Assembly: GCA_050506795.1 (NCBI GenBank)
Contig: JBJHCF010000024.1
Span: 1 to 64,000, forward strand
Length of the DNA: 64,000 nucleotides
Direction: 5' to 3'
Source: Opitutia bacterium
GTDB taxonomy: Bacteria > Verrucomicrobiota > Verrucomicrobiia > Opitutales > T3Sed10-336
Shown here piece after piece: positions 1-64,000 of the stretch (position 1 is its first letter; each line of letters opens with the position of its first letter). The notes under the pieces were generated by a model that did not search any database, was not told the origin of the DNA, and saw only the letters and a program-made list of their open reading frames with translations. The position numbers and the translations under genes were made by a program.

Positions 1-1
1 T

Positions 2-544
2 TACGGAACGTTGTGGGCGGAGCGTTTCAAGAGTGTGTTGGTATCGCCGGATCGCGGGGCGCTCCTGGCGGTGTCGTGTTACATCGACCTGAACGCGGTG
101 CGTGCGGGGCTATGCACGGACCCGAAGGACTACCGCTGGTGCGGTTACGCGGAGGCGTGCGGTGGGGGCCTGCCCTCGCGTGCGGGGTTGCAGCGGATGC
201 TGGAGTTGGAGGATTGGCGTGAGTGCCAGAAGGCGTACCGGGTGCACCTGTTTGGGCGTGCGAACGCGGCGTTGATGGGCGAAGGGCAGGGGGTGCCCAT
301 GAGTGTGGTGGCGCGGGTGAAGGGGCGGGAAGGGGAATTGAGCCTGCCTGAGGTGTTGCGTTGCCGGGTGCGTTATTTCACGGCCGGGGCGGCGATCGGG
401 ACGCGAGAGTTCGTGGAGGAGGTGTTGCGCCAGAACGCGGGGATGTTCGGAAAGAAGCGCAAGAGCGGCGCGGTGCGAATGCGGGGGAAGGGGTTGGGGG
501 AGTTTTACAGTTTGAGGAATTTGCAGAAGAGCGTGTTCGACTGA
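2..544 (+). mobile_element. Y1 (IS200/RAYT-like) HUH tyrosine transposase, 3' part; 5' end lies outside the window
   Basis: Frame is open from base 2: YGTLWAERFKSVLV...CYIDLNAVRAGLCTDPKDYRWCGY, matching the GxLWxxRF / YIxxNPVRAG / PxxYxWS motifs of Y1/RAYT transposases. The + strand is strongly G-rich compared with neighbouring genes. Confidence 0.8.
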
Positions 545-733
545 CGCCCCCCGCACATTGCCGCGATTACTTGGTGGTGGTTCGAGGCGATTTGATTGGA
601 ACGATCCCGTTTCCGATTTCAAATTTGTCTTGGAACATGCTGAATATCAGGGCCTGCAGTGGTTTTTCCAGGCGCCGTACGAGGAGGGCCGCGAAATTGC
701 GTGGATCGTGAAAAAAGGACTAACGACAAAGGC

Positions 734-762
734 TTGACAGGGCTGGCGGTAATCCAAACGAT
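734..762 (+). promoter_or_regulatory. Putative sigma70 promoter of the rpmH operon
   Basis: Perfect TTGACA (734-739), 17-nt spacer, weak -10 AACGAT (757-762); GGAG RBS at 791-794 before the rpmH ATG. Confidence 0.45.
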
Positions 763-805
763 CTATTTTTTGCTCTGGTTCCAACCTTCTGGAGAATGAT
801 TTGAT

Positions 806-940
806 ATGCAACCGACGTACCGTCCATCCAAACTGAAACGCGCCCGTAAATTCGGATTTCGTGCCCGCATGGCCACACGTGCCGGGCGCAAGATCCTGTC
901 CGCCCGTCGCCGCAAGGGGCGCAAGCGTCTGGCAGCCTAA
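806..940 (+). CDS. rpmH: 50S ribosomal protein L34 (too short for the ORF track)
   Basis: Hand translation gives [44 protein letters not shown]; it lies upstream of rnpA-yidD-yidC. Confidence 0.97.
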
Positions 941-968
941 TTCCGGTCCGGTCGATGACCAGCATCCG

Positions 969-1343
969 ATGCGCTTTTCTCCCGCCCAGCGATTACGCAA
1001 GGCATCCGAGTTTCAGCGTGTTCGGACTGAGGGCCAGTGTGTTAACTGCGGCCCGTTCCTCGCCTACTACCGGTTTTCGCCGGATACGGAACCCGGGTCG
1101 GGCAATTTGCCCCGGATCGGGGTGGTAGCGTCCCGCCGGGTGGGAAACGCGGTGGTGCGCAATCGGGTGAAGCGACGTTTTCGCGAGATTTTCCGTAAAC
1201 ACCAGAATGCTCTGCCAAGGGATTGCTGGATTGTTGTTATTGCACGACGCTCGTCTGTGGATCGCCGTTTTTCCGAACTGGAGGGCCGGTTTCTAAAGTT
1301 TTGCACGCGGATTTCCGCCTCCGATCATGCAAGCGCCCATTAA
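969..1343 (+). CDS. rnpA: Ribonuclease P protein component
   Basis: RLRKASEFQRV and the RNR motif GNAVVRNRVKRRFRE; start moved to ATG 969; synteny. Confidence 0.95.
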   Translation: MRFSPAQRLRKASEFQRVRTEGQCVNCGPFLAYYRFSPDTEPGSGNLPRIGVVASRRVGNAVVRNRVKRRFREIFRKHQNALPRDCWIVVIARRSSVDRRFSELEGRFLKFCTRISASDHASAH

Positions 1344-1722
1344 ATCCTGGCTGAGTCGTATCCTTCGTATTCCGTTGTGTGTGGCGCTTGCGGGCATCGC
1401 CGTCTATCAGACGATTTTCTCTCCGTTGAAATTTTTCTTTTTTGGAGAGGCGGGATCCTGTCGTTTTTATCCCACCTGTTCGTCGTACGCCCGTGAAAGC
1501 CTGCAACGTTATGGTTTGTTGATCGGGGCAGGGTTGGCGGTGTGGCGTTTACTGAAATGTCACCCTTTTCATCCCGGCGGCCTGGATCCGGTACCGGAGA
1601 CCTTGAGCAGGTGTCGATGCAGTTGCCGGAAGGATGGGTTGGCAACGAAGTTGCAAACACCTCAGGCCGGTAACGGCCGGAGTTCAATAACCCCGGACAG
1701 ACCCTTTTTGAAGCATGGATAA
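1327..1722 (+). CDS. yidD: Membrane protein insertion efficiency factor YidD
   Basis: CRFYPTCSSYA...RLLKCHPFHPGGLDPVP; between rnpA and yidC. Confidence 0.95.
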   Translation: MQAPIKSWLSRILRIPLCVALAGIAVYQTIFSPLKFFFFGEAGSCRFYPTCSSYARESLQRYGLLIGAGLAVWRLLKCHPFHPGGLDPVPETLSRCRCSCRKDGLATKLQTPQAGNGRSSITPDRPFLKHG

Positions 1723-3529
1723 AAAGAACACTTTGATCGGTATCACGCTGCTCGTGTTGGCGTTTGTATTGATGTTTACACATCGGCCGCCGATGCCTGA
1801 GGAGCAGCCGTCGCGTGAGGTCATTCCCGAAGCCGCCGACGATCCGGCAACGGACGAGACCCGTCTCGACGAGGTTCCGGGCGAGCCACCTCCCCCTGCG
1901 GCCCGGCGTCCGGAAGCGGAAACCCGTGCGGCGGCCCGTGAGGAGTACCCTGAGGACGAAGAACGGGTTATTTTGGAGAACGAATACATGTCAGTCGTTT
2001 TCACCAATTACGGTGGCGCGATCCGCGAGATAGTGTATTCCCAGTTCGCTCGGAGCAAAGGCTCGGACGAGCGTTATGTGTTTAATCGGGAAAGCTTCGC
2101 GCCGGCGTTGAGTATGACCGGATTCGAAGGCGCTGGCCAGAACGCGGTTTATCGCTTGGCAGAGCGTACCGCCGACCGGGTCGTTTATGTGCTTGAGCTG
2201 GACAACGGACTGGAGATCCGACGGACCTACTCCATTCAGCTGAATCCGGAGCCCAGGCGTCCCGATGACTATATGATTCGTCATGAAACCGTTCTGACCA
2301 ACCGGAGTGACGGATCGGTTTCGGTACCTTTTTTCGGTTTGAACCTGGGGACGGCATTGCCCGATGACACCGAGGCACGCGCAGTCGGCCCCCAGTTTAT
2401 GAATTTCGGCTATTTTGACGGCGACAGCGCCCGATTTATTGGAATGAACCGTTTCCGCGGCGGAGGCTTTCTCAGCTGGATTGGGGTGCGATCCAGCCGT
2501 CCCCAGAATATGATCGAAGGCAACGATCCGATTGTTTGGGCTTCGGTCAGCAACCGTTTTTTCAGCACGATCGCCACCCTGGACGATTTCGGGCGGGGAT
2601 ATGTCGCCCGGCCGGTGGAGCTTCCTTTGCGAGAAGGTGAGCGTACGCCAAGGGAAGGCGTTACCGGAAGCGTGCGTTTCAATATTCCCGGATTGGAAGC
2701 CGGCGAAGAGCGGGTGGTGGGTCTCGATTATTATTCCGGGCCCAAAGAGTACCGCCGCCTGCAGCATCTTGATGAACGGCAGGATCTCGTCATGCAGTTC
2801 GGGTTTTTCGGATTCCTAAGCAAATTGCTTCTGGTGATGATGACCGGAATTTACTCGTTTCTGCCGAACTACGGTTTGGCCATCATCTGCACCACGGTCA
2901 TCATTAAGACGTTGCTCTGGCCTCTGACGGCCAAAGCGGCACGCTCGTCCAAGCGCATGATGAAGATCGCCGAGCCGATGAAAGAGTTGCGGGAAAAGTA
3001 CAAGGATAACCCGCAAAAGATGCAGCAGGAGACAATGAAGCTGTTTCGTCAGTACAAGGTCAATCCGCTTGGGGGCTGTCTTCCGATTCTTGTCCAGCTG
3101 CCGATTTTCTTCGCGCTTTTCCGCATGTTACAGAGCGCCTCCGAGCTTAGATTTGAGGGCTTCCTCTGGGTAGGCGATTTGTCCACTGCGGATACGGTGG
3201 GGCATATTCTCGGGTTTCCCATCAATATCATGCCGGTACTCATGGGACTGACCATGTTCCTGCAGATGAAGATGATGCCGACTGCTACCGCGAATCCCAT
3301 GCAGCAGAAGATCTTCATGTTCATGCCGCCGCTGATCACGGTGATGCTTTACCAGTTCTCGGCAGGATTGACACTGTACTGGACGGTCAACAACCTCTTA
3401 ACCATACTTCAGCAATTCCTCATCAATCGCCAGAAAGACGAAATTGATCTGGCTCCGGTGCCGACTGTTGAGGAGAACTCGGGCGCCAAACCGAAACGAA
3501 AAAAACCGAAGGGCAAACGCAGGAGATAA
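1715..3529 (+). CDS. yidC: Membrane protein insertase YidC
   Basis: N-terminal TM, periplasmic domain, YSGPK, NYGLAII, VNPLGGCLPILVQLPIF, GLTLYWTVNN. Confidence 0.97.
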   Translation: MDKKNTLIGITLLVLAFVLMFTHRPPMPEEQPSREVIPEAADDPATDETRLDEVPGEPPPPAARRPEAETRAAAREEYPEDEERVILENEYMSVVFTNYGGAIREIVYSQFARSKGSDERYVFNRESFAPALSMTGFEGAGQNAVYRLAERTADRVVYVLELDNGLEIRRTYSIQLNPEPRRPDDYMIRHETVLTNRSDGSVSVPFFGLNLGTALPDDTEARAVGPQFMNFGYFDGDSARFIGMNRFRGGGFLSWIGVRSSRPQNMIEGNDPIVWASVSNRFFSTIATLDDFGRGYVARPVELPLREGERTPREGVTGSVRFNIPGLEAGEERVVGLDYYSGPKEYRRLQHLDERQDLVMQFGFFGFLSKLLLVMMTGIYSFLPNYGLAIICTTVIIKTLLWPLTAKAARSSKRMMKIAEPMKELREKYKDNPQKMQQETMKLFRQYKVNPLGGCLPILVQLPIFFALFRMLQSASELRFEGFLWVGDLSTADTVGHILGFPINIMPVLMGLTMFLQMKMMPTATANPMQQKIFMFMPPLITVMLYQFSAGLTLYWTVNNLLTILQQFLINRQKDEIDLAPVPTVEENSGAKPKRKKPKGKRRR

Positions 3530-3532
3530 ACC

Positions 3533-4282
3533 ATGGCCGGACATAGTAAATGGGCGACCACCAAGCGGCACAAAGCCGCAGTCGATGCCAAGCGGGGGAA
3601 GATCTTCAGTCGCATCAGCAAAGAGCTGACTCTGGCGGCGCGGGAAGGAGGCGGTGATTCTGCGATGAATCCTCGCCTTCGCACGGTATTGTTGAAAGCC
3701 CGCGGCGCCAACATGCCGGCGGACAACATTGATCGGGCGATAAAAAAGGGCACGGGAGAACTTCCAGGCGCGGTTTACGAGGAGTTGATTTATGAAGGGT
3801 ATGGTCCCGGCGGCGTGGCGGTGCTGGTGGAAGTGACCACGGACAACAAAAACCGCAGCGCTTCCGACGTCAGGAGTGTGTTCACGAAGAACCACGGAAA
3901 TCTGGCTGGTCCCGGCGCCCTGGCTTTCCAGTTTCAGCGCATGGGGCAGTTTCTTATTTCAGCTGAGAAAACCACGGAGGAGGAACTGATGGAGTGCGCG
4001 GTCGAGGCCGGCGCCGAAGACATCAAGGTCGCGTCGGATCACTTCGAAGTGCTTTGTCCTATAACCGCTTATTACAGTGTCAGCCAGGCGCTGGAAAAGA
4101 AGGGCATCGAGCCCGATTCGTCTGAACTGGCTTACATCCCCAGTACGCTGGTGCCGGTTTCCGAGCCGGATGTGGTGAAACAGGTTTTGCGGCTGATCGA
4201 TCAACTGGAGGATTGTGAAGATGTGCAGAATGTTTTTGCCAATTACGATATCGACGAGGCGATTCTGGAGAAAGCCGGGTGA
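3533..4282 (+). CDS. yebC: YebC/PmpR family protein
   Basis: MAGHSKW...YEGYGPGGVA...TDNKNR. Confidence 0.95.
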   Translation: MAGHSKWATTKRHKAAVDAKRGKIFSRISKELTLAAREGGGDSAMNPRLRTVLLKARGANMPADNIDRAIKKGTGELPGAVYEELIYEGYGPGGVAVLVEVTTDNKNRSASDVRSVFTKNHGNLAGPGALAFQFQRMGQFLISAEKTTEEELMECAVEAGAEDIKVASDHFEVLCPITAYYSVSQALEKKGIEPDSSELAYIPSTLVPVSEPDVVKQVLRLIDQLEDCEDVQNVFANYDIDEAILEKAG

Positions 4283-4313
4283 GGAGGCTTCGCCCCGATC
4301 CCGCGGCTGTTAG

Positions 4314-5459
4314 ATGAATGACGCTGACGAGAATCCCCTTTTGACCCGTAAAGGCGAAATCGGGCTGGTGCGGTATCAGGATTTCGATTATGACGATTCG
4401 TTTACCTTCGAAGATGGCCAAACCATTCCTGGATTTCGTCTACGATACGAAACCTACGGCCGATTGAATAAAAAGCGCGACAATACGGTTCTCATTTGTC
4501 ATGCGCTCAGCGGGGATCATCACTGTGCCGGGGTTTACAGCATTCGTGATCGCAAGCCCGGCTGGTGGAATAACATGATCGGGCCCGGCAAGCCGATCGA
4601 TACGGAACGGTTTTTTGTGGTGTGTTCAAATTGCCTCGGTGGATGCCAGGGGTCCACCGGACCCGGCTCCATCAATCGAGAAACCGGCAAGCCCTACAAC
4701 CTGAATTTCCCTTTTGTCACCATTGGCGACATGGTGCGCGCCCAGAAGCTTTTGATGGATCACCTGGAGATTCCCGAGCTACATGCCGTGGTTGGGGGCT
4801 CCATGGGGGGAATGCAGGTGTTGCAATGGGCTATCGAGTACCCTTCCTACGTTCGGCGAATTATCCCACTGGCCACGACTTCTCGTCACGGCGCCCAAAG
4901 CATCGCTTTTAATGAAGTCGGCCGGCAGGCGATCATTCAGGATCCTGAGTGGAGGGGAGGCAACTACGATCCGGAGGCGGGGCCCAAGGTAGGACTCGCG
5001 ATCGCGCGCATGATGGCCCACATTACCTACCTCTCGGACAAGGGAATGGAGCGCAAGTTCGGGCGTCGTCGGCGGGATGGAGGCGACATTAACTTCAGCT
5101 TCGACGTCGATTTCGAGGTGGAGCGGTACCTGCGCTATCAGGGGCAGAGTTTCATCAATCGCTTTGATGCGAACACCTACCTTTATTTTACCCGCGCGCT
5201 GGATTACTTCGATCTCCCAGCCACCTACGGTTCACTGGAGGCGGCGTTTCGTGATGTCAGCGCGAGGGCCCTGGTGATCGGGTTTACTTCCGATTGGCTT
5301 TTCCCTCCGGAACAGAACCGGGAAATCGTGCACGCTCTGCTCAGGCAGCGTAAACATGCTACTTACGCGGAAGTGCCAATGGACTTTGGCCATGACTCCT
5401 TTTTGGTCGACGCTCCCAATCTTTATCGCCTGATCATGGCCTTTCTCTGGGAACAATGA
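4314..5459 (+). CDS. metX: Homoserine O-acetyltransferase
   Basis: CHALSGDHH, GGSMGGMQ nucleophile elbow, RFDANTY, D..F, GHDSFL; followed by metW. Confidence 0.93.
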   Translation: MNDADENPLLTRKGEIGLVRYQDFDYDDSFTFEDGQTIPGFRLRYETYGRLNKKRDNTVLICHALSGDHHCAGVYSIRDRKPGWWNNMIGPGKPIDTERFFVVCSNCLGGCQGSTGPGSINRETGKPYNLNFPFVTIGDMVRAQKLLMDHLEIPELHAVVGGSMGGMQVLQWAIEYPSYVRRIIPLATTSRHGAQSIAFNEVGRQAIIQDPEWRGGNYDPEAGPKVGLAIARMMAHITYLSDKGMERKFGRRRRDGGDINFSFDVDFEVERYLRYQGQSFINRFDANTYLYFTRALDYFDLPATYGSLEAAFRDVSARALVIGFTSDWLFPPEQNREIVHALLRQRKHATYAEVPMDFGHDSFLVDAPNLYRLIMAFLWEQ

Positions 5460-6067
5460 GCACCGACAAGACACCGGACAAGCGCACCGTCGACATGCGC
5501 ATTATCAGCGAGTGGATCGAGCCTAACAGCAGCGTGCTCGACCTCGGGTGTGGCCGCGGGGTTTTTCTGGAGTACCTGATAAAAACCAAATCGGTTTTCG
5601 GAGTCGGCGTGGATTGGGATCTGGACAAGGTGGGTTCCTGCATCAAACGCGGCGTACCCGCTTACCAGGGTGATCTGGCGGAACTGATGAAGGCATTTCC
5701 GGACAAGTTTTTCGACCGGGTAGTCTGCTCGCGCACCGTACAGGAACTGATTAACCCTTCCGCGGTATTGCTGGAGGCGTTGCGCCTGGCCGATGCGGTT
5801 ACGGTCGGCTTCCTCAACTACGGTCATTGGCGCAATCGGCTGCATCACCTAACGACCGGCAATCACATTCTGACGGAAATCAACCCGCACGAGTGGTACG
5901 AGGCCCGTCCCACCCATCCCATTTCCATAGCCGAGTTTGAATCCTTCTGCGCCCGTCACAATATCACCGTCACCCGCCGGGTTTACCTTGGCGGCGATTG
6001 GGAAACCCCGACCAAACGCTGGCACAACCTTCTCTGCGGATACGCCATTTTCGAGATGAAGCAGTAG
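5456..6067 (+). CDS. metW: Methionine biosynthesis protein MetW (SAM-dependent methyltransferase fold)
   Basis: VLDLGCGRG; NYGHWRNR; ATGA overlap with metX. Confidence 0.88.
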   Translation: MSTDKTPDKRTVDMRIISEWIEPNSSVLDLGCGRGVFLEYLIKTKSVFGVGVDWDLDKVGSCIKRGVPAYQGDLAELMKAFPDKFFDRVVCSRTVQELINPSAVLLEALRLADAVTVGFLNYGHWRNRLHHLTTGNHILTEINPHEWYEARPTHPISIAEFESFCARHNITVTRRVYLGGDWETPTKRWHNLLCGYAIFEMKQ

Positions 6068-6160
6068 GGATGGGTGGAGTGTTGGAGGGGTGGTGGAGTG
6101 GTGGGCGGTTTCATCCCTCCAATATTCCGTCACTCCACTACTCCAGCACTCCGTCCCTCC
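6068..6160. repeat. Inverted array of degenerate 8-bp units (GGAGTRNT / ANYACTCC) between convergent metW and queD
   Basis: Left arm GGATGGGT GGAGTGTT GGAGGGGT (GGT) GGAGTGGT (6068-6102). Right arm CTCCAATA TTCCGTCA CTCCACTA CTCCAGCA CTCCGTCC CTCC (6117-6160) at an exact 8-nt period. Confidence 0.8.
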
Positions 6161-6588
6161 TCGTACTCCGCCCAGGTGGCCGCGGTCTCGCTCACGCGGA
6201 CCCGGCAAAGCTTCAACTGACGGCTGGAGTGCGGCGGTTGATGCAGGCAGTGTCGCAGTTCCTCGTACAACCGGCGGGCCAGATTTTCGGTGGTGGGTTC
6301 GCAGTTTTCGAAAGGGATGACGGCGTCGCCAAACAGTCGAATAAGGGTGGTGAAGTTGGGATCGGCGCTGTTGACGCAGAGCGCGTGGTCGTAGGCATTT
6401 ACGAGGGGGGCGGCGATATCTCTCAGGGTTTTGAAATCAATCACCATTCCGTTCTCGTTCAATTCATCGGCTTCAAGAATGATTTCGATGGAGCGGGAGT
6501 GCCCGTGAGGCGTCCGGCACTTGCCTGGATGGCGGCTAAGCATGTGCCCGGATTCAACTTCGAAACGACGGCAGATTCGGTACGGCAT
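6130..6588 (-). CDS. queD: 6-carboxytetrahydropterin synthase (QueD/PTPS family)
   Basis: GHML...CRTPHGHS, GMVIDF, DHAL, PTTENLA, VSET. Confidence 0.88.
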   Translation of the reverse strand: MPYRICRRFEVESGHMLSRHPGKCRTPHGHSRSIEIILEADELNENGMVIDFKTLRDIAAPLVNAYDHALCVNSADPNFTTLIRLFGDAVIPFENCEPTTENLARRLYEELRHCLHQPPHSSRQLKLCRVRVSETAATWAEYEEGRSAGVVE

Positions 6589-6785
6589 ATACGGTTGTGC
6601 TGGTGAAAGGAACCAACTCTATCCCGTACCTCCAGGAAGATCCGGTCGTAGGCTGGCAAAGGATGCGCGTGGATTGTCTTTGCGGGATGTATCCGTTTGC
6701 TCAATGCGTCGTTCGAGTCGAATAGGCTCCGATGGTTCGGATTCCCGATGACCGGTGATAGGTGAGGTTTACCAACACAAAACCT

Positions 6786-7706
6786 TTACTTTTCGGGCTC
6801 CGGATAATCCAGGCCCAGGCGAATGGCGTCCGCCATGACGATATACGGCCGGATCTCGGCAACGTCGTGCACCCGCACCATGTGGCAGCCTTTGGCGATG
6901 CCCCAGACGGTGGTGGCGGCGGTGCCTTCCAGCCTGTTTTCCACTGGACGATCCAGGACCAGACCCAGGGTCGATTTGCGCGACGTGCCCAGCAGGACGG
7001 GTAAGCCGAGGGATGTCAGGCGATCGAGGTGTTTGAGCACTTCAAGATTGTGGCATGGCGTTTTCCCAAAACCGAATCCGGGATCGAGCCAGATCTGATG
7101 GGAGGCCACACCCGCTTGCTTTGCCAGAGCGATTCCGACTCGGAGGTCGAGCAAAAGATCGAACCAGAAATCCTCGTATATTGGCTGACGGCGGTTGTGC
7201 ATGAGGATGACGGGACATGCCAGGTCGGCTGCCGCCTGCGCCATGGGAGAAAGCGGGAGGTCGGGTGACGGCGATTCCCGCTCCACCCAGCAGCGCCAGG
7301 CACTGCGTGTTTCCTCATTAAGACCGTAGGTCAATCCCCAGACATCATTGATCAGGTCGGCGCCCTGTTGCACCGCGGTTCGCGCGACGTCGGCCTTGTA
7401 GGTGTCAATAGATAAAGGTGTGTCTGGAAAACGTTTACGCAACAGTTTCAGCAACGGCAGGACCCGATCGAGTTCCTCTGCCGCATCCACCGGTCGGGCT
7501 CCTGGCCGGGTCGATTCCCCGCCGATGTCGAGAATATCGGCGCCTTCCTCGATCATTCGCTCGGCGTGTTCGGCCGCACGTTCCGGGGCCAGGTGCCGCC
7601 CGCCGTCGGAGAAGGAATCGGGAGTGGCATTGAGCACGCCCATAATAAGGGTTTTTTCGCCCGGGACGGGAAGCCGGCGGCCATGTGGACTTTGCCAGTG
7701 TCGCAT
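6786..7706 (-). CDS. folP: Dihydropteroate synthase
   Basis: MGVLNATPDSFSDGG, DIGGESTRPG, SIDTYK, DPGFGFGK, GTSRKS, RVHDV. Confidence 0.96.
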   Translation of the reverse strand: MRHWQSPHGRRLPVPGEKTLIMGVLNATPDSFSDGGRHLAPERAAEHAERMIEEGADILDIGGESTRPGARPVDAAEELDRVLPLLKLLRKRFPDTPLSIDTYKADVARTAVQQGADLINDVWGLTYGLNEETRSAWRCWVERESPSPDLPLSPMAQAAADLACPVILMHNRRQPIYEDFWFDLLLDLRVGIALAKQAGVASHQIWLDPGFGFGKTPCHNLEVLKHLDRLTSLGLPVLLGTSRKSTLGLVLDRPVENRLEGTAATTVWGIAKGCHMVRVHDVAEIRPYIVMADAIRLGLDYPEPEK

Positions 7707-7860
7707 GCGAGGGACCCTACCGGACCCGAGGTCGAGGGGCCAAGAAATTTATCCGGACCTTTGAACCGATTTGAATGGATAATGGAATTCGTGCGGACCC
7801 CGACCTGAGAAGCGCTGGTTTTTCAGGTTCTGTGCGGATTATCCCTCCCGTGGTCGGGGC

Positions 7861-9057
7861 CTAAAACGGTGACCTATCGTCCTCCTCCGGTCGAAATGCA
7901 ATGAGGAATAGGATCAAGGTGGCGACGGACATCGCAGTTGCTACGATGAAAAGCAGAATTAAACCGCTTTGGGCGAGGTGGCCGGAAAGTACACTGCCGG
8001 CAATGCGGGAGCCACCGACCACAATCATGGTGTAAAGGCCTTGAATCGAATTCCGGAATCGGTCGTTGGCCTGGCGGTTGATGTACATTACCGGGGCGAC
8101 GTGGAGCGCGATGATGATAAGACCGTGGAAAATCTGTCCCGCGATCGCGACCGAAACGGTAGGCTGCCAGGCCAGCAGAGCGGTCCGCGCCGCCATACAG
8201 AAGACTCCAATCAGGATGAGGTTGCGCAGACCGACCTTGCGTATGAGGTATCCCAGTCCGAGGATAAAAACGATTTCGATCACCACCCCGATATTGAAGA
8301 TCAGCCCAACCCATTTTCGGTCGATTCCGACCTCTTCAGTCAGGTAGAGGGGATAAAACGCGAAGTAGGCGGACGAGGCGGCATGGACGAAAGTCATGCC
8401 GATGCAGAACACAAGAACATTGCCTTTGAACAGCGAACGCGCGGCTCCAAGAGTGGGCAGGTTCCATGCTTTGGCGTCGGCGTCGGAGTGGCGGCCTTGG
8501 TCGATTCGCGGGTCGGGAATGAACCGGCAGTTGAGAATTCCGAGTATGCTGAACGCGACCCCGATGAACAGAATCACGCTGGTGGTGAAACCGCGTTCAA
8601 CCAGCAGGTAAATGATGGCGCTGGGAACGATGAAGCCAATGGTTCCCCAAACCCTGATCTGGTGGTACGGGGTTAGGAGAAGCCCGTCTTCTTCGAGCTT
8701 TCTCTGAATGGAGAAATTGATCCCGTCCTGGAGTGGAATGACGGCCACAAAGGCCAGGCTGTGCAGACCAAAAAGGAGGATGGTCGGCCAGAACCCCTCC
8801 ACCATGGACAGCAGGATGAGAAACGAGCTGGATAGCAGGTAACATGCCGCGGTTAATCGCCGGGGGTCCATGCGAGTGTCGGCCAGCAACGTTATGGCGA
8901 CAGGGGCGATGAGAACGGCAATGCTGGCGGCCGCGGCCACGTATCCGATCTGGATTTCGGTCAATCCCTGGTCCTCCTTCAGATAGACCGCGAGGAAAGG
9001 CATGATGGCTCCCATGACGGCAAAGGAGAGAAAGAACTGCAGTTTCACCGCCCTCAT
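7861..9057 (-). CDS. MFS transporter (HcaT/NupG-like)
   Basis: About 12 hydrophobic segments and YHQIRVWGTIGF; ATGA overlap with the ABC ATPase. Confidence 0.8.
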   Translation of the reverse strand: MRAVKLQFFLSFAVMGAIMPFLAVYLKEDQGLTEIQIGYVAAAASIAVLIAPVAITLLADTRMDPRRLTAACYLLSSSFLILLSMVEGFWPTILLFGLHSLAFVAVIPLQDGINFSIQRKLEEDGLLLTPYHQIRVWGTIGFIVPSAIIYLLVERGFTTSVILFIGVAFSILGILNCRFIPDPRIDQGRHSDADAKAWNLPTLGAARSLFKGNVLVFCIGMTFVHAASSAYFAFYPLYLTEEVGIDRKWVGLIFNIGVVIEIVFILGLGYLIRKVGLRNLILIGVFCMAARTALLAWQPTVSVAIAGQIFHGLIIIALHVAPVMYINRQANDRFRNSIQGLYTMIVVGGSRIAGSVLSGHLAQSGLILLFIVATAMSVATLILFLIAFRPEEDDRSPF

Positions 9058-9845
9058 ATTCTATCCCAGGGAATCACGGCCGCCTGTTCCCCGTCGACCA
9101 GGCTTCTGGTGGAAACCCCGTAGGCGGTAGCCAGGTTTTCCGGGTTTAGCGCCTCCGCCGTGGTCGGGACGCCTTCCGCCAGAACCTTGCCTTCCTTTAA
9201 CAGTAGCACGCGGTCGCAGAAGCGTGAAGCCAGAGCGAGATTGTGAAGTACCAAAATTACGGATACGCCTGACTCGACCCGATCCCGAAGGAGTTCCATT
9301 AGCTGAAGTTGGTGGTAGGGGTCCAATCCGCTGGAAGGCTCGTCGGCCAGTAGCAGACGGGGTTCGCCCGCGAGAGCACGTGCCAGCAGGGCACGTCTTT
9401 GTTCGCCGCCGGAAAGACGATTGGCCGGCCGGTCGGCCAATCCGGTCACGTCCACTGCGGCCATGGCTTCGGAGACCGCGCGACGGTCAGTGTTTCCGGG
9501 CCGGGCCCATGGCCCGAGGTGGGGAATGCGTCCGAGCGTGACCAGTCGTTCTACCGTCAGCGGCCAGTGGCATACCGGGTTCTGCGGAAGGTAGGCGATC
9601 TCTCGGGCCAGGGTGCGACGACTGGCGTTTTTGGCCGGTGCGCCCCGGAACAGGACTTCGCCGGAGGTGACCGGAAGAAGTCCGGCCAGGGTTTGCAGCA
9701 GGGTCGATTTTCCCGATCCGTTTGCGCCGATGACACCGTAAAGCTCGCCTTCCCTGATTTCGGCACCGACCTCGTCGAGGACTCTCCGGCTTCCGCGGTG
9801 GACGCATAGCCGGCGAATTTCCATCAGAAATTTGCCGGCTGTCAT
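9054..9845 (-). CDS. Cobalamin/iron-chelate ABC transporter ATP-binding subunit
   Basis: Walker A GANGSGKST, LSGGEQRR, LLADEP, LDPYHQ; ATG at 9845 overlaps the permease stop. Confidence 0.9.
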   Translation of the reverse strand: MTAGKFLMEIRRLCVHRGSRRVLDEVGAEIREGELYGVIGANGSGKSTLLQTLAGLLPVTSGEVLFRGAPAKNASRRTLAREIAYLPQNPVCHWPLTVERLVTLGRIPHLGPWARPGNTDRRAVSEAMAAVDVTGLADRPANRLSGGEQRRALLARALAGEPRLLLADEPSSGLDPYHQLQLMELLRDRVESGVSVILVLHNLALASRFCDRVLLLKEGKVLAEGVPTTAEALNPENLATAYGVSTRSLVDGEQAAVIPWDRI

Positions 9846-10840
9846 GTCCACTCCTTTCTGACCTTGAGGATGAGGAAGAGGAAGAAGGGCGCGCCGATTA
9901 GCGCGGTGATGACGCCCAGCTTGAGGTCGCGATCAGCCGGCAGGAGTCGAATGAGGACGTCGGCCGCCGTCAAAAGCACCGCGCCTCCCAGCGCACTGGC
10001 CGGAAGGAGCCGGGCGGGATCGTGACGTACCAGCGGACGCAGGAGATGAGGAACGACCAGACCCACGAACCCGATGGCGCCGGCGAGCGCGGTAGCCGGT
10101 CCAACTGCCAGCGCGGCGCCGGCGATGATCAGCCAGCGAAGTTTCCGCATGGAGAATCCGAGGCTGGCGGCGGTGTCTTCACCCAGGGTCAGCGCTCTCA
10201 ATCCGGGGCCGCTCAGGAGTAACAGAAACGCGCCGATCACCATGAACGGCAGCACCAGGCCCAGTTCATCCCAGCCGCGGTTGGCGACCGAACCCAACAA
10301 CCAGTGAACGATCTCCAGGGCTGCGTAGGGGTTTGGAGCGAAGTTGAGCACCAGCGATGTGAGAGCTGCGGCCAGGGAGGAAACGGCTACTCCGGCCAGA
10401 ATGAGGGTCTGAATATTAGCCTTGCCCGACAAGGCGATGATTAGAGCGGTGGCGACCAACGCTCCCGCCAGCCCTCCCAACGGCAGGGCAAAAGGAATGG
10501 CGGCGAAGCCTCCGGTGTAGAGCACGAGAACGGCGCCCAGTGCGGCGCCGCCATTGACACCGAGGAGGCCGGAGTCGGCCAGGGGATTGCGGGTATAACC
10601 CTGGAGTGCGGCGCCGGTCAGGCCGAGCATTCCCCCGACCAGGAGCGCGGCCAGGGTGCGGGGTAGACGGATTTCGCGCAGAGCTACACCCATGAGGTTG
10701 TCATCGTCGGCCCGAAGCAGCGCAACCATTTCGGGGAGCGAGATAAATACCGTGCCGATACCGAGCGAGAGCAGGGTGACGAATCCCGCCAGAACGGTTA
10801 AGGCTCCAAAGAGCAGCAGATTTTCCCTCCGGGGAGTCAT
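9842..10840 (-). CDS. FecCD/BtuC family ABC permease
   Basis: IRLPR, QGYTRNPLAD, GAIGFVGLVVPH, G(V)ITALIGAPFF. Confidence 0.92.
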   Translation of the reverse strand: MTPRRENLLLFGALTVLAGFVTLLSLGIGTVFISLPEMVALLRADDDNLMGVALREIRLPRTLAALLVGGMLGLTGAALQGYTRNPLADSGLLGVNGGAALGAVLVLYTGGFAAIPFALPLGGLAGALVATALIIALSGKANIQTLILAGVAVSSLAAALTSLVLNFAPNPYAALEIVHWLLGSVANRGWDELGLVLPFMVIGAFLLLLSGPGLRALTLGEDTAASLGFSMRKLRWLIIAGAALAVGPATALAGAIGFVGLVVPHLLRPLVRHDPARLLPASALGGAVLLTAADVLIRLLPADRDLKLGVITALIGAPFFLFLILKVRKEWT

Positions 10841-11685
10841 GGCAGATGACGGCTGGCCTGTTTGTGCAGGCTTTCCGCGGCTTGTACCGTTAGATTGTTG
10901 CTGGCAGTGATCCAGGCGAGAGGAATCTCAAGTTGGTCCATTTGCCCGGCTACCTGGCGCAGTGCCCGGTGGGAGAGAAAACGGTCCCCCAGGGTGGGGT
11001 GTTCGGGGTGGTAGCGAGTGGACACGAGGAAACGCGGGGGATCGGTCAGCACCTGTTCCAGGGTGAGTCTGCGTTCGAAAACAATGCCCATCTCCGCGCC
11101 GGTGTTGCGGAATCCCGCGGCCTCCAGGACGGCGTGCATCATGGATATGGACCCGTGAGCGTGTCCTCCGTGTCCCACCGCCAGTGCGGTGGGGCGTTCC
11201 GGCCGGAGGCTTGTTTTTTGCTCAAGGACGTGCAAGCGGTTGTTCATTTCCTCGATCAACCGACGGGCTTCCTCCTCCGCGCCCAGCTGGCGTCCCAGCA
11301 CGGTAATCACCTCGCGCACCTCGCTGAAGGTATTGGGAACGGGGAGACGCAAAACCGGTATCCCCTGTCTCTCGGCGAATGCCAGGGCCTGACGGTTGCC
11401 GTGTTCTCCGGCCAGGAGGAGGTCGGGCTGTAATCGGAGGATTTCCTCGGCATCCCCGCGCAGGCCGGGAATACCGGCGGCTTTCTCCGCCAGCATCGAT
11501 AGTTCGGGATCCGCTGCCATAAAGGAAAGCGCGACGATTCGTTCGCGCTCCACCAGTTGGAGCAGGAGTTGGTCGGTGGCAAGATTGATGGAGGCGATGC
11601 GAACGTATTCCGCCTTCACGGTAAGAGTGGCGGCCATCAGGGTTAGTACGCTCAATAAGATTCGACCGGTCATTAGGGAATCCAT
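10837..11685 (-). CDS. BtuF-like periplasmic substrate-binding protein
   Basis: Signal peptide then RIASINLATDQLL, AEEILRLQPDL, LEQV; start taken at ATG 11685 (11673 also possible). Confidence 0.85.
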   Translation of the reverse strand: MDSLMTGRILLSVLTLMAATLTVKAEYVRIASINLATDQLLLQLVERERIVALSFMAADPELSMLAEKAAGIPGLRGDAEEILRLQPDLLLAGEHGNRQALAFAERQGIPVLRLPVPNTFSEVREVITVLGRQLGAEEEARRLIEEMNNRLHVLEQKTSLRPERPTALAVGHGGHAHGSISMMHAVLEAAGFRNTGAEMGIVFERRLTLEQVLTDPPRFLVSTRYHPEHPTLGDRFLSHRALRQVAGQMDQLEIPLAWITASNNLTVQAAESLHKQASRHLP

Positions 11686-11940
11686 TGCGCGTTCTCGCTG
11701 CGAGGCAGGCAAGGAGAAATTCGCAAGTCCGCCTGTGGAGCTTGATTGGGAAGGCCTGGGGTCTGGAAATGCATTCACTTTTTTGCTTGATTTCAAATAT
11801 TTATTAGGGAACAAGTTAGGGAGAATGTCGCATGCCGCTGAACCTGATCTGGAATTTGTTCGGTCCGCAGTGCTTTAGGAAGTATTCTGCGGTGGTATTT
11901 TTCAGCGCGGACGGTTTTGAGGTTAAACGAGGGGAGCAGG

Positions 11941-13005
11941 ATGAGGGAGGAGGTCTACGAAAGAACAGCGGGGGGGGGGCGTCGATGGGTGCGTGGGTAC
12001 CTCAACCAGCCCCTGCGTTTGGCCTTCTGGTTGGCTCTCGGATATTTTTGCTTTGCTTCGATTTATATCGTGTTGTCCAGCGAATGGGCGGCAAGGGTCG
12101 CGGAGACGCAGGAGCAGTTGCACCGGATCGAACAGACGAAAGGGTTCCTGTTTATCGTTATTACCACCCTCCTCTTGTTTCTGTTTGCGTTCCTGATGTT
12201 TCGTCGTGTGGCCCGTGACGAACGATCGTTATCCGATTATCGTGAGACGCTGCTCACCGCGAACCGGCGGGCGGTGGCGGGTTTGTTCGCGTCGTCGGTG
12301 GCCCACGACATCAACAATATTCTGATGGTGATAGAGAGTGTGACTGAACAGTTGGGCGACGTTCAGCCGGAAGAAAAGCAGACTATGCTGAACCAGTTGG
12401 GCACCGCCAACGAGGAACTTAAGAGCCTGGTGAAGAGGCTGGCCTCGGCACGGAGTGAACAGTTGTCTGAAAAGGAGTGCGAGTTCGATCTCTCGGCTGA
12501 GATTCGAAAGATCACCGGTCTGGTGCGTTCGCATCGAAAGGCCCGCTGGTGCAACTTCCAGGTTGAGGGGCCGCCGAATTTGAAAGTTGTCGGCCGGCCG
12601 GCACTCTATCATCAGATCCTGTTGAATCTGCTGATCAACGCGGCGGAAGCCACCGGTGGAAGAGGCAACGTGCGGGTCTTGGCGCGCAGTGATGGAGACG
12701 AACTTGTCATCGAAGTGCATGACGACGGCCCCGGGATACCGCTGGAACGTCGGGCTGAGATTATGGAGCCTTTCGCCACGACCAAACCCGACGGATGTGG
12801 TTTGGGCCTTCTTTCAGTGCGGGTTTGCGCTGAAGCACAAAGCGGAACGGTGAGCGTGGGAGATTCTGATCTGGGCGGCGCCTGTTTTATCGTCACGGTT
12901 CCGAAGAAGAGCATGTCGGCGACCGGTCTCGCGGCGATGGCGCCGGATTCTCATCCGGAGGGCGGTGTTCACAGCGGGAGTGAACCTTTTCATTTTCGCC
13001 ATTAA
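11941..13005 (+). CDS. Orphan sensor histidine kinase with two N-terminal TM helices
   Basis: H box AHDINN, N box LLNLLINA, DDGPG, PFATTK, GCGLGL; no adjacent response regulator. Confidence 0.9.
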   Translation: MREEVYERTAGGGRRWVRGYLNQPLRLAFWLALGYFCFASIYIVLSSEWAARVAETQEQLHRIEQTKGFLFIVITTLLLFLFAFLMFRRVARDERSLSDYRETLLTANRRAVAGLFASSVAHDINNILMVIESVTEQLGDVQPEEKQTMLNQLGTANEELKSLVKRLASARSEQLSEKECEFDLSAEIRKITGLVRSHRKARWCNFQVEGPPNLKVVGRPALYHQILLNLLINAAEATGGRGNVRVLARSDGDELVIEVHDDGPGIPLERRAEIMEPFATTKPDGCGLGLLSVRVCAEAQSGTVSVGDSDLGGACFIVTVPKKSMSATGLAAMAPDSHPEGGVHSGSEPFHFRH

Positions 13006-13057
13006 CGGTTGAGCCCGGCAAAAAACTAGTCTTGTTTAAGGCCGGCGTATCCGTCCT

Positions 13058-14176
13058 ATGCTGGCTTATCTTCGCAGTCTATTCAATCGGCATTTTTCCG
13101 ACCCCCAGGTCATCATCCTCGTCCTGTTGCTGATTGTCGCCTTTTCCGTAATTGCGCTTTTCGGAAGACTGCTGGCTCCGGTTTTGGCGAGCGTAATCAT
13201 CGCTTACCTGCTGGATGGACTGGTGGGGGCCTTGCGTGGGAGAGGGATTCCGCGCTGGTTGTCCGTTCTGTTTGTTTTTGTCATTTTCATGAACGGACTC
13301 TTTTTCACCATCTTCGCCCTCATACCCCTCCTGTACCGGGAAATCACCCGGCTGATCCAGGAAATGCCTCGGATGATTCTGGCTCTTGAAGCCTACCTTC
13401 TGGATTTGCCCGATCGTTACCCCGAACTTTTCAATGAAGAGCAAATCCAGGGTTTGATCCGGAACTTGCGTCCGGAAGTGGAGCGTTTGGGCGAGACCGT
13501 GTTGTCGGCATCCCTGGCCCTTTTGCCCACCGTTATGGCGGTGGTGGTCTATCTGGTGTTGATGCCCTTGATGGTCTTCTTCTTTCTCAAGGACAAGGTT
13601 AAGATCCTCAACTGGTTCAAGAGTTACCTGCCACGGGACCATTCTCTGGCCGGACAGGTGTGGCGGGAAACCAATCGACAGATCGCCAATTACATCCGCG
13701 GCAAATTCTGGGAAATCATCATCGTGGGTGTTGTGACCTATGTGACATTTTTCCTGCTCAACCTGAATTATGCCATGCTGCTCGCGGTCCTGGTGGGCTT
13801 CTCGGTGTTGATTCCCTACATCGGTGCGGCGGTGGTCACGTTCCCCATCCTGGGAATCGCCTATTTTCAATGGGGCTGGAGTCCCGAGTTGGTCTACGTC
13901 ATGATCGCCTACGCGGTGATTCAGACCCTGGACGCCAACGTGCTTTTTCCCCTGTTGTTTTCCAAGGTGGTGGATCTGCATCCGGTGGCAATCATTGTTG
14001 CCCTTTTGTTTTTCGGTGGGATCTGGGGTTTTTGGGGGATTTTCTTCGCCATTCCGCTCGCCACCCTGGTCAAAGCGGTGTTGAGTTCCTGGCCTCGCAC
14101 CAACCAGATGATCAGCGCTGAGGCAAGCGCGCCAGTGGAGTTGAATGAAAGCGAGGTTTCCTCCGGAAAGGGGTAG
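13058..14176 (+). CDS. AI-2E (PerM) family permease
   Basis: APVLASVIIAYLL, NYIRGK, LIPYIG, VDLHPVAII, WGFWGIFFAIP. Confidence 0.92.
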   Translation: MLAYLRSLFNRHFSDPQVIILVLLLIVAFSVIALFGRLLAPVLASVIIAYLLDGLVGALRGRGIPRWLSVLFVFVIFMNGLFFTIFALIPLLYREITRLIQEMPRMILALEAYLLDLPDRYPELFNEEQIQGLIRNLRPEVERLGETVLSASLALLPTVMAVVVYLVLMPLMVFFFLKDKVKILNWFKSYLPRDHSLAGQVWRETNRQIANYIRGKFWEIIIVGVVTYVTFFLLNLNYAMLLAVLVGFSVLIPYIGAAVVTFPILGIAYFQWGWSPELVYVMIAYAVIQTLDANVLFPLLFSKVVDLHPVAIIVALLFFGGIWGFWGIFFAIPLATLVKAVLSSWPRTNQMISAEASAPVELNESEVSSGKG

Positions 14177-14272
14177 AGAATCTGTGGATTCCCGCGCCTT
14201 GGCTTTGAGATCCCGGATTTAGGCGTCCGGCAACGGGAAACCGTTAACCGACAGCGAAACCCCCGACCCCGT

Positions 14273-14884
14273 TCACTGCAGGATCACGAATTCGACCCGC
14301 CGATCTTCGGCCATTTGCGCTTCGGTGCCGCCCACCGCGGCTTCAAGGTCACCCATGGAAAGCACTTCGATCCGGCTGCGGGGAATTCCCAGATTCTGCA
14401 GATATTCGCTTACGCTGGAGGCGCGGCGATCACCCAAACCCAGATTGTATTCCGTGGTGCCCCGCCAGTCGCAGTGTCCTTCCAGAAGGATATTCTGGTT
14501 CGGATTCTGCCTCAGGTGTTCGGCGACTTGCTCGATCTTCGAGCGTTCTCCCGGACGAATGTTGGAGCGGTCGAATTCGAAGTAAACCGATTCGAAAAGT
14601 CCGCGCACCCGTTCGCCGTTACCAAAAGGCTCGCGCTGCTCCAGGATCGGGTCCAGTTGCATGCCCCCGAAATCCTCCAGAAACTGCGAGCTGGTCAGAT
14701 CCTCGGCCATGCCTGCGCGATCGGCAGGTCGCGTGGCGGCATCACCCAAATAGCCCGATTCGTAGGCCTCATCACCGATCATGGTCTGATCGGGGCTGGG
14801 CCGCGGACGCTCCTGACAAGCGGAAAAAAGGCTGATGACGCACAGGCCGAAAAGGAGGATCAGGATGGATTTACAGGACTTCAT
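14273..14884 (-). CDS. pal: Pal/OmpA-domain lipoprotein
   Basis: Lipobox FSAC; VYFEFDRS, EGHCDWRGTTEYNLGLGDRRA, DRRVEF. Confidence 0.8.
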   Translation of the reverse strand: MKSCKSILILLFGLCVISLFSACQERPRPSPDQTMIGDEAYESGYLGDAATRPADRAGMAEDLTSSQFLEDFGGMQLDPILEQREPFGNGERVRGLFESVYFEFDRSNIRPGERSKIEQVAEHLRQNPNQNILLEGHCDWRGTTEYNLGLGDRRASSVSEYLQNLGIPRSRIEVLSMGDLEAAVGGTEAQMAEDRRVEFVILQ

Positions 14885-15002
14885 GGAAACGGTTTTTGGA
14901 TTTGCAGCTACTACAGATTGCGAAGGCTGGTGAAAGTTCGCAAGACAAATTGAAGATCGCCGGACGGTGGCGTGACCGGTAAATATAGGTATTCATAGGT
15001 GT

Positions 15003-15863
15003 ATGGAACGTGACAAGCAAGAAGCGATGCCCGCCGAGGAAGTTTTCCTGGTTGATAACGGGTCTTTACGCCCGGAGGCCACCTGGAATCTGCGCCGGGT
15101 GGCGAAACTCCTCTCGGATCGATGCGGGCGGCGGGTGTGCCCGGTTTCCCTCCTTCATTCGCACAAGGTTCCGGCCGAGGAGCTCGGGGGGAGGGCGGCG
15201 GAGATTTTCGACTCGGCCCTTACCGGGCGTGCGGCACAGGGGATGCGGGATTTTCGGGTCGTACCCTTTTTTTTCGGGCCCAGCCGGGCGCTGACTGATT
15301 ATATGCCCGCACGTGTCCGGCGCTTGCGACGCGAGTTCCCCGGGCTGCGGGTGCGGCGGGCGCCGCCTCTGGTCGACACGATCCCGAACGACGAAGAGCG
15401 CGTGGCGTCGATTTTGGCCGACGGGGTGCTCGCCCGACTGGAATCGGGATCGAATCCGGCGGTGGCTTTGGTCGATCACGGTAGTCCGGCGCCGGAAGTC
15501 ACGGAAGTGCGGAATCGGGTGGCGGTGCGGCTGGGGGCAATTCTCGGAGATCGGGTCGCCCGGGTCGAGGCGTCGTCCATGGAAAGGCGGGAGGGTGAGG
15601 AGTATCGCTTTAACGAGCCCTTGCTGAGCAGCCTGCTGGGAACCCCCGGGTTTGACGGTGGCACGGTGGTCATTTCGATGATGTTTCTCTCCCCTGGGCG
15701 GCATGCCGGTCCGGGAGGCGATGTGGCTGCGATTTGCGCCGAGGCTGAGAAAATGCATCCGGGCCTGCGAACGGTGATGACCGCGTTGGCCGGTGAGCAT
15801 GAGGGAGTCGTGGAGATCCTGCTTGATCGCTTGAATACCGAAACGTGTCTTATCGATCTCTGA
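15003..15863 (+). CDS. CbiX/SirB-like two-domain chelatase
   Basis: VDNGSLRP and VDHGSP repeats; VVPFFFGPS; MMFLSPGRHAG. Confidence 0.8.
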   Translation: MERDKQEAMPAEEVFLVDNGSLRPEATWNLRRVAKLLSDRCGRRVCPVSLLHSHKVPAEELGGRAAEIFDSALTGRAAQGMRDFRVVPFFFGPSRALTDYMPARVRRLRREFPGLRVRRAPPLVDTIPNDEERVASILADGVLARLESGSNPAVALVDHGSPAPEVTEVRNRVAVRLGAILGDRVARVEASSMERREGEEYRFNEPLLSSLLGTPGFDGGTVVISMMFLSPGRHAGPGGDVAAICAEAEKMHPGLRTVMTALAGEHEGVVEILLDRLNTETCLIDL

Positions 15864-15871
15864 AGAGGGAA

Positions 15872-16366
15872 TCAGTCGCTGGGACGATCATCCAGCACCA
15901 GGGCGTAACGGTTTTCGGAAATAAAGCGGAAATCACCGTCGTGCAGGCTCCCGTCGTCCTCCCTGCGGTCGAAACGCCTGAGATGGTCTTCCGAGACTTC
16001 CGGATCAAGGACCGCGATGGCGGTGCGAACGCCGTGTTGATTGCGAATCCACTCCCACTGGCCGCCGAAGGGCGTGGGTTGATTCCAGTCGAAGCGTTCC
16101 AGGAACGCCTCAAGTCCCTCCGGAGACTGACCGGGCCCCCGTGGGGGCGGCGGTTCCTCGTGGTTTATGGCGTACAGCGAGACCGCGCCGCTGATGCGCC
16201 GAAGGTCATTGAGGAACGACTGGTTGCGATTGTTCTCGCGCATCCGGTCGGCAATGGGGTAGGCCACGGCGGCCAGCAGGGCGAGAATGGCGATCAGCGT
16301 GACGATTTCGAGCAGCGAAAAACCAAACGAGCGGTTCCCCTTTCGGTCCTTGGACGGGTTTTTCAT
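15872..16366 (-). CDS. Type IV pilin-like / T2SS pseudopilin
   Basis: Prepilin motif G|FSLLEIVTLIAILALLAAVAYP after a basic leader; start moved to ATG 16366. Confidence 0.85.
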   Translation of the reverse strand: MKNPSKDRKGNRSFGFSLLEIVTLIAILALLAAVAYPIADRMRENNRNQSFLNDLRRISGAVSLYAINHEEPPPPRGPGQSPEGLEAFLERFDWNQPTPFGGQWEWIRNQHGVRTAIAVLDPEVSEDHLRRFDRREDDGSLHDGDFRFISENRYALVLDDRPSD

Positions 16367-16433
16367 GCAAGTACTGACGCTATTTCCGGCGGAGGGTTCC
16401 GTCAACAGATTGTTAGTCCGCAGCGGCCAACTT

Positions 16434-18284
16434 TTAATCCATGGCGGCATCGAGAATCTTGTGAACGCGATCCACGATACGTCGGGGGTCGTCCAGCAAG
16501 CCGGCTGAGATCAGGGCGTTATCAAAGATCTGCTCGGCCGCCAGTTTGGCCAGCGGTTCGTTTTTGCCGCGCAGGGCGGCGATTTTGCGGACAAGGTTGT
16601 GACGCGGATTGATTTCGAGATTGACCCGCACGGTGTCGTCGAAATCCGGAGTCATGTTTTTCATCATCCGGCGCATGGTCGGGGTCATCATCTTATCCGC
16701 GTTGAGTACCAGGGCGGGACTCTTCACCAGACGTTTCCCCGGGGCGACCTCGGCCACTCGGTCTCCCAGGGTATCGCGCAGCCAGCGACACAGGTCGCGG
16801 GTTTCGTCCTCGGTCAGCGCCTCGCCCTGATGCGAACCCAGGTCTTCCAGTTTCAAGTCAGACTGATCGGCGGAGGCGAACCGTTTGCCCTCGAATTCCT
16901 GGAGGTTGTTCATGACAAACTCGTCGATCGGCTCGAAGAGGTAGAGCACCTCGAGATTTCTGGCTCGGAAGGCCTCCAGGTACGGACCGCTCTCGATCGA
17001 CTCGCGGTTGGGTCCGGAAAGGTAATAGATTTCCTCCTGATTTTCGCGGGCGCGTGAAAGGTAATCGCTCAGGCTGGTCAGGGCTCCTTTTTCGGTCAGG
17101 TTCGACTCGAAGCGCAACAGCCTGGTCAATTGCTCGCGGTGCTGGAAATCGGTGGCCGCGCCTTCTTTGATGAAAAAGCCGAATTGACGGAAGAACTCGG
17201 TGTAGCCGTCGGGCCGTTTTTCGACCTCCTCCTCCAGGAACTTGAGAAAGCGCCGGGTGAGCAGGCGATTGAGTTTCTGCACCAGCGAACTGTCCTGCAT
17301 GGTCTCGCGGGAAATGTTCAGGGGCAAGTCCTCGCTATCCACCACCCCTTTGAGGAAACGCAGCCAGTCCGGTAGAAGCCCCTTGGGTTGATGGTCGATT
17401 AGGATCTTTCGGCAGTGGAGGGCCACCCCGGGATCAATCCGTCCGAACCCAAGGCGTTCCGGGTTTTCCTTCGGGGTGAAGAGCAGGGCGTTGATGGCAA
17501 TTGGAGCGTCGGCGTTGAAGTGGAGCCGGTAACGCGGTTCGTCAAAGGCGTTGGCGGTGAATTTGTAAAATTCGGTGTACTCCTCGTCTTTAATTTCGTT
17601 TTTGTTGCGCATCCAGAGCGCCTGGACGGTGTTCACCTTTTCGCCGTTGAGGGTGATCGGGAACTGGACGAAACTGGAATAGCGGCGGAGAATCGACTTC
17701 ACCCGGTCGGCGCCGGCGAACTCCTTGCCCTCGTCACGCAGTTCCACCACGATCTTGCAGCCCCGGCGCTGCCCTTCGGCCGGCTCGATTTGGTAGCTGC
17801 CCGCGCCGTCGCTGGTCCAGCACCAGCCCGACTCATCCTTTTTCCAGGATCGAGTGAACACGCGCACTCGCTTGGCCACCATGAATGCGCTGTAAAAGCC
17901 GACGCCGAACTGGCCGATGAGATTTTCTCCTTTGCCGCCGCTTTCGCGCAGGGCCTGGAGGAAAGCTTTGGAGCCGGAGTGTGCGATGGTGCCGAGGTTG
18001 GTCACCAGTTCGTCGTGAGTCATGCCCACGCCGAAATCCTGGATCGTGATGGTTTTGGCGGTGTCGTCGGTGGTGATATTGATTTCCAGCGGCAGCCGGT
18101 CGTCGAAGATCTCCTTTTCGGTGAGCTGGATATGACGAAGTTTTTCCAGCGCGTCCGAGGCGTTCGACACCAATTCACGGACGAAGATTTCGTGGTCCGT
18201 GTAGAGCGAGTGAATCACGATATCCAGCAGTTGCTGAACTTCGGCTTGGAACGTGTGTTTTTCAGGTTGAGTGGATGTGCTCAT
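16434..18284 (-). CDS. htpG: Chaperone HtpG (Hsp90)
   Basis: FQAEVQQLL, RELVSNASDA, NLGTIAHSG, IGQFGVGFYSAF, LPLNISRE. Confidence 0.98.
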   Translation of the reverse strand: MSTSTQPEKHTFQAEVQQLLDIVIHSLYTDHEIFVRELVSNASDALEKLRHIQLTEKEIFDDRLPLEINITTDDTAKTITIQDFGVGMTHDELVTNLGTIAHSGSKAFLQALRESGGKGENLIGQFGVGFYSAFMVAKRVRVFTRSWKKDESGWCWTSDGAGSYQIEPAEGQRRGCKIVVELRDEGKEFAGADRVKSILRRYSSFVQFPITLNGEKVNTVQALWMRNKNEIKDEEYTEFYKFTANAFDEPRYRLHFNADAPIAINALLFTPKENPERLGFGRIDPGVALHCRKILIDHQPKGLLPDWLRFLKGVVDSEDLPLNISRETMQDSSLVQKLNRLLTRRFLKFLEEEVEKRPDGYTEFFRQFGFFIKEGAATDFQHREQLTRLLRFESNLTEKGALTSLSDYLSRARENQEEIYYLSGPNRESIESGPYLEAFRARNLEVLYLFEPIDEFVMNNLQEFEGKRFASADQSDLKLEDLGSHQGEALTEDETRDLCRWLRDTLGDRVAEVAPGKRLVKSPALVLNADKMMTPTMRRMMKNMTPDFDDTVRVNLEINPRHNLVRKIAALRGKNEPLAKLAAEQIFDNALISAGLLDDPRRIVDRVHKILDAAMD

Positions 18285-18314
18285 GGAATTGCGGATTTTT
18301 TAAATAAATCGAAA

Positions 18315-19796
18315 TTAGCCGGCTTCCGCCCGGACTTCTTCCGCCGCCGGTTCCGCCGGCTCTTCGTCCTCGCCGCTCCCGAAAACCGCGGCAATTTGGC
18401 TGGCCAGAATGACGGCGATGGCAATGGGAGCCACATAACGGATCATGATCTGCCAGAGTTTTTCCAGCCGAAAATTCGGCGTGCCGGTTTGGATTGCCAG
18501 GGAGGCGTTCTTCAGTCCCCAGGCCCAACCGACAAAGAGGGCCAGCCCGAGCGCGCCCACCGGGAGGAAAAAGCGAAAAGTGATAATGTACAGGAGGTCG
18601 AAAAAGGAGACGCCAAAGAACCCTCCGTCGGAGAGCCAGTCAACCGCTCCCTGGCTCAGGGCGGAGGGAATGGCCAGAAGGAAGATGATACCGCCGAGAC
18701 CCCAGGCTGCCTTTTTGCGCGGAATTTTCCAGTCGTCGACAAAATGCGCCGTGACCACCTCCAGCAGGCTGATGGCTGACGTCAGGGCGGCGATGGCGAG
18801 GAGCAGGAAAAAGGCCGAGCCGAAGATCGCCGTGACGGCGGCGCCCCCCGGTAGCTCCACCAGAATCTGCGGAAAGATGACGAACACCAGGCCGGCGCCC
18901 TGGGCCACCAGATCTTCGGCCTCGGCGCCATGAACCGCGACCATGAAGAAGATGACCGGAAACACGATCAACCCGGCGAAAATGGCAATCAGGCTGTCGG
19001 TAGTCACCACGTAGCCGGCGGAGGAGGGGAGGCACTCCTCTTTGCGCAGGTAACTGCCATAGGTGATCATGACTCCCATCCCAAGACTGAGCGAGAAAAA
19101 GGCTTGTCCCATCGCCATAATGATCACGTCACGGTTGATCGCGTTGAAATCCGGCTTCAGGTAGTGGCGCAACCCCTCGCCGGCGCCCTCCAGGGTGATC
19201 GAGCGTCCGATCAGCAGAATAAGCAGCACGAAAAGCAGGGGCATCATGATTTTGACCGCGCGCTCGATGCCTTTACGGACGCCGGCCGCGACAATGGCGA
19301 TGGTGGCGATCATGAATATGGCCACGAAGAGGATCTCGTATCCCGGATTCGCGGTCATCGTGGTGAACATTTCCCCGAAATAGGTCGCGCTGTCCTGACC
19401 CTCGGGAACTTTCAGGGCTCCCCCGGCAGCCTGGATGAAATAGAAAACGGTCCAGCCGGCGATTACGGAGTAAAAGGAAAGAATAACGAAACCCGTGATC
19501 ACTCCAAGGACTCCGACCAGGTACCAGGGAGTCCCCGGTTTCAAGTGCTGCAGCGCTCCCACCGCGTTCTTTTCCCCCGCCCGGCCGATGACCATTTCCG
19601 CCAGCATCACCGGGAGACCGACCAGGAGGATGCAGAGGATATAGACGAGGACAAAACCGCCGCCCCCGTTCTGGGCGGCGGTGGTGGGGAAGCCCCAGAT
19701 ATTGCCCAATCCGACCGCCGATCCCGCCGCCGCAAGCACGAAGGCGAAACGTGAGCTCCACAAGCCCCGTCCGTTCTGTGTTCCTGTTTCCTGCAT
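18315..19796 (-). CDS. Sodium-dependent transporter, NSS/SNF family
   Basis: AAGSAVGLGNIWGFP, GQAFFSLSLGMG, AALTSAISLLE. Confidence 0.93.
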   Translation of the reverse strand: MQETGTQNGRGLWSSRFAFVLAAAGSAVGLGNIWGFPTTAAQNGGGGFVLVYILCILLVGLPVMLAEMVIGRAGEKNAVGALQHLKPGTPWYLVGVLGVITGFVILSFYSVIAGWTVFYFIQAAGGALKVPEGQDSATYFGEMFTTMTANPGYEILFVAIFMIATIAIVAAGVRKGIERAVKIMMPLLFVLLILLIGRSITLEGAGEGLRHYLKPDFNAINRDVIIMAMGQAFFSLSLGMGVMITYGSYLRKEECLPSSAGYVVTTDSLIAIFAGLIVFPVIFFMVAVHGAEAEDLVAQGAGLVFVIFPQILVELPGGAAVTAIFGSAFFLLLAIAALTSAISLLEVVTAHFVDDWKIPRKKAAWGLGGIIFLLAIPSALSQGAVDWLSDGGFFGVSFFDLLYIITFRFFLPVGALGLALFVGWAWGLKNASLAIQTGTPNFRLEKLWQIMIRYVAPIAIAVILASQIAAVFGSGEDEEPAEPAAEEVRAEAG

Positions 19797-19848
19797 AGGT
19801 GTGCCTTGGTTTCCTGATCGGACCTTGGAAAACGTTTCTCCGGCAGGT

Positions 19849-21612
19849 TCAGCGGTACTCGTGGCCGCTGTCCATGTCGACGATCTTGAAATTTTCCACG
19901 TGGAAACTCGCGTCGGGCCGGAAGGCGAGGCTCACTCCGTGCAAGTGCTGCAAGTCTGCCAGCAGGGCTTCGTCCTCCTGTTGCAGACGTTCCAGAATGC
20001 TGGGGTGAACAAGAATTCGCAGCCCTCGGATTGTTCCGCCGTCACCGGTATTCTTGCCCTCGGAGGCCAGGCGCCGCAGAATGCTGGCCAGCCGCCGCTG
20101 GATCTCGACGCTCATGGTGCGTGCCGACTTCACGATGCCGCGTCCGCGACAGTAGGGACAATCGGTGTAGAGACCGGACGAGTGGCTTTCCTGCTGACGC
20201 TGGCGGGTCATCTGCATGATCCCGAGCTGGGATATGGGCAGGATATGGGTTTTGGCGCGGTCGCTGGCCATCTCCGAACGCATTCGGCTGTAGAGCTGAT
20301 TGCGGTCGCGGCGGCTTTTCATATCGATGAAATCGATGATAATCAGGCCCCCGATGTTCCGCAGGCGCACCTGGCGGGCGATCTCCGCGGCCGCCTCCAT
20401 GTTGACCTGGAAAATGGTGTTTTTGTCCTCGCCGCTCTTGGCCTTGTGGGCCCCGGTGTTGACGTCGATGGCGATCAGGGCCTCGGTTTCGTCGATGACG
20501 ATCTGTCCGCCCGACGGCAGGTTGGTCTGGCGCTGGAACGTCTGTTCGATTTGGCGCTCGATATTGAAGCGCTCAAAGATGGGAATGGTGTCCGAATACA
20601 GGGTGACCTTGGACTTCGAGCGGGAGGAGATTTGCGAAACCAGTTCCTCGATCCGTCGATGATCTTCCTGGCTGTCCACGATGACGCGATCGATTTCCTC
20701 GGTGAGAAAATCGCGCACCGTGCGCTCGATCAGGTCGGGCTCCTGGTACAGGCAGGCAACCTTGCCGGCCTGTTCCATCTTGGTGTTAATCTCCTCCCAC
20801 TTCTTGAGCAGGATGTGCAGGTCGCGGACGAAATAACGCAGCTTTTTGCCTTCCCCGGCGGTGCGCAGAATAACCCCCATGCCTTCAGGGATTGTGAGGG
20901 AGCGGATGATCTTCTTGAGACGATTGCGCTCCTTGGGATCCTCTATTTTGCGTGAAATGCCGCACTGGTCGCAGTAGGGCATGAGCACCAGAAAGCGCCC
21001 GGGCAGGCTGATGTTGGTGGTGGTACGAGGGCCTTTGGTGCCGATCGGCCCCTTGGTGATCTGGACCACGATTTCCGTCCCCACCGGATAATGGGCGGGG
21101 ACGTCTTTTATGTTGAGCTGTTTGCTCTTGGCCTTGCCGTCGTCGCGCTTCTTGTTGACCCGGACCACCTCGATGGACGAGTCGGCGGCCGCCGGCAGGA
21201 TGTCCCAGTAGTGAAGAAAAGCGTTCTTGGGCATGCCGATATCGACAAAGGCGGCCTTTAACCCGTTTTCCAGGTTCTGAATTCGGCCCTTGTAGATGCT
21301 GCCGACCAGGCGATCCTCGCCGACCCGTTCGATTTCGAACTTGTCGAGCACGCCGTCGACCAGCAGGGCGACCCGCTTTTCCAGCGGCTCTGCGTTGATG
21401 ATCAACTCCCGGAAGCTGCCCTTCTCACGTTTGAAAGTGTCGAGGATTTTGCTAAGCAGGGGTTTCCTGCGGGCGCGATCTCGAGCTTCCCTCTTCAGTT
21501 TATCCCGCGGTATGGCCGGCACGTTTGGCTCGACCGGCGGGGATTGCAGTTCCTGGATTTGACGCTCTGAAATGTCATCTCGTTCGTTCTTGTTGGTTGG
21601 TGATTGCTTCAT
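19849..21612 (-). CDS. rng: Rne/Rng family endoribonuclease (RNase G size)
   Basis: S1 domain [36 protein letters not shown], Zn-link CPYC. Confidence 0.9.
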
Positions 21613-21708
21613 TTTTCTGGATGTGTCCCGTTGTTTCCGGGCTCTTCATCTCAGTCGCCGTTGTTGCGGCGGTTGGCAGCAGCGTCGAGGTGGTATCGCG
21701 TTCAGACA

Positions 21709-22938
21709 TCAGTATTCCTTTCTGAAGCGATAGACGCTTTGCACCAGTCCTTGCAGGATGCAGCAGCTGATCATGAAAGAGCCTCCATAACTCAAGAAGG
21801 GAAGCGGGAGTCCGGTTATGGGCATCAATCCGATCGTCATGCCGATGTTGATAAAAACATGAACGGAAAAGATTATCGTGACCCCGAGGGCCAGCATCAT
21901 GCCGAAACGGTCCCGCGCCAGGCCCGCGATGCGGACCCCGTTTACCAGCAGCAGGCCATAAAGGCCCACCACCAGCGCGCTTCCCATAAAACCTTTTTCT
22001 TCCGCGAGGACGGAGAAAATAAAATCGTTGTGTGCCACGCCGCGCGGCAGGTAGCCGAGCTGGGCCTGAGTGCCCTGTTGCCAGCCTTTGCCGAACGCGC
22101 CGCCGGATCCCACCGAAATCAGCGACTGGCGCACATTCCAGCCGATGCCCACCGGGTCGATCCGTTCCGGCGCGACAAACGCAAGGATGCGATTCCTCTG
22201 GTAGTCGCGCAGGGGCAGGAGCGAGTGCTCTTCGTATTGGCCGCGGTCGGCGGTGGGGGAGAGATTGTGCTCCTCTAGGAAGCGTTCGTAGCCTCGAACA
22301 TCGATGGCTACGATTGCGATAACAAACAGCAGTATGCCGATAACCGTGCCGAAGTAGATCTTCGGAAAGTTGGCGACATATAGCAGTGAAAGTACCATCG
22401 GTGGAATAACTAAGGCCGATCCTAAGTCGGGTTGCATGAAAATCAACAACATAGGGATCGAAATCGCCACCCCGATCTTGATCGCCGCTTGCAACGACTC
22501 GCCGAAGGTGACGATTTTGCCGCGGGCCAGTATACTGGCGGTGATCACCAGGCATCCTAGCTTGGCCGCCTCCGAGGGTTGTACCGAAAAAAAACCGAAA
22601 TCGAGCCAACGAACCGCTCCGTGACGGGCCTCTCCCGCCAGGGGGGTCCATAGCAGGAGGAGTATGCCGATGGAAGCGAGGTAGATCCAGTGCGACCCCT
22701 GGAGCAGGGTACGGTAGTCCAGCAGGCTCATAAAGAGGTAGACCATCAGCCCGCCGCCGATCCAGACGATCTGCATGCGGAATTGACTTAAGCCGGTGTA
22801 CACCTGGGCGCTGTAGATGAAGAAGACCCCGGCCACCATCAGGACCACCATGCAAATCGGGTTGATAAGATCGAAGCGCGAGTGGGCAGCCGTCTTGAAA
22901 AATCTTGAGTAGTAATGCTTTAAATTCGATATCTGCAA
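21709..22938 (-). CDS. rodA: SEDS family peptidoglycan polymerase RodA
   Basis: GAVRW, QPSEAAK, QPDLGSA, YQRNR, HNDFIFSVLAEE, TGLPLPFLSYGGS; probable TTG start at 22938 after GGAG. Confidence 0.9.
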   Translation of the reverse strand: MQISNLKHYYSRFFKTAAHSRFDLINPICMVVLMVAGVFFIYSAQVYTGLSQFRMQIVWIGGGLMVYLFMSLLDYRTLLQGSHWIYLASIGILLLLWTPLAGEARHGAVRWLDFGFFSVQPSEAAKLGCLVITASILARGKIVTFGESLQAAIKIGVAISIPMLLIFMQPDLGSALVIPPMVLSLLYVANFPKIYFGTVIGILLFVIAIVAIDVRGYERFLEEHNLSPTADRGQYEEHSLLPLRDYQRNRILAFVAPERIDPVGIGWNVRQSLISVGSGGAFGKGWQQGTQAQLGYLPRGVAHNDFIFSVLAEEKGFMGSALVVGLYGLLLVNGVRIAGLARDRFGMMLALGVTIIFSVHVFINIGMTIGLMPITGLPLPFLSYGGSFMISCCILQGLVQSVYRFRKEY

Positions 22939-23208
22939 GGAATGGTTCCCGTCTCCGGGGTGGCTGTGGTGAGAAATAAATTTGATTTTATGCCCTGAGA
23001 AAGGATATTTCCGGAAACAGAGATTGGATCGGGCTGCTCCCCAGTAGAGGGAATGCCCCGAAAATATCGCTTGACTGCTGAAATCGTCTTGGCGCGCTGG
23101 CGTGGCCGCCCAAGAGTATTGAACCGGAAGCGAGGATTTTTTCAAGTTGGATTTTATCAATTAATGCTTCATCATGGGGGTTTTGAGACGATTTGAGTTA
23201 GATCGCAT

Positions 23209-24741
23209 ATGAGCACCGTTTGGCCTTCACTGTTTCTAAGTTTGCTGGCCGCGGTGATTTCCGCCTTGTTGGTCTGGTACCTTACGCATCGCTGGAGGGA
23301 TAATACCCGGCAGCAATGTGAGAAGCTCCTTTTCTATACAAAGAAGGAAGCAGAGATCTCCTCCCGCGAGATCCTGAATGAGGCGCAAGCCAAAATCGAT
23401 CGGAAGTGGGGTGAATTGGAACGATCGCGCGACCGCTTCGAACTGGAGCGGGAACGCGACCGTGAGCAGATCGAGAGCGGCCGGCGTGGTCTCAGCCGTG
23501 ATCGCGAGGCTCTCCGGGAAAGGACCCGCAAACTGGACAGCGAGGAGGAGCGGTTGTACGAAAAGGAGGCCGAAATCAACAAAACCGTGCAGGTCTACCG
23601 GCGTCGCTTGGAGGAGGTGGCGCACCTTTCCGCGGCGGAGGCGGAAAAACTTCTGCGCGAGGAGGTTGGGATCGATTGCCAGGGTGAACTGCGCAACCTG
23701 CGGCGGATGCTCCTGGAAAAATCGGAGAAGGAGGTGAAAACCGAGGCCCGGAGGATGATGGTGACCGCCATGCAGCGCCTCGCGACCCAGCCCCAACACG
23801 ACATCACAGCCACCACGGTGCCGATCCCCGGCGAGGAGATGAAGGGCCGGATCATCGGCCGGGAGGGACGCAACATCAAATGTTTCGAGGCGGTTACCGG
23901 GGTAACCCTGCTGGTCGACGAGTCGCCCGATACGGTTTTGATTTCCTCGTTCGATCCCATTCGCCGGGAGGTGGCGCGGGTCGGGCTGGAGTACCTGATC
24001 GAGGATGGACGGATTCATCCGTCCAGCATCGAGGAGTGCGTTTCCCGCGCTCAATCGGAGATTTCCACCGACATCGCCCGGTTTGGTGATGATGCGGTTG
24101 ATGAGCTGCGTCTCGGCGGGGTTCACCCCGAGGTGCGCCTGTTGCTGGGTAAGCTCAAATATCGCTACGCCTACACCCAGAACGTGCTAGATCATTCCCT
24201 GGAGGTGGGGTTTATCTGTTCCATGCTCGCTTCGGAACTGGGCGTCGATTCCATGCTCGCCAAGCGCGCCGGTCTTTTTCACGACATCGGCAAAGCCATC
24301 GCTCACAACCACGAGGGAAGTCACGCCCTGGTGGGCGCTGATTTTCTTCGGCGGTACGGCGAGGATCCGGCGGTGGTCAACGCCGTGGCGGCCCATCACG
24401 AGGAGGTGCCGGCGGAGAGCATTTATGCCGGACTGGTTATGGTGGCCGACACGATTTCCGCCGTGCGCCCCGGGGTGCGCAACGAGGGGCAAAGCACCTA
24501 CATCGACCGGCTCAAGCGGCTGGAGGAAATCGCCGCCGGCATCGAAGGGGTCAACGAGGTGTACGCTTTGCAGGCCGGGCGCGAGATCCGGGTGATCGTC
24601 GATCCCAATGCCATCTCCGACGATCACGCCCGGGACCTATCGCGTGAGATCCGCCGCAAAATCGAAGAAAACCTGCAGTATCCCAGCACCATCAAAGTGA
24701 CGGTGATTCGGGAGCAGCGGTTCAGCGACACCGCGAGGTGA
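23209..24741 (+). CDS. rny: Ribonuclease Y
   Basis: N-terminal TM and coiled coil; KH domain MKGRIIGREGRNI; HD domain HDIGK; ALQAGREIRV. Confidence 0.95.
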   Translation: MSTVWPSLFLSLLAAVISALLVWYLTHRWRDNTRQQCEKLLFYTKKEAEISSREILNEAQAKIDRKWGELERSRDRFELERERDREQIESGRRGLSRDREALRERTRKLDSEEERLYEKEAEINKTVQVYRRRLEEVAHLSAAEAEKLLREEVGIDCQGELRNLRRMLLEKSEKEVKTEARRMMVTAMQRLATQPQHDITATTVPIPGEEMKGRIIGREGRNIKCFEAVTGVTLLVDESPDTVLISSFDPIRREVARVGLEYLIEDGRIHPSSIEECVSRAQSEISTDIARFGDDAVDELRLGGVHPEVRLLLGKLKYRYAYTQNVLDHSLEVGFICSMLASELGVDSMLAKRAGLFHDIGKAIAHNHEGSHALVGADFLRRYGEDPAVVNAVAAHHEEVPAESIYAGLVMVADTISAVRPGVRNEGQSTYIDRLKRLEEIAAGIEGVNEVYALQAGREIRVIVDPNAISDDHARDLSREIRRKIEENLQYPSTIKVTVIREQRFSDTAR

Positions 24742-24864
24742 GCTGGAGGTTGATGGTCGCCGTCGGCCGTTCCGCCGGATCCCGGACGACCCGATATCGG
24801 ATTATCTCCGACTTTGGACCTTGAACATTGTTCGGGGATCTTTGTAGTTCCAAGGGCGACCAGC

Positions 24865-25869
24865 ATGAGTGAGACACCAAAACCATTGATTCTAACCGGA
24901 GCCAAACCCTCGGGCGAACTGACCTTGGGCAATTACCTCGGCGCGATTAAGAACTGGGCCATAATGCTGGAGGAATACGAATGTTTCTTCCCTATCGTCG
25001 ACCTGCACGCTATCACCGTGCGTTACGTGCCCGCCGAGCTGCGCAAGCACACCTACCAGTGCCTGGCTCAGTATATCGCCTGCGGTTTGGACCCCAGTAA
25101 ATCGCATATTTTTCTGCAGTCCCAGGTAATTGGACATACCGAGCTCAGTTGGATCCTCAGTTGCCTCACTCCGGTCGGCGAGTTGCACCGCATGACCCAG
25201 TTCAAGGATAAATCCAGCAAACCGGGAGCCAGTGTGAATGCGGGACTTCTGTTTTATCCGGTGCTGATGGCGGCCGATATTCTCCTTTATAATGCCGACC
25301 GCGTGCCGGTGGGCGAGGATCAGAAACAACACCTCGAACTGGCCCGCAACATTGCCCAGCGGTTCAATCACACTTACTCGGAGACGTTCAAGGTCCCCGA
25401 ACCCTACATTCCCAGTGCCGGCGCCCGCATTATGTCGCTGCAGGATCCCTCCCGGAAAATGTCCAAATCCGACGAGAATCCCGGCGAGGCCATTCTGCTC
25501 CTGGATTCTCCCAAGGCCATCCGCAAGAAAGTCCTCGGAGCGGTGACCGACTCCGGCACGGAGGTTAGAATGGCGCCGGAAAAGCCGGGGATAGCCAATC
25601 TGCTCAACATTTTCAGTGCCATTACCGGCCGCTCCATCGAGGACCTGGAGCGCGAGTTTGGAGATTCCGGGTACGGAACCTTCAAAAACGCTCTGGCCGA
25701 CGCGCTCATCGCCCACCTCGAGCCCTTTCAGGAGCGTTATCGTGAAATAATCGACGATAAATCGTTTCTCCACGGGGTACTTAAGGAAGGCTCCGAGGTG
25801 GCGCAGGCCCGGGCGTTCAAGACCCTGCGGAAAGTCTACCGCAAAGCCGGGTTTGTGGAACGCGGGTAA
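24865..25869 (+). CDS. trpS: Tryptophan--tRNA ligase
   Basis: TLGNYLG, YPVLMAADIL, VPVGEDQKQH, KMSKS; start moved to ATG 24865. Confidence 0.97.
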   Translation: MSETPKPLILTGAKPSGELTLGNYLGAIKNWAIMLEEYECFFPIVDLHAITVRYVPAELRKHTYQCLAQYIACGLDPSKSHIFLQSQVIGHTELSWILSCLTPVGELHRMTQFKDKSSKPGASVNAGLLFYPVLMAADILLYNADRVPVGEDQKQHLELARNIAQRFNHTYSETFKVPEPYIPSAGARIMSLQDPSRKMSKSDENPGEAILLLDSPKAIRKKVLGAVTDSGTEVRMAPEKPGIANLLNIFSAITGRSIEDLEREFGDSGYGTFKNALADALIAHLEPFQERYREIIDDKSFLHGVLKEGSEVAQARAFKTLRKVYRKAGFVERG

Positions 25870-25930
25870 CTTTCGGGAGCGGCCAACTGAGAAAGCCGTG
25901 CCGGTCCTCGCGATTTATGTGATTGGTTCT

Positions 25931-26024
25931 TGAAAGCCGGGTGGTTTTCATTTTCACTCCGGGGACTGCTGCTTTTCTCGGAATCCCGTTTTGCGATTTA
26001 ACCGGTCTGATCAATGGGATCAGA
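25931..26024 (+). promoter_or_regulatory. Two inverted repeats upstream of the glycan operon (candidate operators)
   Basis: TGAAAGCC-GGGT-GGTTTTCA (25931-25950) and perfect TCTGATC-AATGG-GATCAGA (26006-26024). Confidence 0.3.
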
Positions 26025-26056
26025 TCGAATCAGTAACTCGATAACTGGCCAGAGCT

Positions 26057-28834
26057 ATGAGTATACGGGCGAGCGGTGGATTCATTCAACAATTGGCACG
26101 GCGTGCGCCGGGGAGTCTTCATGGATTCCTTCTCCTTTTTCTTGCCCTGGCGAGCATTCCGCTTATCGCCCAGGCGCAGTGGAATAGAATCGCCAACCAG
26201 CCGGAGACGCTGGGATTGGGCGATGGGTATTTGGAATTCGATCTTCCCGGCTTCGAGCTGGAGTTGGTCAGCGCCTCACAGACCATCGCGGCTCTGAGGC
26301 CGAAAGGCGCGGATGGATTCGATTATACGCCTTCCGACCGCCTGGAGATCAGAAGCAGGAACAACCTCTATCATCTGGGCGACCTCAACCTTCGTTTGCG
26401 AATCGGCGAATCGCGGGAGTGGCGGGAGTACTCCACCGCGTCGGATCGCCGGCCCGTGAGTCAGGCCGATGCCGCCGGTTCGGTGCTGGCGGCGGCGAAT
26501 CTTGCCCCTACCTTGCCCGAAGACATCCCTTTGGAGGTGATGCGGTATTGGATACAGGAGGATTCGCAGTTGATTCTTCGGTTCGAACTCCGTAACACCG
26601 CCGCGCTTCCGGTGGAGGTCGGGTCGCTTGGCATTCCGATGATTTTCAACAATCTGTTGCATGACAAATCACTGGAGGAAGCCCATACCACCTGCGTTTT
26701 CTTCGATCCTTATATCGGTCAGGACGCCGGATACCTGCAAGTGGCCCGGTTGCACGGCCAGGGGCCGGTCCTGCTGGTCCTGCCCGATGGAGACACTCCG
26801 TTTGAGGCCTACAACCCATTACTGAACGATCCGACTCCGCGCGGCGTTATCTTCGAGGGGTTTCATGAGTGGATGGCCCACAGCAGGGCGCACGCGGAAG
26901 ACGACTGGAGCGAGGCCGAGCCCTGGAACCGTCCGACTTCCGTACGCCTGAATCCCGGCGAATCGCGCAGCTACGGGGTGCGCTTTGTTCTGGCCGATTC
27001 CTTGCGCGAGATCGAGTCGACATTGATCGCGCACCAGCGTCCGGTGGCCGTGGGAGTGCCGGGATACGTCCTGCCGCGCGATGTCCGGGGGCAACTGTTT
27101 CTGAATTACGGAGAGGCGGTGCGTTCCATCGACGTGGAACCGGCGGGCTCTCTGGTCGTGACGGAGGATGAGCCGACCCCGGGCGGATGGAAGCAGTACC
27201 GGGTCGAGGGGGCGGAGTGGGGCCGCTCCCGGCTCACGATCACCTATGCCGACGGCCTGCGGCAAACCATCCACTACCGGGTGATCAAGCCGGAGGGTGA
27301 GGTGGTCGCCGATATGGGGCGGTTCTTGACCACCGAGCAATGGTATGAGAATCCGGATGATTTGTTTGGCCGGAGCCCTTCCGTCATCACGTTCGATTAC
27401 GAAACCTGGAGTCATGTCCTGGAGGACCGGCGGGCCTGGATCGCCGGTCTCAGCGATGAAGGCGGAGCCGGTTCCTGGTTGGCGGCAATCATGAAACAGT
27501 TCGTTCAGCCGGACGCCGGGGAGTTGGAAAAGCTCCGGAGATTTTTTAATGAGACTTTGTGGGGAGGCATTCAGTACGCTGAAGGGGATCGCCGGTACGG
27601 AGTCAGAAAAAGCCTGTTTTTGTACGAACCCGACGAAATGCCGGAAGGCACTTACAGCGAAGACATCAACTACGGCACCTGGTCGGCATGGAATCGACGG
27701 GAAGCGGAATCGGTCGGGCGATCGTACAATTACCCGCACGTGGCGGCCGCTCATTGGGTCTTTTACCAGCTTTCCCGCAATCATCAGGATTATATCGAGG
27801 AGAGAAGCTGGGAATGGTACCTGGAGCACGCCTACCATACGGCCATCGCGATGGTCGAACAGGCGCCCTATTACGCGCAGTTCGGCCAAATGGAAGGGAC
27901 CATCTTCCTCATGATTCTGCTGGATCTGCAGCGCGAGGGAATGACCGAACTGGCGGACTCCATGGAAGCGGCCATGAAACGGCGGGCCGACTTGTGGGAT
28001 TCGCTGGATTATCCTTTCGGCAGTGAAATGCCCTGGGACTCCACGGGTCAGGAGGAGGTTTATGCCTGGTCCCGGTATTTCGGCAACGACGAAACCGCCG
28101 ATGTCACGCTGAACGCGATCCTGGCTTACATGCCCACCGTGCCCCATTGGGCTTACAATGGGAGCGCGCGCCGGTATTGGGATTTTGTATACGCGGGCAA
28201 ATTGTCGAGGATCGAGCGTCAGTTGCACCATTATGGCTCCGGACTGAACGCCATTCCCGTCCTTTCCGAGTTCCGGGCCAATCCGGACGATCTTTACCTG
28301 CTGCGGGTGGGGCATGCCGGGCTGATGGGTTCCATTGCCAATATTACCTATGAAGGGTTCGCCCCGGCGGCCTTTCATTCGTTTCCCTCAACCCTTCGTA
28401 TCGACGGTATTAACGGAGACTACGGTCCCGGCTTTTTCGGCTATGCCGCCAACACCGGAACCTATGTCAAGTATGATGAAGAGTTCGGTTGGCTGGCGTT
28501 CAGCGGCGAAATCGAAGAAAACGGAGCCTTGGTAAACGTCCGGCCGACCAACGCGGCGCGTTCAAGGGTGTATCTTGCGGACCTGGGACTTTGGCTGACC
28601 CTGGATGCCGGGCGGTTCGAACTGATTGAGTTCAATGTCACCAACGGCGAAGTCGCGGTGCATCTCGAGCCGGCAACCGCTCATACCACCCGGGCCTTGC
28701 TGCGGATTGAGCAGCCCGCCGCGGTGGAGGGGGTGGCAACTTTTGAAGCCGCCGGTTCTTTTGAGATCGAGAGGGGTGCGGTTGTCATTCCTCTGGGCGA
28801 TGAGGCGTCGTCGGTCGAGTTGAGGTCGCGTTAA
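26057..28834 (+). CDS. Secreted DUF5695-like putative glycoside hydrolase (paralog 1)
   Basis: Signal peptide ending AQA; RAWIAGLSDEGGAG, RSYNYPH, GSEMPWDSTGQE. Family assigned by motif recognition. Confidence 0.7.
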   Translation: MSIRASGGFIQQLARRAPGSLHGFLLLFLALASIPLIAQAQWNRIANQPETLGLGDGYLEFDLPGFELELVSASQTIAALRPKGADGFDYTPSDRLEIRSRNNLYHLGDLNLRLRIGESREWREYSTASDRRPVSQADAAGSVLAAANLAPTLPEDIPLEVMRYWIQEDSQLILRFELRNTAALPVEVGSLGIPMIFNNLLHDKSLEEAHTTCVFFDPYIGQDAGYLQVARLHGQGPVLLVLPDGDTPFEAYNPLLNDPTPRGVIFEGFHEWMAHSRAHAEDDWSEAEPWNRPTSVRLNPGESRSYGVRFVLADSLREIESTLIAHQRPVAVGVPGYVLPRDVRGQLFLNYGEAVRSIDVEPAGSLVVTEDEPTPGGWKQYRVEGAEWGRSRLTITYADGLRQTIHYRVIKPEGEVVADMGRFLTTEQWYENPDDLFGRSPSVITFDYETWSHVLEDRRAWIAGLSDEGGAGSWLAAIMKQFVQPDAGELEKLRRFFNETLWGGIQYAEGDRRYGVRKSLFLYEPDEMPEGTYSEDINYGTWSAWNRREAESVGRSYNYPHVAAAHWVFYQLSRNHQDYIEERSWEWYLEHAYHTAIAMVEQAPYYAQFGQMEGTIFLMILLDLQREGMTELADSMEAAMKRRADLWDSLDYPFGSEMPWDSTGQEEVYAWSRYFGNDETADVTLNAILAYMPTVPHWAYNGSARRYWDFVYAGKLSRIERQLHHYGSGLNAIPVLSEFRANPDDLYLLRVGHAGLMGSIANITYEGFAPAAFHSFPSTLRIDGINGDYGPGFFGYAANTGTYVKYDEEFGWLAFSGEIEENGALVNVRPTNAARSRVYLADLGLWLTLDAGRFELIEFNVTNGEVAVHLEPATAHTTRALLRIEQPAAVEGVATFEAAGSFEIERGAVVIPLGDEASSVELRSR

Positions 28835-28880
28835 GCTGTTTTGGCTCGTTTTAAACAAAGGTGAACGGTTGGAGACTCTT

Positions 28881-31800
28881 ATGAAAAACAATCGGATATT
28901 GGCATGGGTTTGTGTGGGCATAATGAGCGCAATGACTGGATCGGCGGAGGAGGCGGGGGATCAGATTCTCGACGGGATTGGCGAAACGGCGCTGATCGCG
29001 CGGTATCCCTTTGACGGCCATTTGCGGGACGCGTCCAGAAACGCGTATCATGCGAGTCTTCCTCCCGGGGAAAGGACGGGTTATCCCGAGGACGCGACGT
29101 TTGGAACGGTCCTATCGGCGCCCGGTGATAACGGCGGCTTTCCCAGGGTTCCCGGTGTGGCGCTGGCCTCGGCGGACGCTTTTTCGCTCAGCGGATGGTG
29201 GCAGGTCCGGGTTGATGGGGCTCCGGGTGTTTTTTTTGATTTTCGTTCCAGCGCCGGCGGACACCTGGGAGCGGAGTGGTTGGCGGACCGGTCGGTGGCC
29301 GTGCAATTGACCGCGAACGAGGGAGTCTATGCCGTCGATTCCGGCGAAGTTTCCGTTCCTGTGGGCGAGTGGGCGCATATTGCGGTGGTGTTGGATCCTT
29401 CCCAAAGAATATTGAGCCTCTATCTCAACGGTGAAAGGGTGGGGGCGACAGGTGATGTCGAGGTGCTGTTGGATGAGGTTTTCCCTCCGGATGATGCCGC
29501 CGGAAATCGTCTGTTTCTGGGATCCCCATCGAGAGTTGAAGGTGCCGACATAGTGAGACTGTACGATGTGCGGCTCTATAATATCGCGCTGGCGGACCAC
29601 GAAGTGAACCGGATTTTTACCGGAGTGACCGAAGGTCCGGGCGTCGACGATGCCGACGACATCGCCGCCGCCGATCGGGCGGCTTGGGCGATTGTGGCCG
29701 GGTTGCGCGGGGTTCCGGATATCGAAGTTGAAACGCGTCAGGGGCGCTTGCCCCACCTGCCGTGGTTCCTGCCGGGAGACTACGCCACCGGTCGTGAAGG
29801 GCCCCCCGTTCGGGTGATCTGGCCGGCGCCGAACGATATTTCCGCGGTGATGAACACGGGAGAATATTACCTGACCGGTACGGTTCCGGGTACCGACCTT
29901 CGTCCCCGGGCGAGGGTGTTGGTCAAGTCCTCCGGGGAGCCGCTGGCGGAACCGAGAACGGCTGACGGCGACGATTTGGGGATCGATTCGGGAGTGGTGA
30001 TTTACCGCGGAACAAGCGTCGATGGCGCGGGGCCCGGACGGGACTTGTATCCCTTCCCCTTGAACGCCGTACACCTGGAACCCGATGACCGGGGCGAACC
30101 CACGCCGTTCATGGAGAATCGGGACAAGTTCATCGACGGCCTGGTGGCCAGTTCGCCGGACCAGTTCCTTTACATGTTTCGTGACGCCTTCGGTCAACCC
30201 CAGCCGGAAGGCGCCGAGCCGCTGCGGGGCTGGGACGCGCGAACGGTCAAACTGAGAGGTCACGCCACCGGACATTATCTGACCGCCCTGGCTCAGGGCT
30301 ACGCGGGGGCGACCCACGACGACGAGGCGCGCGCGGCCTTGCGCGAGAAGATGGATTACATGGTGGAGGTCCTTTATGAACTGTCCTCCAAGTCCGGACG
30401 TCCCACCTCGGAAGGTGGCGAGTATAACGCCGATCCGACCGCGGTTCCGGTGGGGCCGGGAAAGGAACGGTACGATTCCGATCTTACCGAGGACGGCATC
30501 CGCACCGATTACTGGAATTGGGGCGAAGGTTTCATCAGCGCTTATCCTCCGGACCAATTCATTATGCTGGAAGACGGGGCCACCTACGGCGGGAGCGACC
30601 GTCAGATCTGGGCGCCCTACTACACCCTGGACAAGATTCTCAAAGGTCTGCTCGATTGTTATGAAGTGACCGCCGATGAAAGGGGGTTGGCCGTCGCAAC
30701 CCGCATGGGATTGTGGGTTTACGAACGCCTCAGGCCGCTGCCAGAAGATACGCTTGAAAGCATGTGGGGGCGCTATATAGCCGGGGAGTACGGCGGAATG
30801 AACGCGGTCATGGCCCGGTTGCATGCGGAAACCGGCGACGAGCGGTTCCTGGAAGGCGCGCGAATCTTTGATAATGTGTCCTTCTTTTACGGCGGTGCGG
30901 ACCGTCCTCACGGGCTTGCTCGTAACGTCGATACGATCCGGGGTCTGCACTCCAATCAGCACATACCGCAGATCATCGGCGCGCTCAGGATCTTTCGCGA
31001 ATCCGGCATTCCCGAATACTACCACATCGCGGAGAACTTCTGGAATTATTCGTATCACGCCTACACCTACAGCATCGGCGGAGTGGCCGGGGCCCGCAAC
31101 CCAAACAACGCCGAGTGTTATACCGCGGAGCCGGACAGTTTGTTCGCCATGGGCTTCTCCCAGGGGGGACAGAATGAAACCTGCGCCACCTATAATCTTC
31201 TCAAGCTAACCCGCGACCTGTTTATGCATAATCAGGACGGGCGTTACATGGACTACTATGAGCAGGCGCTTTATAATCAAATCCTCGCCTCGGTTTCCCT
31301 TGAGCATGCCGGCAACACCTATCACGTGCCGCTGAATCCCGGGGCGCGCAAGGGTTTTGGAAACGCGAACATGATCGGTTTCACCTGCTGCAACGGCACC
31401 GCGCTGGACAGCAATACAAAGTTGCAGAACTCCATCTATTTCAGAAACCGGGACAACACCGCTCTGTACGTTAATCTCTATATTCCCTCGACCCTCACCT
31501 GGGGCGAACGCGACGTCTCGATCAGGCAGGAGACCCGGTACCCTTATGGCGAAAGCACCCGGCTTACGGTCGAAGGCGACGGTGATCGCTTTGAGCTTTT
31601 CGTGCGAATTCCTGGATGGGTGGGTGAAGGCGCCAGTGTGACCGTAAACGGCGAAGCACCGGCCGGGGAAATGATTCCCGGGTCCTACCTCCGGATCGAT
31701 CGGGTCTGGACTGACGGCGACACGGTTGATCTGCACTTCCCCTTCGATTTCCGCCTGCATCGGGTTATGGATCGTCCGGACCTCGCCAGTATCTTCTACG

Positions 31801-32000
31801 GGCCGGTCCTGCTGGCGGTTGAGGAGGAGACGGCACTGTCGGACTGGCGCCGGGTGACACTGAATGTCGATGATATGGGATCCTCGCTGCAAGGAGATCC
31901 CGGATCGTTGCGCTTCGGTATCAATGGTTTGGGGCTGAAGCCGTTTTTTGAGTTTGGCACCGAACGTCACTCCGTCTATCTGAAAATACAGCCCGAATAA
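28881..32000 (+). CDS. Secreted GH127/GH146 beta-L-arabinofuranosidase with N-terminal LamG and Ig-like domains
   Basis: LRGHATGHYL, GEYGGMN, HSNQHIP, Zn/Cys motifs ETCATYN and FTCCNGT; LamG motif GEWAHIAVV..LYLNG; GGAG RBS before ATG 28881. Confidence 0.88.
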   Translation: MKNNRILAWVCVGIMSAMTGSAEEAGDQILDGIGETALIARYPFDGHLRDASRNAYHASLPPGERTGYPEDATFGTVLSAPGDNGGFPRVPGVALASADAFSLSGWWQVRVDGAPGVFFDFRSSAGGHLGAEWLADRSVAVQLTANEGVYAVDSGEVSVPVGEWAHIAVVLDPSQRILSLYLNGERVGATGDVEVLLDEVFPPDDAAGNRLFLGSPSRVEGADIVRLYDVRLYNIALADHEVNRIFTGVTEGPGVDDADDIAAADRAAWAIVAGLRGVPDIEVETRQGRLPHLPWFLPGDYATGREGPPVRVIWPAPNDISAVMNTGEYYLTGTVPGTDLRPRARVLVKSSGEPLAEPRTADGDDLGIDSGVVIYRGTSVDGAGPGRDLYPFPLNAVHLEPDDRGEPTPFMENRDKFIDGLVASSPDQFLYMFRDAFGQPQPEGAEPLRGWDARTVKLRGHATGHYLTALAQGYAGATHDDEARAALREKMDYMVEVLYELSSKSGRPTSEGGEYNADPTAVPVGPGKERYDSDLTEDGIRTDYWNWGEGFISAYPPDQFIMLEDGATYGGSDRQIWAPYYTLDKILKGLLDCYEVTADERGLAVATRMGLWVYERLRPLPEDTLESMWGRYIAGEYGGMNAVMARLHAETGDERFLEGARIFDNVSFFYGGADRPHGLARNVDTIRGLHSNQHIPQIIGALRIFRESGIPEYYHIAENFWNYSYHAYTYSIGGVAGARNPNNAECYTAEPDSLFAMGFSQGGQNETCATYNLLKLTRDLFMHNQDGRYMDYYEQALYNQILASVSLEHAGNTYHVPLNPGARKGFGNANMIGFTCCNGTALDSNTKLQNSIYFRNRDNTALYVNLYIPSTLTWGERDVSIRQETRYPYGESTRLTVEGDGDRFELFVRIPGWVGEGASVTVNGEAPAGEMIPGSYLRIDRVWTDGDTVDLHFPFDFRLHRVMDRPDLASIFYGPVLLAVEEETALSDWRRVTLNVDDMGSSLQGDPGSLRFGINGLGLKPFFEFGTERHSVYLKIQPE

Positions 32001-32080
32001 CGACGGCGGGACAGGTCGGTCGAATTCGAGGGTAGACCGCGGTCGGTAGGCGCGGAAATCATTAATTGAGGGGTACTGCT

Positions 32081-34840
32081 ATGCATTCGAGGAAACCTTT
32101 CCGCCATCTTTCGCTAATCGCAGGCCCGCTGATCGTGGGCGTCCTGGCGCAGGGGGCGGAAACGGGGCATCGATTCGAGCTCGAGAGCGACCGTGGAGCG
32201 ATCACCAGCCTGATGCATCGGGGGGATCGCTTTCCCACCGACTACGTCCGGCAGGGAGAACGCTTTGGCGATTGGGTGATCCAGGCGCGTGCGGGAGATC
32301 AGTCGGATTGGAACAGGATCGACACCGCGGCCCTGGTATCGGAGAACGCTGATCTTGAATCGCGCCACCAGGCGGACGGGACGTTCTCCGCCGCAGCGAC
32401 TCGAAGGGTCGGTGACGGTGAGCTCGCTCTTGCCTGGGGGGTTGCCTTGTCCGGAGATGACCTGCTCTGGAGGATCGAGCTGACCAATTCGGGGGAGGTG
32501 CCCGTGGAGATCGGCGATCTCGGCTTCCCCTTGCCGTCGAACTCCACCAACCACCCTAATTTTTCCCTTCGGGTCCTTCAGCATTCCCACATTGCCGGCG
32601 ACGGCTCGTATGTTTTCTGGACCCGTTGGACGACGGAACCGCCGTACCTCCTGATGTTGCCGGAGACAGGGACGGCGCTGGAATACTATCGGCGACACCC
32701 CGTGAGTGGGGGCGGCACTTCGCTCTACCATGCCTATGTTCACTCTCGCGCCCAGGAGGAAGTGATCGCGGGCGAGGGAGGGCGCTGGCGATGGGAGCAC
32801 ACTTCGGCGATCCTCGAACCCGGTGAAACCCTTGCCCGGGGATTCCGGTTGTCGTGGGCGGATGGGTACGACGATGTGCGCGCCCGCATCGCCGCGCACG
32901 GGTTGGTCGATGTCGAAGTGGCCCCCGGCATGACGGTGCCATCCGACCTGGAGGCACTGATCGCCTTGCGCAGTGCCGCGACCATTCACGGTGTCGAGCC
33001 CGAGTTCTCTGAGCAGACCGAGATCGAACTTCTGTCCGAGGAGGACGGAAAACACATTTACCGGGTTCGCATGCGACGTCTCGGCGAGAACACATTGACC
33101 GTGCATTTCGGGGAAGGGCAAAAACAGTGGCTCGAGTTTTTTGTTGCCGAACCGCTCGAAACGCTGATCAACAAACGCGCCCGTTTCATCGTCGAGCGGC
33201 AGCAGATCCGTGATGAATCGAAGTGGTACGACGGGCTGTTGAGCGACTGGAGCATGAAGGACGAAGTGCTCCTCACGCCGGATGAGCCCCACGACATTCC
33301 CGCCTCACGCAGTTACATGATCGCCAGCGACGATCCGGGTCTCTCGCGACCGGCGTTTCTCGCGGCGAAGAACGCCGAGTTTCCCGTTCAGGAAGAAGTT
33401 TCGGCGCTGGATTATTACATCGAAAACTTCGTGTGGGGCGGCTTGCAGATGACCCCGGAGGAAACCTACCCGTATGCGGTGTACGGGATTCCAAACTGGT
33501 ACGTTAACCGAAACAGCCCCGACCCGCGTCAGTACCGTCGCTCGCGGGTGTTTCGGGCGTACGATTATCCTCACATCATGCTAATGTACCACGGCATGTA
33601 CCGGGTGGCGAAAAATCATCCTTCGATCGAAACCCTTCTCACGGCGGAGGAATACCTCGACCGGGCATACCAGACAGCCATCGCCTTTTTTATCTATCCG
33701 GTGGAAGTTTACGACGGCCATCCGGCGTATCAGCACGAGACCGGGTACTTCAACGAGGTTCTGGTCAATCAACTGCTGGAAGACCTCGAGGCGACCGGGA
33801 GGGAGGATGAAGCTTACCGGTTGCGGCGGTACTGGGAAAAGAAAATCAATTACTTCATCGGCGGAAACCCGCGACTTTTCTATTCGGAATACGGTTTTGA
33901 CACCACCGGATTTGAATCCACCCACGCGCTGGCCCAATACGCCGACGCGCATGTCGACCGTCCGGCCGACCCGCTTTTGGCCATGGACGTCACCCGCGAG
34001 CAGGTCGACACCTTCATGCGCCACCAGATCGACCTGAACGTCGGCGCGCGGGGATGGCTCGAGCCCCACTATTACACCTACGGCTCCGACTACCGGAGAA
34101 CCAACGCGGGGTACCTCCTCAGCTACATGTCCCAGATGGGCGGCTGGGCCATATTGGATCACTCGCTGCATTACGCGGCCGATCCGCACGAGCACCTCAA
34201 GCTCGGCTACGGCTCCATTCTCAGCTCATGGGCCCTCATGAACACCGGCACCGAAGCGACCGGTTTCGGGTACTGGTATCCCGGGGAGATCAACGACGGC
34301 GGGGCCGGAGGCGGTTTCGAGCCCGAAGCGTACGGAAGCAACTGGCTGACCAACCCGCACAGCCGCGGTTCGTGGTATTACGGATGCGAAATCGACCTGG
34401 GCTTTTGCGGCTTTCTCCGCGCCGCCCGCACGGTGTTGACCCACGATCCGACCTTTGGTCCAATCGCCCTGGGGGGATCACTGGTGCGGAATGAACAGGA
34501 GTCGCGGGTCGAGCCCCGCGACGGAATCCGGCGCCGGTTCCACGTGATCCGGCCGGAGGACAACCAGCGCTTTCACCTGGAGCTGATCCAGGACCGTTTC
34601 GCGGCGGGACGGGAAATTCGGGTCCATCACGATCTCGATTATGTTGGTTTTACTTTGGAGCGGTCGGACGCCGCGCGGACCGAGGGGGAAATGACTCTAA
34701 GCGGATTGCCGGAAGGAGGGTACGAGGTGCACGTCGACGGAGAGGTTGTCCACGAGATCGATGTGGAGCCGCATGTCGCGCTCACCGTGGTTCTGGCGCT
34801 TGAAGACGAAAATCATGAAATTCTTATGCATAGGAAATAG
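32081..34840 (+). CDS. Secreted DUF5695-like putative glycoside hydrolase (paralog 2)
   Basis: Signal peptide; ASDDPGL, RAYDYPH, YSEYGFDTTGFE, LSYMSQMGG, which parallel the motifs of 26057..28834; GAGGGG RBS before ATG 32081. Confidence 0.7.
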   Translation: MHSRKPFRHLSLIAGPLIVGVLAQGAETGHRFELESDRGAITSLMHRGDRFPTDYVRQGERFGDWVIQARAGDQSDWNRIDTAALVSENADLESRHQADGTFSAAATRRVGDGELALAWGVALSGDDLLWRIELTNSGEVPVEIGDLGFPLPSNSTNHPNFSLRVLQHSHIAGDGSYVFWTRWTTEPPYLLMLPETGTALEYYRRHPVSGGGTSLYHAYVHSRAQEEVIAGEGGRWRWEHTSAILEPGETLARGFRLSWADGYDDVRARIAAHGLVDVEVAPGMTVPSDLEALIALRSAATIHGVEPEFSEQTEIELLSEEDGKHIYRVRMRRLGENTLTVHFGEGQKQWLEFFVAEPLETLINKRARFIVERQQIRDESKWYDGLLSDWSMKDEVLLTPDEPHDIPASRSYMIASDDPGLSRPAFLAAKNAEFPVQEEVSALDYYIENFVWGGLQMTPEETYPYAVYGIPNWYVNRNSPDPRQYRRSRVFRAYDYPHIMLMYHGMYRVAKNHPSIETLLTAEEYLDRAYQTAIAFFIYPVEVYDGHPAYQHETGYFNEVLVNQLLEDLEATGREDEAYRLRRYWEKKINYFIGGNPRLFYSEYGFDTTGFESTHALAQYADAHVDRPADPLLAMDVTREQVDTFMRHQIDLNVGARGWLEPHYYTYGSDYRRTNAGYLLSYMSQMGGWAILDHSLHYAADPHEHLKLGYGSILSSWALMNTGTEATGFGYWYPGEINDGGAGGGFEPEAYGSNWLTNPHSRGSWYYGCEIDLGFCGFLRAARTVLTHDPTFGPIALGGSLVRNEQESRVEPRDGIRRRFHVIRPEDNQRFHLELIQDRFAAGREIRVHHDLDYVGFTLERSDAARTEGEMTLSGLPEGGYEVHVDGEVVHEIDVEPHVALTVVLALEDENHEILMHRK

Positions 34841-34841
34841 T

Positions 34842-37800
34842 ATGGCTCGATCGACGGCATCCTGGCTTTGTCCCATATGGGCGCTCTTTGCTCTTTCGGC
34901 CGCCGGCGCCTCGCCGGCCGGTATCATTTACGAGATTGACACCGCTCCGGAGGAGCGGCTTGCCAATGCGTTTGTTCTCGGGGATTGGAGCCAGGGGGAC
35001 CTCGATGGCTGGCGGGTAATCGGCGGGCGGGGAGAGGTGCGCAACGGCGCGCTTCGGGTGATCCCGTCGGAAACCGGCTCTCCTTATGCCGCGATGGAAC
35101 TCGACGGTATCGAGGACGCGCCCGACCTTGCGTACGGTTTCCACAATTACCTGCAACTCCGGTTACGCCTTCCTCCGGGTGACTACGAATACGTCGCGGT
35201 CGATTTTGTCACGACCGAGCACGAAGGCTTCGCCGAGGACCGGCGGTTCCACATTCCCGGCGAGGAAATCCCCGCGGACGGTGGCTGGCGGGAGTATCGG
35301 ATCGACCTAGGACTGATCATCTGGTGGCGCGATCCGCTCACCGGGCTGCGCATAACGCCCCGCGGGCAGGCGGTCAGGGAGAGCGCTTTTGAGATCGACT
35401 ACGTCGAGATCGGCGACCTGCCGGGAGATGTGCTGCAAGTGAATACCGCTCTCAACTTTTTCGAAGACGAGACTCTTGACGATGTGAGCCGTGTTGAATC
35501 GAAACACTTCGTCGTCTGGTGGTCAGATTCGACCGAAGGCCGGTTCGATCCCGAGACTCATGGCCGCCGGGCATTGCGGATGCTTGAGGAGAGTTATCAG
35601 GTGTTTTGCAGATTACTCGGGTATGAGGACCCGTTTGAGCACACGGATCGCGCACAGCGGGATGGCACGCGCTACAAGCTTAATCACATCACCTGGTACG
35701 GCGGGTTCTGGATGGGCGGCGGGGATTTTACTTATTTCAACGTTCCGCCGGCAGGACTGCTCGACGAAGGTTGGGGGAACCCGGTGCCGCATGAATTCGG
35801 GCACGCCATCCAGGGTGCCCAGGCAAGTATCCTTGCCGGCGGGCATTGGGAGTCGCACGCGAACTTCCTGCGAGAGTACCGCACCACGTATTACGCGCCG
35901 TTTTTCCCTCCGGCAAATCGTTCCACCGTCGAACTCCACCCGCTGCGGCAGTCGAATTTCCGTCAGGACCATTCTCGCCTGATTTACGCCGATTACCGCA
36001 TTCACCTGGCCCTTGCGGACCACGGTGCGGCCTGGGGGCTCCCGTCGAATATCGACGCGGTGTTATGGTCCCTCGGCCCGCCGGAGCAGACCGTTTACGA
36101 ACGCCTTGAACTGGTGCTGCCCGAGGAACACGACATCAAAGACGTCGTCGCCAGCACGATTCGGCACTGGCCGATGCTCGACTTCGTCCACTCCGCGGAG
36201 ATCCGGGCGCACCGGTGGGCGAACGAAAGGGATCGGGCGTATTACGATTATATTACAGGTTCGCACCTGATTCCCGATGCCGCGGAGCCGGGTTGGTACC
36301 GCGTCCCCCTCGAACGCGCGCCGGAGAAGTTCGCGTTCATGTTTCATGAGATCGAACCTCTGGGGCCGACCGTGACCGCGACGCTGCGGGGATTGGAATT
36401 ATTCGCCGGCGACGAGGACTGGCGCTGGTGTTTCGTGGCCATCGACGCCGAGGACGATGCGCGCTACAGCGGATTGTCGGGACCGGGAAGGATGTCGTTT
36501 GATCTTACGGAAAGCGACAACCGGGTTTACATCGTGGTGGTCGCGACGCCGGGCGACACTTCTCTAAACCTGACTGATTTCAGTAATACCCGTCCGATCG
36601 GTCGCCATGTCGATCGGTTGCGCTACCCTTACGAGCTCTTCCTGGAGAACGCGTCACCGCTCAAACGTCCGCTGGACTGGACCAACGACGAAGGGGCGGC
36701 GCATCCCAATGGTGGAGGGTTTGTGGCTGCCACCGCCAGCGTTGATGAGACCGCGTACGTTGGTCCCAACGCTCGTGTGCTGGACAATGCGACCGTTCGG
36801 GGTGGCGCGAGGATTGAGGATTTCGCGGTCGTGGCCAACAACGCAACGGTCGAGGACCGGGCGATTGTCTCGGGGTTTGCTGCCGTGCTCGGCCGGGCGC
36901 GGGTTTCGGATGAGGCGCGCGTTCGGGATCGGGGAGTATTGACCCAGAACGCGCGTGCGGATGGGCATGCGCTTGTGGCGGGGCACGCGGTGCTGGAGGG
37001 AGGCGCGCGCGCCTCCGATCGCGCGATTGTCCGAGCCAGCGCCCAGCCTTTTGGAAACGGTCGGCTGACCGGATACGCGATTGCCGATTACGACTATTCG
37101 ATGGGCGACGACCTCGATGACGGCGTCCACTTCAACCATGTCCCCTGGGGAGGATGGTTCCGGGACTATTACAGTGCCACACAGCGCAAGCCGCGTGGTA
37201 TGACCGCGTCCTATCGCGTGGACGAGCCGGGAGGCGACCTGCTCTGGGACGAATTCGGGGCGCTTCATGCCCTGCTTCGCGGCAACCCCCGCCGGGTGGA
37301 ATCCGATTTTTTTGATCACCAGGTTCTGGAACTCAACGGGGTGGATCAATATGTGATTTTAGACCGGAGCCTGGCGGATGTCGCCGGAGCGACGTTTTCG
37401 ATGTGGGTCCGTCCGGCGGCCGGTGGCGACCGGGGGCCGCTGATTTCCTTGAGCTCCCCTGGAGGCGGGCACCTGCTGCTGGATCTCGGCGGGGACGATC
37501 GCGGACCGCGATTATCGCTCTCCCAGGGCGGTTCTTCTTTCCGAATTGAAGCTGGGCAGTCAGTTCCCGCGAACCAGTGGAGCCACATTGCCGTGACCCT
37601 TGGAGCGGACGAAGGCATCCTTTACGTGGACGGTGAAGCAGTCGCACGCGGTGCGCTGGATCTTCCGCTTCACACGCTTTTGGGTGCGAACGATTACAGT
37701 GCAGCCGAGGCGTTTTACCTCGGGCGTGACAACAACGGGCGCCTGCTCGCCGCCGCGCTCAACGATATGCGTTTCTATAACGCGGCGTTGACGCAAGAGG

Positions 37801-38339
37801 AGCTGCGAAGCGAGATGCATCGCTCGGGAGCCAGAATCGGGGCCTTCTTCGGCGACGAGGCGGCCGAGTTCGGCGAGCCCGACAGGACGGAGGAGTCCGG
37901 GGTTCCCAACGGGCTCGTGCGGATGCTGACCGCGGAGATCCGCCCCGACAGTTTCTCCGGCGGCGACTACTACCGGCCGATTCTCGACTCGAACGATGAG
38001 CGCAACGGCGGACGGCATGGCAGCGGTTTCGGGCTGATCGACGACCAGATTGTTGTCCGGCTCGATGGGCTGGGGTTCTGGCGAACTTCCGTGTCTGTGG
38101 ATCCGGCGAACTGGCACCGGATCACCGTTGCATTCGACGGATCCCGCGCGGCGGTTTACCTTGACGGCGAGCTTGCGGCGACGACCGAATACGAGGCCGA
38201 TCCCGATCGTTTGGCGGGAAAGAATTACCGTATTGGTTGGGGTCAGGGGAGCCAGGATGAGATCTCTCGCACCTACTTCCAGGGAGCGATTCGTGACCTG
38301 CGGATCTATGACCGTGTCTTCCGTCCGGCCGAGCTCTGA
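34842..38339 (+). CDS. Secreted Svx/AvrXca-like (DUF6055-like) gluzincin metallopeptidase with left-handed beta-helix and two LamG domains
   Basis: PHEFGHAIQ (35790-35804) with downstream WESHAN; HPNGGGFVAATASVDETAYVGPNARV followed by hexapeptide repeats; two WxH(I/V)xVT..YxDG LamG modules. Confidence 0.75.
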   Translation: MARSTASWLCPIWALFALSAAGASPAGIIYEIDTAPEERLANAFVLGDWSQGDLDGWRVIGGRGEVRNGALRVIPSETGSPYAAMELDGIEDAPDLAYGFHNYLQLRLRLPPGDYEYVAVDFVTTEHEGFAEDRRFHIPGEEIPADGGWREYRIDLGLIIWWRDPLTGLRITPRGQAVRESAFEIDYVEIGDLPGDVLQVNTALNFFEDETLDDVSRVESKHFVVWWSDSTEGRFDPETHGRRALRMLEESYQVFCRLLGYEDPFEHTDRAQRDGTRYKLNHITWYGGFWMGGGDFTYFNVPPAGLLDEGWGNPVPHEFGHAIQGAQASILAGGHWESHANFLREYRTTYYAPFFPPANRSTVELHPLRQSNFRQDHSRLIYADYRIHLALADHGAAWGLPSNIDAVLWSLGPPEQTVYERLELVLPEEHDIKDVVASTIRHWPMLDFVHSAEIRAHRWANERDRAYYDYITGSHLIPDAAEPGWYRVPLERAPEKFAFMFHEIEPLGPTVTATLRGLELFAGDEDWRWCFVAIDAEDDARYSGLSGPGRMSFDLTESDNRVYIVVVATPGDTSLNLTDFSNTRPIGRHVDRLRYPYELFLENASPLKRPLDWTNDEGAAHPNGGGFVAATASVDETAYVGPNARVLDNATVRGGARIEDFAVVANNATVEDRAIVSGFAAVLGRARVSDEARVRDRGVLTQNARADGHALVAGHAVLEGGARASDRAIVRASAQPFGNGRLTGYAIADYDYSMGDDLDDGVHFNHVPWGGWFRDYYSATQRKPRGMTASYRVDEPGGDLLWDEFGALHALLRGNPRRVESDFFDHQVLELNGVDQYVILDRSLADVAGATFSMWVRPAAGGDRGPLISLSSPGGGHLLLDLGGDDRGPRLSLSQGGSSFRIEAGQSVPANQWSHIAVTLGADEGILYVDGEAVARGALDLPLHTLLGANDYSAAEAFYLGRDNNGRLLAAALNDMRFYNAALTQEELRSEMHRSGARIGAFFGDEAAEFGEPDRTEESGVPNGLVRMLTAEIRPDSFSGGDYYRPILDSNDERNGGRHGSGFGLIDDQIVVRLDGLGFWRTSVSVDPANWHRITVAFDGSRAAVYLDGELAATTEYEADPDRLAGKNYRIGWGQGSQDEISRTYFQGAIRDLRIYDRVFRPAEL

Positions 38340-38357
38340 GCAACGAAAAAAAGGCGT

Positions 38358-40394
38358 ATGATGAAGAAGGTGACTGCAAGCTGTTCCTGTAAACCCTGGA
38401 CCGTGTTTCTGCTTTGCTGGGCGCTTGTGTTCTTCGGACACGCGGTGCCGGCGGAAGAGGTTACGTTTATTCACATCGGCGACACGCACTATGATACGAG
38501 CGGTGAGGATTATGAGGAAAAACGTGCCGCTCTCCGGCGGGCGATTCAAAAGATGAACGCCATACCCGGGACGCCGTATCCCGAGGACGTGGGCGGCGTG
38601 GTGGGTGAACCGATAGGTGTCTTCATCGTCGGAGATCTTACCGAGGCGAAGGAGTCGGACTTTGAAGCGTTTATCGAAGACTGGGGGCTTGCCGGAGGCG
38701 AAGGGCTCCTGGATTTTCCGGTCTACGAGGGCGCGGGTAATCACGACGGCCGGCCGTCCACCCACCCGAACGGTCACGTGCGTCGGGCCATCATCGAGCG
38801 CAACCCAAATCGCCCGCACCTCACAAGCCTCTCGGAGAATGGACTGCACTACGCAATTGATTACGGGAACGTTCACTTTGTGCAATTGAACGAATACGCC
38901 GGAATGGACGACGATGAACGCTATCCCGGGAATCCCGAATACAGGCGCAAAGGGCAGTCCTACGGCAATCCGGCTGAAAAGAGCCTCCAGTTTCTCAGAC
39001 GCACGCTGGAGGAAAACGTGGGCGACAGCGGCCGGCCGGTGATTCTGTTTCAGCATTACAGCATTGATGGATGGTCGCTTCACGCGTGGGGTAATTATCT
39101 GGCATGGTGGACCGAAGAGCATGTGCTTCGGTTGTGGGAAACGATTCAAGGCTATAATGTGATCGCACTGATGGTGGGGCACGATCATTCGCACCGGGTC
39201 AGCGAATGGAACGGTATTCCCGTTTACCACATGGATGCAGTACGCGGGTTCGCCGTGTACCGACTTCTTGGCGATGAAATGGTCCGCGTGGTTCGTAACC
39301 TGGAGGACGATACCTGGGGAGCGGTATCCCGCAGTTCGACGACAATCAATTCCTCGCCGCCTGCAGAAGTCGTACAGGGGCCGTATCTCGTGTATGACGG
39401 TGCCCCTTCGAGCATGACGGTCTTGTGGCGGACCGATCGGGAGGACGAGGTTGAGTTCCGTTGGGGAAGGGAACAATTCCAGTTCGAATTGGGTGAGGTA
39501 GAGATCGGGCCGCACGATGGGGAGAACTTTCTTTACCGGGTCGTCCTCGACGACCTTGAGCCGAACGCGCACTACACCTACCAGTTGCAGATCGGGGATT
39601 CCTACGATATCGGAATGTTTTTTAGCGCGCCGGAACCGGAGGCCGACAAGGTGAAATTCCTGGTGTACGGTTCGACCGCGACCGGTTTGGCCGAACTGGA
39701 GAACGTTTCCCGGGCGCTGTACGATCACATCTACGAAGACCCAGCCTACCATTCGATGCTTCTCCATGCCGGGAATTGGATCCCGCACGCCGAGGGGATC
39801 CGGGACTGGGATGAGTATTTCTTCTCGCGGGAAAGTTCCGTGCGGCACGCCCGGCATATTCTTGCGCGCCTGCCCATCGTCGGCGCCGCGGGGACTGAGG
39901 TCGGTGATCCGGCATTGTTCCGGGAATTGTTCCCTTACGATTTCGAGACTGGTATGTATTACTCCTTCCAATACGGACCCGTTCACGTAACCGTGATGGA
40001 TCCCGGGTCGGACTACTCGGAGGGATCGGCGCAGCATGCGTGGCTTGTGAATGATTTGACCGAGGCGACCGCACCCTGGAAGATCCTCGTCTACACCGGC
40101 GCGCACTCCTGGTCGGAGGAAGCGGAAGGAGGAGATCAGACCCGCCAGGTGCTGCTCCCATTGTGTGAAGAGCTCGGCGTGGACCTGGTAATCGATGGCC
40201 GTGCCGGCGGCTACCACCGGCAGAAGGCAGGTGAAATCGACTATATTCGCCTTGGTGCGGCGACCGATAACGAGGGCGATGATCCGCGCCGGATGTATTA
40301 TGGGGCGATCACGGTTGAGGGTCTAACAATGTCCCTTGAGGTCTTTGACGACACCCGAAATGCGCTCGACACGGTGGAGCTCTGGAAGGATTAG
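38358..40394 (+). CDS. Secreted calcineurin-like metallophosphoesterase fused to an FN3 + degenerate purple-acid-phosphatase-like domain
   Basis: Domain 1 has GDTH, GDLTE, GNHD, FQH, GHDH. Then QGPYL..MTVLWRT and a second MPE fold lacking the metal ligands. Confidence 0.85.
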   Translation: MMKKVTASCSCKPWTVFLLCWALVFFGHAVPAEEVTFIHIGDTHYDTSGEDYEEKRAALRRAIQKMNAIPGTPYPEDVGGVVGEPIGVFIVGDLTEAKESDFEAFIEDWGLAGGEGLLDFPVYEGAGNHDGRPSTHPNGHVRRAIIERNPNRPHLTSLSENGLHYAIDYGNVHFVQLNEYAGMDDDERYPGNPEYRRKGQSYGNPAEKSLQFLRRTLEENVGDSGRPVILFQHYSIDGWSLHAWGNYLAWWTEEHVLRLWETIQGYNVIALMVGHDHSHRVSEWNGIPVYHMDAVRGFAVYRLLGDEMVRVVRNLEDDTWGAVSRSSTTINSSPPAEVVQGPYLVYDGAPSSMTVLWRTDREDEVEFRWGREQFQFELGEVEIGPHDGENFLYRVVLDDLEPNAHYTYQLQIGDSYDIGMFFSAPEPEADKVKFLVYGSTATGLAELENVSRALYDHIYEDPAYHSMLLHAGNWIPHAEGIRDWDEYFFSRESSVRHARHILARLPIVGAAGTEVGDPALFRELFPYDFETGMYYSFQYGPVHVTVMDPGSDYSEGSAQHAWLVNDLTEATAPWKILVYTGAHSWSEEAEGGDQTRQVLLPLCEELGVDLVIDGRAGGYHRQKAGEIDYIRLGAATDNEGDDPRRMYYGAITVEGLTMSLEVFDDTRNALDTVELWKD

Positions 40395-40430
40395 AGCCTA
40401 CCCCAAAGACCTTCCGCTGTTCCGGCAACG

Positions 40431-42098
40431 TTAGGGGGGGGTCTCCTCTCCGGGCGTTTCCTTTTGAGATTCGCCATTAATACCGCCGAGTACGCGCCGG
40501 GTTTGGGTGGGGTCGATCAGGATGATTATGCCGATGATGGCGATTTGGATGACTCCGGCCACGAGAAGGAGGAGGGGGACGGAATCGATATCCAGACGGG
40601 CTGACGCCTGGATCGCCCATTCGGCGTTTTCCATGTAGCTCTCTGAGGCTCCCGCGAATTGACTGCCGATGATGCGGGAAACGTTCAAAAGGGCCATGTA
40701 GGCGGTGAATTGTGTCGCCGCCACCACCGGCCAGGAGATTTGCATGAACATCGCCCAAAGGGCCACCGTTAGGAGGCCGGTAAAGAATTGATCGACATGC
40801 ATGAAAAGGAGAACGGTGGAATCCTTGACCGCCGTGTGCAGAATAAAAGCGAAAGCGATCCAGGTGGCGCCGAGAAGCGCGGTGCCAATGCCGGCGATCA
40901 TTTTCACGCCGAAGCGGCTGCCCAGAAATCCGCCGAACAAGGCGGCGATCACCGCGGTCAAAACGGTTGTGCCGCTGTAAACGCTGTACCGTGCCTGCGT
41001 CCAGCCGCGGTAAACGAGCCATTCCGTCTCCGTCTCTCTGACGGTATACCGGGTGTTGCCAAAGACGATGACCCAACCCTCGAATTCCAACTCGGGATCC
41101 GGCTGCAGGCGTGCTTCGGCCTGGTCGGGCCGGTCGCGTGAGAAAAGGCGTACCAGCCACGGAAGCTCTTCTTCCGCGTCCACGGTTTCGCCGATGGCGT
41201 ATCCGGCCTCACGGAACTGCTCGAACACGATCGCCGGGATTTCACCGTCATCCAGGGCCGCCCTCACATCTTCTCCTCCGGAGATGCTGAAAATTTGTGT
41301 ATTCACGTCCTGGATGACAAACCGCTGAAAAATCAGTGAGGTCATCATCATGCCGACCATGACCGTAAGAGCCAGAAACACTCCGATAATGGTGGTGCGT
41401 AGACTGAAAGCACGGGCGATTCTTCGGGCGAGCTGAAAGATGTCCACGTTCTCCCTGGCAACGACTTCGGCGCGCGCCTGTCCCCTTGTCCATGGCATCA
41501 ACTTCTCACCTGAACGTTCACGCATCAGGATCGGAAACAGCAGAATCGTGATCTGCATTCCGGCCAGCACCCATAAGCCCGTGTGGAGGTTGTAGGAGCC
41601 GATAAGGAATCCCAGACCGGCGCTGCCCACAAAGGTTCCGATGTGAGATGAGGCGAACATGACCGCGTTGGCTTTCTCCCGCTCGCCGTCCTTGAGAATG
41701 TCGACCGCCATGGCGTCCACGCCCACGTCCTGCAGGGCGACGAAACAGTTGTGCAGCATCAAAACGATGCCGAGCAGGCGTATCTCGGAAGTGATATCAG
41801 GAACGCTGAGAATGGTGAGGGTCGAAACCACCATGCAACCCTGGGCGAGGATGATCCACGGTCGCCGCCTTCCCATTGAAAGGATGGTCCAGCGATCGAC
41901 GATCGGACCGAGCGCCCACTTGAAGGGCCAGGGCCACATGGCCATCGCCAGCAGGGTTCCGACTTCGCCGGTGGTCATTCCCTGCTCGTACATGTAACCG
42001 GTAAGGGCGACGGAGACGAAGCCCCAGGGCAGTCCCTGCGCCAGGTACATCACCGAAAGAAACGACATTTTTGCTCTGCGATTACTGGTAAGGTACAC
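40431..42098 (-). CDS. AmpG-like MFS permease with a ~100-aa soluble insertion
   Basis: YLAQGLPWG, PWPFKW..PIVD, GRRRPWI, QDVGVDAMAV, ATQFTAYMALLN. Confidence 0.85.
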   Translation of the reverse strand: MYLTSNRRAKMSFLSVMYLAQGLPWGFVSVALTGYMYEQGMTTGEVGTLLAMAMWPWPFKWALGPIVDRWTILSMGRRRPWIILAQGCMVVSTLTILSVPDITSEIRLLGIVLMLHNCFVALQDVGVDAMAVDILKDGEREKANAVMFASSHIGTFVGSAGLGFLIGSYNLHTGLWVLAGMQITILLFPILMRERSGEKLMPWTRGQARAEVVARENVDIFQLARRIARAFSLRTTIIGVFLALTVMVGMMMTSLIFQRFVIQDVNTQIFSISGGEDVRAALDDGEIPAIVFEQFREAGYAIGETVDAEEELPWLVRLFSRDRPDQAEARLQPDPELEFEGWVIVFGNTRYTVRETETEWLVYRGWTQARYSVYSGTTVLTAVIAALFGGFLGSRFGVKMIAGIGTALLGATWIAFAFILHTAVKDSTVLLFMHVDQFFTGLLTVALWAMFMQISWPVVAATQFTAYMALLNVSRIIGSQFAGASESYMENAEWAIQASARLDIDSVPLLLLVAGVIQIAIIGIIILIDPTQTRRVLGGINGESQKETPGEETPP

Positions 42099-42488
42099 AG
42101 TGATTGACCCTTTATCTGGTGATGGAATGTTCGTTTAACGCCAACGCGAAACGCGATTTAAGCCAACGGCTTCAAATCGTTAAGCTGGAATTTAGGGTTG
42201 AGTCAAGGACGCGCTTTAACCTCGTCCATACAGGGCATTTTATGGAATGCACTTGCTCCGGGCTTCGATTGTGTACATTAGTATTTTGCTAATGCTTGTC
42301 CTTATTAGTTGTTCGATATTTTTGCTGTAAGGCGGAATTAGAGAACTTATTCCTGAATCTCCGGTTGTTTGTGTACGTGAGGTATTGAGGGTGCTGATGA
42401 GATAGGCAATTCGACTGGCGGCGGATTGGTCGGCGATCCCACGACGAAACGCTCCCGGAAAACAAAAAAACTAAATTCAGCAAACTCT

Positions 42489-45400
42489 ATGATTCCCGCT
42501 CGCTTGAGGTTCGTATTGGTATCATTGATGGGCGCGATTATTGGCGCATTGGCTTTGCCGGCCGGCGACCTGCGAGGGGAGAATACGGCGCCTCTATCAT
42601 CTGGCGGTGGGTCGTTTTCGGACCAATTCGACTACGAACATGATTTTGTCGCTGACGGGGTGGAGGGTACCGGGTGGGACCGTGTCACCGGGGTGCAATC
42701 GGCGACCGGACCGAGAATCGAAGCACGCAACGGAGTTCTTCACATGACCTCCTCGGGAACCGCCGGTGACGCAAACCCGTTATCGATCGCGCGCGGGGTG
42801 CCGACGGGTGTCGACCTTCAGGCGACCGTGCAACTTGTTGATGCTCCGTCGCAAGGGAACACCTTTGAGCGGTCCTACGTCAATTTTTCGGCCCCCATGC
42901 TTTATATCGGTCGATCCGATAACGAAAGGGGCATCTCTCATTATGTTTCCCATCATTTTTTCGAAGCCTTTAATTTGGGTAACGGGATGCAGGTGGTGGA
43001 GAATTTTAACCGGACGCACGACGGTTCGTTTACCTCGGCACCGGGTTATCCCTGGATGCGAATTGAATTTGAACACCAAAACGCCCGTGTCAGGGCCTTG
43101 CGCAGTTTGGACGGCGAAAACTGGGAGGAATTCGGAAGCCGAACCCTTGAGGCATTAACCGCTTCCGGCGCCGAGTTGGAAATCGGATTGATACATGCCG
43201 TTTGGGGAGGCAACCCCGATCCGGATGATGCTTATATCGAGTGGGATAATTTCGAGATTAGGGAGCTGTTTGATAATCTGGAGATCACACTGATCGAGCC
43301 GCAGGAGGGATTTGATGAGCGGGATGATCCCGAGGTCACTTTTGTGGCGGAGGTTATTGACCGTGGAGGGGTGGGGATTGAAAGCGTTAGTCTGGTGATC
43401 GACGGCGAGGTGATCGCGACCGACACCTCCAGTCAGGAAGGGATCTACGCCTTTGTTCACAAGATCGAAAGCGAGGTCATTGAGTGGGAGATCGTTGCCT
43501 ATGATTGGGCGGGCGAGCGCTATGGCCAATCGCGGCGCCTGATTCGCGATCTCGGCGCCAGTCAATTGGATATCGGCGGGATTCCGCGTGAGTCGCTTCA
43601 TCGATCGAGCCGGAGAACGGGGCTTGTCATTTCGGAGATAATGTACCGTCCCGGCGCCTGGGCGGAGGGGCAGACCTTGGAATTCATCGAGTTGTACAAT
43701 TCGGAGCCCACAGCGGCCGATATTGGCGGCTGGCGGCTGGGAGGCGAGATCCGTTACGTGTTTCCGCAAGGCACGGTGATTCCGGGAGAGGGCTTTCTGG
43801 TGGTAGCGGCCAGTCCGGGACAGGTGGAGGCGGAGTATGGATTGTCCGGTGTTCTGGGCGGGTACGAGGGGACGCTGGACCGGAGCGAAGGGGAGGTGTT
43901 GCTGTATCACCGAAACGGAGGCGTTCTCCTGGAGGCGGCCTATTCCTCGGCGCATCCATGGGCGGCGGCGGCCGGCGGGGCTGGGCATTCACTGGTGCTG
44001 GCCCGTCCGTCGTACGGCGAGGGAAGCGCTACGGCCTGGGAGGCGAGCCGGGTTAGAGGCGGATCACCGGGAGCGCATGAGCCGGAGACCACGGCTGAGT
44101 TGGATGCCATTAAAATCAATGAGTTGCTCGCACGTGATGAAGCGGATGAGGTGACGGTTTCTTTTGTCGAGCTTTACAACCACAGCAGGGAACCGGTCGA
44201 CCTCTCGGGCGCCTTTCTGAGTGATCGGCCGGATGCAAATCGTTTTCAGATCCCGGAGGGCGTCATTGTTCCCGCCGGGGGTTTTCTGGCCTATGACGAA
44301 ACAGAATTGGGCTTTTCATTCGATGCTTCGGGCGGGGGCGTGTATCTGGTTAGCCCGGGTGAAGACCGGGTAATTGATGCCGTGCGTTTTGAACCGCTTG
44401 CCGACGGCGTGTCGCTGGGACGTTTTCCCGACGGCGCGCCGGAGTTTCGTCGCTTGGCCGAGCCGACCCCTGCGTCGCCGAACGGCGGGTTGTTCAACGG
44501 ACCGATCGTGATCAGCGAGATTATGTTCAACCCGATTTCCGGAAGCGAGCTGGATACGTATGTTGAATTGCACAATCGCGGCGATGATGTGGTGAACCTT
44601 GGCGGGTGGCGGTTTGCCGCCGGAATACGTTTTACTTTCCCCGCCGGCACAAGTCTCGCCCCGGGCGGTTACCTCGTTGTGGCCAGGGACAGGAACCGGC
44701 TTATCGACCGATACCCGAATCTCAATTCGGGAAATACCGTGGGGAATTTCGGCGGGAGGCTTTCGAATTCGGGAGAGCGTCTGGCCATCGCCATGCCGGT
44801 CTCACGCCCAGGCGGGAGAATTGAACATGTTGTGGTGAACGAAGTCACCTACCGTGACGGCGGGCGCTGGGGCGAGTGGGCGAATCGTGACGGCAGCAGT
44901 ATCGAATTGCGCGATCCGCGGAGCGATAATCGTCGCTCGGCCAACTGGACGCACAGCGACGAAAGCGAAAAGGGGGAGTGGACTCTGATCGAGCACACCG
45001 GTGTTATGAGTCATGGCAGCGGGCCGGCGGATCAACTGCACATCCTTTTGCCCTCGGCGGGACATGCCCTGATCGACGAAGTCGAGGTCCGCGTGGAGGG
45101 GGGGCCGAATCTCGTGACGAACGGCACCTTTGATAGCGGCATCCAGGGCTGGTTGGCTCAAGGGCATCACGTGACCTCCCACTGGTCGCCCGACGAGGGG
45201 TTTCAGGGGGGCGGCAGTTTGCGTCTGGAGGCGAGCGGTTCCGGCGATACCGGCGCGAACCGGGTACGCGTTCAGCTCGCCGAGGCGCTCCCGTCCGGAT
45301 CGACAGTCACCCTGCGGGCACGGGCGCGTTGGATTGCCGGGCACCCGCAGGTTTTGCTGCGCCTGCGGGGAAACTACCTGGAAGTGATGGGAGATCTGCA

Positions 45401-48400
45401 CGTCCCTTCAAACCTTGGAACGCCGGGCGCACCCAATTCGGTCCACCTAACGAACGCCGGTCCCGCGATTTACGACGCCCGGCATTCGCCGGTCCTCCCG
45501 GCCGCGAATCAACCGGTGGCCGTGACGGCGCGCGCACATGATCCTGACGGCGTATCCGGGTTAATATTGCACTACCGTGTCGATCCGGCCGGAGACTACA
45601 CCGCGGTGCCCATGTTGGACGATGGTGAAGGGAGGGACGCGGTTGCGGGCGACGGCCTCTATACCACGGTCATTCCCGGACAGGCCGCGAACACGTTGAT
45701 CGCCTATTACATCGAGGCGGTTGACGAGCAAGGGGCGACAGCCACCTATCCCGAAAACCCCTCGGAGTATGAAGCGCTCGTTCGGTTCGGTGACAGAAAC
45801 CGTCCGGGATCGTACCTGACCTACCACATGTGGTTTACGGACGAGGTCATAGAGGAGTGGGAGAGTCGCGAGGTGCTGAGCAATCGGCGCCTTCCGGGAA
45901 CGCTGGTGTACGGAAATCGTGTCATCCATAACATCGGCGCAAGGTATCGGGGCAGCCCCTGGAGACGACCCACGGGATTTTCGTTTCAGGTGCCGCGCGA
46001 CGAGCGCCTGTTGGGAGCCCGTGAGTTTAATCTGAATGGGATCCATCACACCGATTCCAGCGCGCAACGCGAGTTGATGGGCTACTGGATCGCGGAACAA
46101 ATAGGTTTGGCTTTCAGTCATCAAACCTACATTCATCTCTACCGGAATGGCAGGGGGCAGCAGTTGGGGGCCAACGTATTCACCGACATTCAGCATATCG
46201 AGTCGGAGTACTTGCAGTCCTGGTTTCCGGACGATGATCGCGGAGAGCTTTTCAAGATCGATGATTGGTTCGAGTTCACCCCTACCTTTAGCTTTATCTC
46301 GGTGCAAAACGCGCGATTACTCCCCTACCGGGAGGCGGACGGCACTCTGAAACAAGCCCGGTACCGTTGGAGTTGGAACAAACGTTCGAATCGTTGGCTG
46401 GACGACGATTATTCGAATCTGTTCCAATTGGTGGAAGCGGTGAATACCGAAGATGAGCAAAGGTACACCGCCGCCGTCGAATCCGTGGCGGATATCGAGC
46501 AGTGGATGCGGGTGTTTGCGATAAGACGCATTGTGAGCGACTGGGACGGATACGGTTATAATCGGGGCAAAAACGCCTGGACCTACAAACCGGAGCGCGG
46601 CCCGTGGCAGATGATTCTCTGGGATCTCGACAAAGGAATCGGCGCCGACAACAGTTCCCCCACCGCTTCTCTGTTTGGCGCCGACGATCCGGTGGTGGTG
46701 CGGATGTACAATCACCCTCCTTTTCGTCGGGCGTACTGGCGGGCGTTTCATGACGCCGTGCATGGGCCTTTGCTGGCTGGGGCGTTTGGCGCGAAGGTCG
46801 ATGCGAATTACGCGGCGTTCGTGGAGAACGGCCTCAATGTCACCGGAACGCAGCCGCTCAAGGATTGGATCAACACCCGGCGCAATTATCTGATCAATCA
46901 ACTGAATACGGTTCAGACGGATTTGGCGATCAATGGCACCGAGGTGGAAAATGGGCGGGTTGAGCTCGCTGGCGTTGCGCCCGTAGGAGCCCGGACTCTG
47001 ACCATCAACGGAGCCGAGTATCCCCTTATCTGGGACAGCGAGACTGAATGGCGTGTCACCTTGCCGCTGGATCGCGGCCAGAATCCCTTCGTTGTTCGGA
47101 GTTTCGACTCGAACGGCCAATTGCTGGATGAAACCGGCACCACCGTGAATTGGCCGTCCACGCCAGCCAATCCGGTAGTTTCTTTGGCGATCAACGAAAT
47201 TCTGTACCATCCCGCCGATCCCCGGACGGAGTTTGTCGAGATTCACAACACCTCGTCCGAGCACACGTTTTCGCTTGGCGGTTACCGGTTGGACGAGCTG
47301 GATTTTACATTTGCTCAAGGGACTCTGATCGAACCGGGCGCTTTTTTGCTCGTCGTGCGCGACCGAACGGCTTTTCAAAATGCCTTTGGCGTCGGCCGGC
47401 CGATCGCGGGCGAGTTTTCCGGGGCGTTTCCACAGCGGAACGTAAGCCTGCGACTTCTCCGTCCGGCGACCGACACCGTTTCAGGGTTGCTCCTTGATCA
47501 GGTCTATTATTTGCCGTCTCGCCCCTGGCCGTCGGCGGGATCGGCTTCCGGCAGTTCCTACCAGAGAGTCGATCCGGGACAAAGCGGCGATCATCCCGGG
47601 AATTGGGTCCTGGCGCCGCCCACCCCCGGCGAGCCGAATTCGGCGCGGGAGGATTTGCCCGCGTTCCCGTCGCTCTGGCTGAACGAGTTGCAGGCCGTCA
47701 ACACGGGAACGGTTACGGATGCCTTCGGGGAGGCCGGTCCGTGGGTGGAATTGTACTATTCGGGATCTCAGGTGCTGAGTCTGAATGGATTTTATCTTTC
47801 CAACGACGCGGATGATCTGGCGATGTGGACGTTTCCTCAGGGGGCGACGATCGAGCCGGCATCGTACGCCTTGGTTTGGCTTGACGGGCAATCCGGACTG
47901 ACGGAATCCGATGAATGGCACGCGTCGTTTGCCATGGATGCGGATGCCGGGGAACTCTTTCTGTCGCGGGAAGCGGAAGGCGAACATCGCGTGATCGATG
48001 CCATTGGATATGATGGATTGCCGGCTGGACATTCGGTGGGACGCCATCCCGACGGTGCGGGGGCCGCTCCGGTCAGATTGTCGTCGCCGACACCGGGGTC
48101 GCCGAACTCGATTCCACCGCTGAGTCTGCTGCATTACTGGAACTTCAACGATTCGGAGGACCTGTTGGGTTCGTCCTACACTGTGGGCGGCGGGTCGTTG
48201 ACTGTCGAGGAGGGTGTTTGGGGTGAGGCGTTCGCCGATGACGGACAAGGCTTCGCCGGGACCAACGCCCGATTCGGCGATCCGGCGGGAACGCATCTGC
48301 GATTCAATTTCCCGCTGGTGGGCTCGATCACTATCGCGGCATCGACGACCGGCCACCAGGATGTCACGCTTTCCTATGAAACGAGCCGGTCGGGTCAGGG

Positions 48401-51047
48401 AGCGGCGTTGCAGATCGTGGAATACAGCGCCGATGGGGAGACATTCGTCCCGTTTGCGGAGGTGGTGGTGACCGAAAATCCGGTCACTCACACCATTGAT
48501 TTCGGAGCGGTCGTGGAGGTTTTCGACAATCCCGATTTTTTGGTGCGGATTCGGTTCGAGCAGGGTGAGGGCGGTACCGAGGGAAACAACCGCTTCGACA
48601 ATATAACCCTTGAAGGGCGTCCTTTGGCGGGCGCTTCAAGTCCTCCAACGGTGACGCCTCCGGCGGGACTGTATCGACTGGTGGAAGAGGGGGCGACGGT
48701 GCAGATCGATCTCTCGCAAGTTTTTACCAGCACGGATGGCAGTGTCCTTGATGTTGCGGTTGAGGCGGAGGGCGACGATGTGTTTGGCATTACGTTGGAG
48801 AATTACATCCTGACCATCGATCCTCAGAGGCGGGGTGACGGGAGGATCCTGCTGACCGCGGACAATAACGTGCATCCGGCGGTTTCGGTGGCATTTCGAG
48901 TCCTCGTTTTCCCATCCGCCTATCCGTTAAGGGACGGCATGTTTTCCTTTGACGCATGGTCGCCCGACGAGCCCGCCGGGAGTTATCCGGAACATATGCT
49001 CTTTATGCAAAGCGCGGAAAGCGACACCGGAATCGGAACTTCCCTTGATTACGCCTACCGCATTCCTCCCGGAGACGCGGCGGACCAACTGGACGTCGGT
49101 TTTCCATACCGGGCGGAATCGAGAACCAGAATCAACGGCTTGGGCGAGGACGGCATCGCGTTTATCAATACGGGAAGGGGAAGAGATTTGGGCGGGGCTT
49201 TGCTGGCGTTGGACACCCGTGAGGTCGAATATGCACCGGTGAGTTGGCTTGCCGGCACGGTGCTTCCCAATGAGCGGGTTTACGCCATTCGGCTGCAATA
49301 CCGGGTGGGAATGGAAGGGAAATTTTTAGATTTGCGACATGACAACGGCGAACCCGTCGAATACGTGCGCAATGCGATGCCGGACCACGTAATGGCAATG
49401 GCCCCGGTTCTCCTGCCTCCGGAGGCGCTGGGAGAGGAATACGTGCAGGTGCTTTGGCGGTACTACCGGGTTTCGGGTGATTCAGGGCCCAGAGCCCAAT
49501 TGCGGCTGGACGATATTCGGGTCGCCAACACCGAGCCGGGATCGGCGACGGCCCTGGTATTTGCCGAGCAACCGCCGGAATGGAGTCAGAGTGGGGGAAC
49601 CCTGCCGCCGGTGGTGGTGCGCGCTGTCGATGAAAGCGGCCAATTGAACACAGGCTACCAGGGGCAGGCCAGCGTCGAAATCATCGGGGAGGGTACGCTG
49701 GCGGGTGAGGTGAACACGGCCATAATTAACGGGATAGCGGTCTTTGATGGCTTGTCTCCGGAAGGCGCCGGGGTGTTTACGCTGTCGGCTTCATCGGATG
49801 GGCTTGAATCCGCGCAAAGTGATCCTTTCAACCTGGTGCGGGTGGGTGAGGAAGTGATGCCGCGGTACATGCAGGGGAACCAGGATCAGAATAACGACAA
49901 TAACGACCGCGTGCCTTTTGCATTTCGATTGAAATTGGAGGGATTAAAGCCGGGAGCGGTGTACCGGTACGGCAATCGCGTGATCACGGCGGACGACCCT
50001 TCCGACCAGAACGGCGCCGGTAACGCGATTCTCGTGACAGGATCGGACACGCACTGGATACGCAATACGGATTCGCCGCGGTTTCGTCCGGGGGACTACG
50101 GGCTGCGTCATCTGACCTTCACCACCGACGAAAATGGGACTTACGCGGGTTGGTTTGTTACCGAACCGACCGGCAACCGGCGCTTTGAGCCCGGCAACAC
50201 GGTATTTATCCGCCTTCTGCTCAATGATGGAGCCGGAGGCGAGGAACTGTTTCATTTTCTCGATACCGGCGGAGACATTCAGGTGATTGCTTTTGGAGAG
50301 GGGGCGAATCAGGGGAGCGCGTTGACGGGTGAATCCGAAATCGGACCGCGCAACTTCATCGTCTACTACGACAACCCCGAAGGGGAAGGGCGTCCCCTGG
50401 GGGCCACGCCTGTGGAGGTGACCGGAAGCGCGATCGACAACCGGTATGCCACGTTCTACCATGAAACGGTTGCCACGGCCGACCAGCGATGGGGAGGGAT
50501 TTTCCCCAATAACCTTTCGAGCGGCATTCGCCGGATCGAAGAACGCCGCTTTAGCGGTGGCGCCGTTCACCGGGTGTATGAAGCTCCGGACGGTTTTCCG
50601 GGAACGGTCGAAGCCTCGGGCGGGCTGGAACCGCTGCTGTTGGATCTGCAGCCGGATGTCCTCTTCGCGCGATTCGATGACTGGCGGAATGCGGTGTTTG
50701 ACGATCCTTCCGCGGAAGCGAGCGGGCCGGATGGAGATCCGAGTGGTCAGGGGGTGAAAAACCTTCTGCGGTACGCCTTCGGTATGGAAATCGATGAGCC
50801 CCCTTACCCCAGGCTGCCCAGACTGGGAAAAGTGGATGGCGACCTGCGTCTGCGGTTCCATCTGTTGAATGCGCGGAGCGACATCGTTTACCTGGTGGAA
50901 GCGACCGGGGATCTGGAGGACTGGACTGAAACGCTGTTTGATTCCCGTATTGACGATACCGGTACCGGTAATGGACTTTTCGAAATCAAACTGGACGGAA
51001 ACACCGGAAACCAAAGATTCTATCGCGTGCGGATTCTCATGGAATGA
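42489..51047 (+). CDS. Giant (~2850 aa) secreted protein: ConA-like domain, five lamin-tail domains, CBM-like module, CotH kinase, Ig-like domains, C-terminal Verrucomicrobia-type tail
   Basis: Signal peptide; five (I/L)xI(S/N)E..(F/Y/W)(I/V)E(L/I) LTD starts at about 43620, 44108, 44506, 47184 and 47673; CotH motifs RYRG, RE..GY, GELFK, SDWDGY..KN, WDLD; start moved to ATG 42489. Confidence 0.85.
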   Translation: MIPARLRFVLVSLMGAIIGALALPAGDLRGENTAPLSSGGGSFSDQFDYEHDFVADGVEGTGWDRVTGVQSATGPRIEARNGVLHMTSSGTAGDANPLSIARGVPTGVDLQATVQLVDAPSQGNTFERSYVNFSAPMLYIGRSDNERGISHYVSHHFFEAFNLGNGMQVVENFNRTHDGSFTSAPGYPWMRIEFEHQNARVRALRSLDGENWEEFGSRTLEALTASGAELEIGLIHAVWGGNPDPDDAYIEWDNFEIRELFDNLEITLIEPQEGFDERDDPEVTFVAEVIDRGGVGIESVSLVIDGEVIATDTSSQEGIYAFVHKIESEVIEWEIVAYDWAGERYGQSRRLIRDLGASQLDIGGIPRESLHRSSRRTGLVISEIMYRPGAWAEGQTLEFIELYNSEPTAADIGGWRLGGEIRYVFPQGTVIPGEGFLVVAASPGQVEAEYGLSGVLGGYEGTLDRSEGEVLLYHRNGGVLLEAAYSSAHPWAAAAGGAGHSLVLARPSYGEGSATAWEASRVRGGSPGAHEPETTAELDAIKINELLARDEADEVTVSFVELYNHSREPVDLSGAFLSDRPDANRFQIPEGVIVPAGGFLAYDETELGFSFDASGGGVYLVSPGEDRVIDAVRFEPLADGVSLGRFPDGAPEFRRLAEPTPASPNGGLFNGPIVISEIMFNPISGSELDTYVELHNRGDDVVNLGGWRFAAGIRFTFPAGTSLAPGGYLVVARDRNRLIDRYPNLNSGNTVGNFGGRLSNSGERLAIAMPVSRPGGRIEHVVVNEVTYRDGGRWGEWANRDGSSIELRDPRSDNRRSANWTHSDESEKGEWTLIEHTGVMSHGSGPADQLHILLPSAGHALIDEVEVRVEGGPNLVTNGTFDSGIQGWLAQGHHVTSHWSPDEGFQGGGSLRLEASGSGDTGANRVRVQLAEALPSGSTVTLRARARWIAGHPQVLLRLRGNYLEVMGDLHVPSNLGTPGAPNSVHLTNAGPAIYDARHSPVLPAANQPVAVTARAHDPDGVSGLILHYRVDPAGDYTAVPMLDDGEGRDAVAGDGLYTTVIPGQAANTLIAYYIEAVDEQGATATYPENPSEYEALVRFGDRNRPGSYLTYHMWFTDEVIEEWESREVLSNRRLPGTLVYGNRVIHNIGARYRGSPWRRPTGFSFQVPRDERLLGAREFNLNGIHHTDSSAQRELMGYWIAEQIGLAFSHQTYIHLYRNGRGQQLGANVFTDIQHIESEYLQSWFPDDDRGELFKIDDWFEFTPTFSFISVQNARLLPYREADGTLKQARYRWSWNKRSNRWLDDDYSNLFQLVEAVNTEDEQRYTAAVESVADIEQWMRVFAIRRIVSDWDGYGYNRGKNAWTYKPERGPWQMILWDLDKGIGADNSSPTASLFGADDPVVVRMYNHPPFRRAYWRAFHDAVHGPLLAGAFGAKVDANYAAFVENGLNVTGTQPLKDWINTRRNYLINQLNTVQTDLAINGTEVENGRVELAGVAPVGARTLTINGAEYPLIWDSETEWRVTLPLDRGQNPFVVRSFDSNGQLLDETGTTVNWPSTPANPVVSLAINEILYHPADPRTEFVEIHNTSSEHTFSLGGYRLDELDFTFAQGTLIEPGAFLLVVRDRTAFQNAFGVGRPIAGEFSGAFPQRNVSLRLLRPATDTVSGLLLDQVYYLPSRPWPSAGSASGSSYQRVDPGQSGDHPGNWVLAPPTPGEPNSAREDLPAFPSLWLNELQAVNTGTVTDAFGEAGPWVELYYSGSQVLSLNGFYLSNDADDLAMWTFPQGATIEPASYALVWLDGQSGLTESDEWHASFAMDADAGELFLSREAEGEHRVIDAIGYDGLPAGHSVGRHPDGAGAAPVRLSSPTPGSPNSIPPLSLLHYWNFNDSEDLLGSSYTVGGGSLTVEEGVWGEAFADDGQGFAGTNARFGDPAGTHLRFNFPLVGSITIAASTTGHQDVTLSYETSRSGQGAALQIVEYSADGETFVPFAEVVVTENPVTHTIDFGAVVEVFDNPDFLVRIRFEQGEGGTEGNNRFDNITLEGRPLAGASSPPTVTPPAGLYRLVEEGATVQIDLSQVFTSTDGSVLDVAVEAEGDDVFGITLENYILTIDPQRRGDGRILLTADNNVHPAVSVAFRVLVFPSAYPLRDGMFSFDAWSPDEPAGSYPEHMLFMQSAESDTGIGTSLDYAYRIPPGDAADQLDVGFPYRAESRTRINGLGEDGIAFINTGRGRDLGGALLALDTREVEYAPVSWLAGTVLPNERVYAIRLQYRVGMEGKFLDLRHDNGEPVEYVRNAMPDHVMAMAPVLLPPEALGEEYVQVLWRYYRVSGDSGPRAQLRLDDIRVANTEPGSATALVFAEQPPEWSQSGGTLPPVVVRAVDESGQLNTGYQGQASVEIIGEGTLAGEVNTAIINGIAVFDGLSPEGAGVFTLSASSDGLESAQSDPFNLVRVGEEVMPRYMQGNQDQNNDNNDRVPFAFRLKLEGLKPGAVYRYGNRVITADDPSDQNGAGNAILVTGSDTHWIRNTDSPRFRPGDYGLRHLTFTTDENGTYAGWFVTEPTGNRRFEPGNTVFIRLLLNDGAGGEELFHFLDTGGDIQVIAFGEGANQGSALTGESEIGPRNFIVYYDNPEGEGRPLGATPVEVTGSAIDNRYATFYHETVATADQRWGGIFPNNLSSGIRRIEERRFSGGAVHRVYEAPDGFPGTVEASGGLEPLLLDLQPDVLFARFDDWRNAVFDDPSAEASGPDGDPSGQGVKNLLRYAFGMEIDEPPYPRLPRLGKVDGDLRLRFHLLNARSDIVYLVEATGDLEDWTETLFDSRIDDTGTGNGLFEIKLDGNTGNQRFYRVRILME

Positions 51048-51098
51048 GGTTTTCACCGGTCGCTTGACAGTGAATTCGCGCCGTATCATTTCAAGACC

Positions 51099-52805
51099 AT
51101 GACCCAACATTCCAAGCCTCCTCACTCATCCGCCACCCGGCCTTGCCTCGAAGGGGAAATGGCGGGAATGATCGCGCGCTTCACCCAGGACTGGGATTCG
51201 GTGAGCCGTTTCTATCGAATTGCCGCTTCCAGGGAGGACCGGGATCGCAGGCTTGCTTTTTTGGGTGATACGAGACGCAGCCTGGAGGAAGTTGCTTTTG
51301 ATTCACTGGGACCGGACGATCGAATCGACTGGATCGCAATGAGGGACTGGCTGGATGCGACCATTGCCCGTGAGCGTCAACGGCAGGTGCAGGAAGAGGA
51401 AATTGTGGACCTTGTGCCCTTTGCCGATCGGATCGCGGAACTCGCGCATCGGAGACGGAGTGCGGAGCGACCGGAAGGCAAGGAACTCGCGGCAATCCTT
51501 GACGCGATAAGAACGGCGACCGAAACCTGCCGGAACAGCATTACGGATCGGGCACCTGAAGGCGCTTCCCGCGAAATCACCCAAAAGGAGAAGGTTCTGG
51601 CCTTGAGGGCCTGCAAGCTTATCGTGAAGTTGCGGGCGGATCTTGAGGAGTGGGCGACGTTTTATCGTGATTATGATCCGGGTATCACCTGGTGGATCGG
51701 ACGTCCCTACGAAGCGTTGAGAAGCGCTCTGGACTCCTATGCCAAACGGCTGCGGAGTGCGGTGCTCGGGGAACAGGTCGATGGCAAGGGAGAGGAGCCG
51801 GTGGTGGGCGATCCGATTGGGCGGGAGGCACTTTTGAATGAACTCGCGGCTGAGTGGATTGCCTACGAGCCGGAGAAGCTGATCGAACTGGCTGAGAAGG
51901 AATGGGAGTGGTGCGAAAAGGAGCGGCTCAAAGCGGCCCGCGAGATGGGGCTGGGGAACGACTGGCGGGCGGCATTGACACGCATAAACGAGGACTATCT
52001 GCAACCCGGCGAGCAACCCGGTTTGGTGATGGACCTCGCCCGGGAGGCGATCGCGTATCTGAAAGACAATGACCTGGTGACGGTGCCGGAGCTTTGTGAG
52101 GCGACCTGGGAAATGAAGATGATGACGCCCGAGCGTCAGAAGGTTAACCCCTACTTTACCGGAGGTCAGACCATTAGCGTTTCTTTTCCCACCCAGGGAA
52201 TGAGCCATGAGGAAAAACTGATGAGTCTGCGAGGGAATAATCGGCATTTTGCCAGGGCTACCGTACAGCATGAATTGATTCCCGGACATCACCTGCAGAT
52301 GTTTATGTCCGATCGTTACCGTCCGTACCGGAAAATCTTCAGGACGCCGTTCTTTCTTGAAGGATGGGCACTGTATTGGGAAATCATTCTTTACGAAAAA
52401 GGGTTCCATCACACACCCGAAGGCCGAACGGGAGCCCTGTTCTGGCGAATGCACCGGGCGGCACGGGTGATCTTTTCACTGCGTTTCCATCTCGGTCAAA
52501 TGACCGCGGATGAAGCGGTTGCGTTTTTGGAGCGGGAGGTTGGACACGAGCACCGCAACGCGGTTGCCGAGGTGCGGCGTTCGGTATCGGATGACTACCC
52601 TCCGTTGTACCAGGCCGCGTATCTCATCGGTGGGCTTCAAATGCGGGCATTACGGGCGGAGTTGGTCGATTCGGGGAAGATGGAGGAGAAGGCGTTTCAT
52701 GATGCGATTCTGCAGCAGAGCTACCTGCCGATCGAGCTGTTACAGGCGGCATTGCGTGGCGATTCGCTGGAGAAGGACAGTCGCGGCCAATGGAAATTCG
52801 ATTGA
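51099..52805 (+). CDS. DUF885 family putative metallopeptidase
   Basis: VQHELIPGHHLQ, FLEGWALYWE, WRMHRAARV, QAAYLIG; no evident signal peptide. Confidence 0.85.
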   Translation: MTQHSKPPHSSATRPCLEGEMAGMIARFTQDWDSVSRFYRIAASREDRDRRLAFLGDTRRSLEEVAFDSLGPDDRIDWIAMRDWLDATIARERQRQVQEEEIVDLVPFADRIAELAHRRRSAERPEGKELAAILDAIRTATETCRNSITDRAPEGASREITQKEKVLALRACKLIVKLRADLEEWATFYRDYDPGITWWIGRPYEALRSALDSYAKRLRSAVLGEQVDGKGEEPVVGDPIGREALLNELAAEWIAYEPEKLIELAEKEWEWCEKERLKAAREMGLGNDWRAALTRINEDYLQPGEQPGLVMDLAREAIAYLKDNDLVTVPELCEATWEMKMMTPERQKVNPYFTGGQTISVSFPTQGMSHEEKLMSLRGNNRHFARATVQHELIPGHHLQMFMSDRYRPYRKIFRTPFFLEGWALYWEIILYEKGFHHTPEGRTGALFWRMHRAARVIFSLRFHLGQMTADEAVAFLEREVGHEHRNAVAEVRRSVSDDYPPLYQAAYLIGGLQMRALRAELVDSGKMEEKAFHDAILQQSYLPIELLQAALRGDSLEKDSRGQWKFD

Positions 52806-52838
52806 TCGGGGCTTGATTCCCTTGCCGTCGTGAACCAG

Positions 52839-52878
52839 AAAAAAAGGGGACGCTGTCTGCGGCATCCGCTTATTTTTT
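52839..52878. terminator. Probable bidirectional intrinsic terminator
   Basis: A7-GGGGACGCTG-TCTG-CGGCATCC-GCTTA-T6 between convergent transcription units. Confidence 0.6.
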
Positions 52879-52934
52879 ATGGGGCATTCTTCTTACCTGC
52901 CCGGGCGATCTTCCAAGCGGAGCAACGGCCGTTA

Positions 52935-53090
52935 TCACTTGACCAGACCTGTCTCCGGCACCTCGATGGACACCCGCTGCCGATGCAGGCTCCAGCCGTC
53001 ACTCGTCCAGTGGGCCATGACCATTTCATCGTGGTCGATCTGCACGACGAAGAAATCGCCCGGCGAATTGCCGCGCTGGGCCGCGCCGTT
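52935..53090 (-). pseudogene. Start-less 3' remnant of a metallophosphoesterase-like gene
   Basis: Hand translation NGAAQRGNSPGDFFVVQIDHDEMVMAHWTSDGWSLHRQRVSIEVPETGLVK* with a double stop. It resembles the C-terminal strands of the MPEs at 38358 (GFAVYRLLGDEMVRV..DTWG) and 54480 (AFWYCRVEDEELVV..GW). Confidence 0.55.
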
Positions 53091-54442
53091 TAATCCTGCA
53101 TAAAAACCTCCGAATGCGGCGCCCCGGTTGCGCCGGGGAGAGAGAGGCCGAGGAGCGAAGCCCCCGTTGGTCCGATATCCTCCATTCGGATCAGGGGAAT
53201 GACGCCCCCCTCGCGCACGCCGGCGCCCCAGGCAATAAACCCGGTCCTCATCTTTTCGATATCGGAATGGTGGCCGTGGGATCCTCCCGAAGCGGGCACG
53301 GCATCTTCGCCCGACCCGCTTTCTCCGAAGGTCGCACCGTCCGCGGCGGCCAGCGCCAGGACGGCATCGGGGTCGGAACCGAGCTTCCGGAGGCCCTCTT
53401 CATCAATCACATCGAACAAGAGGCGCGTGGAAGCGGGCAGGTTCTTGAGCAGGTTCCGTACTTCCTCCAGAGCCTCCCGGTCGTCGGGGTCCCGCAATCT
53501 CAAGAACGCCGAGCCGCCCGCTGTTTTAAACGTTGCGCGCCATTCGTCACGGGTCAGGGTGGTATCCCGCAAGCCCGCCTCCACCAGCCAGACATTGGGT
53601 TGGACCCTGACAGTGAAATCGACAAACCCGTGGTCGCCGGTGACAATCACCGCTGTTTCGTCCAGGATCCCGGCCCTCCGGCACGCTGCGATCATTCGTG
53701 TCATCACGCGGTCGGCCAGTGCGACCGCGCGGCGCACTTCAACGTGCTCCCGTCCGTGCCGGTGCTGTGCGGAATCGGTGTTGGTGACATGAATGAGCAC
53801 CAGGTTGGGCGTGTACTCTTCAATCATATATTCCGCAATCGGTCCGGCAGTCTCGGCACTGGTGACTCCCTGGACCCTGCCTGTCCCGAGGACCCTTTCT
53901 CGCAGTTCCTCCACAAATCCTTCCGGAGTTGTCGTCCCTTGCGCTGCGGCTCCCCAGACATCGGGAATATTGTAGTCGATTGTGGCATGGACCGCGACAG
54001 GCCATTTCAAGCCGGCTGATGTCCCCCCGGCCTCATGCACAATATCCCAGAGGGTCGGCACTTTGATCGCGTCGGCGTACCAGTACCATTCCCCGGTTGC
54101 CTCTCCCGGGAGGAACGGCGTGTTGTACAAAATCCCGTGGTCGGCGGGCAACGCACCGGTGACGAGGGTGGTGTGGGAGGGAAAGGTCACACTGGGGAAA
54201 ATCCCATACACGCCTTGTGCGTGGGTGCCTTCGCGGGCCATTTGCTGCAGGGTGGGAGCCGGCCACGTCTCGTCGAGGTAAAATTCGGGGCGGAGCCCGT
54301 CTATGGAAAACAGGATTAGATGTTTCGCCGGGGCGCCTGCGGTTGCTGATTCCCGTTCGGGTTCCTGGCCGTAAACATCAGGCGAACCCAAAACGGCAGC
54401 CAGCAGGATTAAGGGGAATGAGAAAGGCGAAAATTTACACAT
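53090..54442 (-). CDS. Secreted nucleotide pyrophosphatase/phosphodiesterase (alkaline phosphatase superfamily)
   Basis: Signal peptide; SIDG, PSVTFPSHTT (Thr nucleophile), DSAQH, GDHG, SHGH. Confidence 0.9.
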   Translation of the reverse strand: MCKFSPFSFPLILLAAVLGSPDVYGQEPERESATAGAPAKHLILFSIDGLRPEFYLDETWPAPTLQQMAREGTHAQGVYGIFPSVTFPSHTTLVTGALPADHGILYNTPFLPGEATGEWYWYADAIKVPTLWDIVHEAGGTSAGLKWPVAVHATIDYNIPDVWGAAAQGTTTPEGFVEELRERVLGTGRVQGVTSAETAGPIAEYMIEEYTPNLVLIHVTNTDSAQHRHGREHVEVRRAVALADRVMTRMIAACRRAGILDETAVIVTGDHGFVDFTVRVQPNVWLVEAGLRDTTLTRDEWRATFKTAGGSAFLRLRDPDDREALEEVRNLLKNLPASTRLLFDVIDEEGLRKLGSDPDAVLALAAADGATFGESGSGEDAVPASGGSHGHHSDIEKMRTGFIAWGAGVREGGVIPLIRMEDIGPTGASLLGLSLPGATGAPHSEVFMQD

Positions 54443-54479
54443 GGTTTGCTCATTTTGAGGATGACGTGTTGCGGATCAA

Positions 54480-55640
54480 TTATTGGTATAATGGAAGTCG
54501 CCAGACTTCCGATCTCCATCCCCAGTTGTTCGCCGCCCATCCGGTTTCCGTGCCCGTGGAAAAAGCCTCGCGGACAACCAGTTCCTCGTCTTCAACACGG
54601 CAGTACCAGAATGCACGGTTGCCGCCGCCGGCGGCTGAGTTATTGCTGCCCATGATGCGGTAGCCGCCCGGCGCGCCCTGGTTATTTGTCCCATCCCACG
54701 TGCCGATCTGCCGTCCGTGCAGGTGACCGTGAAAGATTCCGACGACATTGTAGCCCTGAAGTGCCTCGTGATAGGCTCTTACGTCGCACGGATGCCACCA
54801 GTCGCTCGTCCGCCCGCTGGAATCCGGATCACACGCGTCGGGATCGCTGAAACGGAAAATATCCACGTGCTGGAGGAGCACCACCGGTTTGCCGGTATCG
54901 CCGACATTCCTGGCGAGATCATTCACGAGGAAGTCGTAACTGTTAAACGGCTCCATACGCCCATGTTCGAGGCCGTCCGGGTGGTGGCCGACCACGTGTC
55001 CCAGGGTGATAAAGTGAATTCCGCCCCAATCCCACGAGCAATGCTGCTTGTACTCCGGTTCAAGGTTCATGATCGCGCCCCGATCCAAGCGGCTTTGGTT
55101 GCGATTGTAGATCCCCTCCAGTGCCGGGGTCCACTCGCGCGTGCTGTCATGGTTGCCGAACAGTTCATACACGGGGTAGCGGAGAATATGGCCGTCAGTG
55201 CCGGTCATCCCGTAGTCCCTGACAAATTCATCCCATTCGGTGTGCTGCCGCGCCTCCCAGATGGCGCCGGTCTTGTCGCCGCTGTCAATCATATCTCCCA
55301 AGTGGATTACCGCCCGAGGCTCCGTTACCTCCGTACCTCCGATATTATTCGGCAGCGCCTTACCCGGGAGTTCGTTCAGGCGGTCCAGCAGTCGCTTGTT
55401 GACGACATCAATCCACTGCACCAATTCGTCGGTCTTATCGCCCACACGCGCATCGTAGTGCGTGTCGGTCACAATCAGAAACGACAGCGGATCCGCTGTC
55501 GCCGACGAGGCGACTGCGTGCGCCGTGCCGGCGCGGATGTTCGGCAGGGAAAATCCGGTCGTTGGCAGGAGACTGATTGCGGCGCCCGCGGTGGTCAGAT
55601 TCTTGATAAATCGGCGCCTGCTCTGTAAATCATTTTTCAT
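54480..55640 (-). CDS. Tat-exported calcineurin-like metallophosphoesterase
   Basis: SRRRFIK twin-arginine signal; TDTH, GDMID, GNHD, LQH, GHLH. Confidence 0.9.
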   Translation of the reverse strand: MKNDLQSRRRFIKNLTTAGAAISLLPTTGFSLPNIRAGTAHAVASSATADPLSFLIVTDTHYDARVGDKTDELVQWIDVVNKRLLDRLNELPGKALPNNIGGTEVTEPRAVIHLGDMIDSGDKTGAIWEARQHTEWDEFVRDYGMTGTDGHILRYPVYELFGNHDSTREWTPALEGIYNRNQSRLDRGAIMNLEPEYKQHCSWDWGGIHFITLGHVVGHHPDGLEHGRMEPFNSYDFLVNDLARNVGDTGKPVVLLQHVDIFRFSDPDACDPDSSGRTSDWWHPCDVRAYHEALQGYNVVGIFHGHLHGRQIGTWDGTNNQGAPGGYRIMGSNNSAAGGGNRAFWYCRVEDEELVVREAFSTGTETGWAANNWGWRSEVWRLPLYQ

Positions 55641-55839
55641 GATATCTCAACCTGTTATCGTTTCTTGGCTTTCCGGAGACGAAGGACAAGGAATCATCTA
55701 ATATGGCACTGTCGCGCATAACTTCGATGCCGCAAAAACCATCAAACTCACATTGCGGAAACGCGGGAAACCCACTGATTAGGCATGAATGGAAATCCCT
55801 GCGTTCCAGGTTAATTTCGCGCGCTTTCGCCGCCGTTGC

Positions 55840-55869
55840 GTTTTAACCGGTTCTTCTTTCGCGTGTCAA
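55840..55869 (-). promoter_or_regulatory. Putative sigma70 promoter for the MPE-NPP unit
   Basis: Minus strand TTGACA-N18-TAAAAC, about 200 nt upstream of the ATG at 55640. Confidence 0.35.
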
Positions 55870-55960
55870 TGCTTTTGGGACTCTGTCGACGAAGTCCGAC
55901 GCACTCCTGGCTCCTTAAAGAGGAAAGGTGGGGAATGGCGAAACTACAGGGTGCCCTGTA

Positions 55961-57865
55961 TTACCGGCGCAATTCCGTGCGCTGTTTGAGCTCCTCCTGC
56001 CAGCCGGGCTCGTAAGCCGTGATACGCCAGCCTTCGTCTCTGTAGCCCTGGAGCGTGAAAAGAACGGCGTAGCGACGATGACGGGCATGGATGTGTCCCC
56101 AGTGCTCGACGGTGCCGGTCACCGTCCAAACAGCGTCGTATTGAAAAGCCCGGAGGGCGCCTTCATCCGCCGCCGCTTCTTTCAGCTGTCCGTTTTCGAG
56201 TTCGAGCGCCTCGACGCGGGGCAGTGAACCGCCTTGGTCGTCCATTGCAAGTTTTTGCCGGATATAGAGATAAATCTCTTCGCGGAGCGGGCCGGCAACG
56301 CTCTTCGCCAGCGTGTCGTAAATGTCCTCTTCGCTCCGGCGTTCGAAGGCGCGGTAAACGTTGCGGTGGAGCGGCTCGAATATTGCGCGGGCCTCCTGTT
56401 CCGACAGGGGTTCGGCACGGGTGAATGGCTGCGGAACCGAGGCACGCGGTCCGGTCGTGCCCCAGACCGCCACCACCGCGCTGCTCAGGCCGACTGCCAG
56501 CATCATAATCCGCGATGCCGGTGTCCCGGCAAACAGCAGGCCCAGGCCGGCAAGGACCACTCCGAAACCGCCCGCAATCGTCACCAGCGGAAGTTGGAGG
56601 CGCGGAGGACCTTTGGGAGCGGGGATTGACTCAAGCGCGCCCAACTGCGGGGCCTCGGGACGCTGCCAGATGATTCGCCGTTCAAAAGCATCGAGGTACC
56701 CCCGTTTCAGTTCTCCGTCGTAGGGATAGATGCGGGGCGTCAAATGGTCCATGTGCCGGTTATAGAAATCCCATTCAAACTCTACCTGACGGGGCGGCTC
56801 CGCGGCGGGAAACGAGGCGATGATTCCGGCGCGCGCGCCGTAAATGCTGACGTCGACTTCGGGCGCCTGACGTGCGAAGTCGCGATGTCCGGGGCCGAAA
56901 AACTCGAGTTGCACCAGCTCGGGCGCGACAGGATTCCCGTTGATTTTCACCCGGTTGTGCTCCCGCAAAAAAATCGTCATGTCCTTCTCGACGGCGCGCT
57001 GCTCCGCGACAGTCAGTCTGTCCTCAGACTCTCGCTCGATCGAGAACCAGCTTTCGAGCGTAAGGAAGGGGACGAGGATCTCGTGCCGTACTTCGCGTTC
57101 GTTTATATAGATGTAATTGTAAACCCACGAGTAGCTTGTGAGCCCCAGTCCATCGTCGTCGCGGAACTCAGCCAGGAGCCTTTTCTGTTCCTGTTCGTCC
57201 TCCGTCGCTTTGAGGCGCTCGAAGTCAATGTCCCAGTCCAGTTCGTAAACGTGAAGGGTGCCATGGGCGAGCACCACCGGCTCGCGCATGTCCAACCCGC
57301 GTTGAAACAGCCGCACCCGCATCTCCGCCGGCACCGGCGGTTCGGTGCCTCCAAAATCCTGATACACGCTGAGAAAGCTCGGTCGCTTCCCGGGACCGAA
57401 GGGCGCCTCATAAGCGTACGATACCGAGTACCCCATTAGATCATCCTGCGGAACTCCGCTCTCGGGAATATCGGTAAGGTCAATCGAAACAAGCTCCAAC
57501 CCATATCGCTTTCCGTCCTGATCGCGCAGCGCGAAATGCCGGCTGAGAAACGCATGGTGGGCACGCGCGTTTTCAGCCACGGTTTCGAATGGAATCGGCC
57601 GGTCCTCGGCCGGCTCGAGATCCTGGAAAAAGAGGAAATCCTCCACCAGGTGTTCGATAGTGACGGCAATTCTATCCTCACGAACGTCGATAACCGTTTC
57701 GCTCAGGGAGATCGGATGCGCGGTCGCGGAGGTCGTTGCGAGCAGGAACAGGCCGACTCCGGACGTCGCAACCGCGGTCGCGATTCGCCTCGCGGACGGT
57801 TGGGCGGACTCCCGCCGGGCTTGGATCATTGGGGGATCAACCTCCCCGGGGCGACGCCGGGTCAT
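55961..57865 (-). CDS. Hypothetical exported, membrane-anchored protein
   Basis: Signal peptide ending ATA|HPIS; large soluble region, two TM helices, C-terminal domain with GTVEHWGHIHAR; ATG directly abuts the PHP gene stop. Confidence 0.75.
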   Translation of the reverse strand: MTRRRPGEVDPPMIQARRESAQPSARRIATAVATSGVGLFLLATTSATAHPISLSETVIDVREDRIAVTIEHLVEDFLFFQDLEPAEDRPIPFETVAENARAHHAFLSRHFALRDQDGKRYGLELVSIDLTDIPESGVPQDDLMGYSVSYAYEAPFGPGKRPSFLSVYQDFGGTEPPVPAEMRVRLFQRGLDMREPVVLAHGTLHVYELDWDIDFERLKATEDEQEQKRLLAEFRDDDGLGLTSYSWVYNYIYINEREVRHEILVPFLTLESWFSIERESEDRLTVAEQRAVEKDMTIFLREHNRVKINGNPVAPELVQLEFFGPGHRDFARQAPEVDVSIYGARAGIIASFPAAEPPRQVEFEWDFYNRHMDHLTPRIYPYDGELKRGYLDAFERRIIWQRPEAPQLGALESIPAPKGPPRLQLPLVTIAGGFGVVLAGLGLLFAGTPASRIMMLAVGLSSAVVAVWGTTGPRASVPQPFTRAEPLSEQEARAIFEPLHRNVYRAFERRSEEDIYDTLAKSVAGPLREEIYLYIRQKLAMDDQGGSLPRVEALELENGQLKEAAADEGALRAFQYDAVWTVTGTVEHWGHIHARHRRYAVLFTLQGYRDEGWRITAYEPGWQEELKQRTELRR

Positions 57866-58966
57866 TTATTCAGGACGCTGCCGGACACCGAACGGTTGCG
57901 TGTAGGCGGTGCCGCCCTGGCCGCGGATTTCGACACGGAGGTAGTTGCCCAACCCCTCGGTGTTGTTCAGATCGAGCACGGACCCATGGTCCTGCACAAC
58001 CTGCCCGCCCGCGGAAATCCACCTGTAGTCGTCCATTGGGACGGGTTCGCCGGCGGACTCGGCTTCAATGGTCACGGTGCCCGCTTCCAGATCGTAGTCG
58101 ATCCTCCTGATAACAGGCGCCTTGGCAAGATCGCGTTCGTCGCTGGGATGGGTCATTATCGTCGTCGCGTAAAACTGCCCCCTGTACAGTGCCAGGCGGG
58201 CGCGATCCGCATCAAGACTCGGCAGGAGAAAGACGGTCGCATTGAGCCCGACATGACCTGAGTTGTGGCTGTCGTCGTTGGCGAAACCCCAGATGCCGCG
58301 CCGTGGCATGAACTCCGTCAGAAGCGCGTCCCATAGCAGGCGGTCCTGCGGATAACGGTCGGTCATGTTGTGAATTTCCATTCCGATCAGGCTCGGATAT
58401 TCTCTGAAGAGAGCGGCGTAATTTTCCAGAACATCATCGGGGATTTCTCCCTCCTCATTCGGACTCCAATAACGTCCCGGATGGTTCAGATGAGAAAAAC
58501 CACCCAACTCCTCATGTTCGGCGAGCGAGGTCTCCAGATCCCCGGTGGATCGATCGCGAAACGGTTGGGGATAACGAGTGAAGTGGCTGTTGACATGATG
58601 ATGCCGGGAAAGCTCATTGGACACGATGGCAACCATGCCCAACTCGTCGGGATCGCGGCCGTAGGCCTGCCAGGGCCAGGTGACGTGGTTGTGGTCGGTG
58701 ATGGCCAGAATCTCGAAGCCGGCAGCGTGATATTCGTCAATCACCTGATCCGGGTCGTTTTGACCGTCGGATTCGGTCGTATGATTGTGCAGGCTGCCCA
58801 GGTGCTGACCGTATTCTTCCCAGATCACTCCGTCGTAAGGGTTCTTGGTAATGATCCACTCCGCCTCGTTGGTTTCATCCGCCAGGGAAAGGGAGCTGAA
58901 TCCGCCGGCGATCCCACCTGTCAGCAATATAGCTGAAAAAATCTTATAGAATCGTTTGGTACTCAT
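57866..58966 (-). CDS. Secreted PHP-family phosphoesterase
   Basis: Signal peptide; LHNHTTESDG, AITDHN, NELS..H, NHP, NDDSH. Confidence 0.85.
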   Translation of the reverse strand: MSTKRFYKIFSAILLTGGIAGGFSSLSLADETNEAEWIITKNPYDGVIWEEYGQHLGSLHNHTTESDGQNDPDQVIDEYHAAGFEILAITDHNHVTWPWQAYGRDPDELGMVAIVSNELSRHHHVNSHFTRYPQPFRDRSTGDLETSLAEHEELGGFSHLNHPGRYWSPNEEGEIPDDVLENYAALFREYPSLIGMEIHNMTDRYPQDRLLWDALLTEFMPRRGIWGFANDDSHNSGHVGLNATVFLLPSLDADRARLALYRGQFYATTIMTHPSDERDLAKAPVIRRIDYDLEAGTVTIEAESAGEPVPMDDYRWISAGGQVVQDHGSVLDLNNTEGLGNYLRVEIRGQGGTAYTQPFGVRQRPE

Positions 58967-59174
58967 TAGTTCATTTCTTGAGTTCTATCGCTGGGAAAGC
59001 GGATTCGTATTAACCGATCTGACTTTGATCGGGTTGTTCGATCAGCCAAGGGTCCTCCATGTCCGGCGCGGTGTCAATCGGGATGCGCCGGGCAAGCAGT
59101 TTCATTGCGCGACCACGGGGTGGTTAAAAATGCCTTGCCTTGAGTCGTTTGCCAACTGAATAATCGTCTTTCTA

Positions 59175-60779
59175 ATGCATACAATACTGCTGTCTCCCGC
59201 CCGCTTTCGCTTCAGCCTCATGGTCCTCACGTTCGGCGCGCTCTGTTTTTCGCCGTTGTTGAACGGATCTGAGCCGCCGCCAGTCACACCTCCACCGGAG
59301 TCTTTTTTTCAGCTTGTTCGAGAGAACGATCGGGAGGTTGCCCGCGAATTCTACGAGAAGTATATCGACGTGAACGGGCTTCCAGTAGTCGCTTCCGGCG
59401 AAGTGGACGACCGGGCGCTGCAGATCACCTATTCCATCGTAACCCACATGCTGGCGGGAAGGCCGGATATTAACGAAGCCATGGCGGAAAACGGCATGTA
59501 TCTGATCATAATCGGCGCCAAGCAGTTGTACACCGACATGCCGGAGTATCGGAATCACCCGAATCCGGATTTTATGAATGAGCGGGTCCGGGGCACCGGG
59601 GGCCGGCCGACCAGTTTCGGAGAGGAGAATTTGCTCGGCTTGTCTTTGGATCGCTACGACGACGAAAGCATTGCCGTTCATGAGTTCCTTCACACCATCG
59701 ATTCCACCTTGCGCGGCATCGATCCCACCTGGACCGAGCGCCGTAACGCCGCTTACCGCAATGCGATGGATAACGGACTCTGGACGGGAGCCTACGCCAC
59801 CAGCAACGCCGGGGAGTACTGGGGTGAGATCGGCCAGTCCTATTTCGACAGCAACCGTCCCAATAATTGGAATCACAATCCGGTGATCACTCGCGAGGCG
59901 CTGAAGAACTACGACCCGGTCGGTTATGAACTCGCGCGAACGGTTTTCAATTTGAGTCCGGAACAGGATTGGCGTTACTCATTTCCCACTCAACAGCCGT
60001 CGGTGGAGTCGCCGCCCGAACATTTCGATATCGATCCCTATTACACCAAGTTCACCTGGGCGCGGGAGTTCACCGTATTGGGACGTGAAGCGAGCGACGA
60101 GGCATTGCTGAAAGCGAACGACACCATCCGCAAGCTCTTCGCCTACCGGCATGATATTCTCAAAGCCTTGATCGACGATGGCGTCAGGCTTGTGGTTCTC
60201 GGGGAAAACGAATCGATCGGCGACCTGCCTGAGTACGAGGAAATGAAGGATCTCGAGGGTTTTAATCCCCTGGCGCGCATTCTGTATTACCGGCCGGAGG
60301 CGAAACTGCTGGTTGTTGGGGAGGAGAACGTGATGGGGGATCCTTGGGATCCCTGGGTGGGGGAATCGTTCCTGATCCGCGTGATGGCGAAGGCGGTTTA
60401 TGAAGTGACCGCGACGCGCCCGGTGGATCCCGATTGGGAAGATCGGGGGCGCGCGGTGCAGCAGTACGAATTGCGGGTTAAGCGTCTCGACATCGAATTT
60501 GACGAAAGGCTCGAAGCGATTCACTCCGCGGCGGTCGAGCAGGGTCTGTGGCGGGGAACTCCCGGATACACCTGTCGAGTCGCGTATTGGGCGGATGCGG
60601 TGGGCGCCTATTTCGACGCCCGTCACAACGTTCCCGGACCCGTGGGTGCGGCCCATCCGATCACGACGCGGAAATCACTGAGGGATTACGACCCGGACCT
60701 CTACGACCTCGTTCGTGAAACCATGGCCTACGAGGGCAGGGTGGATTGGCGATTCACGCCGGCACGATTCAACCGCTGA
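59175..60779 (+). CDS. Secreted tandem lethal-factor-like (ATLF) zinc metallopeptidase, second repeat inactive
   Basis: VHEFLH (59679-59693) and NAGEYWGE in repeat 1; an internal duplication begins at about 59990. Confidence 0.75.
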   Translation: MHTILLSPARFRFSLMVLTFGALCFSPLLNGSEPPPVTPPPESFFQLVRENDREVAREFYEKYIDVNGLPVVASGEVDDRALQITYSIVTHMLAGRPDINEAMAENGMYLIIIGAKQLYTDMPEYRNHPNPDFMNERVRGTGGRPTSFGEENLLGLSLDRYDDESIAVHEFLHTIDSTLRGIDPTWTERRNAAYRNAMDNGLWTGAYATSNAGEYWGEIGQSYFDSNRPNNWNHNPVITREALKNYDPVGYELARTVFNLSPEQDWRYSFPTQQPSVESPPEHFDIDPYYTKFTWAREFTVLGREASDEALLKANDTIRKLFAYRHDILKALIDDGVRLVVLGENESIGDLPEYEEMKDLEGFNPLARILYYRPEAKLLVVGEENVMGDPWDPWVGESFLIRVMAKAVYEVTATRPVDPDWEDRGRAVQQYELRVKRLDIEFDERLEAIHSAAVEQGLWRGTPGYTCRVAYWADAVGAYFDARHNVPGPVGAAHPITTRKSLRDYDPDLYDLVRETMAYEGRVDWRFTPARFNR

Positions 60780-60810
60780 TTGACTCATAGCCACGAGCCC
60801 GCGGTCCGCC

Positions 60811-62385
60811 ATGATGCAGCATTTCCTCAAGACGATTGAGCGCGCCGGAAACCGCCTGCCGGACCCGGCGACGCTCTTCGCGCTGGGACTGCTCCTGGTC
60901 ATCCTGGTCTCGCATCTCGCCTTTGTTTTCGACTGGGAAGTGGTCGAGCGCCGCCCGGTCGAAGTCACCCCCGGCGAAGTGCAGTGGGAGGCGACCGGCG
61001 AGGTGCACCGGCCCACCAGCCTGGCTACCTCCGACGGCATCTTCTGGGTGCTCAAGAACGTCAGAAATCATTTCATCAATTTCCCGCCGTTGGGGATTGT
61101 CCTGGTTGGGATGCTCGGGATCGGGGTCGCCGAACGCACGGGATTTATTTCCGCCCTTCTCCGCCTTACCCTCACTCGTCTGCCGAACCATCTGCTGACA
61201 CCGGCCACGATCTTTCTCGGAATTCTCTCAACGGTGGCGAGCGATGCGGGATACATTGTGCTCCCTCCGCTGGCCGCGATGGTTTACATTTCGTTCGGGC
61301 GCCCGCCGCTCGCGGGAATCGCCGCCGCGTTCGCGGGCGTATCGGCCGGGTTCAACGCGAACCTCATGATCACCACACTGGATCCCATGCTGGCTGAGCT
61401 CAGCCAGGAAGGGGCGCGGATAATCGATCCGGAGTATTCGGTCAGCCCGGTGGCCAACTGGTATTTCATGATCGTATCGACCTTTGTCCTGACGTTGGCG
61501 GGTTGGTGGGCGAGCGAAAAGCTCGTCGAACCGACGCTGCGGTCCAACAACGGAAACTCGATCGACGATTCTTCCACGCACGAACAACCCGACGAGGTGA
61601 CGTCCTCGGAGGCCAAGGGGGTGTTCATCGCACTGGGTGCGACCGCGGTGTTTTTCGGAATCCTGTTGGCGACAATTCTGATACCGGGGGCGCCCCTTTA
61701 CGGGACGATCGGAGAGGGTCTGGTGGCGCCGGGTGAGGATCCCGACTGGCAGCGTTGGTTCGTGGTGGTAGTGCCGCTTCTCTTCTTGGCCCTCTTTGTT
61801 CCCGGAGTGACGTACGGGATCCATCAGAAAGTGATTCGCAACGACAAAGATGTGGCAAAGCTGTTCACCGAGAGCATATCCGCCATGGCGCCGATTATCG
61901 TCCTGGCATTTTTTGCCGGTCAGTTTATCGGCTGTTTTGCCGAGAGCGGACTCGGCCGGATGATGGCCGAGTTCGGCGGCCAGTCTCTCGGACAAGCCGC
62001 GCTCCCGATTTGGGGACTGCTGGTGGTCTTTGTTTTTATCACCGGCGGCTTCAATCTGCTGGTCGGGTCGATGTCGGCCAAATACGCGGTGTTCGCCCCG
62101 ATCTTCGTGCCGATGTTCATGATGGTCGGAATCAGTCCGGAACTCACCCAGGCAGCCTACCGTATCGGCGATTCCACGACCAATATCATCACTCCGCTGA
62201 ATCCGTACCTGATCATCGTGCTGATGTTCATCCAGCGCTACCGTGCGAACGCGGGAATCGGCACCCTGATCTCGCTTATGCTGCCCTACACCATCGTGTT
62301 CACCATCGTCTGGCTCATTATGTTCGTCATATGGATCTGGATCGGCATTCCTCTTGGCCCTTCGGGCCCGGTCGCGTATCCGTAG
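60811..62385 (+). CDS. AbgT family transporter
   Basis: IERAGNRLPDP, NFPPLG, GVSAGFNAN, ANWYF, AYRIGDSTTNIITP. Confidence 0.93.
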   Translation: MMQHFLKTIERAGNRLPDPATLFALGLLLVILVSHLAFVFDWEVVERRPVEVTPGEVQWEATGEVHRPTSLATSDGIFWVLKNVRNHFINFPPLGIVLVGMLGIGVAERTGFISALLRLTLTRLPNHLLTPATIFLGILSTVASDAGYIVLPPLAAMVYISFGRPPLAGIAAAFAGVSAGFNANLMITTLDPMLAELSQEGARIIDPEYSVSPVANWYFMIVSTFVLTLAGWWASEKLVEPTLRSNNGNSIDDSSTHEQPDEVTSSEAKGVFIALGATAVFFGILLATILIPGAPLYGTIGEGLVAPGEDPDWQRWFVVVVPLLFLALFVPGVTYGIHQKVIRNDKDVAKLFTESISAMAPIIVLAFFAGQFIGCFAESGLGRMMAEFGGQSLGQAALPIWGLLVVFVFITGGFNLLVGSMSAKYAVFAPIFVPMFMMVGISPELTQAAYRIGDSTTNIITPLNPYLIIVLMFIQRYRANAGIGTLISLMLPYTIVFTIVWLIMFVIWIWIGIPLGPSGPVAYP

Positions 62386-62515
62386 GCATACGACACCGCG
62401 CCGTTGGCGTTGCGGCGGAAAGGCCGGTCTGGTTGAACCCTCTGTGTCTCCGTGCCTTCGTAATACTATAACAAAACAGGAGCAGACATAATCGAATCGC
62501 ATCGGATCTTTCCCT

Positions 62516-62562
62516 GGAGGGCCATGCTCCCGCATGGCCGCCGACCTGGGAGCGCGGCCCTC
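62516..62562. repeat. REP/REPIN-like inverted doublet with a GGAG foot
   Basis: GGAG + perfect palindrome GGCCATGC-TCCC-GCATGGCC (62516-62539). An inverted partial copy reads GAGGGCCGCGCTCCC on the minus strand (62548-62562). It lies between convergent genes. Confidence 0.65.
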
Positions 62563-62588
62563 AAAGGGAAGAGCGGATCGCATTCAGG

Positions 62589-63998
62589 TTAAACGATCGA
62601 CTGCTTGATTCCGAGCGGGTTGGCGTCTTGCAGTTCCGGTGGAAGGATGGACTGGGGTGCGTTTTGCCAGGCGACCGGCCGGCAGAAGCGGTAAATGGCC
62701 AGAGTGCCGACGGAAGTGCTTCGGCCGTCGGAGGTGGCCGGGTAGGGGCCGCCGTGGACGATGCTGGCGCAGACTTCGACCCCGGTGGGAAACCCGTTGA
62801 AGATGAGACGTCCCGTTCGTTCCTTGAGGGCGGTGACCAGCCCCGGCCGAGAGGCGATTTCCTCTTCGGTGCCGTGGATGGAGGCCGTGAGCTGGCCTTC
62901 GAGGGTGGCGATGGCCGCTTCGATCGCTTCCGGAGAGCCGCGCACCAACAGGCAGGCCGGTCCGAACATTTCCCCCTGCAGAGCCGGGTTGGCGGCGAAA
63001 TCGGCGGCCGATACCTCGAGCACCAATGGTGCTCCCTGGTTTTTTTTGGCGGCCTTTTTGGCCCGGGCCACGACCTTCACTCCGGACTGTCCGGCGAGAG
63101 CCTCGGCGGCATCCGCATAGGTGCAGGCGATGGACGCATTGAGCATCACTCCCGGCGCGGCGTCCTCGACCAGGGCTTGCAGACGTTCAAGGAAAGCATC
63201 GCCACCGGTTTCCGGTAGAAAAACCAGACCCGGATTGGTGCAGAACTGGCCGACACCCAGCGTGAGGGATCCAAAGAATCCCTCGGCGAGCGCCCCGGCT
63301 TTGTCGCCCTCCAGGGCGCCGGGAAGGAAGACCACCGGGTTGACGGAACTCATTTCCGCGTAAACCGGGATGGGCCGCGGCCTTTGAGCGGCGGCTTCCA
63401 TCAGGGCGGTGCCGCCGGCCCGTGAGCCGGTGAACCCGACTGCGTGGATCGCGGGATGGCGCACCACGGAGAGACCGACTTGCCGGCCGCCGCCGAACAG
63501 CAGGGAGAACACACCTTCGGGCATGCCGGTTTTCCGGGCGGCTTCGTTCACCGCATCACCGACGATTTCAGCCACACCAGGGTGGGAATGATGGCCGATC
63601 ACGACGACGGGGCAGCCGGCCGCGAGCGCGGACGCGGTGTCGCCTCCGGCCACCGAGAAGGCGAGCGGAAAATTGCTGGGGCAGTACACCGCGACGGGAC
63701 CCAATGGCCGGAACATGCAACGCAGATCCGGTTTGGGCAGGGGTTGGCGGTCGGGCTGGGCGCGATCGATGCGGGCGTCCACCCAGGAACCTTCCTCTGC
63801 CAGCGCGGCGAAGAGCCTGAGCTGGCCGGTGGTGCGCGCCGTTTCCCCGCGGATACGGGCTTCGGGCAAACCGGTCTCGCGCGGGGCGCGTTCGACGATG
63901 GCCGGAAGCGCGGCTTCAATGCCGTCGGCGATGGCGCGCAGGAAAGCCCCACGGGTTTTTCCCGGGAGGTCGGAGTAGGTGGCGAACGCCGATTCCGC
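62589..63998 (-). CDS. NADP-type aldehyde dehydrogenase, alpha-ketoglutarate semialdehyde (2,5-dioxopentanoate) dehydrogenase-like; 5' end outside the window
   Basis: SNFPLAFSVAGGDTASALAAGCP, GFTGS, YAEMSSVNP, GVGQFCTNPG, HGGPYPATSD; the frame stays open to the window edge. Confidence 0.88.
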   Translation of the reverse strand, partial: AESAFATYSDLPGKTRGAFLRAIADGIEAALPAIVERAPRETGLPEARIRGETARTTGQLRLFAALAEEGSWVDARIDRAQPDRQPLPKPDLRCMFRPLGPVAVYCPSNFPLAFSVAGGDTASALAAGCPVVVIGHHSHPGVAEIVGDAVNEAARKTGMPEGVFSLLFGGGRQVGLSVVRHPAIHAVGFTGSRAGGTALMEAAAQRPRPIPVYAEMSSVNPVVFLPGALEGDKAGALAEGFFGSLTLGVGQFCTNPGLVFLPETGGDAFLERLQALVEDAAPGVMLNASIACTYADAAEALAGQSGVKVVARAKKAAKKNQGAPLVLEVSAADFAANPALQGEMFGPACLLVRGSPEAIEAAIATLEGQLTASIHGTEEEIASRPGLVTALKERTGRLIFNGFPTGVEVCASIVHGGPYPATSDGRSTSVGTLAIYRFCRPVAWQNAPQSILPPELQDANPLGIKQSIV

Positions 63999-64000
63999 CA

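Follow-up and report, generated by a model that had tools for sequence, protein, structure and literature searches.

A five-gene operon for likely secreted enzymes in an Opitutia bacterium and its predicted role in the use of hydroxyproline-rich arabinosylated wall glycoproteins

The operon and its surroundings

The window analyzed here, i.e., the whole stretch of 64,000 nucleotides, contains five intact, co-oriented open reading frames (ORFs) with ATG starts, g1 to g5 (Table 1). The intergenic gaps of 46, 80, 1, and 18 nt bore out an earlier note on this DNA, which had described five co-oriented genes 1 to 80 nt apart. That note had also ascribed a signal peptide to every product; a rough hydropathy script found a basic n-region plus a hydrophobic core in 5/5 N termini and no later transmembrane window, and judged by these features the g1 to g5 products are likely secreted. 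The Pfam run that it had proposed assigned DUF5695, GH127/146, DUF5695, DUF6055, and PAP-N to the five proteins. Promoter and terminator scans of the operon stayed at chance level (7 versus 5.6 and 11 versus 16.7, respectively). Two soda-lake runs of one study contained short pieces over g1 to g5, none of them across the whole stretch.

Table 1. Features of the operon and of the downstream part of the contig (the last three lines are contig positions)
Feature	Position	Strand	Annotation
g1, DUF5695a	26057..28834	+	PF18951, 1304 bits; predicted secreted glycan-cleaving enzyme, predicted PL27 fold
g2, LamG + GH146	28881..32000	+	Pfam GH127/146 catalytic, middle, and LamG domains; predicted beta-L-arabinofuranosidase
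g3, DUF5695b	32081..34840	+	PF18951, 194 bits; second, divergent DUF5695 subfamily, PL27 fold
g4, Svx-like DUF6055 gluzincin	34842..38339	+	PF19527, 69 bits; hexapeptide beta-helix and two LamG
g5, metallophosphoesterase (MPE)	38358..40394	+	Intact N-terminal MPE, PAP-N, degenerate C-terminal MPE
DUF885 putative peptidase	51099..52805	+	Pfam; orthologue of a recurrent DUF5695 neighbor, 42% to its cluster (22/80 loci)
Second g5-type MPE	54480..55640	-	Tat-like signal; copy on the operon contig
Duplicated HExxH zincin-like protein	59175..60779	+	No Pfam match; orthologue of a recurrent DUF5695 neighbor, 39% to its cluster (10/80 loci)
Putative alpha-ketoglutarate semialdehyde dehydrogenase (ALDH)	62589..64000	-	Last gene of the putative Hyp cluster; 51% to a DUF5695-neighbor cluster in 12/80 loci
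Putative Hyp catabolic cluster	62589-68208	-	ALDH, DapA-like, proline-racemase family, AraC, D-amino acid dehydrogenase
Proline-racemase family (Cys/Cys)	65105-66073		Putative 4-hydroxyproline 2-epimerase
Third g5-type MPE	70702-71973		Beyond the window

The system reaches well past 26057..40394, the coordinates first proposed. A putative hydroxyproline (Hyp) catabolic cluster, DPP-IV, DUF885, and a GH142-like enzyme are encoded 11 to 40 kb downstream on the same contig, and the island also carries genes for an alkaline phosphodiesterase, a PHP protein, and a CotH/LTD protein. The general pathway of Hyp breakdown runs through an epimerase, a D-amino acid dehydrogenase, a DapA-like deaminase, and an ALDH. 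The putative Hyp cluster is located 22 to 28 kb from g5 on the opposite strand, and its proline-racemase family gene encodes both catalytic cysteines in the motifs MCIHG and DRSPCGTG; family and clustering make it a candidate 4-hydroxyproline 2-epimerase, Hyp versus Pro preference aside.

GH43 and GH51 were found elsewhere in the host genome; there was no GH121 in the operon. TonB receptors were absent from the operon contig (six are encoded elsewhere in the genome), and no SusD was found in the host genome, which is 97.8% complete. A 961-amino-acid protein on another contig (C1) had no PDB match in a single-sequence search.

The DUF5695, GH146, and DUF6055 proteins

Both g1 and g3 passed the gathering threshold of DUF5695 (PF18951; 25.2 bits); they are 23% identical, and 62 near-invariant columns are common to their subfamilies. 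The nearest relatives of g1, up to 77% identical, are mostly from Bacteroidales, and the operon was probably taken over from this order; GC and GC3 gave no sign of recent acquisition. The DUF5695a tree considered here is a quick, midpoint-rooted one with no clade test. A search of 300 further genomes from the host's phylum found no DUF5695.

The AF2 model of g3 (pLDDT, 90; pTM, 0.92) matched PL27 5NO8 with a Foldseek E of 4e-29 and a VIA Z of 31.2 (rmsd of 2.9 over 629 residues), and PL27 was the only close fold match, the next best Z being 20. A PL27-type beta-sandwich plus (alpha/alpha)6 barrel is predicted for g1 from the g3 model. Single-sequence PDB searches with g1, and with a DUF5695-like protein from contig C34 that was tried as a bridge to PL27, returned no match. 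We found no support for DUF5695 as a GH121 or GH142 analogue by fold, since neither family was among the 50 matches listed, which leaves room for kinship. The CAZy PL27 enzymes BACCELL_00875 (5NO8/5NOK) and BT0263, L-rhamnose-alpha-1,4-D-glucuronate lyases acting on a glycan of hydroxyproline-rich glycoproteins (HRGPs), namely that of AGPs, share this fold with DUF5695 at 19% identity in the structural alignment. Unlike PL27, DUF5695 has an extra C-terminal beta domain of ~130 residues and invariant acids (D467, E657, D661, and E666), a trait of hydrolases. An R-x-Y-x-Y stretch aligns with PL27 R447 and was the sole lyase-residue stretch that could be aligned. In all, DUF5695 very probably cleaves a glycan; we lean toward a hydrolase and consider a lyase possible but rather less likely.

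The best PDB match of g2 was BT0349 (5OPJ; E, 9e-59), followed by 8K7Y (4e-30) and then GH127 chains (7e-22 to 1e-19). The earlier GH127/146 label thus named the right family pair and could be refined: by these matches g2 belongs to GH146, not GH127, and is predicted to be a beta-L-arabinofuranosidase. Its catalytic and Zn residues, with roles as given in the available part of PMC10850190, are intact (E745, E766, C768, C836, and C837; E-x-C ... C-C with a Cys nucleophile), E745 being placed by motif spacing, as the HMMER alignment was shifted there. The motif was kept in 41/41 LamG-type GH146 orthologues. The catalytic Glu and the Zn-binding Glu/Cys/Cys-Cys are common to g2 and the characterized GH146 enzymes BT0349, Bll3HypBA1 (8K7X/8K7Y), XeHypBA1, and Bll4HypBA1, and Bll3HypBA1 has a LamG module too; identity to these enzymes is only ~30%, however, and g2 falls in a separate LamG-GH146 group, with ~59% identity to orthologues adjoining DUF5695a. 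As far as the accessible text of these sources goes, a Xanthomonas GH146 hydrolyzes Araf-beta-Hyp (PMC10850190; PMC6085000) and BT0349 sits in a pectin (RG-I) locus (PMC10850190).

The gluzincin motif of g4 (H317-E318-x-x-H321, E337) fits HExxH(8-28)E, a Hexapep match is present, and HExxH was retained in 124/125 homologues aligned over the motif. Because its score against NF040510 (Svx/AvrXca) was 138 bits, below the equivalog cutoff of 625, we filed g4 as a Svx-like DUF6055 protein rather than as Svx. Svx/AvrXca of Pectobacterium is likewise secreted and has HExxH(8-28)E followed by a hexapeptide beta-helix (NF040510; PMC9266454, PMC13164431). In contrast to Svx, which comes from a plant pathogen, g4 stands in a catabolic operon, is about twice as long, carries an extra N-terminal module and two LamG, and has a motif spacing of 15 instead of 22. 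In 2026, Svx was shown to cleave extensin, for which the beta-helix is required, and to favor extensin while leaving mucin intact (PMC13164431); Svx-like proteins of non-plant bacteria may have other roles (PMC9266454). On balance, g4 probably cleaves HRGP.

Genomic linkage and the metallophosphoesterase

We then surveyed 10 kb around 80 DUF5695a relatives of g1, with labels taken from 28 scanned representatives. Arabinofuranosidases were the commonest neighbors (64/80 loci). By family, the counts were 59 for GH146, 43 for DPP-IV, 24 for the proline-racemase family, 23 for GH127, 22 each for DUF885 and GH43, 21 for D-amino acid dehydrogenase, 19 each for GH51 and AraB, 16 for SusC, and 15 for DUF6055. 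An arabinofuranosidase, a Hyp gene, and a peptidase occurred jointly in 24/80 loci; 54 had no Hyp gene within 10 kb, and nine had no labeled neighbor. The C-terminal catalytic Cys was present in 24/24 racemase-family neighbors and the N-terminal one in 23/24 (one ORF call was short). The DUF5695b genes L125, L127, and L128 had no labeled neighbor, and two further ones stood in other contexts. The long DUF5695a matches were fusions in 9/10 cases, to GH127/146 (3), GH51 (5), or GH27 (1).

In 50 of the 80 genomes, the racemase family was present in 43, of which 27 have it no more than 30 kb from DUF5695a (0.55 expected), and a strong DUF6055 was present in 24, of which 16 have it no more than 10 kb away (0.14 expected). 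Because many Hyp-linked loci are Flagellimonas/Allomuricauda kin, the neighborhood counts and the P values overstate the linkage. Among 300 evenly drawn Bacteroidota, 7/10 DUF5695 carriers but 49/290 others had the racemase family, and 4/10 versus 4/290 had DUF6055. The gene combination recurred in loci of Flavobacteriaceae, Cytophagaceae, Prolixibacteraceae, Bacteroidales, and Gemmatimonadota, and in distant genera these families are physically linked to genes of Hyp catabolism, to prolyl peptidase genes, and to araBAD.

One Bacteroidales genome (G302) holds all five gene types, together with three sulfatases, in a single SusC/D locus, which makes a PUL the normal form of the module; G301 has all five across a contig break, and G347 also has a SusC/D locus with orthologous genes. 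The earlier statement that this is not a Bacteroidetes-style PUL therefore fits the host, which lacks SusD and a TonB receptor on the contig, but not the Bacteroidota orthologues. Likewise, the co-occurrence that it had suggested checking was found for DUF5695, GH146, and DUF6055, whereas the MPE is rare (2/60 DUF5695 genomes); this rarity and the erosion of g1 in a same-genus genome contradict a fixed five-gene unit.

These neighborhoods bear on three other readings. In the first, the target is the type II arabinogalactan of AGPs (gum-arabic type), whose uronic-acid-capped side chains would be cut by DUF5695a/b in the manner of PL27 lyases; the substrate would remain an HRGP, though one other than extensin arabinosides. 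The PL27 fold match and the stretch aligned with R447 agree with it, as do, in the available portions of the sources, the action of PL27 on AGP caps (PMC8377490) and of the GH146 Bll3HypBA1 on AGP (PMC10850190). PL27, the sole characterized fold relative, requires uronic acid, which extensin arabinosides lack. However, what the DUF5695 neighbors and fusions indicate is arabinose and galactose rather than rhamnose/glucuronate; the recurrent neighbors are arabinofuranosidases, alpha-galactosidases, and prolyl peptidases; neither a galactanase nor an unsaturated-uronyl hydrolase was found among the 28 neighbor representatives; and the invariant acids of DUF5695 are hydrolase-like. We regard this target as improbable. 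Still less probable is a mosaic island of pectic arabinan/RG-II enzymes, general proteases, and phosphate scavengers with no common substrate, which could account for the alkaline phosphodiesterase, PHP, and CotH/LTD genes, the erosion of g1, the absence of DUF5695 from the rest of the phylum sample, and the fact that GH146 BT0349 and GH142 BT1020 are pectin enzymes, but not for the recurrence of the combination in distant taxa or for the fusions of DUF5695 and MPE to arabinofuranosidases. Finally, the peptidase and Hyp genes could serve animal collagen, the glycosidases being unrelated passengers, and DPP-IV, M24, and Hyp catabolism would generally fit collagen too. Collagen is not known to contain arabinose, yet arabinofuranosidases dominate the neighborhoods. 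With Svx favoring extensin and sparing mucin, we consider collagen highly improbable.

The motifs DTH/GD/GNHD/H/GHDH of the g5 N domain were intact on inspection, and D, GD, GNH, H, and GH were invariant in 58 aligned rows; the C-terminal MPE domain has lost its metal ligands. Purple acid phosphatases are recognized by the tyrosine ligand in GDxxY. This ligand is not in g5, whose N domain reads GDLTE and whose C domain is without ligands. Pfam gave the purple-acid-phosphatase N domain only, and g5 itself had no PF00149 match at E 0.01, although its relatives do. A single-sequence PDB search with the N domain returned no match, and the ESM Atlas returned generic Metallophos or unnamed clusters only.

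The MPE is accessory to the module. Fusion to a GH142-like enzyme, 50 to 53% identical to that of the island, was seen in 2 of 106 long g5 homologues, and in locus L008 the MPE lies between two GH127 genes, so an arabinose phosphate is a plausible target. An MPE-only search of 250 genomes of the order of G302 gave three new matches, one a few bases after AraR-AraD-GH127 and another ~10 kb from DUF6055-GH43-GH51, and the three strong copies of the host genome are all on the operon contig, within ~1% of the genome. These contexts argue against the view that g5 scavenges phosphorus as a general phosphatase, periplasmic or secreted, and plays no part on the glycoprotein; the rarity of the MPE in DUF5695 genomes, a full-length orthologue (59%) among unrelated genes (L137/L138), the PhoD_N/PAP-N fusions among long homologues, and a weak match in a galactosidase cluster (G819) speak for it. 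We give action on an arabinose-linked phosphate an even chance and scavenging a somewhat smaller one. The hypothesis of the earlier note that the MPE opens cross-links is now better founded, and the Volvox phosphodiester bridge may be its target.

Proposed substrate and significance

HRGPs rank among the major structural constituents of plant walls, and the walls of volvocine green algae consist mainly of them. Since relatives of the operon repeatedly adjoin predicted hydroxyproline- and arabinose-breakdown genes, HRGP digestion is likely, and we infer with good confidence that the operon is a secreted front end for eating hydroxyproline-rich arabinosylated wall glycoproteins (extensin/AGP type or green-algal HRGP). 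The single Hyp-arabinosylated substrate put forward earlier is favored by the linkage to Hyp, prolyl peptidase, and araBAD genes, by the DUF5695-GH146/GH51/GH27 fusions, and by extensin cleavage by Svx; the idea of a fixed five-gene unit did not hold.

In such a pathway, GH43 and GH51 from elsewhere in the genome, together with g1 and g3, would shorten or release Hyp-linked arabino-glycans, and g2, with GH127 and the GH142-like enzyme, would strip beta-L-arabinofuranose down to the last Araf-Hyp. Phosphate esters that block exo-arabinofuranosidases may be removed by g5. With its beta-helix and LamG modules as guides, g4 would cut the glycosylated Ser-Hyp-rich rod, and the peptides would be reduced by DPP-IV, DUF885, and the unnamed zincin. 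Hyp would then pass through the epimerase, D-Hyp dehydrogenase, deaminase, and semialdehyde dehydrogenase to 2-oxoglutarate, and arabinose would enter AraBAD.

According to the available text of PMC7263609 and PMC6085000, the hyp cluster of Bifidobacterium longum (GH43 HypAA, GH121 HypBA2, GH127 HypBA1, and an ABC importer) and the Xanthomonas cluster xeHypBA1/BA2/AA, which adjoins a prolyl oligopeptidase pseudogene, encode beta-L-arabinofuranosidases for Hyp-linked arabino-oligosaccharides, as predicted here, and are described as stripping the glycan only. The present system adds DUF5695a/b, a Svx-like endopeptidase, DPP-IV/DUF885, putative Hyp catabolism, and an MPE. A bolder reading, which we hold to be rather unlikely as a whole, is that of an algal-wall version of a widespread undescribed HRGP-utilization system, in which DUF5695a/b would be a new CAZy family on Hyp-linked glycans, g4 would take Svx-type glyco-guided proteolysis beyond plant pathogens to environmental decomposers, and enzymes of the g5 subfamily, along with the G301/G302 sulfatases, would be the first to open arabinose-5-phospho-5-arabinose bridges in volvocine wall glycoproteins.

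The bacterial systems in the literature searched cover the sugar side only (Bifidobacterium and Xanthomonas) or one protease (Svx), and CAZy/PULDB tables may already list these loci. The locus and its Bacteroidota orthologues offer a complete, testable pathway that leads from the glycan through the backbone to hydroxyproline, as well as proposed substrates for three unassigned families, DUF5695, DUF6055, and the g5-type MPE. The enzymes would serve the sequencing of HRGP glycans and the opening of microalgal cells, and would help test whether phosphodiester bridges cross-link algal walls.

Layout of the operon and its surroundings

In the host genome (4.94 Mb, 97.8% complete), whose contig C24 holds the window at positions 1-64000, five long ORFs fill positions 26057-40394 of the forward strand between trpS on one side and a convergent MFS gene on the other, and the five-gene locus is real. 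The genes (g1 to g5) are co-oriented and closely packed, as the earlier note had described, with gaps of 46, 80, 1, and 18 nt when counted from the ATG starts. In line with the signal peptides it had ascribed to all five products, a rough hydropathy script showed every N terminus to have a basic n-region followed by a hydrophobic core, and none of the proteins to have a membrane span further on. Pfam confirmed the domains: DUF5695 in g1 (1304 bits) and g3 (194 bits), which are 23% identical, LamG plus GH127/146 in g2, DUF6055, a hexapeptide domain, and two LamG domains in g4, and a PAP-N domain in g5. Sequence motifs place this PAP-N domain between two metallophosphoesterase (MPE)-like domains. 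The N domain of g5 has all five MPE motifs, without the purple acid phosphatase tyrosine, and the C domain has lost them.

Coordinates of the operon, the features of its contig (C24), and related sites
Feature	Location	Strand	Remark
g1, DUF5695a	C24 26057	+	ATG start, ORF call
g2, LamG-GH146	C24 28881	+	ATG start, ORF call
g3, DUF5695b	C24 32081	+	ATG start, ORF call
g4, Svx-like DUF6055 gluzincin	C24 34842	+	ATG start, ORF call
g5, MPE	C24 38358	+	ATG start, ORF call
Secreted 2873-aa CotH protein	C24 42426-51047	+	Five lamin-tail domains, CotH kinase domain; inside the island
DUF885	C24 51099		Orthologue of recurrent neighbour
Phosphoesterase-type run	C24 53090-58966	-	Alkaline phosphodiesterase family, g5-type MPE, unknown 634-aa protein, PHP/CehA-like metallohydrolase
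Two further g5-type MPEs	C24 54480, 70702
Unnamed zincin	C24 59175-60779	+	Orthologue of neighbour in 10/80 DUF5695 loci
AbgT-family transporter	C24 60811-62385	+	Convergent with putative hydroxyproline (Hyp) catabolic cluster
ALDH, DapA-like, Cys/Cys racemase, AraC, dehydrogenase	C24 62589-68208		Neighbour orthologues
GH142-like enzyme	C24 75045-77582		5MQR, E 8e-98
DPP-IV	C24 77925		Neighbour orthologue
961-aa protein (L089)	G000:C1:279957-290574
1800-aa DUF5695-like protein (L090)	G000:C34:14890-20502		Convergent with GH127 gene
g1 remnant, 160 nt	G651:C19:57561-57721		All that is left of g1 in this relative

Predicted activities of the enzymes

Among PDB entries, g2 is nearest to GH146 BT0349 (E 9e-59), followed by Bll3HypBA1, and it retains the catalytic Glu as well as the Zn ligands E-x-C and C-C, all of them essential according to PMC10850190. 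In the same paper, the Xanthomonas GH146 and Bll4HypBA1 are stated to act on Araf-beta-Hyp. In g4, the zinc motif is spaced as in gluzincins (H317-E-x-x-H321 plus E337); among its best 150 homologues, HExxH is kept in 124 of the 125 that align over it and the third Glu in 109 of 109. By its score, g4 is Svx-like rather than Svx, because it reached 138 bits (E 3e-40) against Svx/AvrXca, where the cut-off is 625. Pectobacterium Svx degrades carrot extensin, for which its beta-helix domain is required, and spares mucin and concanavalin A, according to PMC13164431; PMC9266454 cautions that Svx-like proteins from non-plant bacteria may have other roles. Most of the 23 long g4 homologues scanned carry LamG, and fusions with a catalytic domain of a glycosidase were absent from the set. 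One protein, P0136, has three DUF6055 domains.

Mature g3, modeled with AF2 from 117 alignment rows (pLDDT 90, pTM 0.92), best matched PL27 BACCELL_00875 (Foldseek E 4e-29; Z 31.2 and rmsd 2.9 over 629 residues, the next unrelated entry having Z 20), which was also found by sequence with a profile (E 2e-10). PL27 is a Rha-GlcA lyase targeting arabinogalactan-proteins (PMC8377490). When g1 and g3 were aligned with 40 randomly drawn members of each DUF5695 subfamily, 62 columns were near-invariant in both, including D467, E489, R555, Y557, Y559, H561, E657, D661, and E666 of g1. R555 aligned with PL27 R447, presumably an active-site residue. The conserved acids, together with the genes and domains that accompany the family, make us lean toward a hydrolase rather than a lyase. 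Nine of ten long DUF5695a matches are fusions to GH127/146, GH51, or GH27, and P0271 amounts to g1 joined to g2, with a DUF5695, a LamG, and a GH127/146 part in one protein.

Other members of the family were also seen. A fungal (Colletotrichum) DUF5695, P0280, is fused to PF06985. The host's L090 protein is very distant (71 bits); a similar one directly follows the DUF5695a of G651, a same-genus relative. Three Gemmatimonadota loci (L028, L029, and L040) have a DUF5695b that includes a fused prolyl isomerase domain of the cyclophilin type (identified by Pfam in L029) and that adjoins araBAD and a gene of the proline-racemase family (putative Hyp epimerases), an arrangement that would suit a polyproline-rich substrate.

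Conserved context and the place of the metallophosphoesterase

Scanning the GTDB representatives gave 277 confirmed g1 relatives, and the best 80, mostly from Bacteroidota with four from Gemmatimonadota, were analyzed by clustering the 916 ORFs of their loci, each cluster being labeled from one representative. Within 10 kb of DUF5695a lay glycosidases (GH146 in 59/80 loci, GH127 in 23, GH43 in 22, GH51 in 19, GH97 in 6), peptidases (DPP-IV in 43, DUF885 in 22, DUF6055 in 15), Hyp-type genes (racemase family in 24, D-amino acid dehydrogenase in 21, DapA-like in 13, ALDH in 12), and AraB (19), AraA (12), SusC (16), DUF5695b (5), and MPE (1); nine loci had no labeled neighbor. The racemase-family neighbors have a Cys/Cys pair, and the genes they group with (dehydrogenase, DapA-like, and ALDH) complete an arrangement that matches the known Hyp pathway. 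In a Flavobacterium locus (G347), the order is GH146, DUF5695a, GH43, GH97, DUF6055, M24, DPP-IV, M1, AraC, DapA-like, ALDH, racemase family, DPP-IV, DUF885, dehydrogenase, permease, M61, SusC, and SusD.

Fifty of the 80 genomes, picked for long contigs and genus spread, were then counted without ten weak DUF6055 rows (E 1.9e-9 or worse) and two weak racemase rows. The racemase family occurred in 43, in 27 of them within 30 kb of DUF5695a (random expectation, 0.55), and DUF6055 in 24, in 16 of them within 10 kb (expectation, 0.14). In a control independent of g1 similarity (300 Bacteroidota drawn evenly, with the centre genome taken out), DUF5695 was present in 10; the racemase family was found in 7 of these carriers (five within 13 kb) versus 49/290 others (Fisher P 4e-4), and DUF6055 in 4 carriers (no more than 9 kb away in three) versus 4/290 (P 4e-5), P values that are overstated because related genomes are not independent.

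We call the MPE accessory: a g5-type enzyme is carried by only two of 60 DUF5695 genomes (G301 and the Bacteroidales genome G302). In both, it immediately precedes DUF5695b. The G302 locus runs from two SusC/SusD-type pairs, three sulfatases, GH31, an unknown, GH127/146, and GH95 to MPE, DUF5695b, DUF6055, DPP-IV, GH146, DUF5695a, GH146, and M6-like, and therefore holds all five gene types in one polysaccharide utilization locus (PUL). The assertion that the operon is not a Bacteroidetes-style PUL accordingly stands for the host, which has no SusD and none of whose six TonB receptors lies on C24, but not for G302.

Elsewhere, an MPE flanked by two GH127 genes adjoins DUF5695a (L008), and for 2 of 106 long MPE homologues the fusion partner is a GH142-like enzyme that shares 50-53% identity with the one on C24. 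When the MPE profile alone was run against 250 genomes from the order of G302, three further matches emerged. The first immediately follows AraR-AraD-GH127, the second is some 10 kb away from DUF6055-GH43-GH51, and the third, a weak one, lies inside a galactosidase cluster. Against a role on hydroxyproline-rich glycoproteins (HRGP) speak a full-length g5 orthologue (59%) among unrelated genes, PhoD_N domains on several homologues, and the other phosphatases near the operon; the phosphoesterase-type run may belong to the system as its module for phosphate esters, or it may serve phosphorus scavenging. Another g5-type MPE, P0350, has a dockerin. Volvox pherophorin glycans are sulfated and bear arabinose-arabinose phosphodiesters that could cross-link them (PMC9818292), and MPE plus sulfatases would fit a substrate of this type without proving it.

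The host island, its possible origin, and novelty

Sequence comparison with the neighbor clusters placed further orthologues of recurrent neighbors beyond the operon, in an island that spans 54 kb in all (1.1% of the genome). Its unnamed zincin, a candidate further HRGP peptidase, consists of two similar halves with HExxH in the first only and has no Pfam match; its relatives beside DUF5695 are single-domain. The AbgT-family transporter is possibly an importer of Hyp peptides. The CotH protein is syntenic in G651 (88%), where a second copy lies beside the other DUF5695a. Other parts of the host genome hold araBAD and genes for GH51, GH43, GH127, and GH146 enzymes, and they encode a further three DUF6055 proteins. 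The L089 protein, 46% identical to the unknown of the G301/G302 sulfatase locus and without a match in Pfam or PDB, is a candidate new CAZyme. A third DUF6055 peptidase is encoded in its vicinity, and a GH120-like gene follows at a greater distance.

A search of 300 other genomes from the host phylum yielded no DUF5695; among 40 relatives, it occurred in one, G651, which has g2-g5 in place and intact (87-94% identity) and another DUF5695a beside a GH127. A quick tree grouped g1 with eight Bacteroidales sequences (SH-aLRT 96), so acquisition from Bacteroidales would fit, the direction of transfer being inferred.

Known HRGP systems are the hyp clusters of Bifidobacterium and Xanthomonas (PMC7263609 and PMC6085000) and, further, Svx (PMC13164431). 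The literature found on DUF5695 and DUF6055 was fungal, and no description of the locus type appeared in the titles and abstract openings found on HRGP, Hyp, and GH146 themes, with most subscription papers outside the search. New here are the apparent link of an MPE to predicted beta-L-arabinofuranosidases, the complete five-gene set inside a sulfatase-bearing PUL, and the system transplanted into a host without Sus proteins. We consider it probable that the locus serves HRGP utilization, as the dismantling of HRGP proposed in the earlier note would have it.
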